A stretch of DNA of 61,514 nt from Acidimicrobiaceae bacterium. GTDB taxonomy: Bacteria; Actinomycetota; Acidimicrobiia; Acidimicrobiales; Bog-793. This document shows, piece by piece, positions 1 to 61,514 of this stretch. The position numbers were made by a program, and so were the translations under genes. The notes under the pieces were generated by a model, which was given only the letters and a program-made list of their open reading frames with translations, did no database searches and was not told where the DNA came from. The stretch is taken from assembly GCA_003139355.1 (NCBI GenBank), contig PLIM01000101.1:1-61514 (forward strand), written 5' to 3'. Within the stretch, counting starts at the first letter, position 1, and the number at the start of each line of letters is the position of its first letter.

Positions 1-86
1 TGCGTAATGGCCGGCCACACCGCTTCGAGCTGGTAGTGGTGCCCTGACCCTGACCCCGCTTGCCCCTCTCGCGCTCTCGGATTCGA

Positions 87-791
87 TCAAGGAACAAGCG
101 ATCTGGCGAGCTCGCCTGTGACGAGTCGCGTGACTGACGGCTGCCCGAGACTGTTGAGAGCCCAATCGAGCCAGCTGGTCTCACCGTCGTACCAACGGTC
201 CGGACGCAGGACGAGATGGTCAGGCAGGGCAATCTTGCGCGCCTGGTGCACTGGTATGACGAACGTCCGTCGCCGGCGACCCCCTGGAAGACGACGTTCC
301 AAGGCAGCCGCGCCCGTTGCTTGCTCCACGACACCGTGCTGTCGTCGCTGAGGCACCCAGTCCGGCTCGGCGCCGTGACTGATCACCACACCCTCGATAT
401 GACGATAGTTACCCAGCTCGGCATTCACGTTGTGGCGAAGCGTGCTGAGCTGCTGTTCAATCGACCAGTGGACCGCAGGGGTGAGCTGCAGCAGTCCGCC
501 ACTCTCGTCGATGCGGATCCAGCTCGAACCGGCGCACGAAGTTGCCTCGGCCTTTTGATGAAGGCGCACAGCAAATCGCGGCCACAAGTCCCGTGGAAGC
601 ATCGGTCCCTCGTGGATCACGTCTTCGATCCGTTCGCCGGCCGGGTATGCGACCACCGACGCGAAGCCAACGTCAGCCTCGCAACGCTTGCCCTGTTCTG
701 CGGCAGTGCGCGCCGTTTCATCCATGGCTGTGACGAACTGCTTGAGCTGGTTCGCATCGAAGACGCAGGTCTCGCGGATTACGCACTGCAC
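87..791 (-). CDS. hypothetical protein (234 aa), distal gene of a two-gene cassette next to tRNA-Gly
   Basis: ORF with a GTG start that overlaps the stop of the upstream ORF by 13 nt. Local GC is ~60% versus ~68% elsewhere. No family motif recognised. Confidence 0.55.
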   Translation of the reverse strand: MQCVIRETCVFDANQLKQFVTAMDETARTAAEQGKRCEADVGFASVVAYPAGERIEDVIHEGPMLPRDLWPRFAVRLHQKAEATSCAGSSWIRIDESGGLLQLTPAVHWSIEQQLSTLRHNVNAELGNYRHIEGVVISHGAEPDWVPQRRQHGVVEQATGAAALERRLPGGRRRRTFVIPVHQARKIALPDHLVLRPDRWYDGETSWLDWALNSLGQPSVTRLVTGELARSLVP

Positions 792-1363
792 CGGGTACCG
801 GTGCTCGATCGCTGTTGGGCGAACACCGCCTCACTCTGGCGATCGATCGCTCTGGACTCTCGGTCCATCCCCTGCGTCGTGACCTCGACAACGTGCGAGA
901 TACTGCCCTTGGAGAAGCGCAAGTCGGGTAGATGCCCATCGGTTGTTGCGACCTCGCTCTCGACGCGCCAGCGGTCTCGTACCGCCAATCCGATCACTTC
1001 GAGAACAACGTCGAGATGATCGAACTCGTTCGGGCTCGCCGACCGGCGGATGCCATTGGGTCCTTCAGTCAGCCCGATACGTACGTCTTCGGGGAGTAGC
1101 GCGATCCTTGCAGCTCGTTCGATGTGGCGAACGAGAGCGACTGGGCTCGACAACGGCCAGTCGTAAAGGGACGACATGACCGGAACTGACCGCCGTCTGG
1201 CACACTCGGCGAACCAGCCGTCACCATAGAAGTCGGCGACGACGTCCGTCGCCCACTGCACTAAATCGCGACCTTCGGGCTGAACAGCGACCCTCTCAAT
1301 CGGTCCAGCCCAATCCGCCCAACAGGTCAACTCCTCCGGTGGCCATCGGTCGTCATCTTCCAC
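779..1363 (-). CDS. hypothetical protein (194 aa), proximal gene of the cassette
   Basis: ORF with a GTG start. The C-terminal stretch HLPDLRF..HVVEVTTQ loosely resembles a PD-(D/E)xK nuclease core, but the Lys is missing, so no call is made. Confidence 0.5.
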   Translation of the reverse strand: MEDDDRWPPEELTCWADWAGPIERVAVQPEGRDLVQWATDVVADFYGDGWFAECARRRSVPVMSSLYDWPLSSPVALVRHIERAARIALLPEDVRIGLTEGPNGIRRSASPNEFDHLDVVLEVIGLAVRDRWRVESEVATTDGHLPDLRFSKGSISHVVEVTTQGMDRESRAIDRQSEAVFAQQRSSTGTRCSA

Positions 1364-1553
1364 AGGCCGAGTGTGTCACGAGGCTCCATCACTCAGTCGG
1401 CCAGTTCCTCGGACCCAGTTCCAGCGATCGCCCCGTCTGCGACCAACCGGCCTCCGTGGCGAGGCTTGCCCAACAGAGCCGAGCCAAGAGGGGGCCGCGA
1501 CCCTCACGCGTGAAAACAATGGTTCGCCAGCCGCGTTCGGCGAAAAAAGTTCG

Positions 1554-1578
1554 GCAAATGTGGTGCAAATGTGGTGCA
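1554..1578. repeat. tandem direct repeat, 2.3 copies of the 11-mer GCAAATGTGGT
   Basis: Read directly: gcaaatgtggt gcaaatgtggt gca. It lies in an AT-richer spacer between the cassette start (1363) and the tRNA 3' end (1647). Confidence 0.8.
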
Positions 1579-1646
1579 CGGCGCCCCTGGACGCGCCACG
1601 AGGGGCCGATTTCAGCCCCCCGCACGGCCGTGACCTGGACTTTCTT

Positions 1647-1721
1647 TGGAGCGGACGACGGGATTCGAACCCGCGACCCTCACCTTGGCAAGGTGATGCT
1701 CTACCACTGAGCCACGTCCGC
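1647..1721 (-). tRNA. tRNA-Gly (anticodon GCC), CCA encoded
   Basis: The reverse complement folds as a cloverleaf. Acceptor is GCGGACG/CGTCCGC, D arm GCTC-AGTGGTA-GAGC, anticodon stem TCACC/GGTGA with loop TTGCCAA, and T arm GCGGG-TTCGAAT-CCCGT, followed by TCCA. Confidence 0.93.
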
Positions 1722-1819
1722 GTGCCGCCGAATCTTACCAAGCCTCTCGCAGGTTCTCACTCACGCATCCGACTGGCCTAACCGGGCCTGGCTGGACCGG
1801 GACTGGCCTGGCCTCCTGG

Positions 1820-3253
1820 TCACGAGATCCCCGGATCGGCGTCGGCTCGGCGCCGCAACCGAACGATGGCCAGGAGCTCGTCAAGGCTCTCGACGATCAT
1901 CCTCGGAAGAGCCGCGATGTCGGGCACGGACTCCCTGCAGCCGCTGAGCCCGAAGCACGCAGTGCCGTAGTAGCTCATCACTGTCATGTTGAGCCCTGCA
2001 CCGTCGATGACCGGTCCGAGGGGATACATCCCAACCACACGCGCTCCGGCCAGGAACAAAGGAAACCGGGGTCCGGGGATATTCGAGATCGTGACATTGA
2101 ACACCGGCCGTACGCGATCGAACACCCGTGTCGAGGAGATCAGGCGGGCCGCACGGCCGATGAGAGCGGGAAACGTGAACTCCGTCCAGTCGGTCAGCAC
2201 GTCCATCCCGATCAGAGACTCCTGAGCCTTGGCCTCAGACATCGCGGCAGAGATCGCACGCAAGCGCTCGACGGGATCCGCAATGTCGGTCGCGAGCGAG
2301 GTGAGCATGGCCGAGAGCCGATTCCCGCCGCTCAGCCTCTCCTCGTCGGCTCTCAGCGACACCGGCACGAAACCGACGAGCGGCTCTTCGGGAAGCTCGC
2401 CCTGCGCAAGCAGATACCGTCTCAGTGCGCCAGCGCAAAGTGCCAGCACGACATCATTGACCGTGCATTTGAAATGTTTCCTGACCGCCTTCAGGTCCTC
2501 GAGCGCCACCTCGCCGAAGGCGACGCGTCTGTGGGAGGTGATCGCCTGGTTGAACGAGGTCCTCGGTGCGCTGAAGGGCGACGGAGGAGGCGGGACTCCC
2601 GAATCGCGGTTGTGCTCTGAGACAAGCAGCGCGGCCTCTGCCCAACGCCCTGCCGCTCTCATCGCTTTGACAGGGCTGGAGGCGAGCTGTGCCCACGCAG
2701 CAACCAGGAGGTCGATCTCGTTGGGAACGCGTTCGGGCTGCCAGTCGTCCTCCTCGTCGAGTTCAGGCGGCGGATCTGGCTCCGGGTCGAGCCAGGAAGC
2801 GGTGAGCTCGGCCCCCGAGACTCCGTCGATCGCCGCGTGGTGCATCTTCACCACGATCGCCTGGAGGCCGCCTTCGAGGCCTTCCACAAGGCATATCTCC
2901 CACAAGGGACGCCGCCGGTCCAGAGGTTGCCCAACCATCTGACCCACGAGCTCCTCGAGCTCCGACCGACCACCGGGCGACGGCAGACACGCCCGGCGCA
3001 CGTGGTAATCGAGGTCGAATTCCGGATCCTCGATCCACACCGGGTGCGCGAGGCGAAACGGCATCTCGACAAGACGACGCCGGAACGGCGCCGCGTAGTG
3101 CAGGCGCCGCGCGACCATGGCTCGCACTTTGGCGAAGGAGAAGCCCGCCGGCGCAGTCGTGGGGTCGAGCAGGAACACCCCGGTCAGGTGCATGTGGTTG
3201 GTGGGCGTCTCCATGTAGACGAACATGGAATCGACCCCGCTCAGCCTTTGCAC
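1820..3253 (-). CDS. wax ester synthase/diacylglycerol acyltransferase (WS/DGAT) family protein
   Basis: 477 aa. Has the catalytic HHxxxDG motif (HHAAIDGVSG) and the typical N-terminus MQRLSGVDSMFVYMETP. Confidence 0.9.
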   Translation of the reverse strand: MQRLSGVDSMFVYMETPTNHMHLTGVFLLDPTTAPAGFSFAKVRAMVARRLHYAAPFRRRLVEMPFRLAHPVWIEDPEFDLDYHVRRACLPSPGGRSELEELVGQMVGQPLDRRRPLWEICLVEGLEGGLQAIVVKMHHAAIDGVSGAELTASWLDPEPDPPPELDEEDDWQPERVPNEIDLLVAAWAQLASSPVKAMRAAGRWAEAALLVSEHNRDSGVPPPPSPFSAPRTSFNQAITSHRRVAFGEVALEDLKAVRKHFKCTVNDVVLALCAGALRRYLLAQGELPEEPLVGFVPVSLRADEERLSGGNRLSAMLTSLATDIADPVERLRAISAAMSEAKAQESLIGMDVLTDWTEFTFPALIGRAARLISSTRVFDRVRPVFNVTISNIPGPRFPLFLAGARVVGMYPLGPVIDGAGLNMTVMSYYGTACFGLSGCRESVPDIAALPRMIVESLDELLAIVRLRRRADADPGIS

Positions 3254-3349
3254 TTCACCTCGCTCTCCTCGTCCGAGAACCGGTTCAACTGTTGCCCACC
3301 TGGCCGCAGAGTTGGTGGCGCCCCGGTGTTCGGGGCCGACCGCGAGCCT

Positions 3350-3787
3350 TCACCGGCCGCTGTGACCGAGACCTCCCGCGCCGCGTTCGCTCGTTTCGAG
3401 GTGATCCACCGCCACGAAACGGGCCTTCTCCACGCGGCAGATCACCAGCTGGGCGATCCGATCTCCGCGGTGGACCTCGTAAGGCCTGGTGGGATCCGTG
3501 TTCACAAGTATGACCGCGACCTCGCCGCGGTAACCAGGGTCGATCAAGCCCGGCGCGTTCAGGCACGTGACCCCGTGCCGGGCAGCGAGCCCGCTCCGCG
3601 CCAGCACGAGGCCGGCATAGCCCTCGGGGATTCCGAGCGCTATCCCAGTGGCGATCGTCGCACGCCCACCACCCGGGGCGAGCACGGTGCCGGCTCTAGC
3701 GACCAGGTCACACCCGGCGTCACCGAGCCGCGCGTAGCTCGGGGCCGGAAGGTCCACGTCGAGTCGCACCAGTGAAATCTCGAGCAC
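3350..3787 (-). CDS. dut: dUTP diphosphatase
   Basis: Motifs GDAGCDL, GLIDPGYRGE and GDRIAQLV. The start is set at the in-frame GTG at 3787 (MLEISLVRLD), which matches the usual dUTPase N-terminus. The longest ORF reaches 3883. Confidence 0.9.
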   Translation of the reverse strand: MLEISLVRLDVDLPAPSYARLGDAGCDLVARAGTVLAPGGGRATIATGIALGIPEGYAGLVLARSGLAARHGVTCLNAPGLIDPGYRGEVAVILVNTDPTRPYEVHRGDRIAQLVICRVEKARFVAVDHLETSERGAGGLGHSGR

Positions 3788-3837
3788 GACAGCGCACCGT
3801 AGTGGAGCAGACCCGGTTCCAGGTACGATGCGCCTCG

Positions 3838-4455
3838 GTGCTCGCCTGGATGGATCTTGAGATGACCGGACTCGACCCAGCACGCAACGTCATTGTCGAG
3901 ATCGCCACCATCGTCACCGACGACGAGCTGAACATCGTCGCAGAAGGTCCCGACCTCGTCATCGGTGCGACACCCGAGCAGCTCGCGGACATGGAAGACA
4001 TCGTGCGCAGGATGCACACGACAAGTGGGCTGCTCACCGCGATCGGAAGGTCCACCGTGACGGTGGACTATGCCGCCGCGGCCACGCTCGAGTTCGTCAA
4101 GTCACACCTCCCCACCTCGGGCGTAGTTCCGCTGTGCGGGAATTCGATCGCGATGGACCGTCGTTTCCTGAGGCACTACATGCCGGCCCTCGACGAGTAC
4201 TTCCACTACCGCACGATCGACGTCTCCACCGTGAAGGAGCTTTGCAAGCGCTGGTATCACGACCTGTACGCGGCGCGACCCCAGAAGATGACCGCGCACC
4301 GGGCACTCGACGACATCCGCGAAAGCGTCGCCGAGCTCGTCTACTACCGCGAGCACCTCTTGCGCACGCCGGCGGAGATGCAAGCGCGCGCCGCGGTAGC
4401 GGGTGCAGGCGCGAGCACCGGGACCGAGGCATCCTCGGCCGGAGAGCCGTCCTAG
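3838..4455 (+). CDS. orn: oligoribonuclease
   Basis: DEDDh exonuclease motifs WMDLEMTGLD, CGNSI..DRRFL and HRALDDIRESV. The start is set at GTG 3838. The longest ORF start (3772) would overlap dut. Confidence 0.9.
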   Translation: MLAWMDLEMTGLDPARNVIVEIATIVTDDELNIVAEGPDLVIGATPEQLADMEDIVRRMHTTSGLLTAIGRSTVTVDYAAAATLEFVKSHLPTSGVVPLCGNSIAMDRRFLRHYMPALDEYFHYRTIDVSTVKELCKRWYHDLYAARPQKMTAHRALDDIRESVAELVYYREHLLRTPAEMQARAAVAGAGASTGTEASSAGEPS

Positions 4456-4606
4456 CCCGCTGCGATTGCCGGCAGCGGTGCAACAAGCCACTCCAGCTGC
4501 GTCACGATGAGCTCTCAGCATGAGGCTTTCTTCTCGTGAGCGGCGGGTACCCGCTCGTCTGGGACCACGATCTCGTGCCCGGGCGCGTCCCACGTCGTTC
4601 AGCGAT

Positions 4607-5120
4607 CTACCCCTCGACCCGGTCGAGCACGGCCCGCGCGTCTGCTGACCACTCTCGAGCAGCTCCTCGGTATGAGAGAAGCCCTGCCACAGGATCTCCT
4701 TGACACCGGACTGCTCCAAGACGATGACGTCGACGTCGGCCGGAACAGTGGCAAGGTCCGGGCGAAGTCACGCGCGTATCGACGACCCGAAAGCGACGAG
4801 CAAGGCCTCACAAGGTCGCCCGTATTCGATCGGACCGGAGTTGACACCGCCGCACACAAGGACATGGATCCACCGCGCACCTGCGGCCGGCGCCGCCGAC
4901 AACGGGGTGTTGTCGACCACGTCCCCGTCGATGCAACGATTGGCGTCGCGCTCGACGGCCGGGAAGATGGCCGGCAGCGCAGCCGGTGCAAGGACGACCT
5001 CGAAGCCTCTACGGTGCTCTCGTGGGCGCCCCTTCGGGTTTCATGATCCTGGATCTGACGCCAGGCGTCGCGCCACGGCGATCGGTCCGCGGGCAGACCA
5101 AAGTGACGCTCTGGTTCATG
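4607..5120 (-). pseudogene. patatin-like phospholipase remnant (C-terminal half only, several frameshifts)
   Basis: Patatin-like peptides lie in three different minus-strand frames. These are APAALPAIFPAVERDANRCIDGDVVDNTPLS..WIHVLVCGG, then ADVDVIVLEQSGVKEILWQGFSHTEELLESG, then ADARAVLDRVEG-stop at 4607. No start codon and no GxSxG region were found. Confidence 0.45.
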
Positions 5121-5261
5121 CGCTCGGCCGCCGGGCTCGCGAACGGGCTCGTCGACTTCAAGATCGCGGCAACAGACGAGACCTGGTCCGGACTCCGTTT
5201 CGCTCTTGTCTCGAACCGGCCGGATCGTGCCGGGCCCGATTCTGAGCGCTAGGCCGCCGCC

Positions 5262-5969
5262 ATGACCGATCATCACGAGACAGCTGTGCGGGTGCTTCGT
5301 GTGTTCACCGACGAGACCGGCCGCCACGGCAACGCACTCGGAGTGATCGACGGTGCGCTGGTCGACCAGGACGACCGACAACGCGTCGCGCACGAGCTCG
5401 GGTTCAGCGAGACGATCTTCATCGACGACTACGCCACAGGCGAGTTGCGCGTCTTCACGCCAGCTGCCGAGCTCCCGCTCGCTGGCCATCCGCTCGTCGG
5501 CGCCGCCTGGCTCCTCCTGGGCGAGCCCGCCGCCCCAACGGTGCTCGAGCTGCGGCCTCCGGGCGGGCTGGTGCGCTCTTGGGCCGATGCGAACGACAGA
5601 ACATGGATCGAGGCGCCGCTCGGCACCTTGCCGGACTGGACGCTCGTCCAGCTGGGCTCGCCGGCCGCGATTGAGGGCCTCTCCGGGCCTCTGCAGCCCG
5701 ACCACGATCACGTCGTCTGCTGGGCCTTCATCGAGACCGGAGTCCTGCGGGTGCGCTGTTTCGCGCCCCGTTTCGGGATCGCCGAAGATGAAGCAACCGG
5801 TTCGGCGGCTCTCCTGCTCACGGCACTGCTCGAACAGCCGATCGAGATCCGCCAGGGCAAGGGCTCTCTGTTGTGCGCACGCCCGGTTGACGCCAGCCGG
5901 GCGGCCGTTGGTGGCCTGGTCGTCGAAGACGAGCCGCTCCACCTCGTGGCACAGTCACCGGCTGACTGA
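5262..5969 (+). CDS. PhzF-family isomerase-like protein
   Basis: 235 aa with PhzF-like segments VFTDETGRHGNALGV, GFSETIFI and VFTPAAELPLAGHPLVGAAW. Confidence 0.8.
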   Translation: MTDHHETAVRVLRVFTDETGRHGNALGVIDGALVDQDDRQRVAHELGFSETIFIDDYATGELRVFTPAAELPLAGHPLVGAAWLLLGEPAAPTVLELRPPGGLVRSWADANDRTWIEAPLGTLPDWTLVQLGSPAAIEGLSGPLQPDHDHVVCWAFIETGVLRVRCFAPRFGIAEDEATGSAALLLTALLEQPIEIRQGKGSLLCARPVDASRAAVGGLVVEDEPLHLVAQSPAD

Positions 5970-6058
5970 CGACAGCCGAACTGCCTGTTTATGAATTGTT
6001 AACGGTTCGCGCCGAGAAATTTACGTCCTGTTGACGCGGCTCGCTCCATGCTGGCTGC

Positions 6059-6142
6059 ATGGCTGATCTTCTTGCAGTACTGGGCACGTTGGCGTTCGTG
6101 CTCGTCTTCTTCGGCTTGATCTGGGCACTGGAACGGGTATGA
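6059..6142 (+). CDS. 27-aa hydrophobic peptide preceding kdpF (KdpF-like?)
   Basis: MADLLAVLGTLAFVLVFFGLIWALERV. Its stop overlaps the kdpF ATG (ATGA). No clear Shine-Dalgarno sequence. Confidence 0.4.
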   Translation: MADLLAVLGTLAFVLVFFGLIWALERV

Positions 6143-6228
6143 CCGCCGTCCAGGTCGTGCTGCTCGTCGTCTCGGTGCTGGTGTTCATCTACCTCGGCAT
6201 CGCCATGTTCAAGCCGGAGTGGTTCTGA
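6139..6228 (+). CDS. kdpF: K+-transporting ATPase subunit F
   Basis: 29-aa single-TM peptide MTAVQVVLLVVSVLVFIYLGIAMFKPEWF with a KdpF-like C-terminus. Its stop overlaps the kdpA ATG at 6228. Confidence 0.7.
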   Translation: MTAVQVVLLVVSVLVFIYLGIAMFKPEWF

Positions 6229-7919
6229 TGCAATTCTTCTGGACGCTCGTCGCCCTCGTGGTGGTGTTGGGCCTCGCGTGGCGATTCCTCGGCTCGTACA
6301 TGGCCGCTGTCTTCGAGGGCCGGGTGCACTGGCTCGGCTGGCTCGAACGCCCCGTGTACGCGGCCCTCGGCACCAGTCCCGAACAGGAACAGAGTTGGAA
6401 GCGTTACGCCGGCTCCCTGATCGTCTTCTCCGCTGTGTCGATCCTCCTCACCTACTTGATCATCCGGACCCAGGGCTCGCTTCCTCTCAACCCGCAGCAC
6501 CTCGGGGCCGTGTCACCCGCCTTGTCGTATAACACGGCAGTCTCGTTCGTAACGAACACGAACTGGCAGAACTATGACGGCGAGTCGACGATGACGTACA
6601 TGTCGCAGATGGCCGCTCTCACTGTTCAGCAGTTCGTGAGCATGGCCGTGGGAGTCGCTGTGGCCATCGCCCTAGTGCGCGGCTTCGCACGCCGCAACTC
6701 TCCGACGATCGGCAACTTCTGGGTGGACATCACGCGCTGCTTGCTCTACATCGAGCTGCCCATCGCCTTCGTCTTCGGGCTCATCTTCGTCGGCCAGGGC
6801 GCTGTTCAGACCCTGAGCGGCCCCGTGCACATCCACGACATCTTGAACAACATGACCCAGGTAATCGCCCTCGGCCCGGTCGGCTTCATGGAGGTCATCA
6901 AGGAGCTCGGTACCAACGGTGGCGGGTTCTTCAATGCAAACGGCGCGCACCCCTTCGAGAACCCGACAGGGCTCACCAACTTCATCTCGATCGTCTTGCT
7001 GTTATGCGTCGGCTTCTCCCTCACCTACACCTTCGGCAAGATGGTAGGAAGCATCCGCCAGGGCGTTGCGTTGCTGGCCGCCATGGTGATCCTCTTCAGC
7101 GCCTGGGTCGGCTTCTCCTCCTACTCCGAGCACGTCGGGAACCCTGCGGTCGCCGCGGCGGGCATCAAGAGCCAGCCCACCGGCAACATGGAAGGCAAAG
7201 AAGCCCGCTTCGGCGGCACCCAGTCGGCCCTCTACGACATCGCGTCGACGCAGACCTCGACCGGCAGCGTCGACGGATCCAACGACTCCTACACCGCAAT
7301 GGGCGGCTTCGGGCTGATAACCGGCATGATGCTCGGCGAGGTCTCACCGGGAGGCGACGGCAGCGGCCTATACACGATCCTCATCTACGCCATCATCGCG
7401 GTGTTCATCGGCGGGTTGATGATCGGGCGAACGCCGGAGTACATCCGTAAGAAAATCCAGGCCAAGGAAGTGAAGCTGGCGGGCTTGGGCGCTCTTGTCA
7501 TGCCGATCATCGTTCTCATCCTGGCCGGTATCGCCGTCTCGGTCGCCGAGGGCCGTGCGGGCCCGCTAAATGGTGGACCGCACGGGTTCACCGAGATCCT
7601 CTACGCCCTGGTCTCTCAGGCCAACAACAACGGCTCGGCGTTCGCAGGCCTTACGGGCAACACGCAGTTCTACAACGTCATAGGGAGCATCGACATGCTC
7701 GTCGGACGCTTCGGCATCATGATCCCGGCACTCGCACTGGCAGGATCACTGGCGAAAAAGGGTGCCGTCGCAGAGTCCCTCGGCACCTTCAGAACCGACA
7801 ACGGCATGTTCGTCGGGCTCGTGATCGGCGTCATCCTGATCATCGGTGGCCTCACCTTCTTTCCCGCCGTCTCGCTCGGCCCGATCGTCGAGCAGCTCAT
7901 CCACAGCAAGTTCTTCTGA
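6228..7919 (+). CDS. kdpA: potassium-transporting ATPase subunit A
   Basis: ~563-aa polytopic protein with a KdpA-like sequence throughout. Located in the kdpFABC order, and its stop overlaps the kdpB ATG. Confidence 0.95.
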
Positions 7920-10033
7920 TGGAGCCCTCCCACATGAACGACTCAACCGATCCCCGCCTCGGCGCGAGCTCCGCCACTGCGGTCGATGTCCCGGCTGCGC
8001 CCCAAACCGGGCCACATGGCGTGGCCCAGGCGCGAAGCCTCTTCGACCGGGAGATACTCGGCCAGGCGATCATTGGCTCGTTCAGGAAGCTCGACCCCCG
8101 GGTGCAGGTCCGCAACCCTGTGATGTTCGTGGTTCTCGTCGGCACGGTGGTCACCTTCATCGAGTCAATCGCGCATCCGGGTTTGTTCGACTGGTCCATC
8201 ACGATCTGGCTGTTTCTGACCCTCATCTTCGCCAACTTCGCCGAAGCCATGGCTGAGGGCCGTGGCAAGGCCCAAGCCGACACGCTGCGCAGGATGCGTT
8301 CGGAGACCGAGGCGCGCCGGCTGTTGCCGAACGGCACCGAGCAGTTGGTCGCCGCCGCGGCGCTCGCCAAGGGTGACCTTGTGGTCTGCGAGGCCGGTGA
8401 CCTGATCCCCTCCGACGGAGAGATCACCGAAGGCATCGCATCGGTCGACGAATCGGCGATCACCGGCGAGTCGGCCCCGGTCATCCGGGAGTCCGGCGGC
8501 GACCGGTCGGCCGTCACCGGCGGCACGAAAGTGCTGTCCGACCGGATCGTGGTCAGAGTCACCGCGGAACCGGGGCAAACCTTCCTGGATCGCATGATCA
8601 CCCTCGTGGAGGGCGCCAACCGCCAGAAGACGCCCAACGAGCTCGCTCTCACAATCCTCCTGGCCGTGCTCACCATCGTCTTCCTGCCGGTAGTTGTCAC
8701 GCTCCAGCCTTTCGGCCACTACGCGGGGGCGACGGTATCAGTGGTGATCCTCGTGTCGCTGCTGGTCTGCCTCATCCCGACGACCATCGGCGCGCTGCTG
8801 TCCGCGATCGGCATCGCCGGTATGGACCGGCTCGTTCAGCGCAATGTGCTGGCCATGAGCGGCCGGGCGGTGGAGGCGGCCGGGGACACACAGACGCTGC
8901 TCTTGGACAAGACCGGCACGATCACGCTCGGCAACCGCATGGCGTCGGCCTTTTGTCCCGTCGGCGGTCACACCGAGCAGGAAGTGGCCGACGCCGCGCA
9001 GTTGGCATCGCTCGCCGACGAAACTCCGGAAGGACGCTCGATCGTCGTGCTCGCCAAGGAGCGCTTCGACATCCGCGCCCGGGAGCTCGGTGGGGACCAC
9101 AGATTCGTCCCCTTCACGGCCACCACGCGAATGTCTGGTCTCGACCTCGGAGACCGGCAGATCCGCAAGGGCGCGGCCGACTCGGTCAAGCGTTGGGTCA
9201 CCGAGCTGGGTGGGTCGATCCCCGGTGACCTCGACGCAGTTGTCGAGCGCATCTCGCGGGCCGGATCGACACCGCTCGCGGTCTCCGACGGCTTGCGGAT
9301 CATCGGCGTCATCGAGTTGAAGGACGTGGTCAAACAGGGCATACGTGAGCGTTTCGACGAGATGCGTGCCATGGGCATCCGCACGGTGATGGTCACGGGC
9401 GACAACCCCCTGACCGCCGCAGCCATCGCGCAGGAGGCCGGGGTCGACGACTACCTCGCAGAGGCGACACCCGAGACGAAGTTGGCCCTCATCAAGTCCG
9501 AGCAGGAAGGCGGCAAGCTCATCGCGATGACCGGCGACGGCACGAACGACGCCCCGGCGCTCGCACAAGCTGACGTCGGCGTGGCGATGAACTCGGGCAC
9601 GACTGCTGCCAAGGAAGCGGGCAACATGGTCGACCTCGACTCCAACCCGACCAAGCTCCTCGAGATCGTCGAGATCGGGAAGCAATTGCTCATCACCCGT
9701 GGAGCGCTCACGACATTCTCGATCGCGAACGACGTGGCAAAGTACTTCGCCATCATCCCGGCTCTGTTCGTCGCTACCTACCCGCAACTCAAAGCGCTCA
9801 ACATCATGAAACTGCACAGCCCGCAAAGTGCGGTGTTGTCCGCAGTGATCTTCAACGCGCTCGTCATCATCGCCCTCATCCCCCTTGCACTGCGCGGGGT
9901 GAAGTTCCGGGCCGCCAGCGCGGCTGCGATCCTGCGACGCAACGTCTACATCTATGCAGTGGGCGGCATCATCGCGCCCTTCATCTTCATCAAGCTGATC
10001 GACCTGATCCTGACCGCACTGAAGGCGTACTGA
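7919..10033 (+). CDS. kdpB: potassium-transporting ATPase subunit B (P-type ATPase)
   Basis: Motifs DKTGTIT, MVTGDN and [18 protein letters not shown]. 704 aa. Confidence 0.97.
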
Positions 10034-10608
10034 TGCTTACCCAAATACGGCGATCAATTGTCCTCGCTCTGTTCTGCCTCGTGTTCTTCGGCCTGCTGTA
10101 CCCCTTGGTCGGGACTGGCGTCTCCCAGGTCCTCTTCAAGCACCAGGCCGACGGCTCGATCACGGCGAACGGCTCGACGCTGATCGGCCAGAACTGGACC
10201 AGCCCGAAGTTCTTCCACGGCCGCCCCGACGACTTCGGGCCGTACGCGGGCACCGGGGACAACCCGCTCGTCGCGAACGGCAAGAGCGGCGACTCGGGCG
10301 CTACCAACCTCGGCCCTCGGTCCAGGAAGCTCGAAACCTACACCGAAGAGCTGATCACCTATTGGCACAAGATGGGCGTCAACCCGACGCCGGACCTGGT
10401 CACCACCTCTGGAAGCGGGCTCGACCCCGATATCACGCCGGCCGATGCCCACGCCGAAGTGCCCATGGTGTCAAAGGCCACCGGACTTTCTCCGAAGGTG
10501 CTGGACCAGCTCGTCACCCGTGAGACCAACTCCGCCCAGTTCGGTTTCCTGGGCTCGGATTACATCGACGTCCTACAGCTGAACGAGGCCCTCGCCAAGA
10601 TGGAGTAG
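10033..10608 (+). CDS. kdpC: potassium-transporting ATPase subunit C
   Basis: 191 aa with an N-terminal TM helix and KdpC-like motifs GQNWTSPKFFHGRP and SGSGLDPDITPA. Its ATG overlaps the kdpB stop. Confidence 0.93.
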   Translation: MLTQIRRSIVLALFCLVFFGLLYPLVGTGVSQVLFKHQADGSITANGSTLIGQNWTSPKFFHGRPDDFGPYAGTGDNPLVANGKSGDSGATNLGPRSRKLETYTEELITYWHKMGVNPTPDLVTTSGSGLDPDITPADAHAEVPMVSKATGLSPKVLDQLVTRETNSAQFGFLGSDYIDVLQLNEALAKME

Positions 10609-10732
10609 ACGCCGTGCCGCAGACGCGTCGGCCCTGCCAGGCGGAACTTCAGGTTCGCCTGACCTTGCCAAAGCTAGCCTCGTCAGCCAGGGGCCCAGAT
10701 GGAAGTGAGGGTGGGGCAGTGGGGATCGAACG

Positions 10733-11920
10733 GTGAGTAGGGACGGCGAATTCAGCGACACGACCCAAAAGGCCGATCAAGGTGTTGAGCCAACGGGGAA
10801 GTTCCGTGTCTACTTCGGAGCTGTAGCCGGCGTCGGCAAGACCTGGGCCATGCTCGACGAGGGCTGGCGCCGCTACAAGCGAGGCTCGGACGTGGTCATC
10901 GGATTCGTCGAGACCCATGGCCGGGAGCACACGGCTCAGCAGTTACGCGACCTCCCGATCGTCCCTCGCAAGGTCGTCGAGTACCGGGGTACGACCTTTG
11001 AGGAGATGGACCTCGAGGCGGTCCTTGCCCGCAAGCCCGAAGTCGCTCTCATCGACGAGCTCGCCCACACGAACGTGCCGGGCTCCGGGCCGCATCCCAA
11101 GCGTTGGCAGGACGTGCTCGAGATCCTCGATTCGGGGATCGGGGTAGTCAGCACGGTCAACGTCCAACACCTCGAAAGCGTTGCGGACGCGGTGCAGCAG
11201 ATCACCGGCGTGGCTGTTCGCGAGCGGGTTCCCGACTGGGTGGTGCGCAGGGCCGACCAGCTCGAGCTGATCGACTCGTCCCCCGAGCAGCTGCGCCGCC
11301 GCATGCTGCATGGCAACGTATATCCTCCCGAGAAGATCCCCGGTGCCCTCACCAGCTTCTTCCGTTATCAGAACCTCGTGGCCTTGCGCGAGCTCGCACT
11401 TCGTTTTGTCGCCGATGAGACCGAAGAGGAGCTGCTCGGGTTCCTCGTCGCCCGGCACCCCGACATCGTCTGGGACACCGCCGAGCGCATCATGGTGGTC
11501 GTCACCGCTGCACCGGGAACTGATGCTGTCCTCCGCCGTGCGGCCCGGATCGCGTTACGGGCGCACGCAGACCTGCAGGCTGTCTACGTGGTGGGCGACG
11601 ATGGCTCGCGCCCGGTCCCCAAGCAGGCGCTCGAAGCCATCAAGCACCTCTCAGATGACTTGGGGGCGACCTGGCACGACATCGTCTCGGACGACCCAGC
11701 CCCGGCGCTGGTCCACTTCGCCAAGGAGAACCAGATCACCCAGATCGTGCTGGGGGCGCCCCGCAGGTCCAGATGGGGGCAGCTCACGAGCAGGTCCTCG
11801 GTCGTCCAGCGCGTGCTGCGCTTCGCGCGCCAGTCGGGAGTCGACGTTCACGTCATCAACCGGTACGGCGAGAGTGCTCCACTGGGCACCGCCCCAGCTC
11901 CCGAGGATGGAGGCGGGTGA
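10733..11920 (+). CDS. KdpD N-terminal sensor domain + USP domain protein, lacking TM and histidine-kinase regions
   Basis: P-loop-like GAVAGVGKTWAML and the KdpD-N signature VIGFVETHGR, followed by a USP-like segment (IMVVVTAAPG..ITQIVLG). The protein ends at 395 aa with no H-box or ATPase motifs. Confidence 0.85.
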   Translation: MSRDGEFSDTTQKADQGVEPTGKFRVYFGAVAGVGKTWAMLDEGWRRYKRGSDVVIGFVETHGREHTAQQLRDLPIVPRKVVEYRGTTFEEMDLEAVLARKPEVALIDELAHTNVPGSGPHPKRWQDVLEILDSGIGVVSTVNVQHLESVADAVQQITGVAVRERVPDWVVRRADQLELIDSSPEQLRRRMLHGNVYPPEKIPGALTSFFRYQNLVALRELALRFVADETEEELLGFLVARHPDIVWDTAERIMVVVTAAPGTDAVLRRAARIALRAHADLQAVYVVGDDGSRPVPKQALEAIKHLSDDLGATWHDIVSDDPAPALVHFAKENQITQIVLGAPRRSRWGQLTSRSSVVQRVLRFARQSGVDVHVINRYGESAPLGTAPAPEDGGG

Positions 11921-11950
11921 GCTCACGGCGCGCGGCGCGCCCGAGGCGAC

Positions 11951-12103
11951 TCAGCGGGCCCGAGCGTCCCGATCCATGCGCCGATGCCGCAAAGAAGCCG
12001 ATGCCCGTCGGCGGGCCTCCTGCCATCCGCGAGGCTCGACGAGCCGCTCCAGGTCCCGGGTGTGCAGGTCCACGAGCTGCTTGGTGTTCATCGGGTTGAT
12101 CAT
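11951..12103 (-). CDS. small basic hypothetical protein (50 aa)
   Basis: ATG at 12103 is preceded by AAGGAGGGA (12110-12118) at ideal spacing. Peptide is MINPMNTKQLVDLHTRDLERLVEPRGWQEARRRASASLRHRRMDRDARAR. GC3 is high over only the first ~22 codons. The ORF is below the ORF-track length cutoff. Confidence 0.35.
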   Translation of the reverse strand: MINPMNTKQLVDLHTRDLERLVEPRGWQEARRRASASLRHRRMDRDARAR

Positions 12104-12188
12104 GAGGTGTCCCTCCTTCCGGCGATCGTTCCGGCCGAACTTCCTGTCCTGCCTCTCTGATGATCTTACTTCGTCTTTGTTTGCTTTT

Positions 12189-12217
12189 CAACTATGTTCT
12201 GATATAGTTATCTAGCT
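12189..12217 (+). promoter_or_regulatory. candidate operator and -10 element for a leaderless ArsR-family gene
   Basis: Inverted repeat AACTAT-N8-ATAGTT (12190-12209) overlaps a TATAGT -10-like hexamer (12203-12208), 9 nt before the ATG at 12218. No SD is present. This is the AT-richest stretch of the window. Confidence 0.4.
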
Positions 12218-13228
12218 ATGCAACTGTTGGAGCAAAAGACAGAGGCAGCTGACGCGACGATCGCCATCGGGCCGTCGATCGCGGTCGAGCTGTCCTGGGT
12301 GCTGCTCGCCGCGAAGCGCGAACAGCTCCGCGCGCACCGCCCTGGTCTCGAAGCGCTCTATGAGAGCCCGAACGGCCTGGAGGAACGCGTGCGCTCGTTC
12401 TGGGCCGATGGCGTGGCCGACTTCGGAGAACAGCTTGTGCTGGCCGACCAGGCACAGCTCATCGGCAGCGTGGAGATCGAGGAGTTGCTTGCCGGAGTCG
12501 CGCAGGCCGCCATCGATAGCCCGAAAGAGCTGCCACTTGGCTCCGAGGACGAATCTGATCGCGCGGTGTTCCTGCAGCGCCTCGACCGGCTCCGCCGTTC
12601 TCCCCCCTTGCGCCGGGACTACGTCCGACTGCTCCGCGAGCTGTGGGCTGAGGTGAACGAGACCTGGGAGAGCCAAGGCCGGCGCCTCGTCGATGTCGCG
12701 GTCGAGCGATACCGGCGCCGGCTCGAACGAGGCGCAAGATGGGTCGACCTGGTGGTAGCCGACTCCGAGCACCTCTCTGAGCATCTACCGGGGCTGATCG
12801 AGCGGCTGCCGAGGGGAAGTGCCGTCACGATCGCTCCGAGCTTCTTCTCCGGACAGGGCCTCCTGTTCGATCTTCCAAGCGGGATCCTGGTGGGAGTTCA
12901 CGCCGCGACCACCGACTCGAGCACTCGGGCAAGAACCGACCTGCTGGCAAAGCGGCTCAAGGCATTCGCCGACCCCACACGGCTCGCGATCGTCCAAACC
13001 CTCGCAACGGGACCGATGACAGTCGGCGAGATAGCGAGGTCCTTCGATCTTGCGCAGCCCACCGTGAGCAACCACATGAGAATTCTCCGCGAAGCGGGAG
13101 TCGTGACGGGAACCCGCCGCGGCACCCGCCTCGAGCTCGAGGTGCCGACAGATGCCGCAAACGAGTTGCTCGACGAGCTGAAAGCCCTCCTCAACCGGTC
13201 GCGCAAGCAGGACGATCGTCCCGGGTGA
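12218..13228 (+). CDS. ArsR/SmtB-family transcriptional regulator with a ~240-aa N-terminal domain of unknown function
   Basis: C-terminal wHTH: FADPTRLAIVQTLATGPMTVGEIARSFDLAQPTVSNHMRILREAGVV. Confidence 0.85.
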   Translation: MQLLEQKTEAADATIAIGPSIAVELSWVLLAAKREQLRAHRPGLEALYESPNGLEERVRSFWADGVADFGEQLVLADQAQLIGSVEIEELLAGVAQAAIDSPKELPLGSEDESDRAVFLQRLDRLRRSPPLRRDYVRLLRELWAEVNETWESQGRRLVDVAVERYRRRLERGARWVDLVVADSEHLSEHLPGLIERLPRGSAVTIAPSFFSGQGLLFDLPSGILVGVHAATTDSSTRARTDLLAKRLKAFADPTRLAIVQTLATGPMTVGEIARSFDLAQPTVSNHMRILREAGVVTGTRRGTRLELEVPTDAANELLDELKALLNRSRKQDDRPG

Positions 13229-13464
13229 CCTCCGGCTGTCCGCAAGGCGAAATGGCCGTGCTCGCGGCGTAGTCACGGGCCGCAACGACCAGCTCAGGAG
13301 CGCCTGGCTACCCGCGGGACCCGCAGGGGCCTACAATCCCCCAACCCCGGGGTTTCAGCCAGGCGCTTGTCTTCAACGAGTTCGAGGAGTTGACGCTCGG
13401 CCAACAGACCCAGGTTCCCTTCGATTCCTGCGGGGTACACCTGCATCACAGCAAAGGACACGAC

Positions 13465-14385
13465 ATGGGAAGTCTCACAGTGAACCCGGCCAAGGATTGT
13501 GCCCTCGTAGAGGAGCTCGCCGGCCCCGCCGCCGGCTTGTTCAACCGCCATCTCTCTGTCTCCAAGGAGTGGTACCCGTTCGAGGACATCCCGTGGGGCG
13601 ACGCCACCGACTTCGCCGAGGAGGCCTGGAACGCTCAGCAATACCCCCTCTCTCAAGGTGTGCAAAGCGCGATCATCGTCAACGTCCTGACTGAGGACAA
13701 CCTCCCCTACTACACCCACACCCTCCTGTCGCCCATCAAAGAGGACCATCCGCTGCGGGAGTGGAGCCGGCGCTGGACCGCGGAGGAATGGCGCCACTCG
13801 GCGGCCATCCGGGACTGGATCCTCGCCACGCGGGCGATCGATCCCTACCGCTTGGAGGACGACCGGATGGCCCAGATGTCCAAAGGTCAGGTCCCCGAGA
13901 GCGACAGCGTTGCAGAGATGATCGCCTACGTGAGCTTTCAGGAGCTCGCCACTCAGGTCGCCCATCGCAACACCGGCCAGGCCTTGGACAAGACCCGGCG
14001 GGGCAAGAAGATCATGTCCAAGATCGCCGGCGACGAGGGCCTCCACCATGCCTTCTACCGCGATCTCGTCCTCGCAGCCCTCGAGATCGACCCGTCGACG
14101 ATGATGATGGCTATCCAAAGCGAGCTCCGGAACTTCAAGATGCCGGGGACGGGCATCCCTGGCTTCACCCGGCACGAAGAGGCCATCGCCCTCGCGGGTA
14201 TCTTCGGGGCGCAACAGTTCCTCGACGCAGTCGTGAAGCCGACGCTCAGCTATTGGCGAATCTTCGACCTCGAGGACCTGAGCGCCGAGGCCGACCAGGC
14301 ACGCGAGAAGATGAGCAGGAACCTCGCAGGGCTCACGCGCCTCGCGGCTGCTCAGCAGGCACGTATCGCCGCCATGCAGGCCTGA
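13465..14385 (+). CDS. acyl-ACP desaturase (soluble di-iron, DesA-like)
   Basis: Di-iron ligand motifs EDNLPYY, WTAEEWRH, QELATQVAH and GDEGLHH. The start is set at ATG 13465, preceded by AAAGGA. Confidence 0.88.
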   Translation: MGSLTVNPAKDCALVEELAGPAAGLFNRHLSVSKEWYPFEDIPWGDATDFAEEAWNAQQYPLSQGVQSAIIVNVLTEDNLPYYTHTLLSPIKEDHPLREWSRRWTAEEWRHSAAIRDWILATRAIDPYRLEDDRMAQMSKGQVPESDSVAEMIAYVSFQELATQVAHRNTGQALDKTRRGKKIMSKIAGDEGLHHAFYRDLVLAALEIDPSTMMMAIQSELRNFKMPGTGIPGFTRHEEAIALAGIFGAQQFLDAVVKPTLSYWRIFDLEDLSAEADQAREKMSRNLAGLTRLAAAQQARIAAMQA

Positions 14386-14412
14386 GGGCGGGCCTGCCAG
14401 GCTCGCTGTCGC

Positions 14413-14898
14413 TCAGCCCCAGTATCCGGCAAAGACCTCGAGTGCCTCCTCGACCAGTTCCGGCCCGAGAACTTCGACGCTGCGCTGGCCACTGGCAAAG
14501 ACCTCCCGGCAGGGCAGGTCCATCGTCGGGTTGTCCGGGTGATTGCCCGTGAGACCCTTCAGGTCGTGCTCGCTCAGCCCGAAGACCACGCGCCCGATCC
14601 CGGCCCAGTAGATGGCGCCCGCACACATGGCGCACGGCTCCGCGCTCGCGTACAAAGTGAAATTCGCCAACTCTTGCGGCTCGTAGCGCCGGGCGGCCCG
14701 GCTGGCGGCCACCGTCTCTGCATGCGCGGTCGCGTCCCGCGACGGAACCAGACCGGCGTTCTCCTGCTCGATCACGACATTGCCGGCACCGTCGACCAGG
14801 AGACACCCAAAGGGGAGGTTGCCCTCCGCTCGCGCGCGGGTGGCGACCTCGAAGGCGGCCCGCAAGTGGCGCGCATCGGCCTCACCCAGTGCTGTCAT
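14413..14898 (-). CDS. CMP/dCMP-type zinc deaminase (nucleoside or tRNA/guanine deaminase family)
   Basis: Zinc-binding motifs HAE and PCAMCAGA. The start is set at ATG 14898, preceded by GGAAGGA. Confidence 0.85.
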   Translation of the reverse strand: MTALGEADARHLRAAFEVATRARAEGNLPFGCLLVDGAGNVVIEQENAGLVPSRDATAHAETVAASRAARRYEPQELANFTLYASAEPCAMCAGAIYWAGIGRVVFGLSEHDLKGLTGNHPDNPTMDLPCREVFASGQRSVEVLGPELVEEALEVFAGYWG

Positions 14899-14954
14899 GG
14901 CACCGTCCTTCCAAGCTGACGAGCCCGGGCACCGTCGCCCAGCCCGGTCCGGCC

Positions 14955-16685
14955 TCACTCGCAAGCGTCAAGCTCAGCTCGGACTTCTGAGACCAGCGCG
15001 CCCTCCGCGACAATCCGCGCCTCGGCCGCGTCGCGCCGCTTCAGCTCGATGCCGCCCGCTTTGAGCGAGCGCTCGCTTACGGTCAGGCGCAGAGGAAGCC
15101 CGATGAGGTCCGCGTCGGCGAACTGGACACCGGGACGCTCGCCCCGGTCGTCGAAGAGCACGCCGATGCCGGTGGCCTCGATCAAGCCGTAGACCCTCTC
15201 GGCCACTTCGCCCGCCGCCGAGTCCGCTCCCCGCAACACCGTCAGGTGCACCGGGTACGGGGCGATGGAGACGGGGAGCCGCAGACCCCGTTCGTCATGG
15301 TGCTCCTCGGCGATGCAAGCAAGGAGGCGGCCCACGCCGATCCCGTACGAGCCCATCACTATCGGCTTGGCGTTCCCGTCCGGGTCGAGATAGGTCGCCC
15401 CGAAAGCATCCGCGAACCGGGTGCCGAGCTTGAAGATGTTGCCGACCTCGACACCACGCTCGGTGCGCAACGGACTGCCGCACACCGAGCACCCGTCGCC
15501 GTCGTCGGCGGCAACGATGTCGGCCACGACCTCGGGCCGCCAGTCCCGTCCCGCGTTGGTGTCGAGCAGGTGCCAGCCCTCCTCGTTCGCTCCGGCTACC
15601 AGGTTCGGCGACGACATCACGAGCTCGTCGGCAATGACCTCGCCGCCGGTCAGCCCGATCGGCGAAGCGAATCCGGCGGTGGCGCCAATGGCTGAGATCT
15701 CGTCGAGAGTCATGGGACGCAGCTCGGCCCCCCCGAGAAGGTTGGCGAGCTTGGCCTCGTTCAGGTCTGTGTCGCCCCGGACGACCGCCACGATCAGGCG
15801 AAGGACAGGATGGCCGTCCTCGCTGCGGTGCTCCGCCGCGAGAAACACGATCTTTGCCGTCCGGGCCCTCGCCACCTCCAGCAGCGCCGCGAGCTCCTCG
15901 ATCGTCGTCGCGTGCGGCGTCTCGACGCGACAGACCTCGCGAAGCTCCTCCGGCTCTGCCGCCGCCTTACGAGAGGTCGCCACCTGACGGTTCTGCGCGT
16001 ACCCGCAGCTGTCGCACAGCACGAGCGTGTCCTCGCCTAGCGGCGTCAAGTACATGAACTCGTGCGCCCCGCTGCCTCCCATGATGCCGACGTCAGCGCC
16101 GACGGCGACCACTGGCAAGCCGCATCGGGTGAAGATCTTGAAGTACGCCTCGTAGTGCGCCCGGTACTGGGTGTCCAGGCCCGCCTCGTCGAGATCGAGG
16201 CTGTAGGAGTCCTTCATCGTGAACTCGCGGGCGCGGATCATCCCGGCCCGTGGACGGGGATCGTCGCGCCACTTGATCTGGATCTGGAAGACGAGTCTCG
16301 GGAGCTGGCGGTACGAGCTGATCTCGCCCGCGGCAAGGCTGGCGACCACCTCCTCATGGGTCATGGCGAGCACCATGTCCCTGTCCCGCCGATCCTGAAA
16401 GCGCGTGAGCTCGGCGCCGATCTTCTGATACCTGCCGCTCTGCTGCCAGAGCTCTGCAGGATGCACGACGGGCAGCGACACCTCCACGCCCCCGATGGCC
16501 GTGAGCTCCTCGCGGAGGATCTGCTCGATGTGCATCATTGCCTGCCAGCCGAGCGGGAGGTAGGAGAAGATGCCCTGCCCAAGCTGGCGGACATAGCCCG
16601 CCCGCAGGAGGAACTGGTGACCGGGCGACTCGATCCCGGCTGGTGCCTCCCGCAACGTCTCACCGAACAGCCTCGACATCCGCAC
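14955..16685 (-). CDS. proS: proline--tRNA ligase
   Basis: Bacterial-type ProS with an insertion (editing) domain. N-terminus is MRMSRLFGETLREAP. The start is set at GTG 16685, 8 nt after GAGGAGG. The longest ORF reaches 16781. Confidence 0.95.
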   Translation of the reverse strand: MRMSRLFGETLREAPAGIESPGHQFLLRAGYVRQLGQGIFSYLPLGWQAMMHIEQILREELTAIGGVEVSLPVVHPAELWQQSGRYQKIGAELTRFQDRRDRDMVLAMTHEEVVASLAAGEISSYRQLPRLVFQIQIKWRDDPRPRAGMIRAREFTMKDSYSLDLDEAGLDTQYRAHYEAYFKIFTRCGLPVVAVGADVGIMGGSGAHEFMYLTPLGEDTLVLCDSCGYAQNRQVATSRKAAAEPEELREVCRVETPHATTIEELAALLEVARARTAKIVFLAAEHRSEDGHPVLRLIVAVVRGDTDLNEAKLANLLGGAELRPMTLDEISAIGATAGFASPIGLTGGEVIADELVMSSPNLVAGANEEGWHLLDTNAGRDWRPEVVADIVAADDGDGCSVCGSPLRTERGVEVGNIFKLGTRFADAFGATYLDPDGNAKPIVMGSYGIGVGRLLACIAEEHHDERGLRLPVSIAPYPVHLTVLRGADSAAGEVAERVYGLIEATGIGVLFDDRGERPGVQFADADLIGLPLRLTVSERSLKAGGIELKRRDAAEARIVAEGALVSEVRAELDACE

Positions 16686-16788
16686 CGCAACCGCCTCCTC
16701 GTGAACTTGTTGGCAGAAGCTACTCGGATGCCGTGCTCCATCGCCGTGGACACCGGAATTGCCCCTTGCGCGACCGGCCACATGACGT

Positions 16789-16804
16789 GTTAGTATCCGC
16801 TAAC
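16789..16804. promoter_or_regulatory. inverted repeat GTTAG-N6-CTAAC upstream of the ArsR-fusion gene
   Basis: Read directly in the proS/ArsR divergent spacer. It lies next to the -10-like hexamers TAGTAT and TAATAT. Confidence 0.35.
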
Positions 16805-16812
16805 GTAATATC

Positions 16813-18087
16813 GTGCCCGATCTGGTGGCGATCCTTGCCGAGCCCAACCGGCGGCGACTCCTCGAGTTGCTGTCGGCAGGCGAGCAGCCGGTGAGCCGGC
16901 TCGCAACTCAGTTCGGAGTCACGCGATCGGCCATTTCGCAGCATCTGGGGGTGTTGTCCGATGCGGGGCTGGTACAAGCTCGCCAAGAGGGCCGGTTCCG
17001 CTACTACCGGCTCGATCCGGAGGGAATGGCCGCGCTGCACGACGCACTCGACGTGTTCTGGACCCACGAGCTCGAGCAGCTTGCCGCTGCCCGCCCACCT
17101 GAAAGAGGAGATGACAGCATGACCGCAGAGAAGTCCGTGCTGGTGCCACTGGACCCAGAGGCGACCTTCGCTCTCTTGACCGAGCCGGAACGCCTGCGAC
17201 GGTGGCAAGCGGTCACGGCCCGCGTCGAGTTGCGGGCAGGTGGCCAATACCGGTGGACGATCAATCCCGGGCACACCGCGTCCGGCACGATCACCGAAGT
17301 CGAGGCCGGCAAGCGGATCGTGTTCACCTGGGGCTGGGAGGATTCCGACGACCTGGCACCGGGCGCCTCGACGGTGACGATCACTCTCGAACCGGCAGAG
17401 GGTGGGACAAACGTGCGCCTGGTCCACAGTGGCCTGACGCCCGAGCAGGCTGCCGGCCACCTCGAAGGCTGGAACCACTACGGTGAGCGCCTCGTCGCAG
17501 CAGCGGAGCGCGGCGACGCGGGTGCCGACGAATGGGCCGCGTCAGAACCGGGTGACCCTCTCACAGCGGCGGAGGCCTCACTCGCCGTCTGCCAGGCCGT
17601 TCTCCGCGGGCTCAGGCCCGAGCATGGGAGCGCTCAAACGCCGTGCGCCAAGTTTACCGTCGATGATCTCGTGGAGCACTTGGTCGGGTCGCTCCGCTTC
17701 CTCGGCGCGGCCGGCGGCGCGACCATGCCGGACTCGGAGACCGGACCCGCCGAAGTCCGGGTCGCAGATGCCGCTCAAGCGACGCTCGAGGCGTGGCGCA
17801 AGCGGGGCCTGGACGGCACCGTCAATCTCGGCCGATCCGAGATGCCGGCCGCGGCCGTGGCCGACATCCTCTGTATGGAGTTCCTCGTGCATGCCTGGGA
17901 CTTCGCCCAGGCCACAGCCCAGGCTGTGGCAGTCGACGACAGGCTGAGCGGTTATGTCCTCGAACGCGGGCGTTCGTTGATCGCGCCGCAGATGCGCGAC
18001 GGTGACAGTTTCGCAGCCGAGCTCGAAGCCGGACCGGAGGCCGATAACCTGGCCCGCCTCGTGGCCTTCACCGGACGCGAAGCCTGA
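16813..18087 (+). CDS. three-domain fusion: ArsR-type wHTH + SRPBCC/AHSA1-like domain + DinB/mycothiol-type (TIGR03086-like) domain
   Basis: N-terminal LAEPNRRRLLELLSAGEQPVSRLATQFGVTRSAISQHLGVL. Middle domain LTEPERLRRWQ..GGQYRW..TITEVEAGKRIVFTWGWE. C-terminal FTVDDLVEHLVGS..CMEFLVHAWDFAQAT. Confidence 0.8.
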   Translation: MPDLVAILAEPNRRRLLELLSAGEQPVSRLATQFGVTRSAISQHLGVLSDAGLVQARQEGRFRYYRLDPEGMAALHDALDVFWTHELEQLAAARPPERGDDSMTAEKSVLVPLDPEATFALLTEPERLRRWQAVTARVELRAGGQYRWTINPGHTASGTITEVEAGKRIVFTWGWEDSDDLAPGASTVTITLEPAEGGTNVRLVHSGLTPEQAAGHLEGWNHYGERLVAAAERGDAGADEWAASEPGDPLTAAEASLAVCQAVLRGLRPEHGSAQTPCAKFTVDDLVEHLVGSLRFLGAAGGATMPDSETGPAEVRVADAAQATLEAWRKRGLDGTVNLGRSEMPAAAVADILCMEFLVHAWDFAQATAQAVAVDDRLSGYVLERGRSLIAPQMRDGDSFAAELEAGPEADNLARLVAFTGREA

Positions 18088-18129
18088 CTGCGCCGCTCAC
18101 GACACAGATTCTTCCTCCCGGACGCAACA

Positions 18130-18148
18130 GGCTCCGTGTCCCGGAGCC
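18130..18148 (+). terminator. stem-loop GGCTCCG-tgtcc-CGGAGCC
   Basis: A 7-bp GC-rich stem 43 nt after the stop at 18087. There is no U tract. Confidence 0.35.
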
Positions 18149-18173
18149 CCGAAGAGTCGGGAAAGAGACCTCG

Positions 18174-18956
18174 ATGCCCAAACGAACCGCTTACGCACAA
18201 GGCACCCCCAGCTGGGTGGACCTCCAGACGACCGATACGGATGCCGCGAAGTCCTTCTACGGTGGACTGTTCGGTTGGCAGTTCGACGACCAGCCCATGC
18301 CCGGGGGACCCCCCTATTCGATGGCACTGAAAGATGGCGAAGTCGTGGCCGGCCTGTATCTGCAGTCACCCGACATGTCCGCCCGGGGCGTCCCGCCGAT
18401 GTGGAACACCTACCTCGCAGTCGATGACGCCGACGCCGCCACCGAGGCCGTGCAGGGCGCGGGCGGGCAGGTCCTGGTGCCGCCGTCCGACGTCATGGAC
18501 GCCGGGCGGATGTCATTGGTGGCCGACCCGACCGGGGCTTCCTTCGGCCTCTGGCAGGCAAGACGGCACATCGGCGCGTCGCTCGTGAACGAGCCGGGCA
18601 CGCTCATCTGGAACGAGCTCCTGACCGACGACGGCGAGGCTGCTTGTGCCTTCTATGGCGAGGTCCTCGGACTCACCTCCGAGCTGAGCGACATGGGGGG
18701 AAGTCCCTACATATTGTTCAAGGTCGGCGACGACATGGTCGCGGGCTCGATGCCACCGCCGATGGAGGGTATCCCGAACCACTGGCACGTCTACTTCGCT
18801 GTTGAGGACATCGACGCGGCGCTCGCCAAGGCACGCGATCTCGGGGCCAACGTGGTCAACGGTCCGATGCCGACCCCGATCGGCCCGATGGCGACGCTGA
18901 GCGACCCACAAGGTGCCATGTTCAGCCTTTTCGCGCCTAGCGGACAAGCTGAGTAG
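18174..18956 (+). CDS. VOC (glyoxalase/bleomycin-resistance/dioxygenase) family protein, two tandem modules
   Basis: Duplicated module starts GTPSWVDLQTTDTDAAKSFYGGLFGW and GTLIWNELLTDDGEAACAFYGEVLGL. Confidence 0.85.
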   Translation: MPKRTAYAQGTPSWVDLQTTDTDAAKSFYGGLFGWQFDDQPMPGGPPYSMALKDGEVVAGLYLQSPDMSARGVPPMWNTYLAVDDADAATEAVQGAGGQVLVPPSDVMDAGRMSLVADPTGASFGLWQARRHIGASLVNEPGTLIWNELLTDDGEAACAFYGEVLGLTSELSDMGGSPYILFKVGDDMVAGSMPPPMEGIPNHWHVYFAVEDIDAALAKARDLGANVVNGPMPTPIGPMATLSDPQGAMFSLFAPSGQAE

Positions 18957-19017
18957 CCCGCCGCGACATCGTAGAGCGTGATCGGGACTGGGATCGAAAC
19001 GACGACGGGAGCGAGCA

Positions 19018-19638
19018 ATGAGCGATGACTGGCCAAAGATCCAGGTCGAACGCGAGGCATGCGGCGACTTGTTCGAGTCGCTGACGCCCGAGCAATGGGC
19101 GAGCCCCTCGTGGTGCGAGGGCTGGAACGTGCTCGAGGTCGCTGGGCACCTGATCGCGGCGACCCAGCTGTCGCTTGCATCGTTCTTCGGCCACCTTGTC
19201 AAAGCGGGCTTCAGCTTCAACAGGATGGTCGACGCCGATGCCAAGCGGTGCAGCTCGGGTGACCCTTCCAGCCTCGCTGCCCAGATGCGGTCCGGGGCGC
19301 TGCGGCGAAACCATCCCCCGGGGCCGGTGACGGCGATGCTCGGGGAAGCCGTGGTCCACGGCGAGGACATGCGTCGGCCACTCGGCATCAACCGCGATGT
19401 CCCGGAGGAGACGCTCGTCACGGTCGCGGACTTCTACAAGAGCTCGAGTCTCCTCATCGGCGCGAAACGACGCATTTCCGGCCTCCATCTCGAGGCCACT
19501 GACGCCGCGTGGGCCAACGGCGACGGGCCCGAGGTGACCGGGAACCTGGTCTCGCTGATCCTGGCGATGACCGGCCGCCGGCAGGCGTACGCGGAGCTCT
19601 CGGGCGAAGGGGTGGCGACCCTGGCGGCACGCCCGTAG
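19018..19638 (+). CDS. maleylpyruvate isomerase-family mycothiol-dependent (DinB-fold) protein
   Basis: N-terminal signature LTPEQWASPSWCEGWNVLEVAGHL. 206 aa. Confidence 0.8.
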   Translation: MSDDWPKIQVEREACGDLFESLTPEQWASPSWCEGWNVLEVAGHLIAATQLSLASFFGHLVKAGFSFNRMVDADAKRCSSGDPSSLAAQMRSGALRRNHPPGPVTAMLGEAVVHGEDMRRPLGINRDVPEETLVTVADFYKSSSLLIGAKRRISGLHLEATDAAWANGDGPEVTGNLVSLILAMTGRRQAYAELSGEGVATLAARP

Positions 19639-19836
19639 GCACCGGGCCGGCGCTGGCGGCGATGACCGTCTCGAGCTCTTCAGGAACACCGAAGTGATCC
19701 CGGGAGCCCGGGTGGCGACGCTCGAGCCGGGACGCTCCAGGATGAGTCGTGAGAAACTCGAGCAGGCCACCGCCGATCCGCCCGGTCGTCGGCGATGCAA
19801 GGCACCCTGACAACCGGGCCGAGCAAAGGAGACGAC

Positions 19837-20688
19837 ATGCCCCTCTTCGGAAAGTCTGCGGACACCGGAGGCTCCAGTTGGGAACCGGAGGCCGCGGGAG
19901 GCCGGTTGGCCCATACCTTCGGCGCGGACCCGGCCGGAGTGTTCACTTCCGACCTGTCCGTCTCGGAGTACGTGCTGCTCGGGGAGGCGGGTTTCGAGCC
20001 TTTGGGTTTCGTGGTCGGGTCGTCGATCTACCACATCGGCCTTCAGATCGGGAAGTGGTCCGAGAACCAGGAGCTCCAGGTGCTCACACAGGCCATGTAC
20101 AACGCCCGCGAGCTCGCCATGACCCGCATGCAGGCCGAAGCCGAGCACCTCGGCGCGGACGGGACAGTGGGTGTCCAGCTGCGGATGCAGGCCTACGTGT
20201 GGGGCCAGGACGTCCTCGAGTTCATCGCGACGGGAACCGCCGTCAAGGCCACCGGCAGTTCCTCTGGGGCACACCGCGCTCCGGACGGCAGGGCATTCAC
20301 ATCCGATCTGTCGGTTCAGGACTTCTTCCGCCTGCTGGCCGCCGGAGCAGTCCCGGTGGCATTCGTCCTCGGCACCTGCGTGTACCACATCGCCCATCAG
20401 TCGGCCTTCCAGGCGCTGCGCCAGACCGGTCAGAACCAGGAGATGACGACGTTCACCCAGGGCATCTACGAGGCCAGGGAGCTCGCCCTCTCCCGGATGC
20501 AGGCCGAGGCTGCCGAGGCGCGAGCCTCAGGCATAGTTGGTGTCACCGTTGGGGTCTTCAACCACGTCTGGGGCGAGCACGCCACCGAGTTCCTCGCCAC
20601 CGGTACGGCGATCCGCCAGCTCGGCGACGAGCACCGGCTCGCGGACACCTCCCCGAAGCCGACGTTCACTCTCGGACTGGACCTCTGA
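19837..20688 (+). CDS. tandem YbjQ/UPF0145 (putative heavy-metal-binding) domain protein
   Basis: Two homologous halves (FTSDLSVSEYVLL..GVQLRM and FTSDLSVQDFFRL..GVTVGV). The start is set at ATG 19837, preceded by AAAGGAG. Confidence 0.75.
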   Translation: MPLFGKSADTGGSSWEPEAAGGRLAHTFGADPAGVFTSDLSVSEYVLLGEAGFEPLGFVVGSSIYHIGLQIGKWSENQELQVLTQAMYNARELAMTRMQAEAEHLGADGTVGVQLRMQAYVWGQDVLEFIATGTAVKATGSSSGAHRAPDGRAFTSDLSVQDFFRLLAAGAVPVAFVLGTCVYHIAHQSAFQALRQTGQNQEMTTFTQGIYEARELALSRMQAEAAEARASGIVGVTVGVFNHVWGEHATEFLATGTAIRQLGDEHRLADTSPKPTFTLGLDL

Positions 20689-20940
20689 GCGCGATCGCCG
20701 CACACTGCCGGTGTCGCGCGCTGTTCAGCGTGATCCCGGTCATCGTGACACTTGCCATCAGCCTTGGGCTCACGGCCCCGGTGGGACCGTAGCGGCGCTG
20801 ACCGTGAAGGCCCTGCGACCGCCCGAGGGCGGCGCCCGCCGGCACCGTTCGGCCCGCCCTTCGATAGGCTCGGTCACACCGCAGAAGTGCGAGCTCACGA
20901 ATTCTGCGGGCAGTGTGAGGAGGGGGAGATCGAACTTCAG

Positions 20941-22011
20941 ATGGCCGGGAGGCTCGAGTCGATGAAAGCCGTTCCGGTCGGCATCTCATCGCAGCGCCCC
21001 GCGGCGCTCCCGATGCCGACGACCGGTCCGCTCATCGACTCGTTCGGGCGCGTCCACACAGACCTCCGTATCTCGGTAACCGACCGTTGCAACCTCCGTT
21101 GCGTCTACTGCATGCCTGAAGAAGGAGTCGCCTGGGTACCCCGGTCCGAGATCCTCACCTTCGAGGAGATCGAACGGATTGCCCTGGTCGCGTACGGTCT
21201 CGGAGTCGACTCTGTGCGTCTGACCGGGGGCGAGCCGCTCGTGCGGGCCAGTGTGACCGACCTCGTGGCCCGGCTCGGTCGAATCGGGTTCTCCGATCTG
21301 TCCATGACCACGAACGGGTCCGGTCTTGCCCGCCTGGCAGCGAGTCTCGCCGCGGCGGGCCTCAAGCGCGTCAACGTCAGCTGTGACTCTCTGAAGCCGG
21401 AGCGCTTCGCCGAGATCCGCCGTCGGGGTGTGCTCACGACGGTGCTCGAGGCGATGGACGCCGCCGAGCAGGCGGGCCTGACACCGGTGAAGATCAACGT
21501 CGTGGTGATGGCCGGGATCAACGACGACGAAATCGTCGATCTTGCCGCCTTGGCCCGCGACACCGGCCGCGTCGTGCGGTTCATCGAGTTCATGCCCCTG
21601 GACGCCGACGAGACATGGGAACGCTCGAAGGTCGTGCCCGGCGAGGAGATCCTGGCGCGCATCAACGCGGTCTGGCCTCTCGAGCCCGCAAGTGAACGGG
21701 CTCTCGACGCGGCGCCGGCGGATCGCTACCGGTTCGTCGACGGCTACGGCGAGATCGGTGTCATCACGAGCGTGACCCGCGCGTTCTGTGGCTCATGCAA
21801 CCGCCTCCGGCTCACCGCGGACGGGGCCATCCGCAACTGCTTGTTCGCCAATGAGGAGCACCCTGTGCGGGACCTTCTGCGATCGGGCGGCAGCGACGCC
21901 GACCTCGCGCTGCTGGTTCGCCAAGCGGTGTGGGCAAAGCGCGCCGGGCATGGCATCAATGACCCGGCCTTCTTGCGCCCCGCGCGGTCGATGTCGATGA
22001 TTGGCGGCTGA
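20941..22011 (+). CDS. moaA: GTP 3',8-cyclase (molybdenum cofactor biosynthesis protein A)
   Basis: Radical-SAM CNLRCVYCMP motif and C-terminal cluster CGSCNRLRLTADG. The start is uncertain (ATG 20941 or 20962). The longest ORF starts at 20752. Confidence 0.92.
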   Translation: MAGRLESMKAVPVGISSQRPAALPMPTTGPLIDSFGRVHTDLRISVTDRCNLRCVYCMPEEGVAWVPRSEILTFEEIERIALVAYGLGVDSVRLTGGEPLVRASVTDLVARLGRIGFSDLSMTTNGSGLARLAASLAAAGLKRVNVSCDSLKPERFAEIRRRGVLTTVLEAMDAAEQAGLTPVKINVVVMAGINDDEIVDLAALARDTGRVVRFIEFMPLDADETWERSKVVPGEEILARINAVWPLEPASERALDAAPADRYRFVDGYGEIGVITSVTRAFCGSCNRLRLTADGAIRNCLFANEEHPVRDLLRSGGSDADLALLVRQAVWAKRAGHGINDPAFLRPARSMSMIGG

Positions 22012-22181
22012 CTCGCGCCTGCGACGGACCTCTCGGCCCGGTCGTTCGGCTTTGCCTGAAGAGCCGGTGATTCGCGGGCCTCAGCAGGCGATCAAACGCG
22101 AAGAGCAGACGGCAACTCCTCTGTGGGCTCCTGGATGTCGATGCGTAGTTGCTCAAGGGCTGAGCGCATTCAGTACTCCGT

Positions 22182-22928
22182 TCAGTTGGTCGGCCCGAAG
22201 CGCTCGACGCGAATTCGCTTCGCGGGAACCGCCAGGCGGGCGAGCAGCCCGGTGACGTGGTCGGCAAAGCCTGAGGACCCGCAGACATACGCCGTGGCCC
22301 CTGACAGCAGGGCGTTACGAAGGTCCTCCTCTCCGAGATGGCCGGGTGGCCGTGCCCCCAGCGAAGGCGCTTCACGCGTGTACACGACCGTCGTCTCCGG
22401 GCCGGGAAGCTCCTCGGCGTAGCAGAGCTCGTCCGGGCATCGAACCGAGACCACGAGGCGGACGAGGTCGCAACGACCCGATCGCCGCGCCAGGCGCAGC
22501 ATCGCCATGAGCGGCACGATGCCTGATCCCCCGCCGACAAGCAGGGCCGGGGTGTCACCACGCCACACGAACCAGCCCCCAACGGGGCCGCGCACCTCGA
22601 GCTGGTCACCGGGGACGACCACGTCGTGCATATAGGAGGACACCTCCCCGTCCTCGAGTCGCTCGACGGTGAGCTCGATGTACGCCGACTCGTCCGGAGG
22701 TGATGCGACCGAGTAGGACCGCGAGGCGCTATAGCCGTCCGCCGCAGTCAGCCGAACCACGTAGTGCTGCCCGGCGAGGTGCCGCGAGACCTCAGGGAGC
22801 ATGAGGCGAAATGTCTTCGCGCGCTCTGTTTCCTTCGTGACCCGTACGACCGTCGCGCTCTGCCAGCGGCCGGGCGGGGGCGCGTCCGGCTCAGTCACCC
22901 TGGTAGCGCTGCTCGAGCCAGGGGTCAC
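22182..22928 (-). CDS. FNR-like FAD/NAD(P)-binding oxidoreductase (ferredoxin reductase family)
   Basis: RSYSVAS (RxYS flavin motif) and LLVGGGSGIVP (NAD motif). Its 5' end overlaps the stop of the upstream molybdoenzyme gene. An alternative GTG start lies at 22898. Confidence 0.85.
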   Translation of the reverse strand: MTPGSSSATRVTEPDAPPPGRWQSATVVRVTKETERAKTFRLMLPEVSRHLAGQHYVVRLTAADGYSASRSYSVASPPDESAYIELTVERLEDGEVSSYMHDVVVPGDQLEVRGPVGGWFVWRGDTPALLVGGGSGIVPLMAMLRLARRSGRCDLVRLVVSVRCPDELCYAEELPGPETTVVYTREAPSLGARPPGHLGEEDLRNALLSGATAYVCGSSGFADHVTGLLARLAVPAKRIRVERFGPTN

Positions 22929-23517
22929 CGCGGTCGTGATAGCCGTTCACCTCCCAGAAGCCCGGTTCATCGTGGTCCACGAGCCGAAGTCCGGCCACCC
23001 ACTTCACGCTCTTCCAGAAGTACAGGTGTGGCACGAGCAACCGGGCCGGGCCGCCGTGGCCGACCTCGAGCGGGAGCCCCGCGTACTCCCACACCACCCA
23101 TGCCTTGGCGCCGGTGACATCGCCGAGCGGGAGGCTCGCCGTGTATCCGGTGTGCGAGTGGGCGACCACATGACTCGCCGACGGGAGTGGCTCCGCATGG
23201 GCCAACAGGGTGTCGACCGAGACCCCGCCGAAACTCACGCCGAACTTCGACCACGTCGTCACGCAATGGATGCCACCTTCGTAACTTGCGGAGGGCAGGG
23301 CGTGGATCTCGTCCCATGTCCATGTCACCGGCTGTCGGACCAGCCCTTCGACGGCGAAGGCCCACGAGGAAGTCGCAAGGCTCGGCGTCGCTTCGGCCGT
23401 GAGCACCGGCCAGTCCGAACCGATGTCGTACTGGCCCGGCGGCAGCCTGGAGTCGAGTGCTGCACCGCCGCGACCCTTGAACCGCCGTGCGTACTTCACG
23501 AGACCCTGCCCGAGCAC
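22891..23517 (-). CDS. sulfite-oxidase-fold molybdopterin-dependent oxidoreductase (YedY/MsrP-like catalytic domain)
   Basis: LPPGQYD..WPVL, HCVTTWS (candidate Mo-ligand Cys) and GGPARLLVPHLYFWKSVKW. No Tat or Sec signal is visible. Confidence 0.85.
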   Translation of the reverse strand: MLGQGLVKYARRFKGRGGAALDSRLPPGQYDIGSDWPVLTAEATPSLATSSWAFAVEGLVRQPVTWTWDEIHALPSASYEGGIHCVTTWSKFGVSFGGVSVDTLLAHAEPLPSASHVVAHSHTGYTASLPLGDVTGAKAWVVWEYAGLPLEVGHGGPARLLVPHLYFWKSVKWVAGLRLVDHDEPGFWEVNGYHDRGDPWLEQRYQGD

Positions 23518-23770
23518 TCAGGAATCGTGTTCCCCTTTGTCGTTCGCCGGCCCCTTGGCTGTCTGGGGCGCGACCTTGTGGTGTGCAAGTCTCGGCGCCG
23601 GAAGGCGACTCATCAAGTGCACGCGAGCGTCGGAGGTGACCGGCCTTCGCATGGAATCAGGTTCCTCCCGTGAGCAGGTGGCAGACGAGCCATCAGACCT
23701 CCTCGGGCGTGGATGTCATGGTGGCGTCGCCAACCGGAAGCTTGACACGCTGCACGCGCCGGCCGGCAGA

Positions 23771-24364
23771 TCAGCCCGCTGGTAGTCGAGGCCCGAGGTA
23801 GACGAATTCCTCGAGCACGACGTCATCTCCGAATCGGGACGTGACCTGACCAGCTCGAACCCAGCCGCACTTGTCGTACAAGGCGATCGCCGCGTGCTGG
23901 TAGGTCACAACGTCGAGGATCGGCCAGAGTCCTCGCGCGCGGGCGTCCCCGCACGCGAGCTCGAGGAGGGATCGCCCGATTCCGTGTCGTCGGTGTTGGG
24001 AAGACACCAGCAGCCGGGCGATGACGCCCAGACGATCGGGCGGCACCTTCAGCGCCTCGCTCGCCCTGGCGAGGACGGCAGCGGAGCTGTGTGAACGAAG
24101 GGCCACGTGACCGATGATCTCGCCGTCCAGCTCAGTCACCCACGCCGCCAGCGCATCTGGCACCTCGATGAACCTGCGGAGATCATCCGGGAGAGACATC
24201 GGATACCGGTCGAGCTCGTGGGTCATCCGCGCCAGTCGCACACAAGCGTCGAGGTCCGCGTCGACTCTCTCTCGCGTCAGCACCGAGAAACGATCGCACA
24301 GATCAGGCTGGCGCCGGCGGACAACTACGAGGTGGTCAGACCAGGCTTTAGCATCGGAGCCCAT
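23771..24364 (-). CDS. GNAT-family N-acetyltransferase
   Basis: Acetyl-CoA motif A QHRRHGIGRSLLE. The start is uncertain. The longest ORF start overlaps the divergent MFS ATG. Confidence 0.82.
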   Translation of the reverse strand: MGSDAKAWSDHLVVVRRRQPDLCDRFSVLTRERVDADLDACVRLARMTHELDRYPMSLPDDLRRFIEVPDALAAWVTELDGEIIGHVALRSHSSAAVLARASEALKVPPDRLGVIARLLVSSQHRRHGIGRSLLELACGDARARGLWPILDVVTYQHAAIALYDKCGWVRAGQVTSRFGDDVVLEEFVYLGPRLPAG

Positions 24365-25589
24365 GCGCGGGGAGAAGTGGCTGGGCGCCCTTCACGAACG
24401 CAATTTCCGCCTTTACTTCCTCGGCCAGTTGACGTCCGCGATCGGCACCGGCATGACGCCTGTGGCGCTGTCGTTCGCAGTGCTGGCGCTACGCCATGCG
24501 TCTGCGTCCGAAGTCGGCGCAGTGCTGACGGCCCAAACGGTTCCCCTCGTGGTCTTCCTGCTCGTCGGTGGCGTCGTGGGCGACAGGTTCGGCCGGCGGC
24601 GCGTGATGCTCAGTGCCGACGTCCTGCGCGCCTCGGCAGAGACCGCTCTCGGCGCCTGGATCGTCTTCGGCCACCCACCTTTCTGGGGCTTCCTGCTGCT
24701 CCCCGCTCTTGTCGGAACAGGCACGGCGTTCTTCATGCCGGCGCTCACCGGGCTCATTCCCCAGATCGTCTCCGGCGAGCGGCTGACCCAAGCCAACGCG
24801 CTGAACGGGCTGACGTTCTCGATCGGTGCGATCATCGGGCCATCGGTCGCTGGTGTCATCGTCGCGACCGCCAGCCCCGGTTGGGCGATCCTCGCAGACG
24901 CTCTCTCGTACGTCTTGAGCGTCTGCTCGCTCGCAGCTCTTCGCCTCGGGCCGGTCACAGAGGCGACGTCGGACTCCTTCTATGGCCAGCTTCGGCGCGG
25001 GTGGCGCGAGTTCTGGGCGCGAACCTGGCTTTGGGCGATCGTGGCGGCGTTTTCGGTCGCCAACATGGCCATGATGGCGCCGTACCTCGTCCTCGGCGCC
25101 GTGATCTCGAAGGAGTCGCTCGGCGGCGCGACCGCCTGGGGGACGATCCTCGGTGCTGAAGGCGCCGGCGCTGTCCTCGGTGGTGTCGCGATGCTGCGTC
25201 TGCGCTTCAGCCGGCCGCTTGTCGCCGCGGCACTCTCGTTGCTCGTCTGGCCCTATCCCCTTCTCTCGCTTGCCTACCGCGCGCCGGTGCCCGTCATCGT
25301 GATCGGCTCGTTCCTAGGTGGGGCGGCCTTCGCGATCTTCGACACGCAGTGGCAAACGACGATGCAACGGGAGGTCCCCAGAGAGGTGCTGTCACGTGTG
25401 AGTGCCTACGACTGGTTCGGCTCGCTCGTCTTGCTGCCGCTCGGCTATGCGATCGTCGGGCCGGTCGCGTCCGTTCTCGGGATCCACGCGGTCTTCATCA
25501 TCGGGAGCGCCTACTTGCTCGTGGCGGTGGCGGTCATCCTCTTCATCCCGTCGGTGCGACAGATGCGCGCGGGCACCGGCGCGACCTAG
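24363..25589 (+). CDS. MFS transporter
   Basis: About 12 predicted TM segments. N-terminus MRGEKWLGALHERNFRLYFLGQ is typical of actinobacterial MFS exporters. The start is set at ATG 24363. Confidence 0.85.
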   Translation: MRGEKWLGALHERNFRLYFLGQLTSAIGTGMTPVALSFAVLALRHASASEVGAVLTAQTVPLVVFLLVGGVVGDRFGRRRVMLSADVLRASAETALGAWIVFGHPPFWGFLLLPALVGTGTAFFMPALTGLIPQIVSGERLTQANALNGLTFSIGAIIGPSVAGVIVATASPGWAILADALSYVLSVCSLAALRLGPVTEATSDSFYGQLRRGWREFWARTWLWAIVAAFSVANMAMMAPYLVLGAVISKESLGGATAWGTILGAEGAGAVLGGVAMLRLRFSRPLVAAALSLLVWPYPLLSLAYRAPVPVIVIGSFLGGAAFAIFDTQWQTTMQREVPREVLSRVSAYDWFGSLVLLPLGYAIVGPVASVLGIHAVFIIGSAYLLVAVAVILFIPSVRQMRAGTGAT

Positions 25590-25732
25590 AGCCTCGAACT
25601 TCGGACCGGGCCTCGCTGGACCTCGCCGGCGACGTTGTCGGACACGGCGCCGCGTGAGGTGACCCGGTTGGCCGAGCTTCACAGGATTCTCTCAGACGCG
25701 GCGGCTCTACTGGTGCCACAAGTCACGTCACG

Positions 25733-26068
25733 ATGGAGTCTCCTATGGTGTTTCGCTACGGCTACGGCTTTCACCACGGCCCGGGTGTCTTCGGTTGGCT
25801 CTTCCTCGCACTGGTGATCGCAGCGCTGGCACTCGGTGTCGTCGCCCTGGTCCGGATGTCGAGGTTCCCGGGCTCGCGCTCTCAGGACAGATCGTGGCCC
25901 GCTTCCGACCCGCGAGTCGACCCGGCGCTCACCGAGCTGCGCATCCGGTACGCGCGCGGCGAGCTCAGCTGGGAGGAGTACGCGCAGCGGGCAGTGAACC
26001 TGGGTTTCCCGGTCAAGCCCGGCTCCGGGCCGTTCATAGACCCGAACCAGCCGCCCCCGCCCCCGTAG
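25733..26068 (+). CDS. SHOCT-domain membrane protein
   Basis: One TM helix (WLFLALVIAALALGVVALV) followed by the SHOCT-like segment LTELRIRYARGELSWEEYAQR. Confidence 0.72.
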   Translation: MESPMVFRYGYGFHHGPGVFGWLFLALVIAALALGVVALVRMSRFPGSRSQDRSWPASDPRVDPALTELRIRYARGELSWEEYAQRAVNLGFPVKPGSGPFIDPNQPPPPP

Positions 26069-26134
26069 CAGACTGCAGCCACCACCACTCACTTCTCGGG
26101 ACGGTCGAGGAACTGCCCGGCCTTGCCTTGGTTG

Positions 26135-26989
26135 TCAACGCATCGAAGGCGAACGGCGCTGCTCCGCCACAGCGATCGTGCCCTGGCCAACGTGCGTCCC
26201 GATGACAGGACCGAGCCAACCGACACTGATGCGTTCCCTCGGGAACGAGGCTGCGAGAAGCTCGACGAACGAGTCGACGTCGGAGGCGGCGGCGTGCACG
26301 ACGACAAGGCGCTCGAGATCTCCCGCCTCGCGTGCCTTCGAGGCGAGGTACTCAAAGGAGCGAGAACGAGTCCGAGGGCGGGACTCGAGCTCGAGGGTGC
26401 CGTCTCGGATCTCGAGAACCGGCTTTATTTCGAGAAGACCGCCGAGCAGTGCCTGAGCCGACCCGAGCCGTCCGCCCTTTCGCAGATTGTCCAGGGAGTC
26501 GATTGCTCCGTAAAGCCCCACCCGATCGCGGCTCGCCATCGCCGCTGCCGCGACGGCCTCGAGGTCCCCGCCCGCTTCGGCGGCGGTGACGGCATCGAGC
26601 ACGACGAGCCCCTCGGCCATCGTCGCCAACAGCGAGTCGACGACACGGACTCGGATCCGACCGGCCACGCCCTCGGCCCCGATGACAGCGGCCTGGTAGG
26701 TCGCGGACAGCTTCGACGACAACGTGACGCAGACGATCCCTTCAGCGCCGTCGTCTGCCAGGGCAGAGAACGTCTCCTTGAAAGCCCCGGGCGACGGTGC
26801 CGAGGTCTCGGGCAACTGCACGATTTCGGCAGATCTCTTCCAGAACTCCTGGGGCGACCAAGTCGAGGTGACATCCGGTCCGAAGTCACCGAGCCGGACG
26901 TCGAGGTGCACGACGCTCACACCGTGGTCGGCGGCCACTGCCTTGTCGAGGTCGGCGGCGCTGTCAGTGACGACCCGGATCCGAGTCAT
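26135..26989 (-). CDS. DegV-family fatty-acid-binding protein
   Basis: N-terminus MTRIRVVTDSAADL and DegV-like sequence throughout. The start is set at ATG 26989 after GGGGGGAG. Confidence 0.88.
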   Translation of the reverse strand: MTRIRVVTDSAADLDKAVAADHGVSVVHLDVRLGDFGPDVTSTWSPQEFWKRSAEIVQLPETSAPSPGAFKETFSALADDGAEGIVCVTLSSKLSATYQAAVIGAEGVAGRIRVRVVDSLLATMAEGLVVLDAVTAAEAGGDLEAVAAAAMASRDRVGLYGAIDSLDNLRKGGRLGSAQALLGGLLEIKPVLEIRDGTLELESRPRTRSRSFEYLASKAREAGDLERLVVVHAAASDVDSFVELLAASFPRERISVGWLGPVIGTHVGQGTIAVAEQRRSPSMR

Positions 26990-27189
26990 GGGGCTCCCCC
27001 CTGGAGGCGGGACGCCGCCTCCGCCCACAGCTCGAGGCCGATCGGCACCTGGCACTTCTTCCGACATTCCTCGAACTCCATTCTGAGTACCCGACGCGAT
27101 ACCTTCTTAAGCGGAGGTGGTACTCCATTTTTGTTGGAAGGCTAACACGGAACTGGAGGCTGTCCTCCACTTACCGATAGGCTGAAGCG

Positions 27190-27906
27190 GTGATCAAAAT
27201 GCCGAACCGTGGCCGTTCGCACGCAAGCCCGGAGCCGACCACCGGGGCCGACGCTCAGGACCAGCCGACCTTGCGGGCCGACGCCGAACGAAACCGGGAA
27301 CGGATCGTCACCGCAGCCCAAGAGGTGTTTGCCGAGTGGGGCCTGAACGCGGCCCTCGAGAAGATCGCCCGGCGAGCCGGTGTGGGCATCGCCACGCTCT
27401 ACCGACGCTTCCCCTCCAGGGCCAACCTCATCGCGGCCAGCTTCGAGCGAAAGATGGCCGACTACGCCGCCGCAGCCGAGCACGCGCTGGACAACCCGGA
27501 CCCGTGGACCGGCTTCTGCTGGCTCATCAACAAGATCTGTGCGATGCAGGCCGCGGACGCCGGGCTGAAGGACTTGATCGCCATGAGGGTCCCTGCCTCT
27601 TCCGCGGTCGACGAACTCAGGAATCGAGCCCTACAGAGCCTGGAGCACCTCATCCAGCGAGCGCAACGGCAAGGCACACTGCGTTCCGACTTCGTCTCCG
27701 CCGACGTTCCCATGTTGCTCTTCGCCAACGCCGGAATTGTGACTGCAACTCGCGACGAGGCGCCCGACACGTGGCGGCGGTTCACCGCCTACATGATCGA
27801 CGCCTTCCGCGCCGACTCGTCAAGCTCACCCGGAGGATCTGCTCCGTCACGCGAACAACACCAGGCTCGGGTGCGAGGGCCGGAACGGGCAGCGCAGCCG
27901 GCCTAG
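27190..27906 (+). CDS. TetR/AcrR-family transcriptional regulator
   Basis: HTH segment RIVTAAQEVFAEWGLNAALEKIARRAGVGIATLYRRFPSR. Confidence 0.9.
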   Translation: MIKMPNRGRSHASPEPTTGADAQDQPTLRADAERNRERIVTAAQEVFAEWGLNAALEKIARRAGVGIATLYRRFPSRANLIAASFERKMADYAAAAEHALDNPDPWTGFCWLINKICAMQAADAGLKDLIAMRVPASSAVDELRNRALQSLEHLIQRAQRQGTLRSDFVSADVPMLLFANAGIVTATRDEAPDTWRRFTAYMIDAFRADSSSSPGGSAPSREQHQARVRGPERAAQPA

Positions 27907-28370
27907 CCGGCACGAGGAGCGCCGCAGCAGCTGGCGCGAGCGCGGCCGGGTCGACCGCGCCACCGATCTGGCGCGACGTGTAGACGAGACCGGAGGCGAG
28001 TCCCGCCTCGTGCGGCGAGTACCCGTCGACTCCTGCAGGTACGGCAAAACGAAGAACCACATCGCGAACAAGGCGCCCGACTGCAGCAACATCACGACGT
28101 TGGCGGTCCAGATGGATCCTCGAACCAACAGCGTGAGCCGCATGAGCGGCGACTTGCCACGAACCCATCGTGAGGCACGAACCAGGCCATCTCTTCGGCG
28201 GCAAGCCCGAGGGCGACTCGGGCTCGGCTGCCTTGCAGGAACGCCCACCCAGCAACCATGCTCACGATCCCGATGGGGATGTTGACGAAGAGGATCCAGC
28301 GCCACGACAGCTCCTCGGTGAGATCCCACCGGGAAGGAGGAAACCTGCGAACCTCAGTGTGTACCTGCAA
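27907..28370 (-). pseudogene. decayed DHA2-type MFS efflux pump remnant
   Basis: MFS-like peptides lie in three frames. These are LSWRWILFVNIPIGIVSMVAGWAFL, then PLMRLTLLVRGSIWTANVVMLLQSGALFAMWFFVLPYLQ, then GYSPHEAGLASGL..YTSRQIGGA. The N-terminal TMs and a large internal block are missing. Confidence 0.5.
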
Positions 28371-28521
28371 CCAGCTCGCCGAAGGTCTGTCGCGTGCCAG
28401 GTGCAGGCACCGGCTGCTCGGGTGACCGCGACCCTCGTGAACTTGCCGCTCCGGATCGAAGAGCTCCGCTGATCAGATCTCGCTACCGTGGACAGATGGT
28501 CGTGACTGGACGGTCAGGGAG

Positions 28522-29199
28522 ATGACGGGCGCTCGCGAGCACAACTGGACGATCGGGACCATCACCGGGCTCATCGCTTTGGCAGCGTTCGTGGGCGGGC
28601 CCAAGCTCGAGAAGCTCAAGATAACAGCGCTTGACCCACTACATGTCACCTGGATCAGCGCAGCGATACTCCTCGTCTTCGGCGTCATCGCCACGCGGCG
28701 CATCGCCGCCGGCCTTGGCCACCTCGTCACGCTGCGATCGATCGCGGCCGCCGGGGCCGCGGTGCGGCTGCTTGCAACCGGCATCGGCTACATCGTGGTC
28801 GTCTTCGCCGTGTTCGGAGTGCTCGACGTGCCTATCGATCAACTGCTTGTCGGTGCAGGACTCGCCGGAGTCGTACTCGGCATTGCGGCACAGCAAAGCC
28901 TTGGAAACGTCTTTGCCGCGCTCGTGCTCCTCCTCGCGAGGCCCTTCAAGGTCGGCGACCATGTTCGGATCCGCTCAGGAGCGCTTGGCGGGATATTCGA
29001 TGCCTGGGTACTCGAAGTCAGCCTGACCTACGTGACAGTGCGCACCGATGACGGAGAGCTCAAGATACCCAACTCGGCCATGCTCGCCGCTGGCGTCGGG
29101 CAACTCCCAGGCGCACCGCCAGAACCGGTCACGCCGAGGACCGACCTCAGCCGACAACCGGACGTCGATAGACCAAGTTCTGAGCGTCAAGTGCCGTAG
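28522..29199 (+). CDS. small-conductance mechanosensitive channel (MscS) family protein
   Basis: Three TM helices followed by the pore/beta-domain motif AAQQSLGNVFAALVLLLARPFKVGDHVRI..VLEVSLTYVTVRT. Confidence 0.85.
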   Translation: MTGAREHNWTIGTITGLIALAAFVGGPKLEKLKITALDPLHVTWISAAILLVFGVIATRRIAAGLGHLVTLRSIAAAGAAVRLLATGIGYIVVVFAVFGVLDVPIDQLLVGAGLAGVVLGIAAQQSLGNVFAALVLLLARPFKVGDHVRIRSGALGGIFDAWVLEVSLTYVTVRTDDGELKIPNSAMLAAGVGQLPGAPPEPVTPRTDLSRQPDVDRPSSERQVP

Positions 29200-29265
29200 G
29201 CTCTCATTTGGCAGGGGGCGGCGCCGCCTCTTCAGGGCTGAACAACTGAATCGTGGTGGAGCGAG

Positions 29266-32127
29266 ATGACCTTCGGCCGACTTGCGGAGTTCGACGGCTT
29301 GCCAGAGGAGTTCTCGGCAGCGCAGCTCCTCGCAGCTGTAGTTGGCTCGAGTGAAGACGCGATCGACGCGGTCCGCCTCGACGGCGCGATCGTGGGCTGG
29401 AACCTCGCAGCCGAACGCCTGTTGGGCTGGACGGCGGCCGAGACCATCGGCCAGCACATCAAGATGATCCTGCCCGAGACCCGGAGGGAGGAGTTCTCGA
29501 CGATCACGGCCCGACTCGCCCGGGGTGAGCACACCGACCGCTTCGAGACGGCACGAGCTCACAAGGACGGCTCCGAGGTGCAGGTGACGCTGACGATCTC
29601 ACCGATTCGCTCCTCCGACGGGCTCGTCGTCGGGTCCTTGGGCATCGCTCGCGACTTCGCGAGTCGGCGACGCTCGGAGGAGATTCAAGGGCTGCTCGCC
29701 TCGATCGTGGAGAGCGCTGAGGATGCCATCGTGAGCATCGACTTGGACGGGTGCGTGACGAGCTGGAACCGAGGCGCCGAACGCCTCTACGGCTACAGCG
29801 TCGCCGAGATGGTTGGTCGCCCTTATGGCGAGATCCTCAATCCAGAAGCTCTCGAGGACCACGGGTGGGTGTTCGCCAAGGGGGTGGCCGGGGAGCGTCT
29901 GAGCCGCCACGAGACGGTGCGGACCAGGCGCGACGGCACGAATGTCGAGGTGTCGATGAGCCTGTCGCCGATCCTCGCCTCGGACGGCTCGATCGTCGGG
30001 GAGGCGGGGATCCTGCACGACATCACAGAGCGCAGGCAGCGCGAGCGCGAGCTCGTGGAGAGCCGGACACTGCTCGAACAAGCCCAGCGCGTCGGGCAGA
30101 TCGGCGGGTGGACGTGCGGGATCGCCCTGAACGCACCACTGCTCTGCACGAGAGAGACGTTCCGGATCTTCGGAACCGTCGAGCGTCCTGACCTGACGCT
30201 GGCGGACTACTTCGAACGTGTCCACCCTGACGATCTCGAGCGCGTGCGAACGGCAGTGCTCTCAGCGATCGCCCAAGAGGGCCACTACGCGCTCGAGCAC
30301 CGGATCGTGCGCCCGGACGGCACGCAACGGTGGGTTGTCGGAGCAGCGGACGTCGTCGCCGACGCGAGCGGGGTGCCAGTCGAGGCGATCGGCGTCGTGC
30401 AGGACATCACGGACCGCCGCGAGGCCGAAGTGAAGGCACAGGGCGTCGAGAGCCAGCTCCGCCTGCTCGCCGAGAACTCGCAGGACCTCATATTCCGCTA
30501 CCGGATCGCCGATCCCGGCTTCGAGTTCGTGAGCCCGGCGTCCCTCGCCATCACCGGGTACACGCCGGACGAGTTCTACGCCCAGCCTGAGCTCTTCGAC
30601 CGTCTCATCGATTCCGCCGCTCGTGACCTCTGGCTGGCGCGGGTGCTTTCGGGCCATGACAGGGCGGCGGTCGACATCGAGCTCGTGCGCAAGGACGGCT
30701 CCAAACTCTGGGTCAGCCAGCGCCTCGACGTCGTGCGTGGCGCGGGCGGGGAGATCATCGGAGTGGATGGCATCACTCGTGACATCAGCGACCGGAAGGC
30801 GGCCGAACTGCGCCTCGAGCACGAGGCCCTCCACGATCCTCTCACCGCGCTGCCCAACCGGGTGCTGGCAATGGACCGGATCGAGCACGGGCTGTCACGC
30901 GCTGCCCGTGAACATCGGCTGGTTGCGGTGCTCTTCGTGGACCTGGACCGGTTCAAGGTCTTCAACGACACGCGGGGCCACGGTTTCGGCGATTCCGTGC
31001 TGATGGCCGTCGCCAATAGGTTGGTGGAATGCTCGCGCGCTGAGGACACCGTGAGCCGTTTCAGCGGCGATGAGTTCGTCGTCGTGTGCGAGAAGCTCCT
31101 CGTCGCTGCCGATGCGATCAAGATCGCCGACCACATCCTGAGCTCGTTCACCGCCCCGTTCGATATCGATGGCGAAGATGTGCACGTGACGGCGTCGATC
31201 GGGATCGCCACCGGCACAGAAGCCGAGAACGCCGACAAGCTGCTGCGCGACGCCGACCTCGCGATGTACCGTGCCAAGGATCGAGGCAGGGCACGCTACG
31301 AGGTGTTCGACGACACTTTGCGGGCCGAAGCCGAACGGCGCTCTACCGTCGAGGCGGGCCTGCGTCGCGCACTCGACAACCACGAATTTGCGCTCGTCTT
31401 CCAGCCCGTGTGGTCAATGACCGAGGAGCGTTTCGTCGGTGGCGAAGCACTCCTGCGCTGGCACGACCCCGATCGCGGGACAATCGGCCCGGCGGACTTC
31501 ATCCCGGTTGCCGAGGAGTGCGGGCTGATCGTCCCGATCGGCGAATGGGTGCTCGAACAGGCGTGCACATCACTTGCACGTTGGAGCCGGCCGGGATCTC
31601 GACAGGCAGCGTGCACGATGTCGGTCAACGTCTCAGCCGTGCAACTGCGGTCCCACGAGTTCACCCACGCCTTGGAGAAACTACTTGCAGCACCGGGCAT
31701 CGAACCAAGCCTGCTCTGCCTCGAGATCACCGAGTCCGTGCTGATGGAAGACGTCGACTACTTCTCCAAGGTGCTCCATGAGCTGCAGGCCATCGGGATG
31801 CGCCTTTCAATCGACGACTTCGGCACCGGGTATTCCTCGCTCGCCTACCTGCGTCGATTCCCGGTCGACGAGCTCAAGATCGATCGGTCCTTCGTCACCG
31901 ACCTGGACTCCGACCCCTACGATGCCACCCTCGTGGCAGCCGTGATCGCGATCGGTGACGCGCTCGGTCTCCGCGTCGTCGCCGAGGGCGTCGAGACCAC
32001 CGAGGAACTCGCGGCACTGCGTGACCTCGGGTGCCAGTACGCACAGGGGTACCTGTTCGCTCGCCCGTGCAGCTTGGACCAGTACGTGGAGTTCCTCGAG
32101 GGCGGCCGCCTGGCTCCTGGTGACTGA
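29266..32127 (+). CDS. multi-PAS GGDEF-EAL c-di-GMP signalling protein
   Basis: About four PAS repeats. The GGDEF site reads RFSGDEFVVV, with RAED (an RxxD I-site) 5 residues upstream. EAL motifs present: GGEALLRW, LEITES, DDFGTGYSSL, KIDRSF, AEGVET and QGYLFARP. Confidence 0.93.
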   Translation: MTFGRLAEFDGLPEEFSAAQLLAAVVGSSEDAIDAVRLDGAIVGWNLAAERLLGWTAAETIGQHIKMILPETRREEFSTITARLARGEHTDRFETARAHKDGSEVQVTLTISPIRSSDGLVVGSLGIARDFASRRRSEEIQGLLASIVESAEDAIVSIDLDGCVTSWNRGAERLYGYSVAEMVGRPYGEILNPEALEDHGWVFAKGVAGERLSRHETVRTRRDGTNVEVSMSLSPILASDGSIVGEAGILHDITERRQRERELVESRTLLEQAQRVGQIGGWTCGIALNAPLLCTRETFRIFGTVERPDLTLADYFERVHPDDLERVRTAVLSAIAQEGHYALEHRIVRPDGTQRWVVGAADVVADASGVPVEAIGVVQDITDRREAEVKAQGVESQLRLLAENSQDLIFRYRIADPGFEFVSPASLAITGYTPDEFYAQPELFDRLIDSAARDLWLARVLSGHDRAAVDIELVRKDGSKLWVSQRLDVVRGAGGEIIGVDGITRDISDRKAAELRLEHEALHDPLTALPNRVLAMDRIEHGLSRAAREHRLVAVLFVDLDRFKVFNDTRGHGFGDSVLMAVANRLVECSRAEDTVSRFSGDEFVVVCEKLLVAADAIKIADHILSSFTAPFDIDGEDVHVTASIGIATGTEAENADKLLRDADLAMYRAKDRGRARYEVFDDTLRAEAERRSTVEAGLRRALDNHEFALVFQPVWSMTEERFVGGEALLRWHDPDRGTIGPADFIPVAEECGLIVPIGEWVLEQACTSLARWSRPGSRQAACTMSVNVSAVQLRSHEFTHALEKLLAAPGIEPSLLCLEITESVLMEDVDYFSKVLHELQAIGMRLSIDDFGTGYSSLAYLRRFPVDELKIDRSFVTDLDSDPYDATLVAAVIAIGDALGLRVVAEGVETTEELAALRDLGCQYAQGYLFARPCSLDQYVEFLEGGRLAPGD

Positions 32128-32235
32128 ATGAGTCGTCAGGTCTGCCACCTGCGCGTCTACGGCTTCATGATCTGGCCATCGATGCCTTGAGCCGTCAGCT
32201 CAGCTCGACGTGCTCCGGCGGATTCGCGGCGGTTG

Positions 32236-33780
32236 TCACGGCGGCGTCGCAGCTGCGTCACGGCCGGTCGCCGCGAACAGCGTCACGCCTTGGCGACCTG
32301 TTCGTTTCGACTCGTACATCGCGCTGTCGGCCTGAGCGAGAAAGGCGTCGGCACCGAGCGCTCCGTCAGTCCACGCGACGCCGACGCTTGTCCGCAGCTC
32401 GACTACATCGGGCCCGACGTCGACCGTGGCCGTCGTCGCCGCCGCGACGCGCTCAGCGATCCTGACTGCTTGAGCCGAGCTTTCGACTCGCGGGCAGATC
32501 ACAAGGAACTCGTCGCCACCAACGCGACCGACGGCGTCACCTCTTCGCGCGGCGCCACGAAGCCGCTCGCCGGCCGCGGCCAAAAGGCGGTCACCGGCCG
32601 CGTGACCGAACCGGTCGTTCACGGACTTGAATCGGTCGAGGTCGACGAAGATCACGGCGCTTCCCTCACCGGGCGCCTTTGGGGCAGTGGTCATCTGCTC
32701 GACGAGCTCGAGCGACGCCTCTCGATTCAGACATGAAGTGAGCTTGTCGACCGACGCTCTCATCTCGAGCTCGCGGTGAAGTTGAGCACGGTCGGTCACA
32801 TCGCTGAGACATCCGACGGCGCCAGTCACGACGCCGCTCGTGTCAGTGAGCGCGCGCAGGCTCAGCGCGCACACCCGCTCGGTGCCGGAAGCCGGCGGCG
32901 CGTCCGCTCCGGGGAAGCGAAGCCGTACTTCGACGTCGTCGACCGGTTCATCGGCAAGTACCGCGGCGAGCGCCGCCTCGAACACCGGTCGGTCCTCTGC
33001 GACGACAGATGCCGTCAGTGCTTCCACGGTTTCCGCGGACAGGTCGCCAACGATCGTGTGCATGAGATCGTTGGTGAAGGCGACGTGGCCGGCCATGTCG
33101 ATCTCGAACAGACCGATCGGCAGCGCTTCGGACAACCGGCTCAATAGTTGCTCGCGAGATAGGAGCCTCGATATCTCCCGCTCGGCGACCTTCTGCTCTG
33201 TGATGTCCTGTACCAGGAGGCAGATCCTTCTCGCAGAGCCTTGCAGGCCTGCGAGTGGAGCGAGCCTGCCTTGAAACCACCGCAAGCCCGCCGGAACCTC
33301 GAGGCAGTATTCCCATATCTGCGGGCGACCCGTTTCGAAGACCTGGCCAATGACTTCGGCCAAACCGAGGCCGATCTCCTCACTGATGGCCTCCCGGTGT
33401 GTCCGGCCGAGCAATTCACTCCGGGGCGCTGCGAGCAGGGCGTCATTTGTGGTCCAGATCCCGAGGTAGGTGCCATTCTCGTCGAGCTCGAACACGACGT
33501 CAGCGAGAGAGGAAAGAAACGAATGAAGGCGGGCTTCGCTTTCCCTCAGAGCCTCAACGGCCCGCTGAGATTCGCTCATGTCGATCACCACGTCCTGCCA
33601 GAACCGAGAAGCGCCATTGCTCCCACACACGAGCATCGCCTGGTCGTACGCCCACAGCATAAGGCCGTCTGCGGCCACGATCCGGTACCCGGCCGAGCCC
33701 GGTCGGGATTCTTTGCTGTAAGTTCCTCGCTCTCGCGACCGAAGACCGTTGTTTGGCATCGGCGGCTCCCACGAGCGCAC
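32236..33780 (-). CDS. PAS-domain diguanylate cyclase (GGDEF)
   Basis: RVGGDEFLVI with RRGD (I-site) 5 residues upstream. Several PAS modules. The N-terminus begins inside a PAS domain. Confidence 0.9.
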   Translation of the reverse strand: MRSWEPPMPNNGLRSRERGTYSKESRPGSAGYRIVAADGLMLWAYDQAMLVCGSNGASRFWQDVVIDMSESQRAVEALRESEARLHSFLSSLADVVFELDENGTYLGIWTTNDALLAAPRSELLGRTHREAISEEIGLGLAEVIGQVFETGRPQIWEYCLEVPAGLRWFQGRLAPLAGLQGSARRICLLVQDITEQKVAEREISRLLSREQLLSRLSEALPIGLFEIDMAGHVAFTNDLMHTIVGDLSAETVEALTASVVAEDRPVFEAALAAVLADEPVDDVEVRLRFPGADAPPASGTERVCALSLRALTDTSGVVTGAVGCLSDVTDRAQLHRELEMRASVDKLTSCLNREASLELVEQMTTAPKAPGEGSAVIFVDLDRFKSVNDRFGHAAGDRLLAAAGERLRGAARRGDAVGRVGGDEFLVICPRVESSAQAVRIAERVAAATTATVDVGPDVVELRTSVGVAWTDGALGADAFLAQADSAMYESKRTGRQGVTLFAATGRDAAATPP

Positions 33781-33929
33781 AGCTCCGCGTTGGCGTCACT
33801 TGGCACAGGCGGGTTGTACACCGAATTGACCACTATCTGAGTATCGGCTCTGGGGCCAAAGAGATTGAGAGAGTGTGCTGGCGGTCATGGGAATTGCGGG
33901 CGTTGCCCCGTCCGAGGCGCTTGAGAGCT

Positions 33930-35324
33930 CTAGCCCGCCACAGCTCGAGCGAAGCGCTCGAAGTTGCCGAGGAACCTGTCAACGTCGGAATCGTCGTGCT
34001 GGACCGAGATGAGCCACTGTTCGGTCTTCCCCCAGGGAGGGAGGAACACCCCGCCGTTGTGCTGGAACAGCCAGTGGGCGTGGTTGTACCGGTCGTCGAT
34101 CTCAAGGAAGTCCCGGTAGTCACGCACCGGCTCGGTCGAGAACGTCACGCAACCCTTCGCCCCGACAGACACCACGTGGGCGGGTAGGCCGGCTCGGGCG
34201 ATCACAGCCGTGAATGTTTGGTCGATCCGCTCCCGCAGGGCGCCGATCTTCTCGTAGGCCTCCTCGGTGGCGACCTGTTCCAGCATGGCCCGGCCCACAG
34301 CGACTGATAGCGCGTTCCCGTTGAATGTCCCGACCATGTTGTAGACGCCGTTGGCCACGTAGCTCATGACCTCCTGCGTGCCTCCAACGGCGCCGAAGAC
34401 CAGGCCGCCGCCAATCGCCTTCGCCAGGCAGACGATGTCCGGCGTGATCCCGTAATATCCCGTGGCCCCACCGGGACCGACGGTGAGGCCGGTCTTGACC
34501 TCGTCGAAGGTGAGCAGAGCCCCGTGCTCGTGGAGCACCTCCTTCAAGCCGGCCAGATAGCCCTCGACCGGCAGGATTATGCCGGCGTTCATCATGATCG
34601 GCTCGATGATCATGCCGGCGACTTGACCAGGGTTCTCCTCGAGCAGGCGCCGGACGCTGTCGACGCTATTGAACGACGCGATCTTCGTGAGCGAAAGGAC
34701 GGCCTCCGGGATGCCCGTGCTGGCGGGTGCCCCGACAGGCCGGTCCGCTGGGCCAATCTCGTCGGCCTCGGGCGTGACCGACACTTGCACCGAGTCGTGG
34801 TGGCCGTGGTAGCAGCCTTCGACCTTGATGATCAGGTCCCGACCGGTGATCGCCCGCATGAGATGGACGGCGTCCATGGTCGACTCCGTGCCCGAGTTGG
34901 TGAAGCGCCACAAGGGCAGGCCGAAGCGATTGCCCAGATCCTCGGCCACGACGATGGCGTCCTCGGTCGGCTGGGCAAAGTGGGTGCCCCGGACGACCCG
35001 GCGGCACACCGCTTCGACGATCGCCGGATGGGCATGTCCGGCCAGGCTCGCGCCGTAGCCGCCGTGCATGTCGACGTATTCGGTACCGTCGACGTCGTAG
35101 ATCTTCGAGCCGGTGCCATGGCTGATCCAAACCGCCTGGGGGCGCGTTATCTGCCAGCTCGAGGTCACCCCGCCGGCGAGGGCGCGCTTGGCACGGCCGC
35201 TCAGCTGCCGGGACCGGGGCTGGCGGCCAACGAAGATCTGCTCCTGTTCGGCGACGACGGCTTCCAACCGTCTGCTGACCTCCTTGCTGGTCGCGCGGGT
35301 GGCTTTGGGCAATTGGACTGCCAT
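33930..35324 (-). CDS. class-III (omega/GSA-type) PLP aminotransferase family protein
   Basis: VDMHGGYGASLAGHAHP and LTFDEVKTG (PLP Lys region). The start is set at ATG 35324 after GGAGAG. Confidence 0.87.
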   Translation of the reverse strand: MAVQLPKATRATSKEVSRRLEAVVAEQEQIFVGRQPRSRQLSGRAKRALAGGVTSSWQITRPQAVWISHGTGSKIYDVDGTEYVDMHGGYGASLAGHAHPAIVEAVCRRVVRGTHFAQPTEDAIVVAEDLGNRFGLPLWRFTNSGTESTMDAVHLMRAITGRDLIIKVEGCYHGHHDSVQVSVTPEADEIGPADRPVGAPASTGIPEAVLSLTKIASFNSVDSVRRLLEENPGQVAGMIIEPIMMNAGIILPVEGYLAGLKEVLHEHGALLTFDEVKTGLTVGPGGATGYYGITPDIVCLAKAIGGGLVFGAVGGTQEVMSYVANGVYNMVGTFNGNALSVAVGRAMLEQVATEEAYEKIGALRERIDQTFTAVIARAGLPAHVVSVGAKGCVTFSTEPVRDYRDFLEIDDRYNHAHWLFQHNGGVFLPPWGKTEQWLISVQHDDSDVDRFLGNFERFARAVAG

Positions 35325-35600
35325 TGGTATCTCTCCGTTCGGGCGGCACCAGTGTCCGCCCGGTGCCGTCGCCTCTTTGCTCCCTTGACCAAACACTCAG
35401 TCAATGAGCCTGGATTTCTTGATGATCAGCAATTCTAGGCCGCCGCGGACACTGACGAGGTGGGCCGCCTCGTCACCTCCAACGCAGGCTAGTGCGACGG
35501 CACGTGCATCTACCTGGCCAACCTGAGGACCGGTGACACGCACGCGCATGGCGGCGCCTTCTGGACGAGCCACGAGCAGGCGGCAGGACCACTGCGGAGG

Positions 35601-36479
35601 TCATCGCGTACCGAACCACTGCTCACGCCACGGGAACAGGTAGCCGTCGGTCACGGCGTTGAGGACCCGCCGGGCGTCCCTGAAGTGCTCGGCCATGTGA
35701 CCTGCGACGGCCAAGGTGGCGGTCACGGGGCTCCCGCTGGCGGCCGTGGCGGAGGCCACCGCCGCCGCGTACCAGCGGGCACCGAGGAACTCGAGGAGGG
35801 CTTGGGCGCCAAGCTCTCCGGCACAGTCGCTTTGCAGGCCCGACACTCGTAGCAGCCGGTCGGTGGCCGCCCCGCTGCTGAGCTCCGGCGGGTGGTCGGG
35901 AAACACGCCCAGCAAGAACAGGGCCAGGTCGCCCAGTCGGCGGTAGATCCCCGGGCGCTCGCCGGCCTCGACGACCTCGAGCAGCTCGGCCAGGCGCCCC
36001 GGGTCCAGCTCGCTGAAGCGCCGGCGGCGCCACCCGCGGGCGGTACGGGTCCAGGTGACCCCGCTGGCAACTCTGGTGTAGGACGCCAGCAGCTCGACGA
36101 GGAAGTAGCGCCGCGCCGGCTCTGAGAGCAGCGCCCGCAACGCCACCACGTCGAACACCGGGATCCGTAGGCGCGGCGCCCGTCTTTCCTCGACGAACTT
36201 GACCGTCTCGAGCGCCGCCGCCGTGCGGTGAACGGCAGTGGCGAACGCCAGGAACGGCGAGACTCCGACCGACACCCGGGCGCGCTCGTCGGGACCGAAG
36301 ACCACCGCCTCCACCGCTGGTGAGCCGAGCGCGACGCTCACCGGGACGTCGCCACCGGCGGCGGTGCGCAACAGTCGCCGGTCTGCGTCGCTCAGGTGCT
36401 GGAGGTAAAGAAGTTCGAGATCGGCCATCTCCGACACCGAAACTACCGACGAGGTGGGACCGGCTGGATCGGCTGTCAC
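35601..36479 (-). CDS. hypothetical protein (292 aa)
   Basis: Long ORF with good coding-like composition. No motif recognised. The start is uncertain (GTG 36479 or ATG 36428). Confidence 0.6.
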   Translation of the reverse strand: MTADPAGPTSSVVSVSEMADLELLYLQHLSDADRRLLRTAAGGDVPVSVALGSPAVEAVVFGPDERARVSVGVSPFLAFATAVHRTAAALETVKFVEERRAPRLRIPVFDVVALRALLSEPARRYFLVELLASYTRVASGVTWTRTARGWRRRRFSELDPGRLAELLEVVEAGERPGIYRRLGDLALFLLGVFPDHPPELSSGAATDRLLRVSGLQSDCAGELGAQALLEFLGARWYAAAVASATAASGSPVTATLAVAGHMAEHFRDARRVLNAVTDGYLFPWREQWFGTR

Positions 36480-36613
36480 CGCTGGACGTGCAGTCCTGTC
36501 ATGGTCTTGCGACCAGTCTCGTGTCGTCAGGAAGCCAGGGTCTTGCCACCGCTTGGTTCACCTGCGCTCGGAATCGGCTTGGTCACGGTCGGCGAGTTGC
36601 CGGAGGACTCCCG

Positions 36614-38782
36614 CTATCGGGGGGCGTAGACCTGGCTCACGTAGTCATCGATCATGCGCGTCGCGCAGTACTTCGGGCCAAGGGTTCGCATGGACGCGCG
36701 TACCCGTTGCAGCCAAAGCTTGGGAATCCCACGATCGTCGCGCTCGTGGAACGACGGCTTCACCTCATCCTCGAGCACGGTGTAGAGGGTCGCGGCATCA
36801 CGCTCGTCCTGTGCGGCTTCATCAGGGTCGACCTCGCCATCGATGCCCCAGCCGTTCGACCCGTCGAAGCCCTCCATCCACCAGCCGTCGAGCACGCTCA
36901 CGTTCAGGCAGCCGTTCAGAGCGGCCTTCATGCCGCTCGTGCCGCTCGCCTCGAGCGGGGGGCGTGGCAGGTTGAGCCAGACGTCGCAGCCGGCGATCAG
37001 GGTGCTGGCGACGCTCAAGTCGTAGTCCTCGATGAAGACCGCGCGATTGTCCACCCCGGGCGAACGCTTCAGCGCGAACATGCGCTGTGCGATCGCTTTC
37101 GCCGCGTCGTCGAGGGGATGAGCTTTGCCTGCAAAGACGAATTGCGCCGGTTGGCCATGATCGAGCAGATTCATGGCTCGGGCCGGATCGTGCAAGACCA
37201 GGTTGAGCCGCTTGTAGGTCGCGAGACGGCGAGCGAACCCGATCGTGAGGAATGAAGGGTCGAACGCGTCGGCTCCGGCCTGCACAAAGTCGATGTCCTC
37301 GCCACGTGCGAGGCGATCGACCACGACCTTCCTCCGTATCATCGCGACCAGATCGCGCCGCTGTTCGCAACGGACCTCCCAGAGCTCCTCGTCCGGGATC
37401 GCCTCGACGCCGGCCCAGACCGCCGGGTCGGATGCGTGCCGCTCCCAGCCCTCGCCAAAGTGGCGGGTCAGTAACGCCCGCATCGGCGGGGCCATCCAGG
37501 TCGGGAGGTGCACAGCGTTGGTGACGTGGCTGATCGGCACCTGGTCGGTCGCGCCGAGCGGGAACATCTCGTGCCACATGCCGCGCGCGACTGACTCATG
37601 GCGCGCGCTCACTGCGTTCGTCGAGCGGGCCGCATGGATCGCCAGGGGTGTGAGGCCGCTGGCCTCGCCCACATCGGCTGGGTGCACGCGGCCGAGCTCT
37701 ACCAGCGCTTCGCGGTCGAAATGCAGCTCGTCGGCCAGCGATCCGAGCACCGCGAGGACCTCCTCGCGGGTATAGGTCTCATTGCCAGCCTGCACGGGGG
37801 TGTGAGTCGTGAACACGAAGCGCTCGCGGCCGCTTTTGAGCGCTGTCGCCAGGTCACCGATGTCGTGGTTCGAAAGGCCGGCCATTCGCGACGCGACAGC
37901 CAGGCTGGCCAGGGCGGCATGGCCCTCGTTGAGGTGGAACAGGGCGGGTGTGATCGACATCGCCTCGAGTGCACGAACCGCACCTACTCCCAGGAGGGCG
38001 TACTGAGCGAGGCGGATCGCGCGGTTGCCCTCGTACAGGCGTGCGCTGACCCAACGCTGCAGGGGGGTGTTCTCGGCGACATCTGCGTCAAGGAGGTAAA
38101 GCGGCACGCGGCCGACATCGGTTCGCCACACGTGCGCGGCGAGGAGACCGTCCCAGACCGGGATCCTGACCGTGAGTGGAGAACCATCGGAGTTACTGAC
38201 GCGCACCACGGGCAGCATCTCGGGATCGGCTTCGATCCAGTACTCCTGTTGCCATCCTGTCCGATCGACGCGCTGGTGCAAGTATCCCCGGCGATAGAAC
38301 AGGCCGACGCCGACGAGCGGCAACCCCTGATCGGACGCCTCCTTCAGCAGATCACCGGCGAGCACCCCGAGCCCTCCCGAGTACACCGGCAGCGACCGGT
38401 GCACGCCGAACTCGGCGCACAAGAACGCGACCGGCCCACTACCGAGGTCCGTCCGGGCCGGGCGAGCAAGGTCGGCATCGAGCACCTGGGCGACCATGTC
38501 GACACGGGCGAGGTACTCGCCGTCGGTTGCGGCCTCAAGCAGCGAACGCTCGGACAGGTCTCGGAGGAAGCGAACGGGATTCTCACCGCTCAGAGAGAAG
38601 CGGTGGGCCCCGAACTGCCGGAAGAGCTCTCGGCCGCCCGGTGTCCACGACCAGCGGTAGTTGTAGGCGATCCGAGCCAGGGAGTGCAGCGACTCCGGCA
38701 GCCGACGCGCCAGGCCTTCGACGGCTATGGCCAGGTCGCTCGTGCCGTCGAGGTGGGGATCGCGATCGCGAAGCACGGTCAT
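36614..38782 (-). CDS. glgP: alpha-glucan family phosphorylase (GT35, short actinobacterial type)
   Basis: YFCAEFG-type region FLCAEFGVHRSLPVYSGGLGVLAGD and PLP-Lys motif EASGTSGMKAALNG. Confidence 0.92.
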   Translation of the reverse strand: MTVLRDRDPHLDGTSDLAIAVEGLARRLPESLHSLARIAYNYRWSWTPGGRELFRQFGAHRFSLSGENPVRFLRDLSERSLLEAATDGEYLARVDMVAQVLDADLARPARTDLGSGPVAFLCAEFGVHRSLPVYSGGLGVLAGDLLKEASDQGLPLVGVGLFYRRGYLHQRVDRTGWQQEYWIEADPEMLPVVRVSNSDGSPLTVRIPVWDGLLAAHVWRTDVGRVPLYLLDADVAENTPLQRWVSARLYEGNRAIRLAQYALLGVGAVRALEAMSITPALFHLNEGHAALASLAVASRMAGLSNHDIGDLATALKSGRERFVFTTHTPVQAGNETYTREEVLAVLGSLADELHFDREALVELGRVHPADVGEASGLTPLAIHAARSTNAVSARHESVARGMWHEMFPLGATDQVPISHVTNAVHLPTWMAPPMRALLTRHFGEGWERHASDPAVWAGVEAIPDEELWEVRCEQRRDLVAMIRRKVVVDRLARGEDIDFVQAGADAFDPSFLTIGFARRLATYKRLNLVLHDPARAMNLLDHGQPAQFVFAGKAHPLDDAAKAIAQRMFALKRSPGVDNRAVFIEDYDLSVASTLIAGCDVWLNLPRPPLEASGTSGMKAALNGCLNVSVLDGWWMEGFDGSNGWGIDGEVDPDEAAQDERDAATLYTVLEDEVKPSFHERDDRGIPKLWLQRVRASMRTLGPKYCATRMIDDYVSQVYAPR

Positions 38783-38794
38783 CGGTCTGTGAAC

Positions 38795-40873
38795 CTAATG
38801 GTTCGGCGGGACGAGCTCACATCCGACGAGGGTACTCGGCCACTCGACCGACGCCGCCTTGGCCAGGATGCTGAGTGCACCCAGTGCCGCGACCGTCTCC
38901 TCCGACACCGAAGCGTCGCGTAGCACAGCGAGGGCGGCACCCATCGTGTCGATATCGCGAGACTGCAGTGGAGCGGCGGCGGCGGCGAGCGCTGCAAGCA
39001 CCGCTGCGTCATCGACCTCTGCTGTACGTGTCCGCAGGCTCGCCGTAAGACAGCAAAGAGCGAGGAGCGGGTCGGTGTCGGCACTTCCCGTCAGGCGGGC
39101 GGCGCCGACGAGCGCAACGACGTCGGAGCCGGCTTCGGCCAGGCTCGTATCGCGCCAACGATCTTCCCCGGTGACACGGCTGCGAGCCACGGCACCCACG
39201 GCCCCAGTGCACTCGGCTTGGATCTCGACCACGGTGCGCCGCAGTGTCGGCGCGTGCTCGACTACGACCGTGCCACTTGCGCGACCGTCGACCACCTGGA
39301 CGTCCCGGGAGGTGACGGTCCATGCTCCGCGCCGTGCCGAGGAACGAACCGTCCCGGCTACCAGCTCGAGCGCGAACGCCCCGGCGACCGCCGTCGCGTC
39401 GACTCGGTGAGGCTTGACCAAGCGGGCCCAGAGATCGCGGCCGGTGAGCGCCGGATCCAGGTTCGATCTCACGGCGTCGAGGCGCCCGAGGAACCCTCCA
39501 GTGGCGTCGAGGTCGAGCACCCGCTCAGCGGTATCGAGCACGACGGCCGCGTGCCGCAGTGACAACAGGGTCTCGACTCCGGTGACCTCGGCAAAGAACC
39601 ACGCGCAGCTCGTGAACGCCGAAAGAAGGTGGCTTTGCAGTTCGAGCAGTTCGAGCGCGCGCGTCGTTTCGGCATCTGAACAGGCGCGGCCCGCTCGTCT
39701 CGACACGAACGCTTCGGGCGCCTCTGTGCCCGCCAGCACGACGCCGTAATCGACAAGCGCGGCAAGGGGGTCGCCCAACAATGGTCGCACGGCAGCTGCG
39801 ACCGGCTCCGCGAGGGTCGACCGTAGCCAGTCGAGCGCCTCGCGAAGCGGCGCCCGCCAGGACTGGTCCCATCCGGGCTGCGAACCCGTCGTGCAGCCGC
39901 AGTCCGCGCGCCACCGCTCCACGCCGTGCGCGCAGCTCCACGAGGACGGCGTGACGAGCTCGACCTCCCAGGTCGGTGGATGCTCCCGCAGCCACGCGCC
40001 GATGTTGGTGACCTCGACGCTCTCGGACCGCAATTCACGAGCCGCCCAAGCCAGCGCCATCTCGCCGAACTGCTGGTGATGCCCGTATGTCTCCCCGTCG
40101 GAAACGATCGCTATCAGCTCGTCGGCGCCATCTGCCGAGGCGGCAGCCCGAATGGCGCCCGTGAACGCGGCGCCATCGCGCAACAGTCCTCCGAACGCGA
40201 CGCCACGCGACAGCGGGCCGTGCCCGAACACCACCGTCATCGACCCACCGTCGGGCAACGCCACCAGGTACGGGCGGGTCGGGTCGATCTGTTCCCCGCT
40301 CACGTCGAGCCAGTCGCCCCCAGGCGCGCGCACGCGACGCGCCTGCTCCGGCATGAGAACGGTGAAGCCGATGCCGTGACGGGCGAGAGCGGCGAGCGTG
40401 TCCAGGTCAACTGCGGTCTCCGGCAGCCACATGCCTTCGGGCGGAGAACCGAAGCGCGCCTCGAAGTCGGCGACGCCCCAGGCGACGAGCACGTCGCGTT
40501 CCTCGGACGAGGCAAGCGGGAGGATCACGTGGATCGCCGGTGCCGCAAGCGCTGCTCCACTGGGTCGCCCGTCCGCTCCCCGAGCCGCGGCACGCACGAC
40601 GGTGTCGACATCGGGCGCATTGCTCACCAGCCAACTGTGGAGCGTCCCCACGATGTCGAAGCTCGCGATCGCAAAATTGTCACACGACGCATGCAGGCGT
40701 CGGTCGTCCGCCAGCACTGCGGCGACCGTATTGGGCCGGTAGCACTCCGCGGTGATCCGCTGGTTCCAGTCGTGATATGGGAACGCGTTGAGCTCAGGTT
40801 CCACGACGTCGAGCCAAGCGTCGGCGCGCGGTGGCTGGTAACAGTGGAGATGGAAGCAAACCGCGAGCGTCAT
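38795..40873 (-). CDS. glycoside hydrolase family 57 protein with a long C-terminal extension
   Basis: GH57 regions FHLHCYQP, MWLPETAV (nucleophile Glu region) and SDGETYGHH (acid/base Asp region). 692 aa. Confidence 0.85.
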   Translation of the reverse strand: MTLAVCFHLHCYQPPRADAWLDVVEPELNAFPYHDWNQRITAECYRPNTVAAVLADDRRLHASCDNFAIASFDIVGTLHSWLVSNAPDVDTVVRAAARGADGRPSGAALAAPAIHVILPLASSEERDVLVAWGVADFEARFGSPPEGMWLPETAVDLDTLAALARHGIGFTVLMPEQARRVRAPGGDWLDVSGEQIDPTRPYLVALPDGGSMTVVFGHGPLSRGVAFGGLLRDGAAFTGAIRAAASADGADELIAIVSDGETYGHHQQFGEMALAWAARELRSESVEVTNIGAWLREHPPTWEVELVTPSSWSCAHGVERWRADCGCTTGSQPGWDQSWRAPLREALDWLRSTLAEPVAAAVRPLLGDPLAALVDYGVVLAGTEAPEAFVSRRAGRACSDAETTRALELLELQSHLLSAFTSCAWFFAEVTGVETLLSLRHAAVVLDTAERVLDLDATGGFLGRLDAVRSNLDPALTGRDLWARLVKPHRVDATAVAGAFALELVAGTVRSSARRGAWTVTSRDVQVVDGRASGTVVVEHAPTLRRTVVEIQAECTGAVGAVARSRVTGEDRWRDTSLAEAGSDVVALVGAARLTGSADTDPLLALCCLTASLRTRTAEVDDAAVLAALAAAAAPLQSRDIDTMGAALAVLRDASVSEETVAALGALSILAKAASVEWPSTLVGCELVPPNH

Positions 40874-40879
40874 TGCCGC

Positions 40880-43800
40880 TCACACGCTCGAGCGCAGGAC
40901 GACAAGTGCGAGCGGCGGCAGCACGAGCAAGGCACTGTGATCGCGGCCGTGCCAGGGCGTCTCTGTCGTGTCGACCGAGTCGGGCAGCGGGTAGCCACTG
41001 CCGCCGAACTCCGACGCGTCGCTATTGACAAGCACCTTCCAGCGGCCGGCGTGCGGCATGCCGACGCGGTAGGCCTCTCGCGGCACCGGGGTGAAATTGG
41101 CGACGACCACGAGCACGCCGTCACCGCCGTCGCGCCGTTCGTAGCACAGCACGCTCTGCGCCCTGTCTTCGCAGTCGATCCAACCAAAGCCACTGTCGGC
41201 AAGGTCGTCCCGGTACAAGGACGGTTCGGAGCGGTACAACTCGTTGAGCCGGCGTACCCAGGCGGAGACGCCTTGGTGAGCGGGTGAGTTGAGCAAATGC
41301 CAGTCCAGGCTCGTATCGTGGCTCCACTCCGATCGCTGGCCGAACTCGCCGCCCATGAAAAGCAGCTTCTTGCCCGGTTGGGTGAACTGGTAGCCGTACA
41401 GGAGCCGGAGATTCGCGAACTTCTGCCACTCGTCGCCGGCCATGCGGCTGAGCAGTGAGCCCTTGCCGTGCACGACCTCGTCGTGCGACAGCGGCAGGAC
41501 GAAATGCTCGCTGTTGGCATAGACCGACCGGAAGGTCAACCTGTCGTGATGCCAAGGCCGGTGAATGGGATCGCGGGAGAAGTAGTCAAGCGTGTCATGC
41601 ATCCAGCCCATGTCCCACTTGAGGCCGAAGCCGAGCCCGCCTGCGTCGACCGGCCGGGAGACCCCCGGCCACGCTGTGGACTCCTCCGCGATAGTCATGA
41701 CATCGGGAAACGACCTGTACACCTCGGTATTGCAGGCTTGGAGCATCTCGATCGCCTCGAGGTTCTCGTTGCCACCGTAGCGGTTCGGGACCCACTCCCC
41801 GCTCTGGCGTGAGTAGTCGAGATACAGCATCGAAGCCACCCCGTCCATGCGCAGCCCGTCGGCATGGAACCGGTCGAGCCAGAAGCACGCGCTGGATATC
41901 AGGAAGCTGCGGACCTCACTGCGGCCGAAGTTGAAGATCCAGCTGTTCCAGTCGGGGTGCACTCGCTGGCGGATGTCGGCGTGTTCGTAGAGATGAGTGC
42001 CGTCGAAACTCCCCAACGCGAAGGCGTCGGAGGGAAAGTGCGACGGCACCCAGTCGAGGATCACGCCGATGCCGGCCTGGTGGAGCGTGTCGATGAAGGC
42101 GGCAAAGTCGTCCGGCGTGCCATAGCGGGCACTCGGGGCGAAGTAGCCCGTGATCTGGTACCCCCATGAGCCGTAGAACGGATGCTCCATGACCGGCAGG
42201 ATCTCGACGTGGGTGAATCCGTGGTGCTGGACGTGGTCGATGAGCCGAGGAGCAAGCTCCGCGTAGCTGAGCAAGCGGCCGGGCTCCTCAAGCACGCGTC
42301 GCCACGAACCGAGATGCACTTCGTAGGTCGACATCGGCTTGTCAAGGCGCTGGATTAGGCCGCGGCTGCGCATCCAGTCGGCGTCGAGCCATTCATGGCA
42401 AGGTTCCCAGACCACCGATGCGGTCTTAGGCGGCTCCTCGTTGGCGAACGCGATGGGATCCGCCTTGTCGAACTCGCCACCACCGAGCCGCGACAGCAAT
42501 CGGTACTTGTAGCGCATCCCGGCGGTGACGCCAGGAAGGAAGCCTTCCCAGACCCCCGACTCGCCGTGCGTCGAAAGTGGGTGTCGCGTGCCGTTCCAGC
42601 CGTTGAAGTCGCCGACCACGGCAACTCGTTCGGCATTCGGCGCCCAGACGCCGAAGAAGACTCCGGATACGCCGCCGACGGTCATCGGGTGGGCACCGAG
42701 CTTCTCGTACAGGCGGAAGTGCCGCCCCTCGTTGAACAGGTAGGCATCGGTGGAGTCGAGCCCGCTGACTCCCATTACCGTCTCGGCCGAGCGCGCCAGG
42801 CGACCGACGGAGTCAGAAGAGACCCGCCCGCGCTGGCTCCGAAGGGGTGCCAAAGCGTCGTGCACCGCTGGATCATCCACGATCTGCTCCAAAGTGGCGC
42901 TCGTCCGGCGCTGCCAGTTGGGTCGTTCTGTGCTCGTCCCCGGCAGGTTGGCCGATTCCGGTTCGCCGAGCAGGTCGTCAAGCTGCACGAACACAAGCCC
43001 GGCATCGCTGCGAGCCAGCGCGGCATGGACGGCGGCGAGTACAGCGACGGGCGCACCAGCACCGTCGGGCGCGTCGCGTTCGTCTGACCGGAACTCCTCT
43101 TGAGCTAACAGGGAAAGCCGCTCACGCAGGTGCGCCCGCTCGGTACGCTCCTCGCCTACCGAGGTCGCGCCCAACTGGCCGCACTCGACGCGCTCGTCGA
43201 TGTCACGACCGCTCCACCAGCCGGCGAATGTGGGCAGGTCGTGGGTCGAGAAAGCGGCGACACAACCAGCCGGCGGCGCCTCTAGCACTGGCTCGCCGGC
43301 GCCGCGAATGGAGAACTGCGCGACGTACGAGCGCCGAATGCCACTGCGCTGCATCCCCTCCCGCACTTCGTCGTCGACCGTGCCCAGGTCCTCGCCGATG
43401 ATGTCCGCGTGGTGGCGCTGGGCCTCGATCGCAACGACGGCAAGCTGCTCTTCGAATGGCATCTTCACATAGACGCCGTCGCGCGGCTCGGCGCCGTCGG
43501 GTATCCAGAACAGCCTTTGCAAGCCCATCACGTGGTCGATGCGCAGCATCCCAGCGACGCGCAAGTGGTGCGCGAGCGTGGCGCGGAGCTCCGCGTGACC
43601 GTTGCTACGGAGCGCTTCGGGACGCGTGGGAGGGAACCCCCACGACTGGCCTTGCGCGAAGAAGCCGTCCGGCGGCGCGCCGACCGACATGCCCGCCGCG
43701 TACTGGTCGCGATGACGCCAGACGTCGTAGCCGTAGGGGTGGATGCCCACAGGCAGGTCGAGTGCGAGGACTTGGCCACGCTGCGCAAGCCGCTGCGACA

Positions 43801-45016
43801 GCTCCGCCATCTGCTCGTGAACAATCCACTGGGCGTAAGTGTGACAACGCTCACTGACCGGGTCGACGTCGCTCCACCTCAGCAGACCGCCGCGCAGCGG
43901 CCCTGGCCAGCTGTGCCAGTTGACTCCGAAGCGATCGGTCGCCGCACGAAAGCGCGCGTAGTCGACGAGCTCGGGGCGCTCGAACAGGAAATGGCGTAGA
44001 GCTGTCTCACGACCCGTGTGCGAGCGCCCAACGGCAGTCGAGAGCGCTCTCAGGACCTTGCGCTTGGCTGCGGTCACGGCGGCACCGTCCACGATCGAGC
44101 CGTGCACCCAGGCGGCGCGCTGCTCTGCCGCATGTGGGCCAGAGATGAGTGCGTGCGCTGCCGGAGACCAAGCGAACTCTGGCACACGTTCCACGTCGAT
44201 CCAGCGTTCGTGCCAGAAGTGGCGGCTCACCGGCAGGTAGGGACTCGCCTCGAACGACTCCGGCCCGAACCCGGCGAGCAGCGGGAGTGTCGCGACCACA
44301 CTCGCTTGCTCCCTGGCGGCCAAGCGCGCGAGCTCGTCAAGGTCACTGAGGTCGCCCGATCCCCAGCTGTGAGCAGAGTGCAGCGAGAAAAGCGGCGCAA
44401 TGACGCCGAAGGCTCGCCAGTCCCTGGCAAAGCGCCCGCGGGCGCCCGTCACCGGCGCCACGATGACCGTTGCAGTACCTGTGCGGCCTCGCACACGCAC
44501 GGTGAAGCTGTGGTAGCCGGACTCCAGGATGGCCGGTAGCGGTACGGCGCCTCGGTACACGTTCCGGCCGTTGATGCGCTCGGTCGACAACGAGGCGAGA
44601 TCGTCGCGCCGGATGCGCCATTCGACACGGCCGCCCTCTTCGGATTCGATCGCGCACTCCAGGTCCGTGTCGGCCTCCCGCAGCCTGACGGGGATCTCGC
44701 CGCAGGACGTGTCGCTGAGGACGGCCACCGGTTCCACGATCTGCTCGACGCGCGCGCTGCGACGGCTGCGGAGCAGACGGGCCGCGTCGCTGGCCTGCCC
44801 GATCGGCGTGCCGAGCGCGTTCAACACCGCGAAGAGCGCCTCCGGATCGGCACAGCGACGCACGCCCGCGCCGTCCAGGTACTCGAGCACCACGCCGGAG
44901 TCGGCAGCGAGGGCCCGCAGCGTCGCCGGGATCTTGTGAGCCGTTGCCACGGTCGGTGTCAGTCCGACCAGGTGATGAGGTTGGGGACGCACGGGTCGGT
45001 GAGGGCGGGATGGCAC
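40880..45016 (-). CDS. fusion protein: 4-alpha-glucanotransferase (MalQ, GH77) + 1,4-alpha-glucan branching enzyme (GlgB, GH13)
   Basis: Uninterrupted 1378-aa ORF. MalQ motifs: [17 protein letters not shown] and STHDLPT. GlgB motifs: [49 protein letters not shown] and [13 protein letters not shown]. The start is uncertain (45016, or GTG 44950). Confidence 0.9.
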
Positions 45017-47517
45017 GGCAGGACGCGGGCAACGAGATCGGCGTCGGTTCCGGTCTCTTGCGGCACCTGCACGCTATAGCGGGCGACGCCGCCGCGCCAT
45101 TCTTCGAAGCGGGTGGCCAGCGGGTGGGCCTCGCCAAGATTCGGCGCGACCCAGAGCTGCACGGTCACATCGGAGGGCTCGAGGGAACCGAGGTCTACGA
45201 CGATCTTGGCCCGCATTGCACCACCTGGAGCGACCGTGACGTCCTCGATGGAGACGCGAATGGCGGGCCAAGCGCCGCGTAGTCGTTCAAGAGCCAACGC
45301 AAGAGCGCGGGCGCGCGCGCCGCGGTTTGCCGCGAGCCAGCGCGCGCGGTGCGAGCCTGGCAGGTAGAAGGACTCGACGTAGTCGCGCACCATCCGGTGC
45401 ACGCTCCAGGTCGGGGCCAGGCTCGCCATCGACTGGCGGATCGAGGCCAGCCAGGCACGGGGCAAGCCCTGGGCATCGCGGTCGTAGAAGCTCGGAACGA
45501 TCTTGTACTCGAGCAAGTCGTACAGCGACTCGGCATCGCTCGCGTCCTGTGCGTCGAGGTCCTCGTAATGTTTGCCCGTTCCGATGCACCAGCCGATCGG
45601 CGCCGCGCCCGGATCGGCGTCGTTCCAGACCTCGTCCCACCAGCCATCGAGCGTGCTGAAGTTCAGGGAACCGTTCTCGCCAGCCTTCATGCCGCCAACG
45701 CCGCACGCCTCCAGCGGTCGCCGCGGAGTGTTCAGCCACAGGTCGACGCCCTGCGCAAGGGCCCTGTCCATCGTGAGGTCGAAGTCCTCGATGAACACGA
45801 CTCGATGCTCGAATCGGTGTCGCTGCGCGAACTCGACGACTTCGCGTAGCAGCTGCTTGCCGAACTCGTCGTGGGGATGGGCCTTGCCGCCGAAGATGAT
45901 CTGAATGGGACGGTCCGGATCGCCGAGGATACGCGCGAGGCGGTCGGGGTCACGCAGGAACAGCGTGGGGCGCTTGTACGCGACGAATCGACCGACGAAG
46001 CCAATCGTGAGCGCATCGGGGTCAAGGAGCGCATTGGCGGCCGCAAGACGCTTTGCGCCGGCGCCGCGGCGCGCAAGCTGCTCTTTGCGGCGGACCCGAG
46101 TGAACTCGATGAGCCGGGCGCGGGCGCGGCACCTTGCATTCCAAAGCGCCTCGTCGTCGACCTCGATCAGCGGCTCCCACGAGTCCGGTGAGCCCGGCAT
46201 CGTCCGCCAGTGCGAACCGAGCTGACGGTCGAGGAGCTCCTCGATCTCGGTGGATGTCCATGATCTGAAGTGGACACCGTCGGTGACGTGGCCGATCGGC
46301 ACCTCGTTCAACGGCAGCCTTGGCCAAAGGCCGCCCCACTGGTCCCGAGTCACCCTGCCGTGCAACCGGCTCACTCCGTTGGCGGCACCAGCGAGCCGCA
46401 GTGCAAGCACCGTCGGGCAGAACGAGTCAAGTGGGTCATCAGGTCGGTAACGGCCGAGTGAGCTGAGCGTCTCGAGATCGATGCCGAGCAGTTGGGCGTA
46501 GGGAGCGAGGTACCGATTGGCCAGCTCGGCCGGGAAGTAGTCGTGCCCGGCAGCGACCGGGGTATGTGTCGTGAACAGCAGTCCAGGTGCCGCGGCAAGG
46601 CGCGCTTCGGCGAATGAGAGCCCGTCGCGTGCCATCACCAGACGAATTCGCTCCAGCGCGGCGAAGGCGGTGTGCCCCTCATTGAGGTGCGCCATTTCGG
46701 GATCGTGACCGAGCGCTTGAAGCGCACGGACACCACCGATACCGAGAACGATCTCTTGTTGGATACGCCTCTCCCAGTCACCGCCGTAGAGCCTTGCGGT
46801 GATCTCGCGGTCGGTTCGCCGGTTCTGCCTGACGTCGGTGTCGAGCAGGTACAGCCGGACCCGTCCGACAAGCACGGTCCATACCTGGGCAACTACGTTG
46901 CGCCCAGGCAGCGGAACCTTGACCCGCACCGGACGGCCCATTGCGTCGCATGCCACCTCGACGGGCAGCTGCTCGAAGTCGAGAACCTCCCACGACTCCT
47001 GCTGCAGCCCGCGATCGTCCAGCCACTGGTGCGACGTCTCGCGGTAGAGCAGACCAACTCCGACGGCCGGAACGCCAAGTGCGCTCGACGACTTGAGGAA
47101 CTCGCCGGCGACGGTACCAAGGCCGCCCGCGAACACCGGTAGTGAGTCCGTGAGAGCGAACTCCGCGGCAAAGTATGCAACCTCGAACTGGCGGTCCTTC
47201 CGGTGCGTCTGCTGGAACCAGGTCCTGGTGCGCTTCGCCTCGTAACGGGCTGCGCCATCGACGACAACCGCTGCGCGCTGAGCGAGATCCGGGTCGGACG
47301 CAAGCCGCTCCTCTACAGCGGCGCGTCCGAGACCGATCAGCAGGCGACGAGGCCATTCGAGCGCAGAAGGCCCGGCCGTCGGATCGAGGCACGCGAAAAG
47401 GGCGCGCGTGCGCGCGTGCCAGGTCCATCCCAGGTTCGTCGCCACACCGAGGAGGTCATCGAACCCTACGACTTGGCGCCGCGATCTCTTCAGAGTGGAC
47501 CGACGAGCCGTGATCAC
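44959..47517 (-). CDS. alpha-glucan family phosphorylase, long paralogue (852 aa)
   Basis: [25 protein letters not shown] and a variant PLP motif [14 protein letters not shown]. First gene of the glucan operon. Confidence 0.9.
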
Positions 47518-47614
47518 ACACCTCCTTCACGCCATGATCGCACGGGAGGATCTGGCGTGCTGGCGCGCACGCAATGCCGGTTCTGTCGCCTGGTCGCCTC
47601 GCCGGGCACCCCGG

Positions 47615-48898
47615 CTAAGCGGTCTGATCCGGGCCGGCCACGTCGATTCTCGGAGAGCCGCGCCTTTCGAGCCGAACCGAGGCGAGCCGGTGCCGGGAGA
47701 GCAGCGCCCCGCCGGCGGCGGCCACCAAGCAGGACAGTGCGCCCACAACCATGCCGATCCGGGCGTCGGACTCCTCGATCACCAAGCCGATCACCGGCCC
47801 TCCGATCGGCGTGGTTCCCTGAAAGCCGAGCTGCCAGAGCGACAAGACTCGGCCGCGCATGTTGGGAGCCGCCGAGAGCTGGATCGTCGAGTTCCCGATG
47901 GATACGAACGACACGCTCGCCCAGCCGACAAAGAGCAGCCCGAAATAGGAGAGCCAAAGCACAGGAGCCAGGGCGGTGAACCCGATCGCGAGCCCGAAAC
48001 CTATGGCGGAAATGATCATCGGCCTGATCCCGATCCGGCCCCGGGCGGCGGTCAGCAGGCCGCCGGCGACCGCCCCGAGGCCCATCGCCGAGGTCATGAA
48101 GCCGTAGGCCTCCGAGCCGCCATGGAAGGTGACCTTCGCGAGGACCGGGAGCGAGACCTGGAACTCGTAGGCGAGCATGCCGACAAGCCCCATCATCACG
48201 AGCGGCACCGCTATGTCTGTGGTGTGGGCGGCGTAGGCGAAACCTTCCCGCAGCTGGCCCTTTGCCCGGGGTTCCGGCTGGGTCGGCCGCAGGGCCGAGC
48301 GGTTCATGACCAGCAGTGAGGTGACGACCGCCGCGAAGCTGGCCGCGTTGGCCAGGAAGCAAACCCCGTCGCCGACCGTGGCGATGAGGATCCCGGCGAT
48401 CGCCGGCCCGATCGCACGGGCGGCGTTGCTGGTCACCGAGTTCAAGGTGACGGCGTTGCGCAGCTCCTCCCGCCCCACCATCTCCCGGACGAAGGCCTGT
48501 CGGGAGGGGTTCTCGAAGGTGTTGTTCAGGCCCAGCACGACAGCGAGGACGCAGACCTCCCACAAGTGCACCACGCCGAGCACGGTGAGAAGCCCGAGCG
48601 TGAGCGCCTGGAGGCCCATGCAAGTCTGCAACAGGACCATCAACCGGCGCTTGTCCACCCGATCGGCGATGACGCCGCCGTAGGAGGCAAATACCAGGAC
48701 GGGGAGGGTCTGGAGTGCGACGACGTAGCCGAGGTCGATGGCCGAGTGGGTGAGGGTGAGCACCAGCCACGCCTGGGCGGTCGTTTGCATCCAGGTTCCC
48801 ACGAGGGAGATCGACTGCCCAGTGAAGTAGAGACGGTAGTTGTGGACCTTGAGCGACGAGAAGGTCTTCCGGCCGAGCCGGCTCAGACGGCGTCTCAA
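47615..48898 (-). CDS. MFS transporter
   Basis: 427 aa and polytopic. The TTG start overlaps the MarR stop (TTGA). Confidence 0.88.
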   Translation of the reverse strand: MRRRLSRLGRKTFSSLKVHNYRLYFTGQSISLVGTWMQTTAQAWLVLTLTHSAIDLGYVVALQTLPVLVFASYGGVIADRVDKRRLMVLLQTCMGLQALTLGLLTVLGVVHLWEVCVLAVVLGLNNTFENPSRQAFVREMVGREELRNAVTLNSVTSNAARAIGPAIAGILIATVGDGVCFLANAASFAAVVTSLLVMNRSALRPTQPEPRAKGQLREGFAYAAHTTDIAVPLVMMGLVGMLAYEFQVSLPVLAKVTFHGGSEAYGFMTSAMGLGAVAGGLLTAARGRIGIRPMIISAIGFGLAIGFTALAPVLWLSYFGLLFVGWASVSFVSIGNSTIQLSAAPNMRGRVLSLWQLGFQGTTPIGGPVIGLVIEESDARIGMVVGALSCLVAAAGGALLSRHRLASVRLERRGSPRIDVAGPDQTA

Positions 48899-49383
48899 GG
48901 GCGACTGCCTTTGAGCTGCTCGGCGATTGCCTCGAGCACCGGCAGGCCGGCACGCAGCGCTGCCTGCTCGCCGGCAGGGAGCTTGGCGAGCAGCGCGCTC
49001 AGCGAGTCGCTGCGCTCCGCACGGATCCGCTCGTGCAGCCGCTTGCCGGCCGGGGTGGCCGCGACGAGTGCCGCGCGGCGGTCATCCGGGTCGCTCCGCC
49101 GAACGATGAGGCCGGAATCCTCGAGGTTTCGGATGACACGGGAGAGCATGCTCGGGTTCATCCCCTCCGCTCGGGCGAGATCAGACAGGCCCACCGGTCC
49201 ACGCCGGACGGTGGTAGCAAGCACGGTCGTCTCCACGGAGGTCAGCGCTGCACCCGCCCTGGTCCGCTCGAGCCGTCGGAAGAGCCGGGCGATAACCATG
49301 CGGAGGCGGACGGACACGTCCTCTTCGGCTGCTGTCGCCTCGAGCTCCGGCCGGAGCTTGATCGTGCCGCTCTCTGCCGGCAT
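48895..49383 (-). CDS. MarR-family transcriptional regulator
   Basis: wHTH segment LSDLARAEGMNPSMLSRVIRNLEDSGLIVRRSDPDDRRA. The start is set at ATG 49383. The longest ORF reaches 49470. Confidence 0.88.
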   Translation of the reverse strand: MPAESGTIKLRPELEATAAEEDVSVRLRMVIARLFRRLERTRAGAALTSVETTVLATTVRRGPVGLSDLARAEGMNPSMLSRVIRNLEDSGLIVRRSDPDDRRAALVAATPAGKRLHERIRAERSDSLSALLAKLPAGEQAALRAGLPVLEAIAEQLKGSRP

Positions 49384-49646
49384 TCTCCACGCCCTTCCCG
49401 TTGCCGCTCCCAACCCGATGCTCCACAGTTTTGCTTGCCGGACAGCAACTATTATACGGCGCGAGCTCACCGGCGACGCGCCCGTGCGGAAAAGGTGGAG
49501 GACTGCGCGGAGCTTGGTTCAGATGCACCCGTGCTGTCCTGCTGGGCTCGGCGGTACTGAATCCCGTCAGCCGGTCATCGAGCAGCCGCTGCGCCGACGG
49601 CCACACGCGTCGGTGTCCACGGCAGTCTCGTCGTCGGGACCCGGTT

Positions 49647-50575
49647 CTATCCCCAGTTCTCGTGCGGCCATAGCACCGGTGCCGCGGGGGTCACCTCGAA
49701 CGCGTTCGGGAGCAGCGCAACCTGGCCCGCCCCGGTGACGACCTGCGCCGCGACGACCCCGGCAACCTCCGGCACGATCACCTTCACGTGGGTGTCGGTG
49801 ACCGCCGCGTCGGGAGCCAGGTGGGCCGTCAATTTGCCAACCGTGACAGTCGAAGGGGTCGCAGGGTCCGTGCCACCGCCCAGATTGGATCCGTAAATGG
49901 TGATCCTCTCGCCCGGAGGACCCTTCTGCGGGGTGACCGCCGTCACAGTAAGCGGAGCCGAGCTACCGGCTTTCTTCGCAACGTAGGCCGCGGCCGAGGC
50001 CGACGTCAGTCCCACGAGCGTGTCGGGCAGTACAGGAAGCTTGACGGGGCTGTGGACGAAGGCGACGAAGAAGGCCAGCAGAGCCACGAGGTTGAAGACG
50101 AAGTACTGGCGTCCCCCAGGTCCAGGTTGTCCTTGTCGTCGGATATGACCTCCTTCAGCGCCTCCCTCAGTTTCTTTCGTGGCGAGCTGGCGGGAGTCTT
50201 CGCACTGGTCCCGTTTGTCACCTGGCCCGATGTGATGGCCTTCGAGCCGACCGCCGCACCCGCCGGAAAGCCGAGGAGGAGGAGGTAACGCGGATCGAGT
50301 GTGCTCTGCGGGTAGGTGAAATCGTGGAAGACGATCACCAGCAATGCGAAGGCCAGCGCTACGGTCCACAGCGCGAGCTGAACCTTGGATGTCGACACAC
50401 GATCGTCCGAGCCGAGGACGGCATACCAGAATCGCCTGACCTTCTTCTCGTGGTCGTCCCTGTTCTTCGTGCCGCACAGCTGGTAGAGCAGGCCCAGGAA
50501 CGCGAGCAGGCAGACCGCCGCCAGACTGTACGACCACGCCAGGTCGAGTCCCTGGGGTGCCACGCCGGAGATCAC
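49647..50575 (-). pseudogene. polytopic membrane protein with a C-terminal IPT/TIG-like domain, interrupted by a 1-nt frameshift
   Basis: The N-terminal part sits in the frame of ORF 50006-50575 (coding-like to ..DKDNLDLGD). The C-terminal part sits in the frame of ORF 49647-50654 (from QYFVFNLVALLAFF.. to the Ig-like LTVTAVTPQKGPPGERITIYGSNLGG). The switch is near 50106-50117. Confidence 0.6.
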
Positions 50576-50751
50576 AACTCAGATTCTCGGCCACCGGGGT
50601 GCCCGTGTCCAGGGTCGAGCCACGCCACATCGTCGATCGGTCGCACGACAACATCGGGCCGTCGCGATGTTCGCTACGACACCACTGCTCGCGGATGTCC
50701 GGCGCGGCGCGACCGGAGTCTCCGCGATGCCGACACGGCTCGGTTCGGCTT

Positions 50752-51420
50752 CTAGCGGAAGTTGAGCGCGAGCGGAGCCGAACCTGGGTGACAGGCGGTC
50801 CAAGTCAGCCCTTCCGGCCAGTCGACGACATCGGGTGAGGCCGGAACGGGGGCTCCGGTCGCTGAACCGCCTTGCGCGGGGTAGAACACTATGGGCTCGA
50901 CCGAGACGTCACTTGACAGCCCGAGCGCGTCCGCCATTTCGATCGAGATCGTGTTGACACCGTCGCTCTTGATGCGCCGGCAGTCATAGGTTCCGAACCG
51001 AAGGCTGATCTCGAGGCTCGAATGCGCCCGCACGAGCGCCTCTCCGCCCCAGCTCGCTGACGTCGGCCCATCTGCCGAGCTCGATTTCGTGAACAAATAG
51101 CTCGGGTTGCCGAGACCGATCTCATGATCGTCGATACCGGTGATCGTGGCTTGAAACCACCCGTTGTTCCGCACGAGGAAGGACAGGCTCGGACCTGATC
51201 GGCCGTGCGCCTCGGTCCACATCACCCCTCCGGCGCCCCCGGCGCTGAGCCGAGGGGTGAAAAGCCCGCTTGGGGCGAGGATTGCAACAGCGCACAGGAC
51301 AGCCAAGACGGCCAGCGCGACGAGCAGCATTCTCACCCTCGTGCGGGGTCGGGGAACCAACAGGTCGACCGGATCCGACGGTTCAGGCGGTGCGGCTTGC
51401 GCGGCGAGCACGATCGTCAT
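50752..51420 (-). CDS. membrane-anchored hypothetical protein
   Basis: One TM helix (MLLVALAVLAVLCAVAIL) followed by a ~170-aa extracytoplasmic-looking domain. The start is uncertain (51489, 51420 or 51330). Confidence 0.55.
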   Translation of the reverse strand: MTIVLAAQAAPPEPSDPVDLLVPRPRTRVRMLLVALAVLAVLCAVAILAPSGLFTPRLSAGGAGGVMWTEAHGRSGPSLSFLVRNNGWFQATITGIDDHEIGLGNPSYLFTKSSSADGPTSASWGGEALVRAHSSLEISLRFGTYDCRRIKSDGVNTISIEMADALGLSSDVSVEPIVFYPAQGGSATGAPVPASPDVVDWPEGLTWTACHPGSAPLALNFR

Positions 51421-51436
51421 ACTGTCATGAGACAAT

Positions 51437-52357
51437 GTGACGGTCAAGGGAGGCTCGTTGCCCGACGTCGTGCTTGGCCTGTTGGCCATTCTCGCGGTGG
51501 TGCTGGTCAGAAGCCGTGTGCGAGACCTCCCGCAGGCGGATGGCGAGCCGGAGACCTTCTGCGCAGTTCATGGCGTGCCCGTTACCGACAGCTCACTGCG
51601 CCTTGTGGACCGCTATCTCGGTCGATCTGCCAGATTCCGGTCAGGCTGGACTTGGATCGGGATCGCTCTCTGGGCGGTGCTGAGCTTCGCATGGGGCCCG
51701 ACAGCAGGTCGAACGGTCGGGCTCGCGGCCTACCCGCCGACTTCCAACATCTTCCTGATGGGTCTTGCTGCCTGGTTCGTCGGTCTGGTTCGCTGCGAGA
51801 CCTACAACCTTCGCCCGCACGTTCACGGACCGAGAGAAGCCTCCCTCATGCCCAGACCGGTCGAGCGATACGCACCCAGACGCCTTCTGATCCACAACCG
51901 CATCGCAGTCGCCGTGAGCTGGCTTGTCGTCGCGCTCGACCTGGTGCTTCCAGGTCCGCGGGAGCACTTCGACGTCGTCGTCGTCTTTGCCGCCCTGTCG
52001 GTCGTCGCCCTCGTCGTGGGCGAGCTGTGCCAGCGCGGGATCGCCGTGCGCGCTCGTCCCGCGCTGGGTGCCGACCTCCTGGCCGCGGACGAAGCGATCC
52101 GGACCGTGGCGGCTCGTTCGGTGGGCTACGGCACGGCGGGTTTGGAGGCGCTGCTGGTCGGACTACAGAGCTGGCTCCTCGCTCAAGCTCCCCCAGCCGT
52201 CGCGACAACCCCGGTTCGCACATTGCTCGGCTCGGTCGGGTTCGCCTTGATCATCTGGGCGGCTGCGCTGGCCCTGAACGCCCGACGTCAGATGCAGCCC
52301 TGGCGCGACCGAAGCGCCTCCCGCTTGCAGCAGCATGGGCCCGTGCCGATCCGATGA
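51437..52357 (+). CDS. polytopic membrane protein of unknown function
   Basis: 306 aa with about 6-7 hydrophobic segments. Its stop overlaps the ATG of the following GntR gene (ATGA). Confidence 0.6.
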   Translation: MTVKGGSLPDVVLGLLAILAVVLVRSRVRDLPQADGEPETFCAVHGVPVTDSSLRLVDRYLGRSARFRSGWTWIGIALWAVLSFAWGPTAGRTVGLAAYPPTSNIFLMGLAAWFVGLVRCETYNLRPHVHGPREASLMPRPVERYAPRRLLIHNRIAVAVSWLVVALDLVLPGPREHFDVVVVFAALSVVALVVGELCQRGIAVRARPALGADLLAADEAIRTVAARSVGYGTAGLEALLVGLQSWLLAQAPPAVATTPVRTLLGSVGFALIIWAAALALNARRQMQPWRDRSASRLQQHGPVPIR

Positions 52358-52743
52358 TCGTCCGAATCGACCCGGAGTCTGCGGTACCGGTCTACGAACA
52401 GATCCGCGCCCAGATCGTCCTGATGGTCGCATCCGGGACGCTCGTGCCCGGGACACAGCTCCCTACCATCCGTCAGCTCGCAAGTGACCTCGGCCTTGCC
52501 AAAGGGACTGTCAGCAAAGCCTACGAAGCACTGGTGAGCCAAGGCGCTGTCGAGAGCAAGGGCAGGCATGGCACGGTCGTTGCTCCGCACAGATCGGAAG
52601 TCAACCCGGCAGTCGCGGAGCACCGGCTGCGCGAGAGCGCTCTCCAGCTCGCGGTCACCGCGCAACAGGTTGGGGCGTCCAAAGCCGAGGTGCGGCGGTG
52701 GCTCAACGAGGCGATGGGCCAGATTCGCGGCGCAAGCACGTAG
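52354..52743 (+). CDS. short GntR-family (YtrA-like) transcriptional regulator
   Basis: 129 aa. HTH segment VYEQIRAQIVLMVASGTLVPGTQLPTIRQLASDLGLAKGTVSKAYEAL. It occupies the last part of the composite ORF 51205-52743. Confidence 0.85.
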   Translation: MIVRIDPESAVPVYEQIRAQIVLMVASGTLVPGTQLPTIRQLASDLGLAKGTVSKAYEALVSQGAVESKGRHGTVVAPHRSEVNPAVAEHRLRESALQLAVTAQQVGASKAEVRRWLNEAMGQIRGAST

Positions 52744-52875
52744 TGGCCTCCGCCGTCGGGAGGAGCACGCATCGCGGCGCCTCTCAGTCCTCCAGGTCGC
52801 TGTCGGACACAGTCGCGTGCAGCGGCCTGAGAGGGACCGGGAGACGACCCGACGCATGCCTTCGCAGGCCAGACA

Positions 52876-54288
52876 TCACTCGAGCCCCGCAGCGGTGCGA
52901 CTGACCTCCTCGACGATGGCATCGACGTCGGCCCGAGTCGTCCTCAGATTCGTGAAGCAAGCTCGTAGGCATACGCGTCCTCCGACTCGGGCGCGTCCGA
53001 GAAAGGCCAGGCCGTCGCGGAGGAGAACCCTCAGCACCTCCGCGTTGTGTGCATCGTCCAGATTGCGAACGCGGAAACAGACCGCCGTGAGGGTCACCGG
53101 CGCCAGGAGCTCCAGAGTCGGTTGTGCTTCGACGAGCTCGCCCATGTACGCGGCGAGGTCGAGAACCCCATCGATGGCCGTCGTGTAGGCGTTGATCCCG
53201 CAGGCTCGCAAGCTCCACCAGATCTTGAGGGCCTTGAACCCCCGTGACAGTTGCGGCCCGTATTCGGCGTAGTGCAGGAGGTCGGGCTCTTCGGGCATGG
53301 ACAGGTACGTCGAGGGAAAGCTGAAGACATCCTGCCAGGACTCTGGGTCTCGGAACAAGACACAGCCTGCCTCCAGCGGCATGAAGAGCAACTTGTGAGG
53401 ATCCAGGGTGAGCGAGTCCGCCTGACCAGCCGCCACGAGTTGGTCGCGGACACGGGAACTGAAGACTGCGAACGCGCCGTAGGCGCCATCGACGTGCAAC
53501 CACAGCCGTTCCTCTCCGCAGTAGGCGACCAGCTCTTCAAGGGGGTCTATGGCTCCCGTCGTGATCGTTCCAGCCGTGGCCACAACGCAGAACGACACTC
53601 TTCCTGCGGATCGATCAGCGGCCACAGCCTCCCGTAACAGGTCGAGGCGGATCCGGAACCTGTCATCGGTTGGGATGCGCACCACATTGTTGAGACCGAG
53701 GCCGACGAGCGCTGCCGCCTTGTCGATGGAGTTGTGGGCTTCCTCGGATGTGTAGAGCACAATCGGCGCACCGCCACCTTGCAGGCCCTCGGAGCGGGAG
53801 ACGACCGGTTCTCGTGAGTCGCGAGCAGCGACTAGGGCGGAGAGGTTCGCCATTGAGCCGCCGCTGGTGATGATGCCCCCGCCTCCCTGGATGGCGAAGA
53901 GCTCGCTGAACCAAGAGATCACCTTCTGTTCGATGGCATTGGCGGCAGGCGAGAGTGTCCACAGGTTGCAGTTCTGGTTGAGCGCGGCGGCGGCCGCTTC
54001 GGCAAAGGGAGCGACGCCGGTCGAAGAGGCGAGTACATAGGCGAGAAAGCGCGGATGGGCGATCTGCGTTGAGTTGGCAATGATGTCGGCGCCAAGCTCA
54101 GCAAAGAGCTCCTCGATGGAACGACCCTCTGCAGGCAACGGCTCGTCAAGGAGGCGTCGGATGACAGCGCGGTCGAGCACAGGAAAGACCGGCCGAGAAG
54201 CGATTCCCTCTTGGTAGGCGGCGAGGAACTCTCCGAGGTGGCGACCTGCCGCCCGAAGTTCATCGGAATCAAGCAGAAGTCCGTTCAC
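52876..54288 (-). CDS. group II PLP-dependent amino-acid decarboxylase
   Basis: SGGSMANLSAL and LTLDPHKLLFMP (PLP Lys). 470 aa. Confidence 0.9.
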   Translation of the reverse strand: MNGLLLDSDELRAAGRHLGEFLAAYQEGIASRPVFPVLDRAVIRRLLDEPLPAEGRSIEELFAELGADIIANSTQIAHPRFLAYVLASSTGVAPFAEAAAAALNQNCNLWTLSPAANAIEQKVISWFSELFAIQGGGGIITSGGSMANLSALVAARDSREPVVSRSEGLQGGGAPIVLYTSEEAHNSIDKAAALVGLGLNNVVRIPTDDRFRIRLDLLREAVAADRSAGRVSFCVVATAGTITTGAIDPLEELVAYCGEERLWLHVDGAYGAFAVFSSRVRDQLVAAGQADSLTLDPHKLLFMPLEAGCVLFRDPESWQDVFSFPSTYLSMPEEPDLLHYAEYGPQLSRGFKALKIWWSLRACGINAYTTAIDGVLDLAAYMGELVEAQPTLELLAPVTLTAVCFRVRNLDDAHNAEVLRVLLRDGLAFLGRARVGGRVCLRACFTNLRTTRADVDAIVEEVSRTAAGLE

Positions 54289-54366
54289 GTCAGTCGCTCC
54301 TGGTCGGTCGTTGTCCGGTTGAGGCGGGTGCTACAGGAAGTCCTGCCCGGCGCGGCGGACCGGACC

Positions 54367-55269
54367 CTAGGCGGATTCGTGAGCGGTCGGACTCCCCGCG
54401 ATGCTGTGCTCCGCCTGGGCCAGCAACTCGACGACGTGGCGCCCGAAGTGGACGTCGCACGGGTGGCTGCACTCTCCGGTCGCCGCGCACTCGACGAGCT
54501 CCTGCAGCGCCACGCAGAGCGCGTCCTCGGGCGAGGTCGAGCCCGGCGGCATCGTCGACAGCCCCGAAGCACCCCACAGGGTGACCTCGACGTGGCCCGC
54601 CTCGGGCGGCGCCCCGAGCGTCATCGAGACCGTGCTCGTGGCACCGCCCTGGTGGTGGAGCACGAGGTGGACGAGGTCCCCGGCGCCGGCATCGGCGGTG
54701 ACGCCCACCACGCTTCCGAGCGCAGGAGAGAGAATGGACAGGGCGTGTGGACCGACGTCCCACAGTGCCCCCTTCTCCCGCCGCCAAGCCGATGCACCAT
54801 AGGGGCTACCCGGTGCAAAGGCAGAGGCGATCCACAGCGCCCATCCGCCACGCCAGCCACCCGTCCGTGCGGCATCGGCAAGCCATTCCCGATGGGATTC
54901 GAAGAAACGGGTCGTGAAGAAGACGACCGAGGCGACTCCCGCCTCTTCGACGGCCGCTTCGAGATGCCGGGCGGCTGAGGGCGAGGTCGCTATCGGCTTC
55001 TCGAGGAGCAGGTGCCTGCCTGCCCTTGCCGCTCGGACGGCCAGATCGGCCTGGACGTCCGGTGGCACGGAAAAAGCGACCGCCTCGACGTCCTCGAGCA
55101 TCGACTCGTACTCAGGGTACGACCGAACTCCGAATTCCTCGGCAAGCTCTGCAGCCCGGACGGGATCTCGCCCCCACACGCCCGCGAAGTCGACGGCCGG
55201 TTCCCGGGAAAGGGCGACCGCGTGGGTGACCCGGGCCCAGTGGCCCGTCCCCACGAGCCCGAACCTCAT
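54367..55269 (-). CDS. Gfo/Idh/MocA-family oxidoreductase
   Basis: Rossmann N-terminus MRFGLVGTGHWA. The EKP motif is present (LLLEKPIA). The start is set at ATG 55269. Confidence 0.88.
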   Translation of the reverse strand: MRFGLVGTGHWARVTHAVALSREPAVDFAGVWGRDPVRAAELAEEFGVRSYPEYESMLEDVEAVAFSVPPDVQADLAVRAARAGRHLLLEKPIATSPSAARHLEAAVEEAGVASVVFFTTRFFESHREWLADAARTGGWRGGWALWIASAFAPGSPYGASAWRREKGALWDVGPHALSILSPALGSVVGVTADAGAGDLVHLVLHHQGGATSTVSMTLGAPPEAGHVEVTLWGASGLSTMPPGSTSPEDALCVALQELVECAATGECSHPCDVHFGRHVVELLAQAEHSIAGSPTAHESA

Positions 55270-55420
55270 GGCGCGTTCCGCCTGTCCGCGAGTTGGCCAC
55301 TCGAGCACGACCTCGTCGGCGAGCGGCGCGGCGTCTGGTCGGAATGCAGCGGCGTCACCGTGACAAGATACCGGCCTTTGACCCGCTCGAGGTGCCTGTC
55401 ACAATGGCCTCGTCCGAGCT

Positions 55421-57598
55421 TCACTGCGGCCCCAGCGAGCTGTGCAGGGGCGAGTTGCCGCCAGTCACTGCGATCTCGATGACGTGGGCGATGTCGGCAG
55501 ACGAGCGTCCGATACGGACTTGGTAGGCACCGGAATCGACGTACCAGCCCGGCTCGGACCGGTGCAGCGACGCCGGCAACGGGCCGTGGTGGAACACGGT
55601 GGTCGGGACCCGGGCCCGAAGCGACGCCCAGTCCGTGTCGGCGATGTCGTAGTAGGCGAACGATCGTTCGTTGAGCTCGAGCGACACCGTCGTCGTCTCG
55701 CCCGGGTCGAGCCACACCTTGGCGAAGGCTCGCAGTTCCTTCACAGGGCGGAAGCGACCACCTGGCCGAGACCGGCCCCCTTCTGGCGGTGCGACGTAGA
55801 GCTGGACGACCTCGGCACCCCGGCGCCGCCCGGTGTTGGTCACCGGTACATCGATGTTCAGGCGGCCGCCCGGTTCCAATCTCGAGGCGGACGCGCTCGG
55901 TGGGCCGATCTCGAAGCTCGTGTAGGAGAGCCCGTGGCCGAACGCGAAGCGCACCGGGAGCCGGCGCGTCTCGTACCACCGATAACCGACGAGCAGGCTC
56001 TCGCTATAGCGGACCGTGCTCGACTCCCCGGGGAAGCTCCCGAACGCCGGCGTGTGCTCGATGCACATCGGCAGCGTCGTTGGCAGTCGCCCGGCTGGCT
56101 CACTGTCGCCGAGCAGCACGTCGACGATGGCGTTCGCCAGTTCCTGACCACCGAACCAGGTCTGTACGACCGCCGCCGCACTATCCGCCCACGTGAGACT
56201 GATCGGGGAGCCGGAGTTGACGACGACGACGCTGCGAGGATGCACGGCGAGCACCCGCCTCACCAGCTCGTCCTGATTGCGCGGGAGCTCCATCGTCTCG
56301 CGGTCGTGGCCTTCGCTCTCCCAGACCCCGTCGGTCCCGACGATGAGAACGACGGCATCGGCTCCCTCGACCGCGCTGACCGCCGCTTCGATGCTTGGCG
56401 CATCTGCGACACCGTCGCTTGCGACCCCGGGCGCGTAAGTGATCTCGACTGCGCTCCCCAGTCGCTCGCGAAGCACTGTCAGAGGCGACAGCACGTAGTA
56501 GGGAAGAACGCGGGCGCTCCCACCGCCCATGATCGCGAGCCGCTCCGCATTCGGTCCGACGACCGCGATACGACCAAGCCCAGCTGGATCGAGGGGGAGG
56601 AGGCCATCGTTTGCGAGAAGAACGATCCCGTCGGCCGCGGCTCGGCGAACGAAAGCCCGATCCTCCTCCCGGTCCTCGGGATGCTCGTCCACCGCCACGT
56701 CGTCGAGCGCGCCGACCCTGTCAAAGACCGTGAGCATGCGTTGAACCATCTCGTCGAGCCTCGTCTCGTCCAACTGGCCCGAACGGACGGCATCGGCGAG
56801 CGCCGGGCCGAACGCGCGCGCCGGGGCCGGCATCTCCAGATCGAGCCCTGCGGTAGCTGCCGCGACCGTTCCTGCGATGCCGCTCCAGTCGGTCATCACG
56901 AATCCTGCAAATCCCCATTCCTTGCGGAGGATGTCGTCGAGAAGGCGGGCGTCGTCGGGGACGTAGCGACCGTTGACCCGGTTGTAGGAGGTCATGACCG
57001 CCAGCACGCCGGCGATTCGGACCCCGTACTCGAAAGGCAGGAGATACAGCTCTCGCAGGGCCCGCTCGTCGATCTCCGACGAGGAGGTATTGCGCTCGTG
57101 CTCGACCTCGTTCCCGACGAAGTGCTTGATCGTCGCAACGACGCCGTTGTTCTGGACACCATCGATGAACGCGACCGCCAGCTTCCCGGTCAGCACCGGA
57201 TCCTCCGAGAAGCACTCGAAGTTCCGACCCCACAGGGGGTGACGGTGCAGGTTCACGGTTGGGGCGAGGAGTACCCGGGCGCCTTTCTCGAGGGCTTGCC
57301 GAGCCACGATCGCGCTCGCCTGTTCGACGACAGCGGGGTCCCAGGTCGCGCCGAGCGAGGTCGCCGAGGGAATGCAGACAGAAGGCGTGATGCTCTCGCC
57401 ACCCAGGGTGGCCCCCCGGGCGCCGTTCGGCCCGTCGGTCGTCCTGACCGACGGTATGCCGAGCCGAGGAACGCTCGCGGTGCGCCAGTTGTCGATCCCG
57501 ACGGTCAGCGCGGCCTTCTCATCGAGAGTGAGCGCGCCCGTCAGCATTGCGATATCACGCGACGAGCCGACTGTGGCATTGGGATCAAGTGCTGGCAT
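55421..57598 (-). CDS. glycoside hydrolase family 3 beta-glucosidase
   Basis: RTTDGPNGARG, GFVMTDW (nucleophile Asp) and a C-terminal FnIII-like domain. The start is set at ATG 57598 after AGAGGAA. The longest ORF reaches 57940. Confidence 0.92.
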   Translation of the reverse strand: MPALDPNATVGSSRDIAMLTGALTLDEKAALTVGIDNWRTASVPRLGIPSVRTTDGPNGARGATLGGESITPSVCIPSATSLGATWDPAVVEQASAIVARQALEKGARVLLAPTVNLHRHPLWGRNFECFSEDPVLTGKLAVAFIDGVQNNGVVATIKHFVGNEVEHERNTSSSEIDERALRELYLLPFEYGVRIAGVLAVMTSYNRVNGRYVPDDARLLDDILRKEWGFAGFVMTDWSGIAGTVAAATAGLDLEMPAPARAFGPALADAVRSGQLDETRLDEMVQRMLTVFDRVGALDDVAVDEHPEDREEDRAFVRRAAADGIVLLANDGLLPLDPAGLGRIAVVGPNAERLAIMGGGSARVLPYYVLSPLTVLRERLGSAVEITYAPGVASDGVADAPSIEAAVSAVEGADAVVLIVGTDGVWESEGHDRETMELPRNQDELVRRVLAVHPRSVVVVNSGSPISLTWADSAAAVVQTWFGGQELANAIVDVLLGDSEPAGRLPTTLPMCIEHTPAFGSFPGESSTVRYSESLLVGYRWYETRRLPVRFAFGHGLSYTSFEIGPPSASASRLEPGGRLNIDVPVTNTGRRRGAEVVQLYVAPPEGGRSRPGGRFRPVKELRAFAKVWLDPGETTTVSLELNERSFAYYDIADTDWASLRARVPTTVFHHGPLPASLHRSEPGWYVDSGAYQVRIGRSSADIAHVIEIAVTGGNSPLHSSLGPQ

Positions 57599-57930
57599 GA
57601 CGTGTGTTCCTCTGATCGGACGAAACCAGGCCCTGTACGAACGGGAGTCGCAGGAACCTGGCTCCCGCGCCCCGGAGAGTCGATCGTAGAGGGACGAGCC
57701 CGCCGGCGTGGCGATCGGAGGCCTCCCCTCGAGACACCGGCGCACCCGGCCCCGGGACCCGAGCCGGCCAGTGACACGCCACTCTGGCTCTCGCCAGGGC
57801 CGTCGCCTACGCGAATGACCAGGAAACTCCGTCGCCCAGCTGGTCGCCCCGGTGGATCTAACAAGGAACGAATCGTGATGCCGCAGGCTACCGTTGTCGG
57901 TGCATCGAAACAGACAAGCGGGGAGGACGT

Positions 57931-58392
57931 GTGGTGGCACTGCGAAGAATCCTGGCGACGGCCGTTGTGGGCGCGATCGCCCTTACAAGCTGTTCGTCGA
58001 CGACATCCACCACTCCACCGGCCAGGAATCTGGCGGTCACGAGCGCAGTACGCACCCAGCTGATCAAAGCTGGGGCCGCTTTGAACAGCCTCCCGGCCTC
58101 GGATTACACCGGGCTGGCTCCGGGCCTCACCTACTACGCCTACGACCCGGCCACCAAGACCTATTGGGCCGGTGCATCTCTTGTTGCCAGCCGCTCCTCG
58201 CAACAAGCCGAAGTCTCCGTCCAGGACGACGGCAGCTATGTCCTCTTCAAACGACCGGCAAGTGGAACGTGGAAGGCGGCGGACGTAGGGATGACCGGGA
58301 TCGGTGGCTCCAAGTGCAAGACGTCTGTCCCCGCTTCGGTCCTGAAACTGTGGCATTGGGCGGCTGGCGCGTGCCGACCGCACGCCTCCTAG
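57931..58392 (+). CDS. putative secreted lipoprotein
   Basis: Signal peptide with lipobox (AIALTSC). SD GGGAGGA at 57921-57927. GTG start at 57931 or 57934. Confidence 0.7.
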   Translation: MVALRRILATAVVGAIALTSCSSTTSTTPPARNLAVTSAVRTQLIKAGAALNSLPASDYTGLAPGLTYYAYDPATKTYWAGASLVASRSSQQAEVSVQDDGSYVLFKRPASGTWKAADVGMTGIGGSKCKTSVPASVLKLWHWAAGACRPHAS

Positions 58393-58401
58393 AGCCGATG
58401 G

Positions 58402-58431
58402 ACCTCCTGCCTCGACCGTCGAGATGGAGGT
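58402..58431 (+). terminator. stem-loop ACCTCC..CTCGA-ccg-TCGAG..GGAGGT
   Basis: Begins 10 nt after the lipoprotein stop. Two stacked stems. No U tract. Confidence 0.35.
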
Positions 58432-58808
58432 GCTCGCTGACGCCATCGGTGGCCCTGGCGAGCAATGGTGCCAATAGGTTGACCTAGCCCAGCCGGGACG
58501 CCACCGGAGTCATGCCGGGGCTTCACCGGCGAGGGACATCGGTCGGCAACAGCCTCCCCGGACCAGCCGTTTGGAGATCCTTGCAGCGCATTGGGCCGCT
58601 CACGCGTGTCTAGAGATGTGAAGCGCAGCAGGGCGAGGAGCACGACTTGGGCGATCCGACCGCAAAGTGCGAATACGAACGGTTCCTCCACGTCGCAAGA
58701 GGGTCGTTGATGGGACGAGGTGGTGTGACGGTTGCAACGGCTCCGTGCCTGTTCTGTGGTCGGTTGGGCACAGTCGGCCAACGGATCGGAGGCCAGTTAG
58801 CCCCGGTA

Positions 58809-58830
58809 CGCCGCTAGCCCGGAAGCGGCG
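58809..58830 (-). terminator. stem-loop CGCCGCT-N8-AGCGGCG
   Basis: A 7-bp GC stem about 25 nt downstream of the SdpI-like stop (58856). Confidence 0.35.
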
Positions 58831-58855
58831 GGCCGCCCCACGAGGTCGGGCAGCT

Positions 58856-59197
58856 TCAGCCGACGTCCGTCGCCCGCGCTGCGCGGCTCGCCTGGACCGT
58901 GGCGACACCGAGCCAAGCAAGGAGCCATCCGTTGCCGATACGGAACAGAACAGTCTCGGCGTCGCGGCCCGGACTCTTCGCCACAACGATGACCGCGACC
59001 ACAACCGGGCCGAAGCCCGCAGCCGTCAACGCCGAAGCGGCGGCCCGATGCCCCGCACGCCAGGCCTCGTCGCTGCGCAACGTCGACGGGAGGCGGATTC
59101 CGGCAAAGAGGTTTCTTGGCAACCGCCCCGTCGCCGCCATGCGTCCCAGCCCGACCACGACTACGCCGCCGAACCCGAACCGGATCGCCTTCAACAC
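58856..59197 (-). CDS. SdpI/YhfL-family membrane protein
   Basis: Signature GIRLPSTLRSDEAWRAGHR flanked by TM helices. 113 aa. Confidence 0.7.
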   Translation of the reverse strand: MLKAIRFGFGGVVVVGLGRMAATGRLPRNLFAGIRLPSTLRSDEAWRAGHRAAASALTAAGFGPVVVAVIVVAKSPGRDAETVLFRIGNGWLLAWLGVATVQASRAARATDVG

Positions 59198-59560
59198 GAG
59201 TGCCAGGCTACGACAGTTCGCACGGGCAAGGACGATCGGTCCTGAGCGGTCTTACGGCCTTGGCGCCTGCCGACCTCAAATCCCTGCCTTCGGGAAGCTG
59301 TCGTGATCCAAGACCCGCGGTCGACCCCCCAGGCCCCCTCCTCGCCTCAGCTCCCTGGGCCTTGGCGCCGGCCGCCCCGGTCGGCGACCCCATCCACGCC
59401 CCTGTCCGTACCTGAACACCCTGTCCGGGCGATGATGCATCGTCCTGCCGGGAATGGACGAAGGTCCGGTGCTCCCGGCGACTGGGGGAACAACGTCGCG
59501 ACCCGAGGGGCTTCTCGATGATGCCGCCTCGGATCTCGACAGAGCCGCATGACTCCCGAC

Positions 59561-59585
59561 CTGACTGACGTTTGCCCTCAGTCAG
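59561..59585 (-). terminator. stem-loop CTGACTGA-N9-TCAGTCAG
   Basis: A perfect 8-bp inverted repeat that covers the stop codon of the small ORF 59582-59737. Confidence 0.4.
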
Positions 59586-59737
59586 TGGAAACCAGAGGAC
59601 GCGAACAGATAGAGGTCGAAGGTCGCGATGGTGCTCGTGGCGACCATCAGGGCGAGCACGAACGTGTGATACTGCCGCCTCGGTCGCGGGGGGTGGTTGT
59701 GCCCGAGGGCTCCCAAAGTATCGGGGCCGTGGCTCAA
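59582..59737 (-). CDS. small single-TM hypothetical protein (51 aa)
   Basis: The TTG start overlaps the TGA stop of the upstream 365-aa gene (TTGA). High GC3 throughout. Hydrophobic core FVLALMVATSTIATFDLYLFA. The ORF is below the ORF-track cutoff. Confidence 0.4.
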   Translation of the reverse strand: MSHGPDTLGALGHNHPPRPRRQYHTFVLALMVATSTIATFDLYLFASSGFH

Positions 59738-60831
59738 GGCGCTCTCCTCACCAGCTCAGGCCGAGGCACAACTCCCGAAGCGTTCTCGCGTGGCGGCCGT
59801 GAGCCCGAACTCCTCGAGCCCGGCCAGGCAGGCTCGGCCGCAACCGGGGTCGACTCGCGCCGACGGTCGACGAGCACGAGCGCCTGGCGTGCGATCACGA
59901 GCATCGCGAGGCCGAAGCCGGCCAGCCACGACAAGCGGTCCACTTGGTGGTGAAGCTCCAACTCGAAGGTGACGACCGACAGCGCCAGGAGGACGGGCAC
60001 ATACGGCGTGACGAGCGAGACGAGCGACGCCTCGGTCGGCTGGTCCGACCGGGCAAGCACGGCCTGGCCGGCATCGCCCGATGCGCCCACCGCGATGGCG
60101 AGGTAACCCACCACCCAGCCGACGTCGACGAGATTGCCCGTCGAGTAACGACCGACCTCGACGAGATAGGCGTAGGTGCTGTCGGAGACCGCCATCGCAA
60201 GCAACCCCACGAGGACCCACAACAGCGGTCGGCGTCCCGTGGCCGTCATGGAACGGACCGAGAGGACGATGAGGAAGATGATGACCATGTCGCCGAAGGG
60301 GTACGCAAGGGCCACGATGCCGCCCGCGGTCGTGAGATCGGTGTGGCGCCACAGCGGCCCGAGCACGAGGGTCCAGCCCAGCAACAGCACCGCGGTGCCG
60401 ATCGCGAGGCCGTCGAGCGTCGACCGCGCCCTGTAGCTCCCGGCGCTGCGCATGCCGGGGTGGCACAACAGTGCAGCTGCCGCCAGGGGGATCGCACCGA
60501 GATAACCGACGTCGGCCCAGGAGGGCACGGGAACCGCTAGGTGAAGGACCAGGTCGTAGAGCCCCCAGACGACTTCGGCGAACGTCCAGGCCCCGAGAGC
60601 CAAGCCGAGCAGCATCCAAAAGCGCCGCTCTGCGCCGCTCTGGCGCTTTCCCGCGAACAGGCACGCCAAACAGGCGCTCATTGCCGCGAGAGCCGTGACG
60701 ATGTCGTCGAAGTGGCGAACCCCGTTGTCGCCGCCGACCCGAAGAACCAGCCACAGTAAGAACACCAGGGTGACAGACAGCGCCCCGACTGTCGTCGCAA
60801 GCTCCACACGGCGCCGTTCGACTGCTCGCAC
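59734..60831 (-). CDS. polytopic membrane protein resembling a sensor input domain, with no output domain
   Basis: 365 aa with about 9 TM segments. It resembles the membrane N-terminal modules of actinobacterial GGDEF or kinase sensors, but ends in a low-complexity tail. Confidence 0.68.
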   Translation of the reverse strand: MRAVERRRVELATTVGALSVTLVFLLWLVLRVGGDNGVRHFDDIVTALAAMSACLACLFAGKRQSGAERRFWMLLGLALGAWTFAEVVWGLYDLVLHLAVPVPSWADVGYLGAIPLAAAALLCHPGMRSAGSYRARSTLDGLAIGTAVLLLGWTLVLGPLWRHTDLTTAGGIVALAYPFGDMVIIFLIVLSVRSMTATGRRPLLWVLVGLLAMAVSDSTYAYLVEVGRYSTGNLVDVGWVVGYLAIAVGASGDAGQAVLARSDQPTEASLVSLVTPYVPVLLALSVVTFELELHHQVDRLSWLAGFGLAMLVIARQALVLVDRRRESTPVAAEPAWPGSRSSGSRPPRENASGVVPRPELVRRAP

Positions 60832-61514
60832 GTAGAATCTATCGGCAAGTCCGCCTTACCGATTGAGCTGATCAGGACATTCGACCCTGCCTGCGTGAAT
60901 GGCCTCGGTGAGAGAGACGAGCGAGGAGAGGGCGACGCGAGCATCACGACACCCGCATCACCGAAGCCGACAGCACTTCGCAGGACGGACGGCTTGGAAC
61001 CGAGTCGGCTGATGTCGGCCGGCAAAGGCCACGTCCGGCCTCACTTGCGGCGTGGACCCCGGGATCATCCACCCACTGGCTGTGGCCTCTGGGAGCAAGG
61101 CTCTGCGCGTCTCGGGCCGGGCGTCTCGGACCGAGGAGTTCTTGCACCTCGACGACTCGAGAGCCCGCGGGACGAAGAGCTCGACCAGGCGCGCCCCGCT
61201 GCGGGCAAGGCCCGGGTCTCCCCGCCGAGCGGGCTCGCGTGCGTGGCGCAAGCTGCACGCCCGTCAGCGGTGGCCGAGTCCAAGTCCAGGAGGGTCGTCA
61301 AGCTGGCCTCCAACCGGGCGGTGCCCCTTGCTGCGGGCTTCCTGGAACAGGCCAAGGCCTCCGGCGTGGTCATCGGCGACCCGACCGCTCGATCGTCTTG
61401 CCTCGATGTCTCCGCGAGTTGTCGGCGGCGTCGTCGGGTTCTGCTTCGGCCGTTCCTTCGCCAACCCGCAGCAAGTCGGCCACGCGCTTGGGCGGAGGTT
61501 GACCCGCGCGCCGT

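Follow-up and report, generated by a model that had tools for sequence, protein, structure and literature searches.

Does the long open reading frame found in this Acidimicrobiaceae contig encode one genuine protein that carries both a 4-alpha-glucanotransferase (MalQ, GH77) and a branching enzyme (GlgB, GH13_9), and, if so, what would such a protein contribute to alpha-glucan metabolism? The answer depends on the integrity of the gene, on its neighbours in the window (the whole 61.5-kb stretch of DNA that was analysed) and on the company that related fusions keep elsewhere.

The fused gene and its reading frame

The initial annotation had described a single open reading frame at 40880-45016, and both the ORF list and its translation bear this out: a frame of 1378 codons runs from a GTG at 45016 to the TGA at 40880-40882 on the minus strand, which the annotation had left unstated, and all of the GH77 and GlgB motifs that it quoted are found in the translation. 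The start likely lies 22 codons further on, at GTG 44948-44950, since a start at the GTG at 45016 would run 58 nt into the upstream gene and public gene calls use the later GTG, located 8 nt beyond the upstream TGA. The malQ~glgB gene so delimited (40880..44950, minus strand) comprises 1356 codons, and public gene calls give a near-identical protein of 1356 aa (BLASTP identity 100%), in which two amino acids differ from the window, start residue aside.

A frame of this length could also reflect a missed stop, a frameshift or a chimeric assembly, or one of its halves could be a dead pseudo-enzyme. In keeping with such a reading, the GH77 part is divided between two frames in the closest named MAG, an Acidimicrobiaceae bin (L010), and the chlamydial GlgA-GlgB fusion offers a precedent in which the branching domain is inactive (PMC11046441). 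Against it, four public contigs, each from a separate ENA assembly and compared in place of the read mapping across the junction that the initial annotation had asked for, match the window at 99.93-99.96% identity across 16-24 kb with zero gaps, and the fused gene keeps one continuous frame among them, with eight substitutions and no indel. Because these contigs were assembled independently, the fused gene is not a frameshift artefact. In relatives at 70-89% identity the frame is kept and the linker is substituted internally at constant length, and more than 110 full-length homologues, with identity down to 44%, retain the frame and every catalytic residue. Frameshift and mis-assembly were ruled out on these grounds, as was a dead-domain fusion on the invariance of the catalytic residues, and we give the artefactual reading in either form next to no credence. 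The split in L010 is the single exception and probably a sequencing indel; malQ~glgB is a genuine single gene.

Two complete modules joined by a spacer

The Pfam and NCBIfam matches, which are far above chance level, agree with the earlier claim that a complete MalQ is joined to a complete GlgB in one polypeptide, and all nine of the residues checked are intact. In the MalQ half, a MalQ_N beta-sandwich (PF21226; 44453..44734, minus strand; residues 95-188 in 1378-aa numbering; Pfam 50.6 bits, cut-off 24.1) is preceded by the type of N-terminal region that characterises long-form MalQ, and the N-terminal part of the fusion aligns with Corynebacterium glutamicum MalQ (5b68) from residue 14. The GH77 4-alpha-glucanotransferase catalytic domain occupies 42899..44395 on the minus strand (PF02446, 316.9 bits, cut-off 25), and the malQ equivalog model TIGR00217 scores 258.6 bits against a cut-off of 205.65. 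The three GH77 catalytic residues are each found in their conserved motif (1356-aa numbering): the nucleophile D472 in LRIDH (codon 43535-43537), the acid/base E520 in GEDLG (43391-43393) and the transition-state stabiliser D571 in THD (43238-43240), all of them unchanged in 113/113 full-length homologues.

The GlgB half (40892..42748, minus strand) matches NF003811 with 954.7 bits (cut-off 741) over residues 757-1375 of the 1378-aa ORF and profile positions 2-618 of 619, and also passes NF008967 (913.2 bits, cut-off 577) and TIGR01515 (861.1 bits, cut-off 464). It contains a CBM48 (Pfam CBM_48, 42449-42703), followed by the GH13_9 catalytic barrel (Pfam Alpha-amylase) with conserved regions I-IV, and a C-terminal beta domain (Pfam Alpha-amylase_C, 40892-41182), all on the minus strand. 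Region I supplies D966 (42053-42055) and H971 (42038-42040), the nucleophile is D1036 (41843-41845), the acid/base E1089 (41684-41686) and the region IV pair H1156 and D1157 (41480-41485); the six residues are likewise invariant in the 113 full-length homologues. A Pfam search of the window protein gave no match to GlgB_N (PF22019), and the alignment to Mycobacterium tuberculosis GlgB (3k1d) begins at chain residue 101. The module belongs with the short-form GlgBs that do without the N1 domain, a lack that does not bar it from membership in GlgB.

The linker that the initial annotation put at about 42751-42841 falls within the inter-module spacer (42749..42898, minus strand), in which a flexible core separates the C-terminal tail helix of MalQ from the N-terminal leader of GlgB, and which corresponds to the C-terminus of an unfused MalQ followed by the N-terminus of an unfused GlgB. 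In homologues, the anchors on either side of it are between 51 and 178 aa apart. In the AlphaFold2 (AF2) model of the fusion (mean pLDDT 89.5, pTM 0.60) both halves are confidently folded, and the sole internal segment with pLDDT below 50 is the 12-residue spacer core (model residues 544-555; 42788-42823, minus strand). Judged from the pTM alone, the model suggests that the modules are linked by a short flexible tether, with no fixed arrangement confidently predicted.

The operon in the window

The fused gene is the second of four minus-strand genes separated by tight gaps of 8, 6 and 12 nt, and this four-gene order recurs in relatives at 55% identity (loci L005 and L091). The upstream gene encodes an 852-aa alpha-glucan phosphorylase (44959..47517; DUF3417, Phosphorylase and GlgP_C domains; TIGR02094, 746 bits), with a ribosome-binding site, GAAGGAGG (47521-47528, minus strand), just ahead of its GTG. 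Downstream, an ATG 6 nt past the fusion stop opens the gene of a 692-aa protein with Pfam GH57 and DUF3536 domains (38795..40873), which has the invariant Glu152 in WLPE and Asp259 in DGETYGHH and whose AF2 model (pLDDT 91.8) finds its top fold match in the GH57 maltose-forming amylase 4cmr. The last gene, with an ATG 12 nt past the GH57 stop, encodes a second alpha-glucan phosphorylase paralogue of 722 aa (36614..38782; TIGR02094, 702 bits). Both phosphorylases are of the maltodextrin-phosphorylase type (NF041129-like, TIGR02094), and the two phosphorylase-like genes flanking the pair are a catabolic or turnover signature. The combination of a branching enzyme with two phosphorylases in one operon is open to a synthetic, a degradative or a cyclic interpretation.

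Between 35300 and 49800, scans for promoters and terminators returned nothing beyond shuffled expectation. No NCBIfam model matched the 292-aa ORF that follows the operon in the window, or the small NTP_transferase gene that adjoins the operon in L005 and L091, and the scanned ORFs of the window included no glgA, glgC, glgE or treS-mak.

Distribution and origin of the fusion

The fusion architecture comprises at least 120 clusters at 90% identity and at least about 20 at 50% identity. GH77 and GlgB-type domains are present in 120/120 of the best clusters listed, and the GH77 module comes first in 113/113 full-length clusters. The clusters looked up for named hosts were mostly of metagenome proteins, with Legionella sp. 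and Microthrixaceae MAGs as the names added, and the taxa with a fusion include Acidimicrobiia, Acidobacteriota, Zixibacteria, Myxococcota, Ignavibacteria, Gemmatimonadota and Legionella. HMM searches confirmed the fused ORF in named MAGs from Ignavibacteria, Acidimicrobiia, Myxococcota and Gemmatimonadota. JGI/IMG carries the product name 'alpha-1,4-glucan:alpha-1,4-glucan 6-glycosyltransferase/4-alpha-glucanotransferase'; NCBIfam has no MalQ-GlgB model, and NCBI calls such proteins plain 'GlgB'. Public databases thus show a widespread fusion that already has a name, and the rarity that the initial annotation had implied does not survive this distribution across many phyla, nor the mention of a Neisseria fusion in a 2024 review.

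At least four architectures of GH77 and GlgB fusions exist, one of them in reverse order, and a shorter, type B fusion was seen in Legionella. It is from these distinct architectures that several fusion events are argued, and their recurrence, reverse order included, points to functional coupling of MalQ and GlgB. A neighbour-joining tree of GlgB modules, which is crude (p-distance, without support values), places the window sequence inside a clade made up of 75 fused sequences. It has 16 separate all-fused clades in total, with unfused ones in between; the argument for several events does not draw on this tree. Unfused malQ and glgB genes are direct neighbours, malQ first, in MAGs of Acidobacteriota, Chloroflexota, Planctomycetota and Thermoanaerobaculia. 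The fusion is this conserved pair merged into one gene, through loss of the stop codon and the short intergenic gap.

Examples of fused and unfused arrangements came from 80 named-genome loci among the matches listed for a junction-spanning alignment, of which only GlgB-side peptide patterns were picked; as a biased sample, these loci do not provide frequencies. Nearly all of the loci examined have a GH57/DUF3536 gene after the fusion, in Acidimicrobiia, Zixibacteria, Myxococcota, Ignavibacteria and Gemmatimonadota; unfused clusters have this gene too, and they also contain the glucan-consuming enzyme TreZ. In one locus (L090), glgA (TIGR02095, 420.7 bits) and glgC (TIGR02091, 435.7 bits) lie directly upstream of a type B fusion, and in another (L009) glgE and treS-mak occupy the corresponding position.

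Role of the fused protein

The fused protein is probably a bifunctional, tethered alpha-glucan transferase that re-lengthens and branches chains during glycogen and maltodextrin turnover; the architecture, the intact catalytic residues, the agreement of independent assemblies, the synteny and the origin of the fusion are shown, whereas the two activities, the way they are coupled and the course of the flux in vivo are inferred. A single polypeptide of roughly 150 kDa would combine two transferase activities. The MalQ module would disproportionate alpha-1,4 chains, making longer chains, along with smaller products, from short maltooligosaccharides, and the GlgB module would cleave chains that are long enough and rejoin the segment by an alpha-1,6 bond. 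With the short flexible tether holding both active sites near one glucan particle, chains lengthened by MalQ could be branched at once, and the new branches would supply MalQ with more non-reducing ends, a benefit that would stem from proximity rather than from a physical channel. The initial annotation had proposed that disproportionation is channelled directly into alpha-1,6 branching: separate enzymes in vitro support such feeding in principle (PMC13515694), but strict channelling finds no support in the flexible tether and the pTM of 0.60. The operon, in the order phosphorylase, MalQ~GlgB, GH57/DUF3536 and phosphorylase, probably acts as a glycogen and maltodextrin turnover unit, in which the phosphorylases would convert outer chains to glucose-1-phosphate and back, the GH57 enzyme would trim or hydrolyse chains and MalQ~GlgB would return fragments to the branched polymer. 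A DUF3536 GH57 enzyme from Pontibacter, found to be a weak hydrolase and 4-alpha-glucanotransferase on amylose and DP18 (PMC11206854), agrees with this reading. In such a setting, the fused protein is probably the cell's branching enzyme, working alongside whichever chain-elongating system the genome has.

Other readings of the same operon carry less weight. On one of them, glycogen would be made independently of nucleotide sugars, from maltooligosaccharides or, through reversed phosphorylases, from glucose-1-phosphate, so that the fusion would replace GlgC/GlgA or GlgE. E. coli is reported, in work attributed to Park and colleagues from 2011, to form glycogen from maltose via MalQ without GlgA, which counts in favour of this route. 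The operon itself consists solely of phosphorylases, MalQ~GlgB and the GH57 protein, the genes of the alternative routes were not among the scanned ORFs of the window, and a separate 4-alpha-glucanotransferase and branching enzyme do build on oligomers in a polymerisation-like way in vitro (PMC13515694). Yet the window covers little of the genome, and the lack of glgA and glgC in it is hardly informative. The two MalP-like phosphorylases of the operon would normally drain the dextrins made by MalQ, and in E. coli glycogen formation through MalQ shows most clearly when MalP is missing. Moreover, since related fusions directly adjoin glgA-glgC or glgE/treS-mak, the fusion is not a general replacement of GlgA/GlgC or GlgE. 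We consider this route unlikely for the window; glucan synthesis without a nucleotide-sugar synthase, which the initial annotation had suggested, is chemically plausible, but it is not what the family context generally implies and does not hold as a family trait.

A bolder version would make the four-gene Acidimicrobiales operon a self-contained glycogen cycle that dispenses with ADP- or UDP-glucose and maltose-1-phosphate and has GH57/DUF3536 as its obligate third component. One phosphorylase would elongate primers from glucose-1-phosphate, the GH57 enzyme would supply or trim those primers, and the tethered MalQ~GlgB would convert short chains into branched polymer. Were this rather improbable scheme true, a widespread MalQ-GlgB-GH57 module would have gone unrecognised as a pathway. 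Alternatively, the system might be mainly degradative, with MalQ, in the manner of a debranching system's transferase half, shifting the stubs on phosphorylase-limit glycogen for the phosphorylases and GH57 to complete the breakdown, and GlgB retained for co-regulation or only weakly active. The malP-malQ pair is a classical catabolic one, and the flanking phosphorylases are both of that maltodextrin type; TreZ in the unfused clusters points the same way, as does the mostly hydrolytic action of the Pontibacter DUF3536 GH57 enzyme (PMC11206854). A passenger would not be expected to show the strong conservation of this GlgB, with invariant catalytic residues and a score of 955 bits, and fusions take the glgB slot in biosynthetic operons, which together make a mainly degradative role quite improbable.

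Significance

The fusion is a sound but fairly ordinary find and reveals no novel type of system: the two enzyme families, the way they cooperate and their fusion are all on record already. Its recurrence in several architectures, in both orders and in many phyla is strong 'Rosetta-stone' evidence for a functional pairing of MalQ and GlgB in bacterial glycogen metabolism, and the GH57/DUF3536 gene that nearly always adjoins them indicates a third participant, itself poorly characterised. The initial annotation had asked whether the fusion was both widespread and biochemically described; the former holds, and as to the latter no biochemical study of a natural MalQ~GlgB fusion was found in the literature searched, which yielded a one-sentence remark on Neisseria. 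Characterising the expressed protein would seem to be new, if incremental. As predicted from its sequence, a single-chain amylomaltase and branching enzyme could be a ready-made catalyst for highly branched, slowly digestible alpha-glucans from maltodextrins, the production of branched alpha-glucans now relying on two-enzyme mixtures (PMC13515694).

Comparison with known systems

Each half has close stand-alone counterparts. E. coli MalQ (4s3p, E 2.7e-63) and C. glutamicum MalQ (5b68, E 2.5e-61) share the Asp/Glu/Asp GH77 domain, the N-terminal extension and the MalQ_N sandwich, but are separate proteins of about 700 aa, whereas the MalQ tail of the fusion runs on into GlgB. The GlgB structures 8zqa, 6joy, 3k1d (M. 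tuberculosis) and 1m7x (E. coli, N-terminally truncated) match at E of about 1e-214 to 1e-223 and share the CBM48, the catalytic barrel, the C-domain and regions I-IV; E. coli and M. tuberculosis GlgB carry an N1 domain, in the place of which the fusion has its MalQ module.

MalQ is also covalently attached to another alpha-glucan enzyme in MalQ-TreY (NF011077/PRK14507, 1693 positions) and GlgX-MalQ (NF011082/PRK14510), although the partner differs. The MalQ half of the window protein aligns with these models at positions 7-733 and 697-1409, respectively, and its scores of 457 and 343 bits are far under the cut-offs of 2148 and 2511, so it is not a member of either. A natural malQ-glgB fusion has been noted in the glycogen gene cluster of Neisseria sicca (Chem Rev 2024, PMC11046441, section 3.3, Figure 4), a cluster with amylosucrase and glgX where the window has two DUF3417-type phosphorylases and GH57/DUF3536. 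That fusion may go back to the same event (type A) or to an independent one, for instance the shorter type B, and common descent is not to be assumed given the at least four distinct architectures. In vitro, a separate 4-alpha-glucanotransferase and branching enzyme use up small oligomers as they elongate and branch in turn, in a polymerisation-like manner (PMC13515694, section 3.1), and Rhodothermus branching enzyme with Thermus 4-alpha-glucanotransferase raised branch density in starch modification (PMC13515694). These are the same two chemistries, provided there by separate proteins mixed in vitro and in the fusion by modules that are naturally tethered.

The fused gene

Translation bore out the single long ORF claimed in the initial annotation, which runs for 1378 codons from GTG 45016 to TGA 40880-40882 and contains all the motifs quoted there, with the added correction that it lies on the minus strand. 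A start at GTG 45016 entails a 58-nt overlap with the upstream gene. The gene call of P0001, a near-identical public protein that differs from the window protein at 2 amino acids (start residue aside), begins at GTG 44948-44950, 8 nt past the upstream TGA, and yields 1356 aa; it is to this position and length that the predicted start of the fusion needs correcting. The Pfam domains (1378-aa numbering) are MalQ_N (residues 95-188), Glyco_hydro_77 (208-706; 316.9 bits), CBM_48 (772-856) and Alpha-amylase_C (1279-1375), with Alpha-amylase lying between the last two. The NCBIfam GlgB equivalog NF003811 is matched with 954.7 bits (cut-off 741) over profile positions 2-618 of 619, and the malQ equivalog TIGR00217 with 258.6 bits (cut-off 205.65). 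The GH77 triad D472, E520 and D571 and the GH13 residues D966, H971, D1036, E1089, H1156 and D1157 (1356-aa numbering, codons checked) are invariant in 113 aligned full-length homologues, and a reading of either half as a dead domain was rejected on this evidence.

The fused protein is present on at least 8 public contigs, and four contigs, each from a different ENA assembly, were retrieved for comparison. These match the window at 99.93-99.96% identity across 16-24 kb with no gaps, and their fused genes show 8 substitutions and no indels. In relatives at 70-89% identity the spacer between the anchors is exactly 65 aa, with substitutions within it, and the frame is kept in distant relatives down to 44% identity, where spacers range from 51 to 178 aa. 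An assembly or frameshift artefact was hence rejected, given four independent contigs without an indel and a frame maintained across relatives. The GH77 part of one orthologue, in the uncultured Acidimicrobiaceae MAG MFD03323.bin.2.48 (L010:6407-10250), the closest named genome among the matches listed, is spread over two overlapping reading frames, a split that is probably a sequencing indel of that assembly, not a true pseudogene.

Modules and tether

By sequence, the solved GlgB structures nearest to the C-terminal module are 8zqa, 3k1d, 6joy and 1m7x (E about 1e-214 to 1e-223). The module begins at chain residue 101 of the M. tuberculosis GlgB (3k1d), where the N1 domain of that enzyme ends, and is therefore a short-form GlgB; relative to the M. 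tuberculosis enzyme, MalQ stands in place of N1. Nearest to the N-terminal module, which is of the long-form MalQ type, are the solved structures of the E. coli enzyme (4s3p, E 2.7e-63) and its C. glutamicum counterpart (5b68, E 2.5e-61). Residues 167-1356 were modelled with AlphaFold2 on an alignment of 70 sequences. The model has a mean pLDDT of 89.5, and both halves therefore fold confidently; the sole internal segment with pLDDT below 50 spans 12 residues (window 42788-42823). As pTM is only 0.60, we take the model to show two modules, each well folded, linked by a tether that is short and flexible, their predicted mutual orientation, judged from pTM alone, not being confidently fixed. For the direct channelling envisaged in the initial annotation, the same value favours a proximity effect over a physical channel.

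Distribution and origin of the fusion

A protein search returned 958 proteins at E <= 1e-50. All of the best-listed 120 clusters (90% identity) carry GH77 and GlgB-type domains, with the GH77 module first in each of their 113 full-length members, and among the organisms named as their sources are Acidimicrobiales, Acidobacteria, Zixibacteria, Myxococcales, Polyangiaceae and 'Deltaproteobacteria'. In a representative library at 50% identity, about 22 of the 150 best hits contain both modules. Single fused ORFs, verified with HMMs, occur among the named-genome matches listed in MAGs of the Ignavibacteria, Acidimicrobiia, Myxococcota and Gemmatimonadota, and a cluster look-up adds proteins from a Legionella sp. 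and a Microthrixaceae MAG. Of all named-genome matches listed, the closest is an uncultured Acidimicrobiaceae MAG (76% identity over the junction), which places the window in the Acidimicrobiales. Many of the clustered proteins carry the JGI/IMG product name 'alpha-1,4-glucan:alpha-1,4-glucan 6-glycosyltransferase/4-alpha-glucanotransferase', while NCBI names the same fusion proteins just 'GlgB'. The window gene is thus a member of a fusion family already catalogued in databases. The possibility, raised at the outset, that the architecture is both widespread and biochemically described applies in its first part, as attested by at least 120 clusters and the JGI/IMG name, but not in its second, no assay of a natural MalQ~GlgB fusion having been found in the literature searched. 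A malQ-glgB fusion in the glycogen gene cluster of Neisseria sicca is mentioned in a 2024 review (PMC11046441, section 3.3 and Figure 4).

Separate malQ and glgB genes are found in MAGs of the Acidobacteriota, Dehalococcoidia, Thermomicrobiaceae, Planctomycetota, Thermoanaerobaculia and other groups, where they adjoin on the same strand and in that order. Where unfused, MalQ ends in '...PNWRRKARYTLE...L..V..LRR...*' and GlgB starts with '...LT.DD.YLFNEG.H.RLY.KLGAH', and the window spacer consists of the former joined to the latter. This make-up would fit the loss of a stop codon and a short intergenic gap, and the derivation of the fusion from a conserved malQ-glgB pair is a useful outcome of the comparison. 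Other architectures comprise a short MalQ lacking MalQ_N followed by GlgB (1189-1247 aa, including the Legionella and Microthrixaceae proteins), MalQ followed by a long-form GlgB with GlgB_N (1430 aa), and the reverse order, GlgB then GH77 (P0130, P0137, P0138). MalQ and GlgB have therefore been joined several times, and this repeated fusion, in both orders, is a second useful outcome. In a neighbor-joining tree of GlgB modules the window sequence falls within a clade of 75 fused sequences; the tree is rough and was not used for counting fusion events. The GlgB fusions of the representative library (P0130, P0133, P0136, P0137, P0138, P0188, P0264) include, besides the reverse-order proteins, GlgB coupled to another GH13 enzyme, a maltokinase-cap domain coupled to GlgB (the arrangement of NCBIfam PRK14705), and a pair of proteins, 2610 and 2684 aa long, in which a GlgB module is present.

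Genomic context

The fusion is the second of four minus-strand genes that form a compact operon and lie 8, 6 and 12 nt apart. It is preceded by a maltodextrin-phosphorylase-like alpha-glucan phosphorylase (852 aa, 44959-47517; TIGR02094, 746 bits), itself preceded by GAAGGAGG, and followed by a GH57/DUF3536 protein (692 aa, 38795-40873) and a phosphorylase paralogue (722 aa, 36614-38782). Both phosphorylases are of the DUF3417 type, the 852-aa copy bearing a GlgP_C extension. The four genes occur in identical order in relatives at 55% identity, and the retention of both paralogues at that distance suggests distinct roles. In two such relatives a divergent NTP_transferase gene of about 280 aa lies beside the second phosphorylase (L005:18183-19028, L091:18294-19133); it matched no NCBIfam model and has no equivalent in the window.

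Elsewhere, a short-type fusion directly follows glgA (TIGR02095, 420.7 bits) and glgC (TIGR02091, 435.7 bits) and precedes a GH57/DUF3536 gene, and a 1555-aa fusion directly follows glgE and treS-mak; the fusion therefore stands where glgB would be expected (the 'glgB slot') in each of the two known routes of biosynthesis. None of glgA, glgC, glgE and glgX is among the scanned ORFs of the window, which is a small part of the genome. Unfused clusters carry malQ, glgB and treZ (TIGR02402, >730 bits), then GH57/DUF3536, an arrangement conserved in Acidobacteriota, Chloroflexota and other MAGs (L015, L017, L049, L071, L082). Gene content thereby links the MalQ-GlgB pair to a predicted formation of trehalose from glucan; treZ is absent at every examined locus where malQ and glgB are fused. 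The window also encodes a further enzyme for a storage compound, namely a WS/DGAT wax-ester/triacylglycerol synthase (1820-3253, minus strand), along with kdpA-kdpB-kdpC and a KdpD-type sensor (6219-11920, plus), a GH3 glycosidase (55421-57940, minus) and two large PAS/GGDEF signalling proteins (29266-32127, plus; 32236-33780, minus). In the 953-aa one of these two, visual inspection of the translation also shows an EAL-like motif.

The GH57/DUF3536 gene directly follows the fusion in Zixibacteria, Ignavibacteria, Myxococcota and Gemmatimonadota loci and in an 11-Mb genome, and follows either the fusion or unfused malQ-glgB-treZ in lineages from at least 7 phyla (L005-L008, L011, L014, L015, L017, L036, L049, L071, L082, L090 and L091, besides the window). 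The near-constant presence of this gene alongside MalQ-GlgB is a further useful outcome. The family is very large, with 7940 hits at E <= 1e-20 among 8000 candidates scored. Across a 39-sequence alignment, E152 of the WLPE motif, which is the GH57 nucleophile, and D259 of DGETYGHH are invariant. No sequence relative was found in the PDB; the confident AlphaFold2 model (pLDDT 91.8, pTM 0.91) has as its nearest solved fold 4cmr, a maltose-forming GH57 amylase from Pyrococcus sp. ST04 (TM 0.53-0.60), followed by GH57 amylopullulanases, a 4-alpha-glucanotransferase and branching enzymes. The DUF3536 part contains, at residues about 312-327 of 692, a W-S-C-x-H-G ... C-G-C pattern (C314, H316, C325, C327), invariant in the 39 sequences, that looks like a putative metal-binding site.

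Function of the fusion protein

The fusion protein is most likely a bifunctional alpha-glucan transferase, with both activities predicted from its sequence. Separate GH13 branching enzymes and GH77 4-alpha-glucanotransferases synergise, according to a 2026 review (PMC13515694, section 3.1): the 4-alpha-glucanotransferase uses up small oligomers and lengthens chains to about DP10, which the branching enzyme then branches, in what the authors term an alternating, polymerisation-like cycle (PMC13515694). In the fusion, the MalQ module would redistribute alpha-1,4 chain lengths and restore chains long enough to branch (roughly DP >= 8-10, a figure from PMC13515694), the GlgB module would turn the lengthened chains into alpha-1,6 branches, and the tether would hold both modules to one glucan particle. 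The initial annotation went further, proposing that branched glucan is built from maltooligosaccharides without a nucleotide-sugar synthase. Such a route is chemically reasonable, and the premise of a complete MalQ and a complete GlgB in one polypeptide stood; however, the glgA/glgC or glgE genes beside related fusions and the co-expressed MalP-like phosphorylases argue against reading the fusion in this way generally, and we regard the route as unlikely in this organism.

The fusion family probably serves as the cell's branching enzyme, beside whichever elongating system is present. Together with the two phosphorylases and the putative GH57 trimming enzyme, the window fusion is taken to belong to a unit for the turnover of glycogen or maltodextrin. 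A GH57 enzyme with DUF3536 from Pontibacter, which has the ETYGHH motif in common with the window protein, is reported to be a weak hydrolase/4-alpha-glucanotransferase that shortens branches, and its gene cluster also encodes GlgB, TreS, GlgE, TreZ, TreY and MalQ (PMC11206854).
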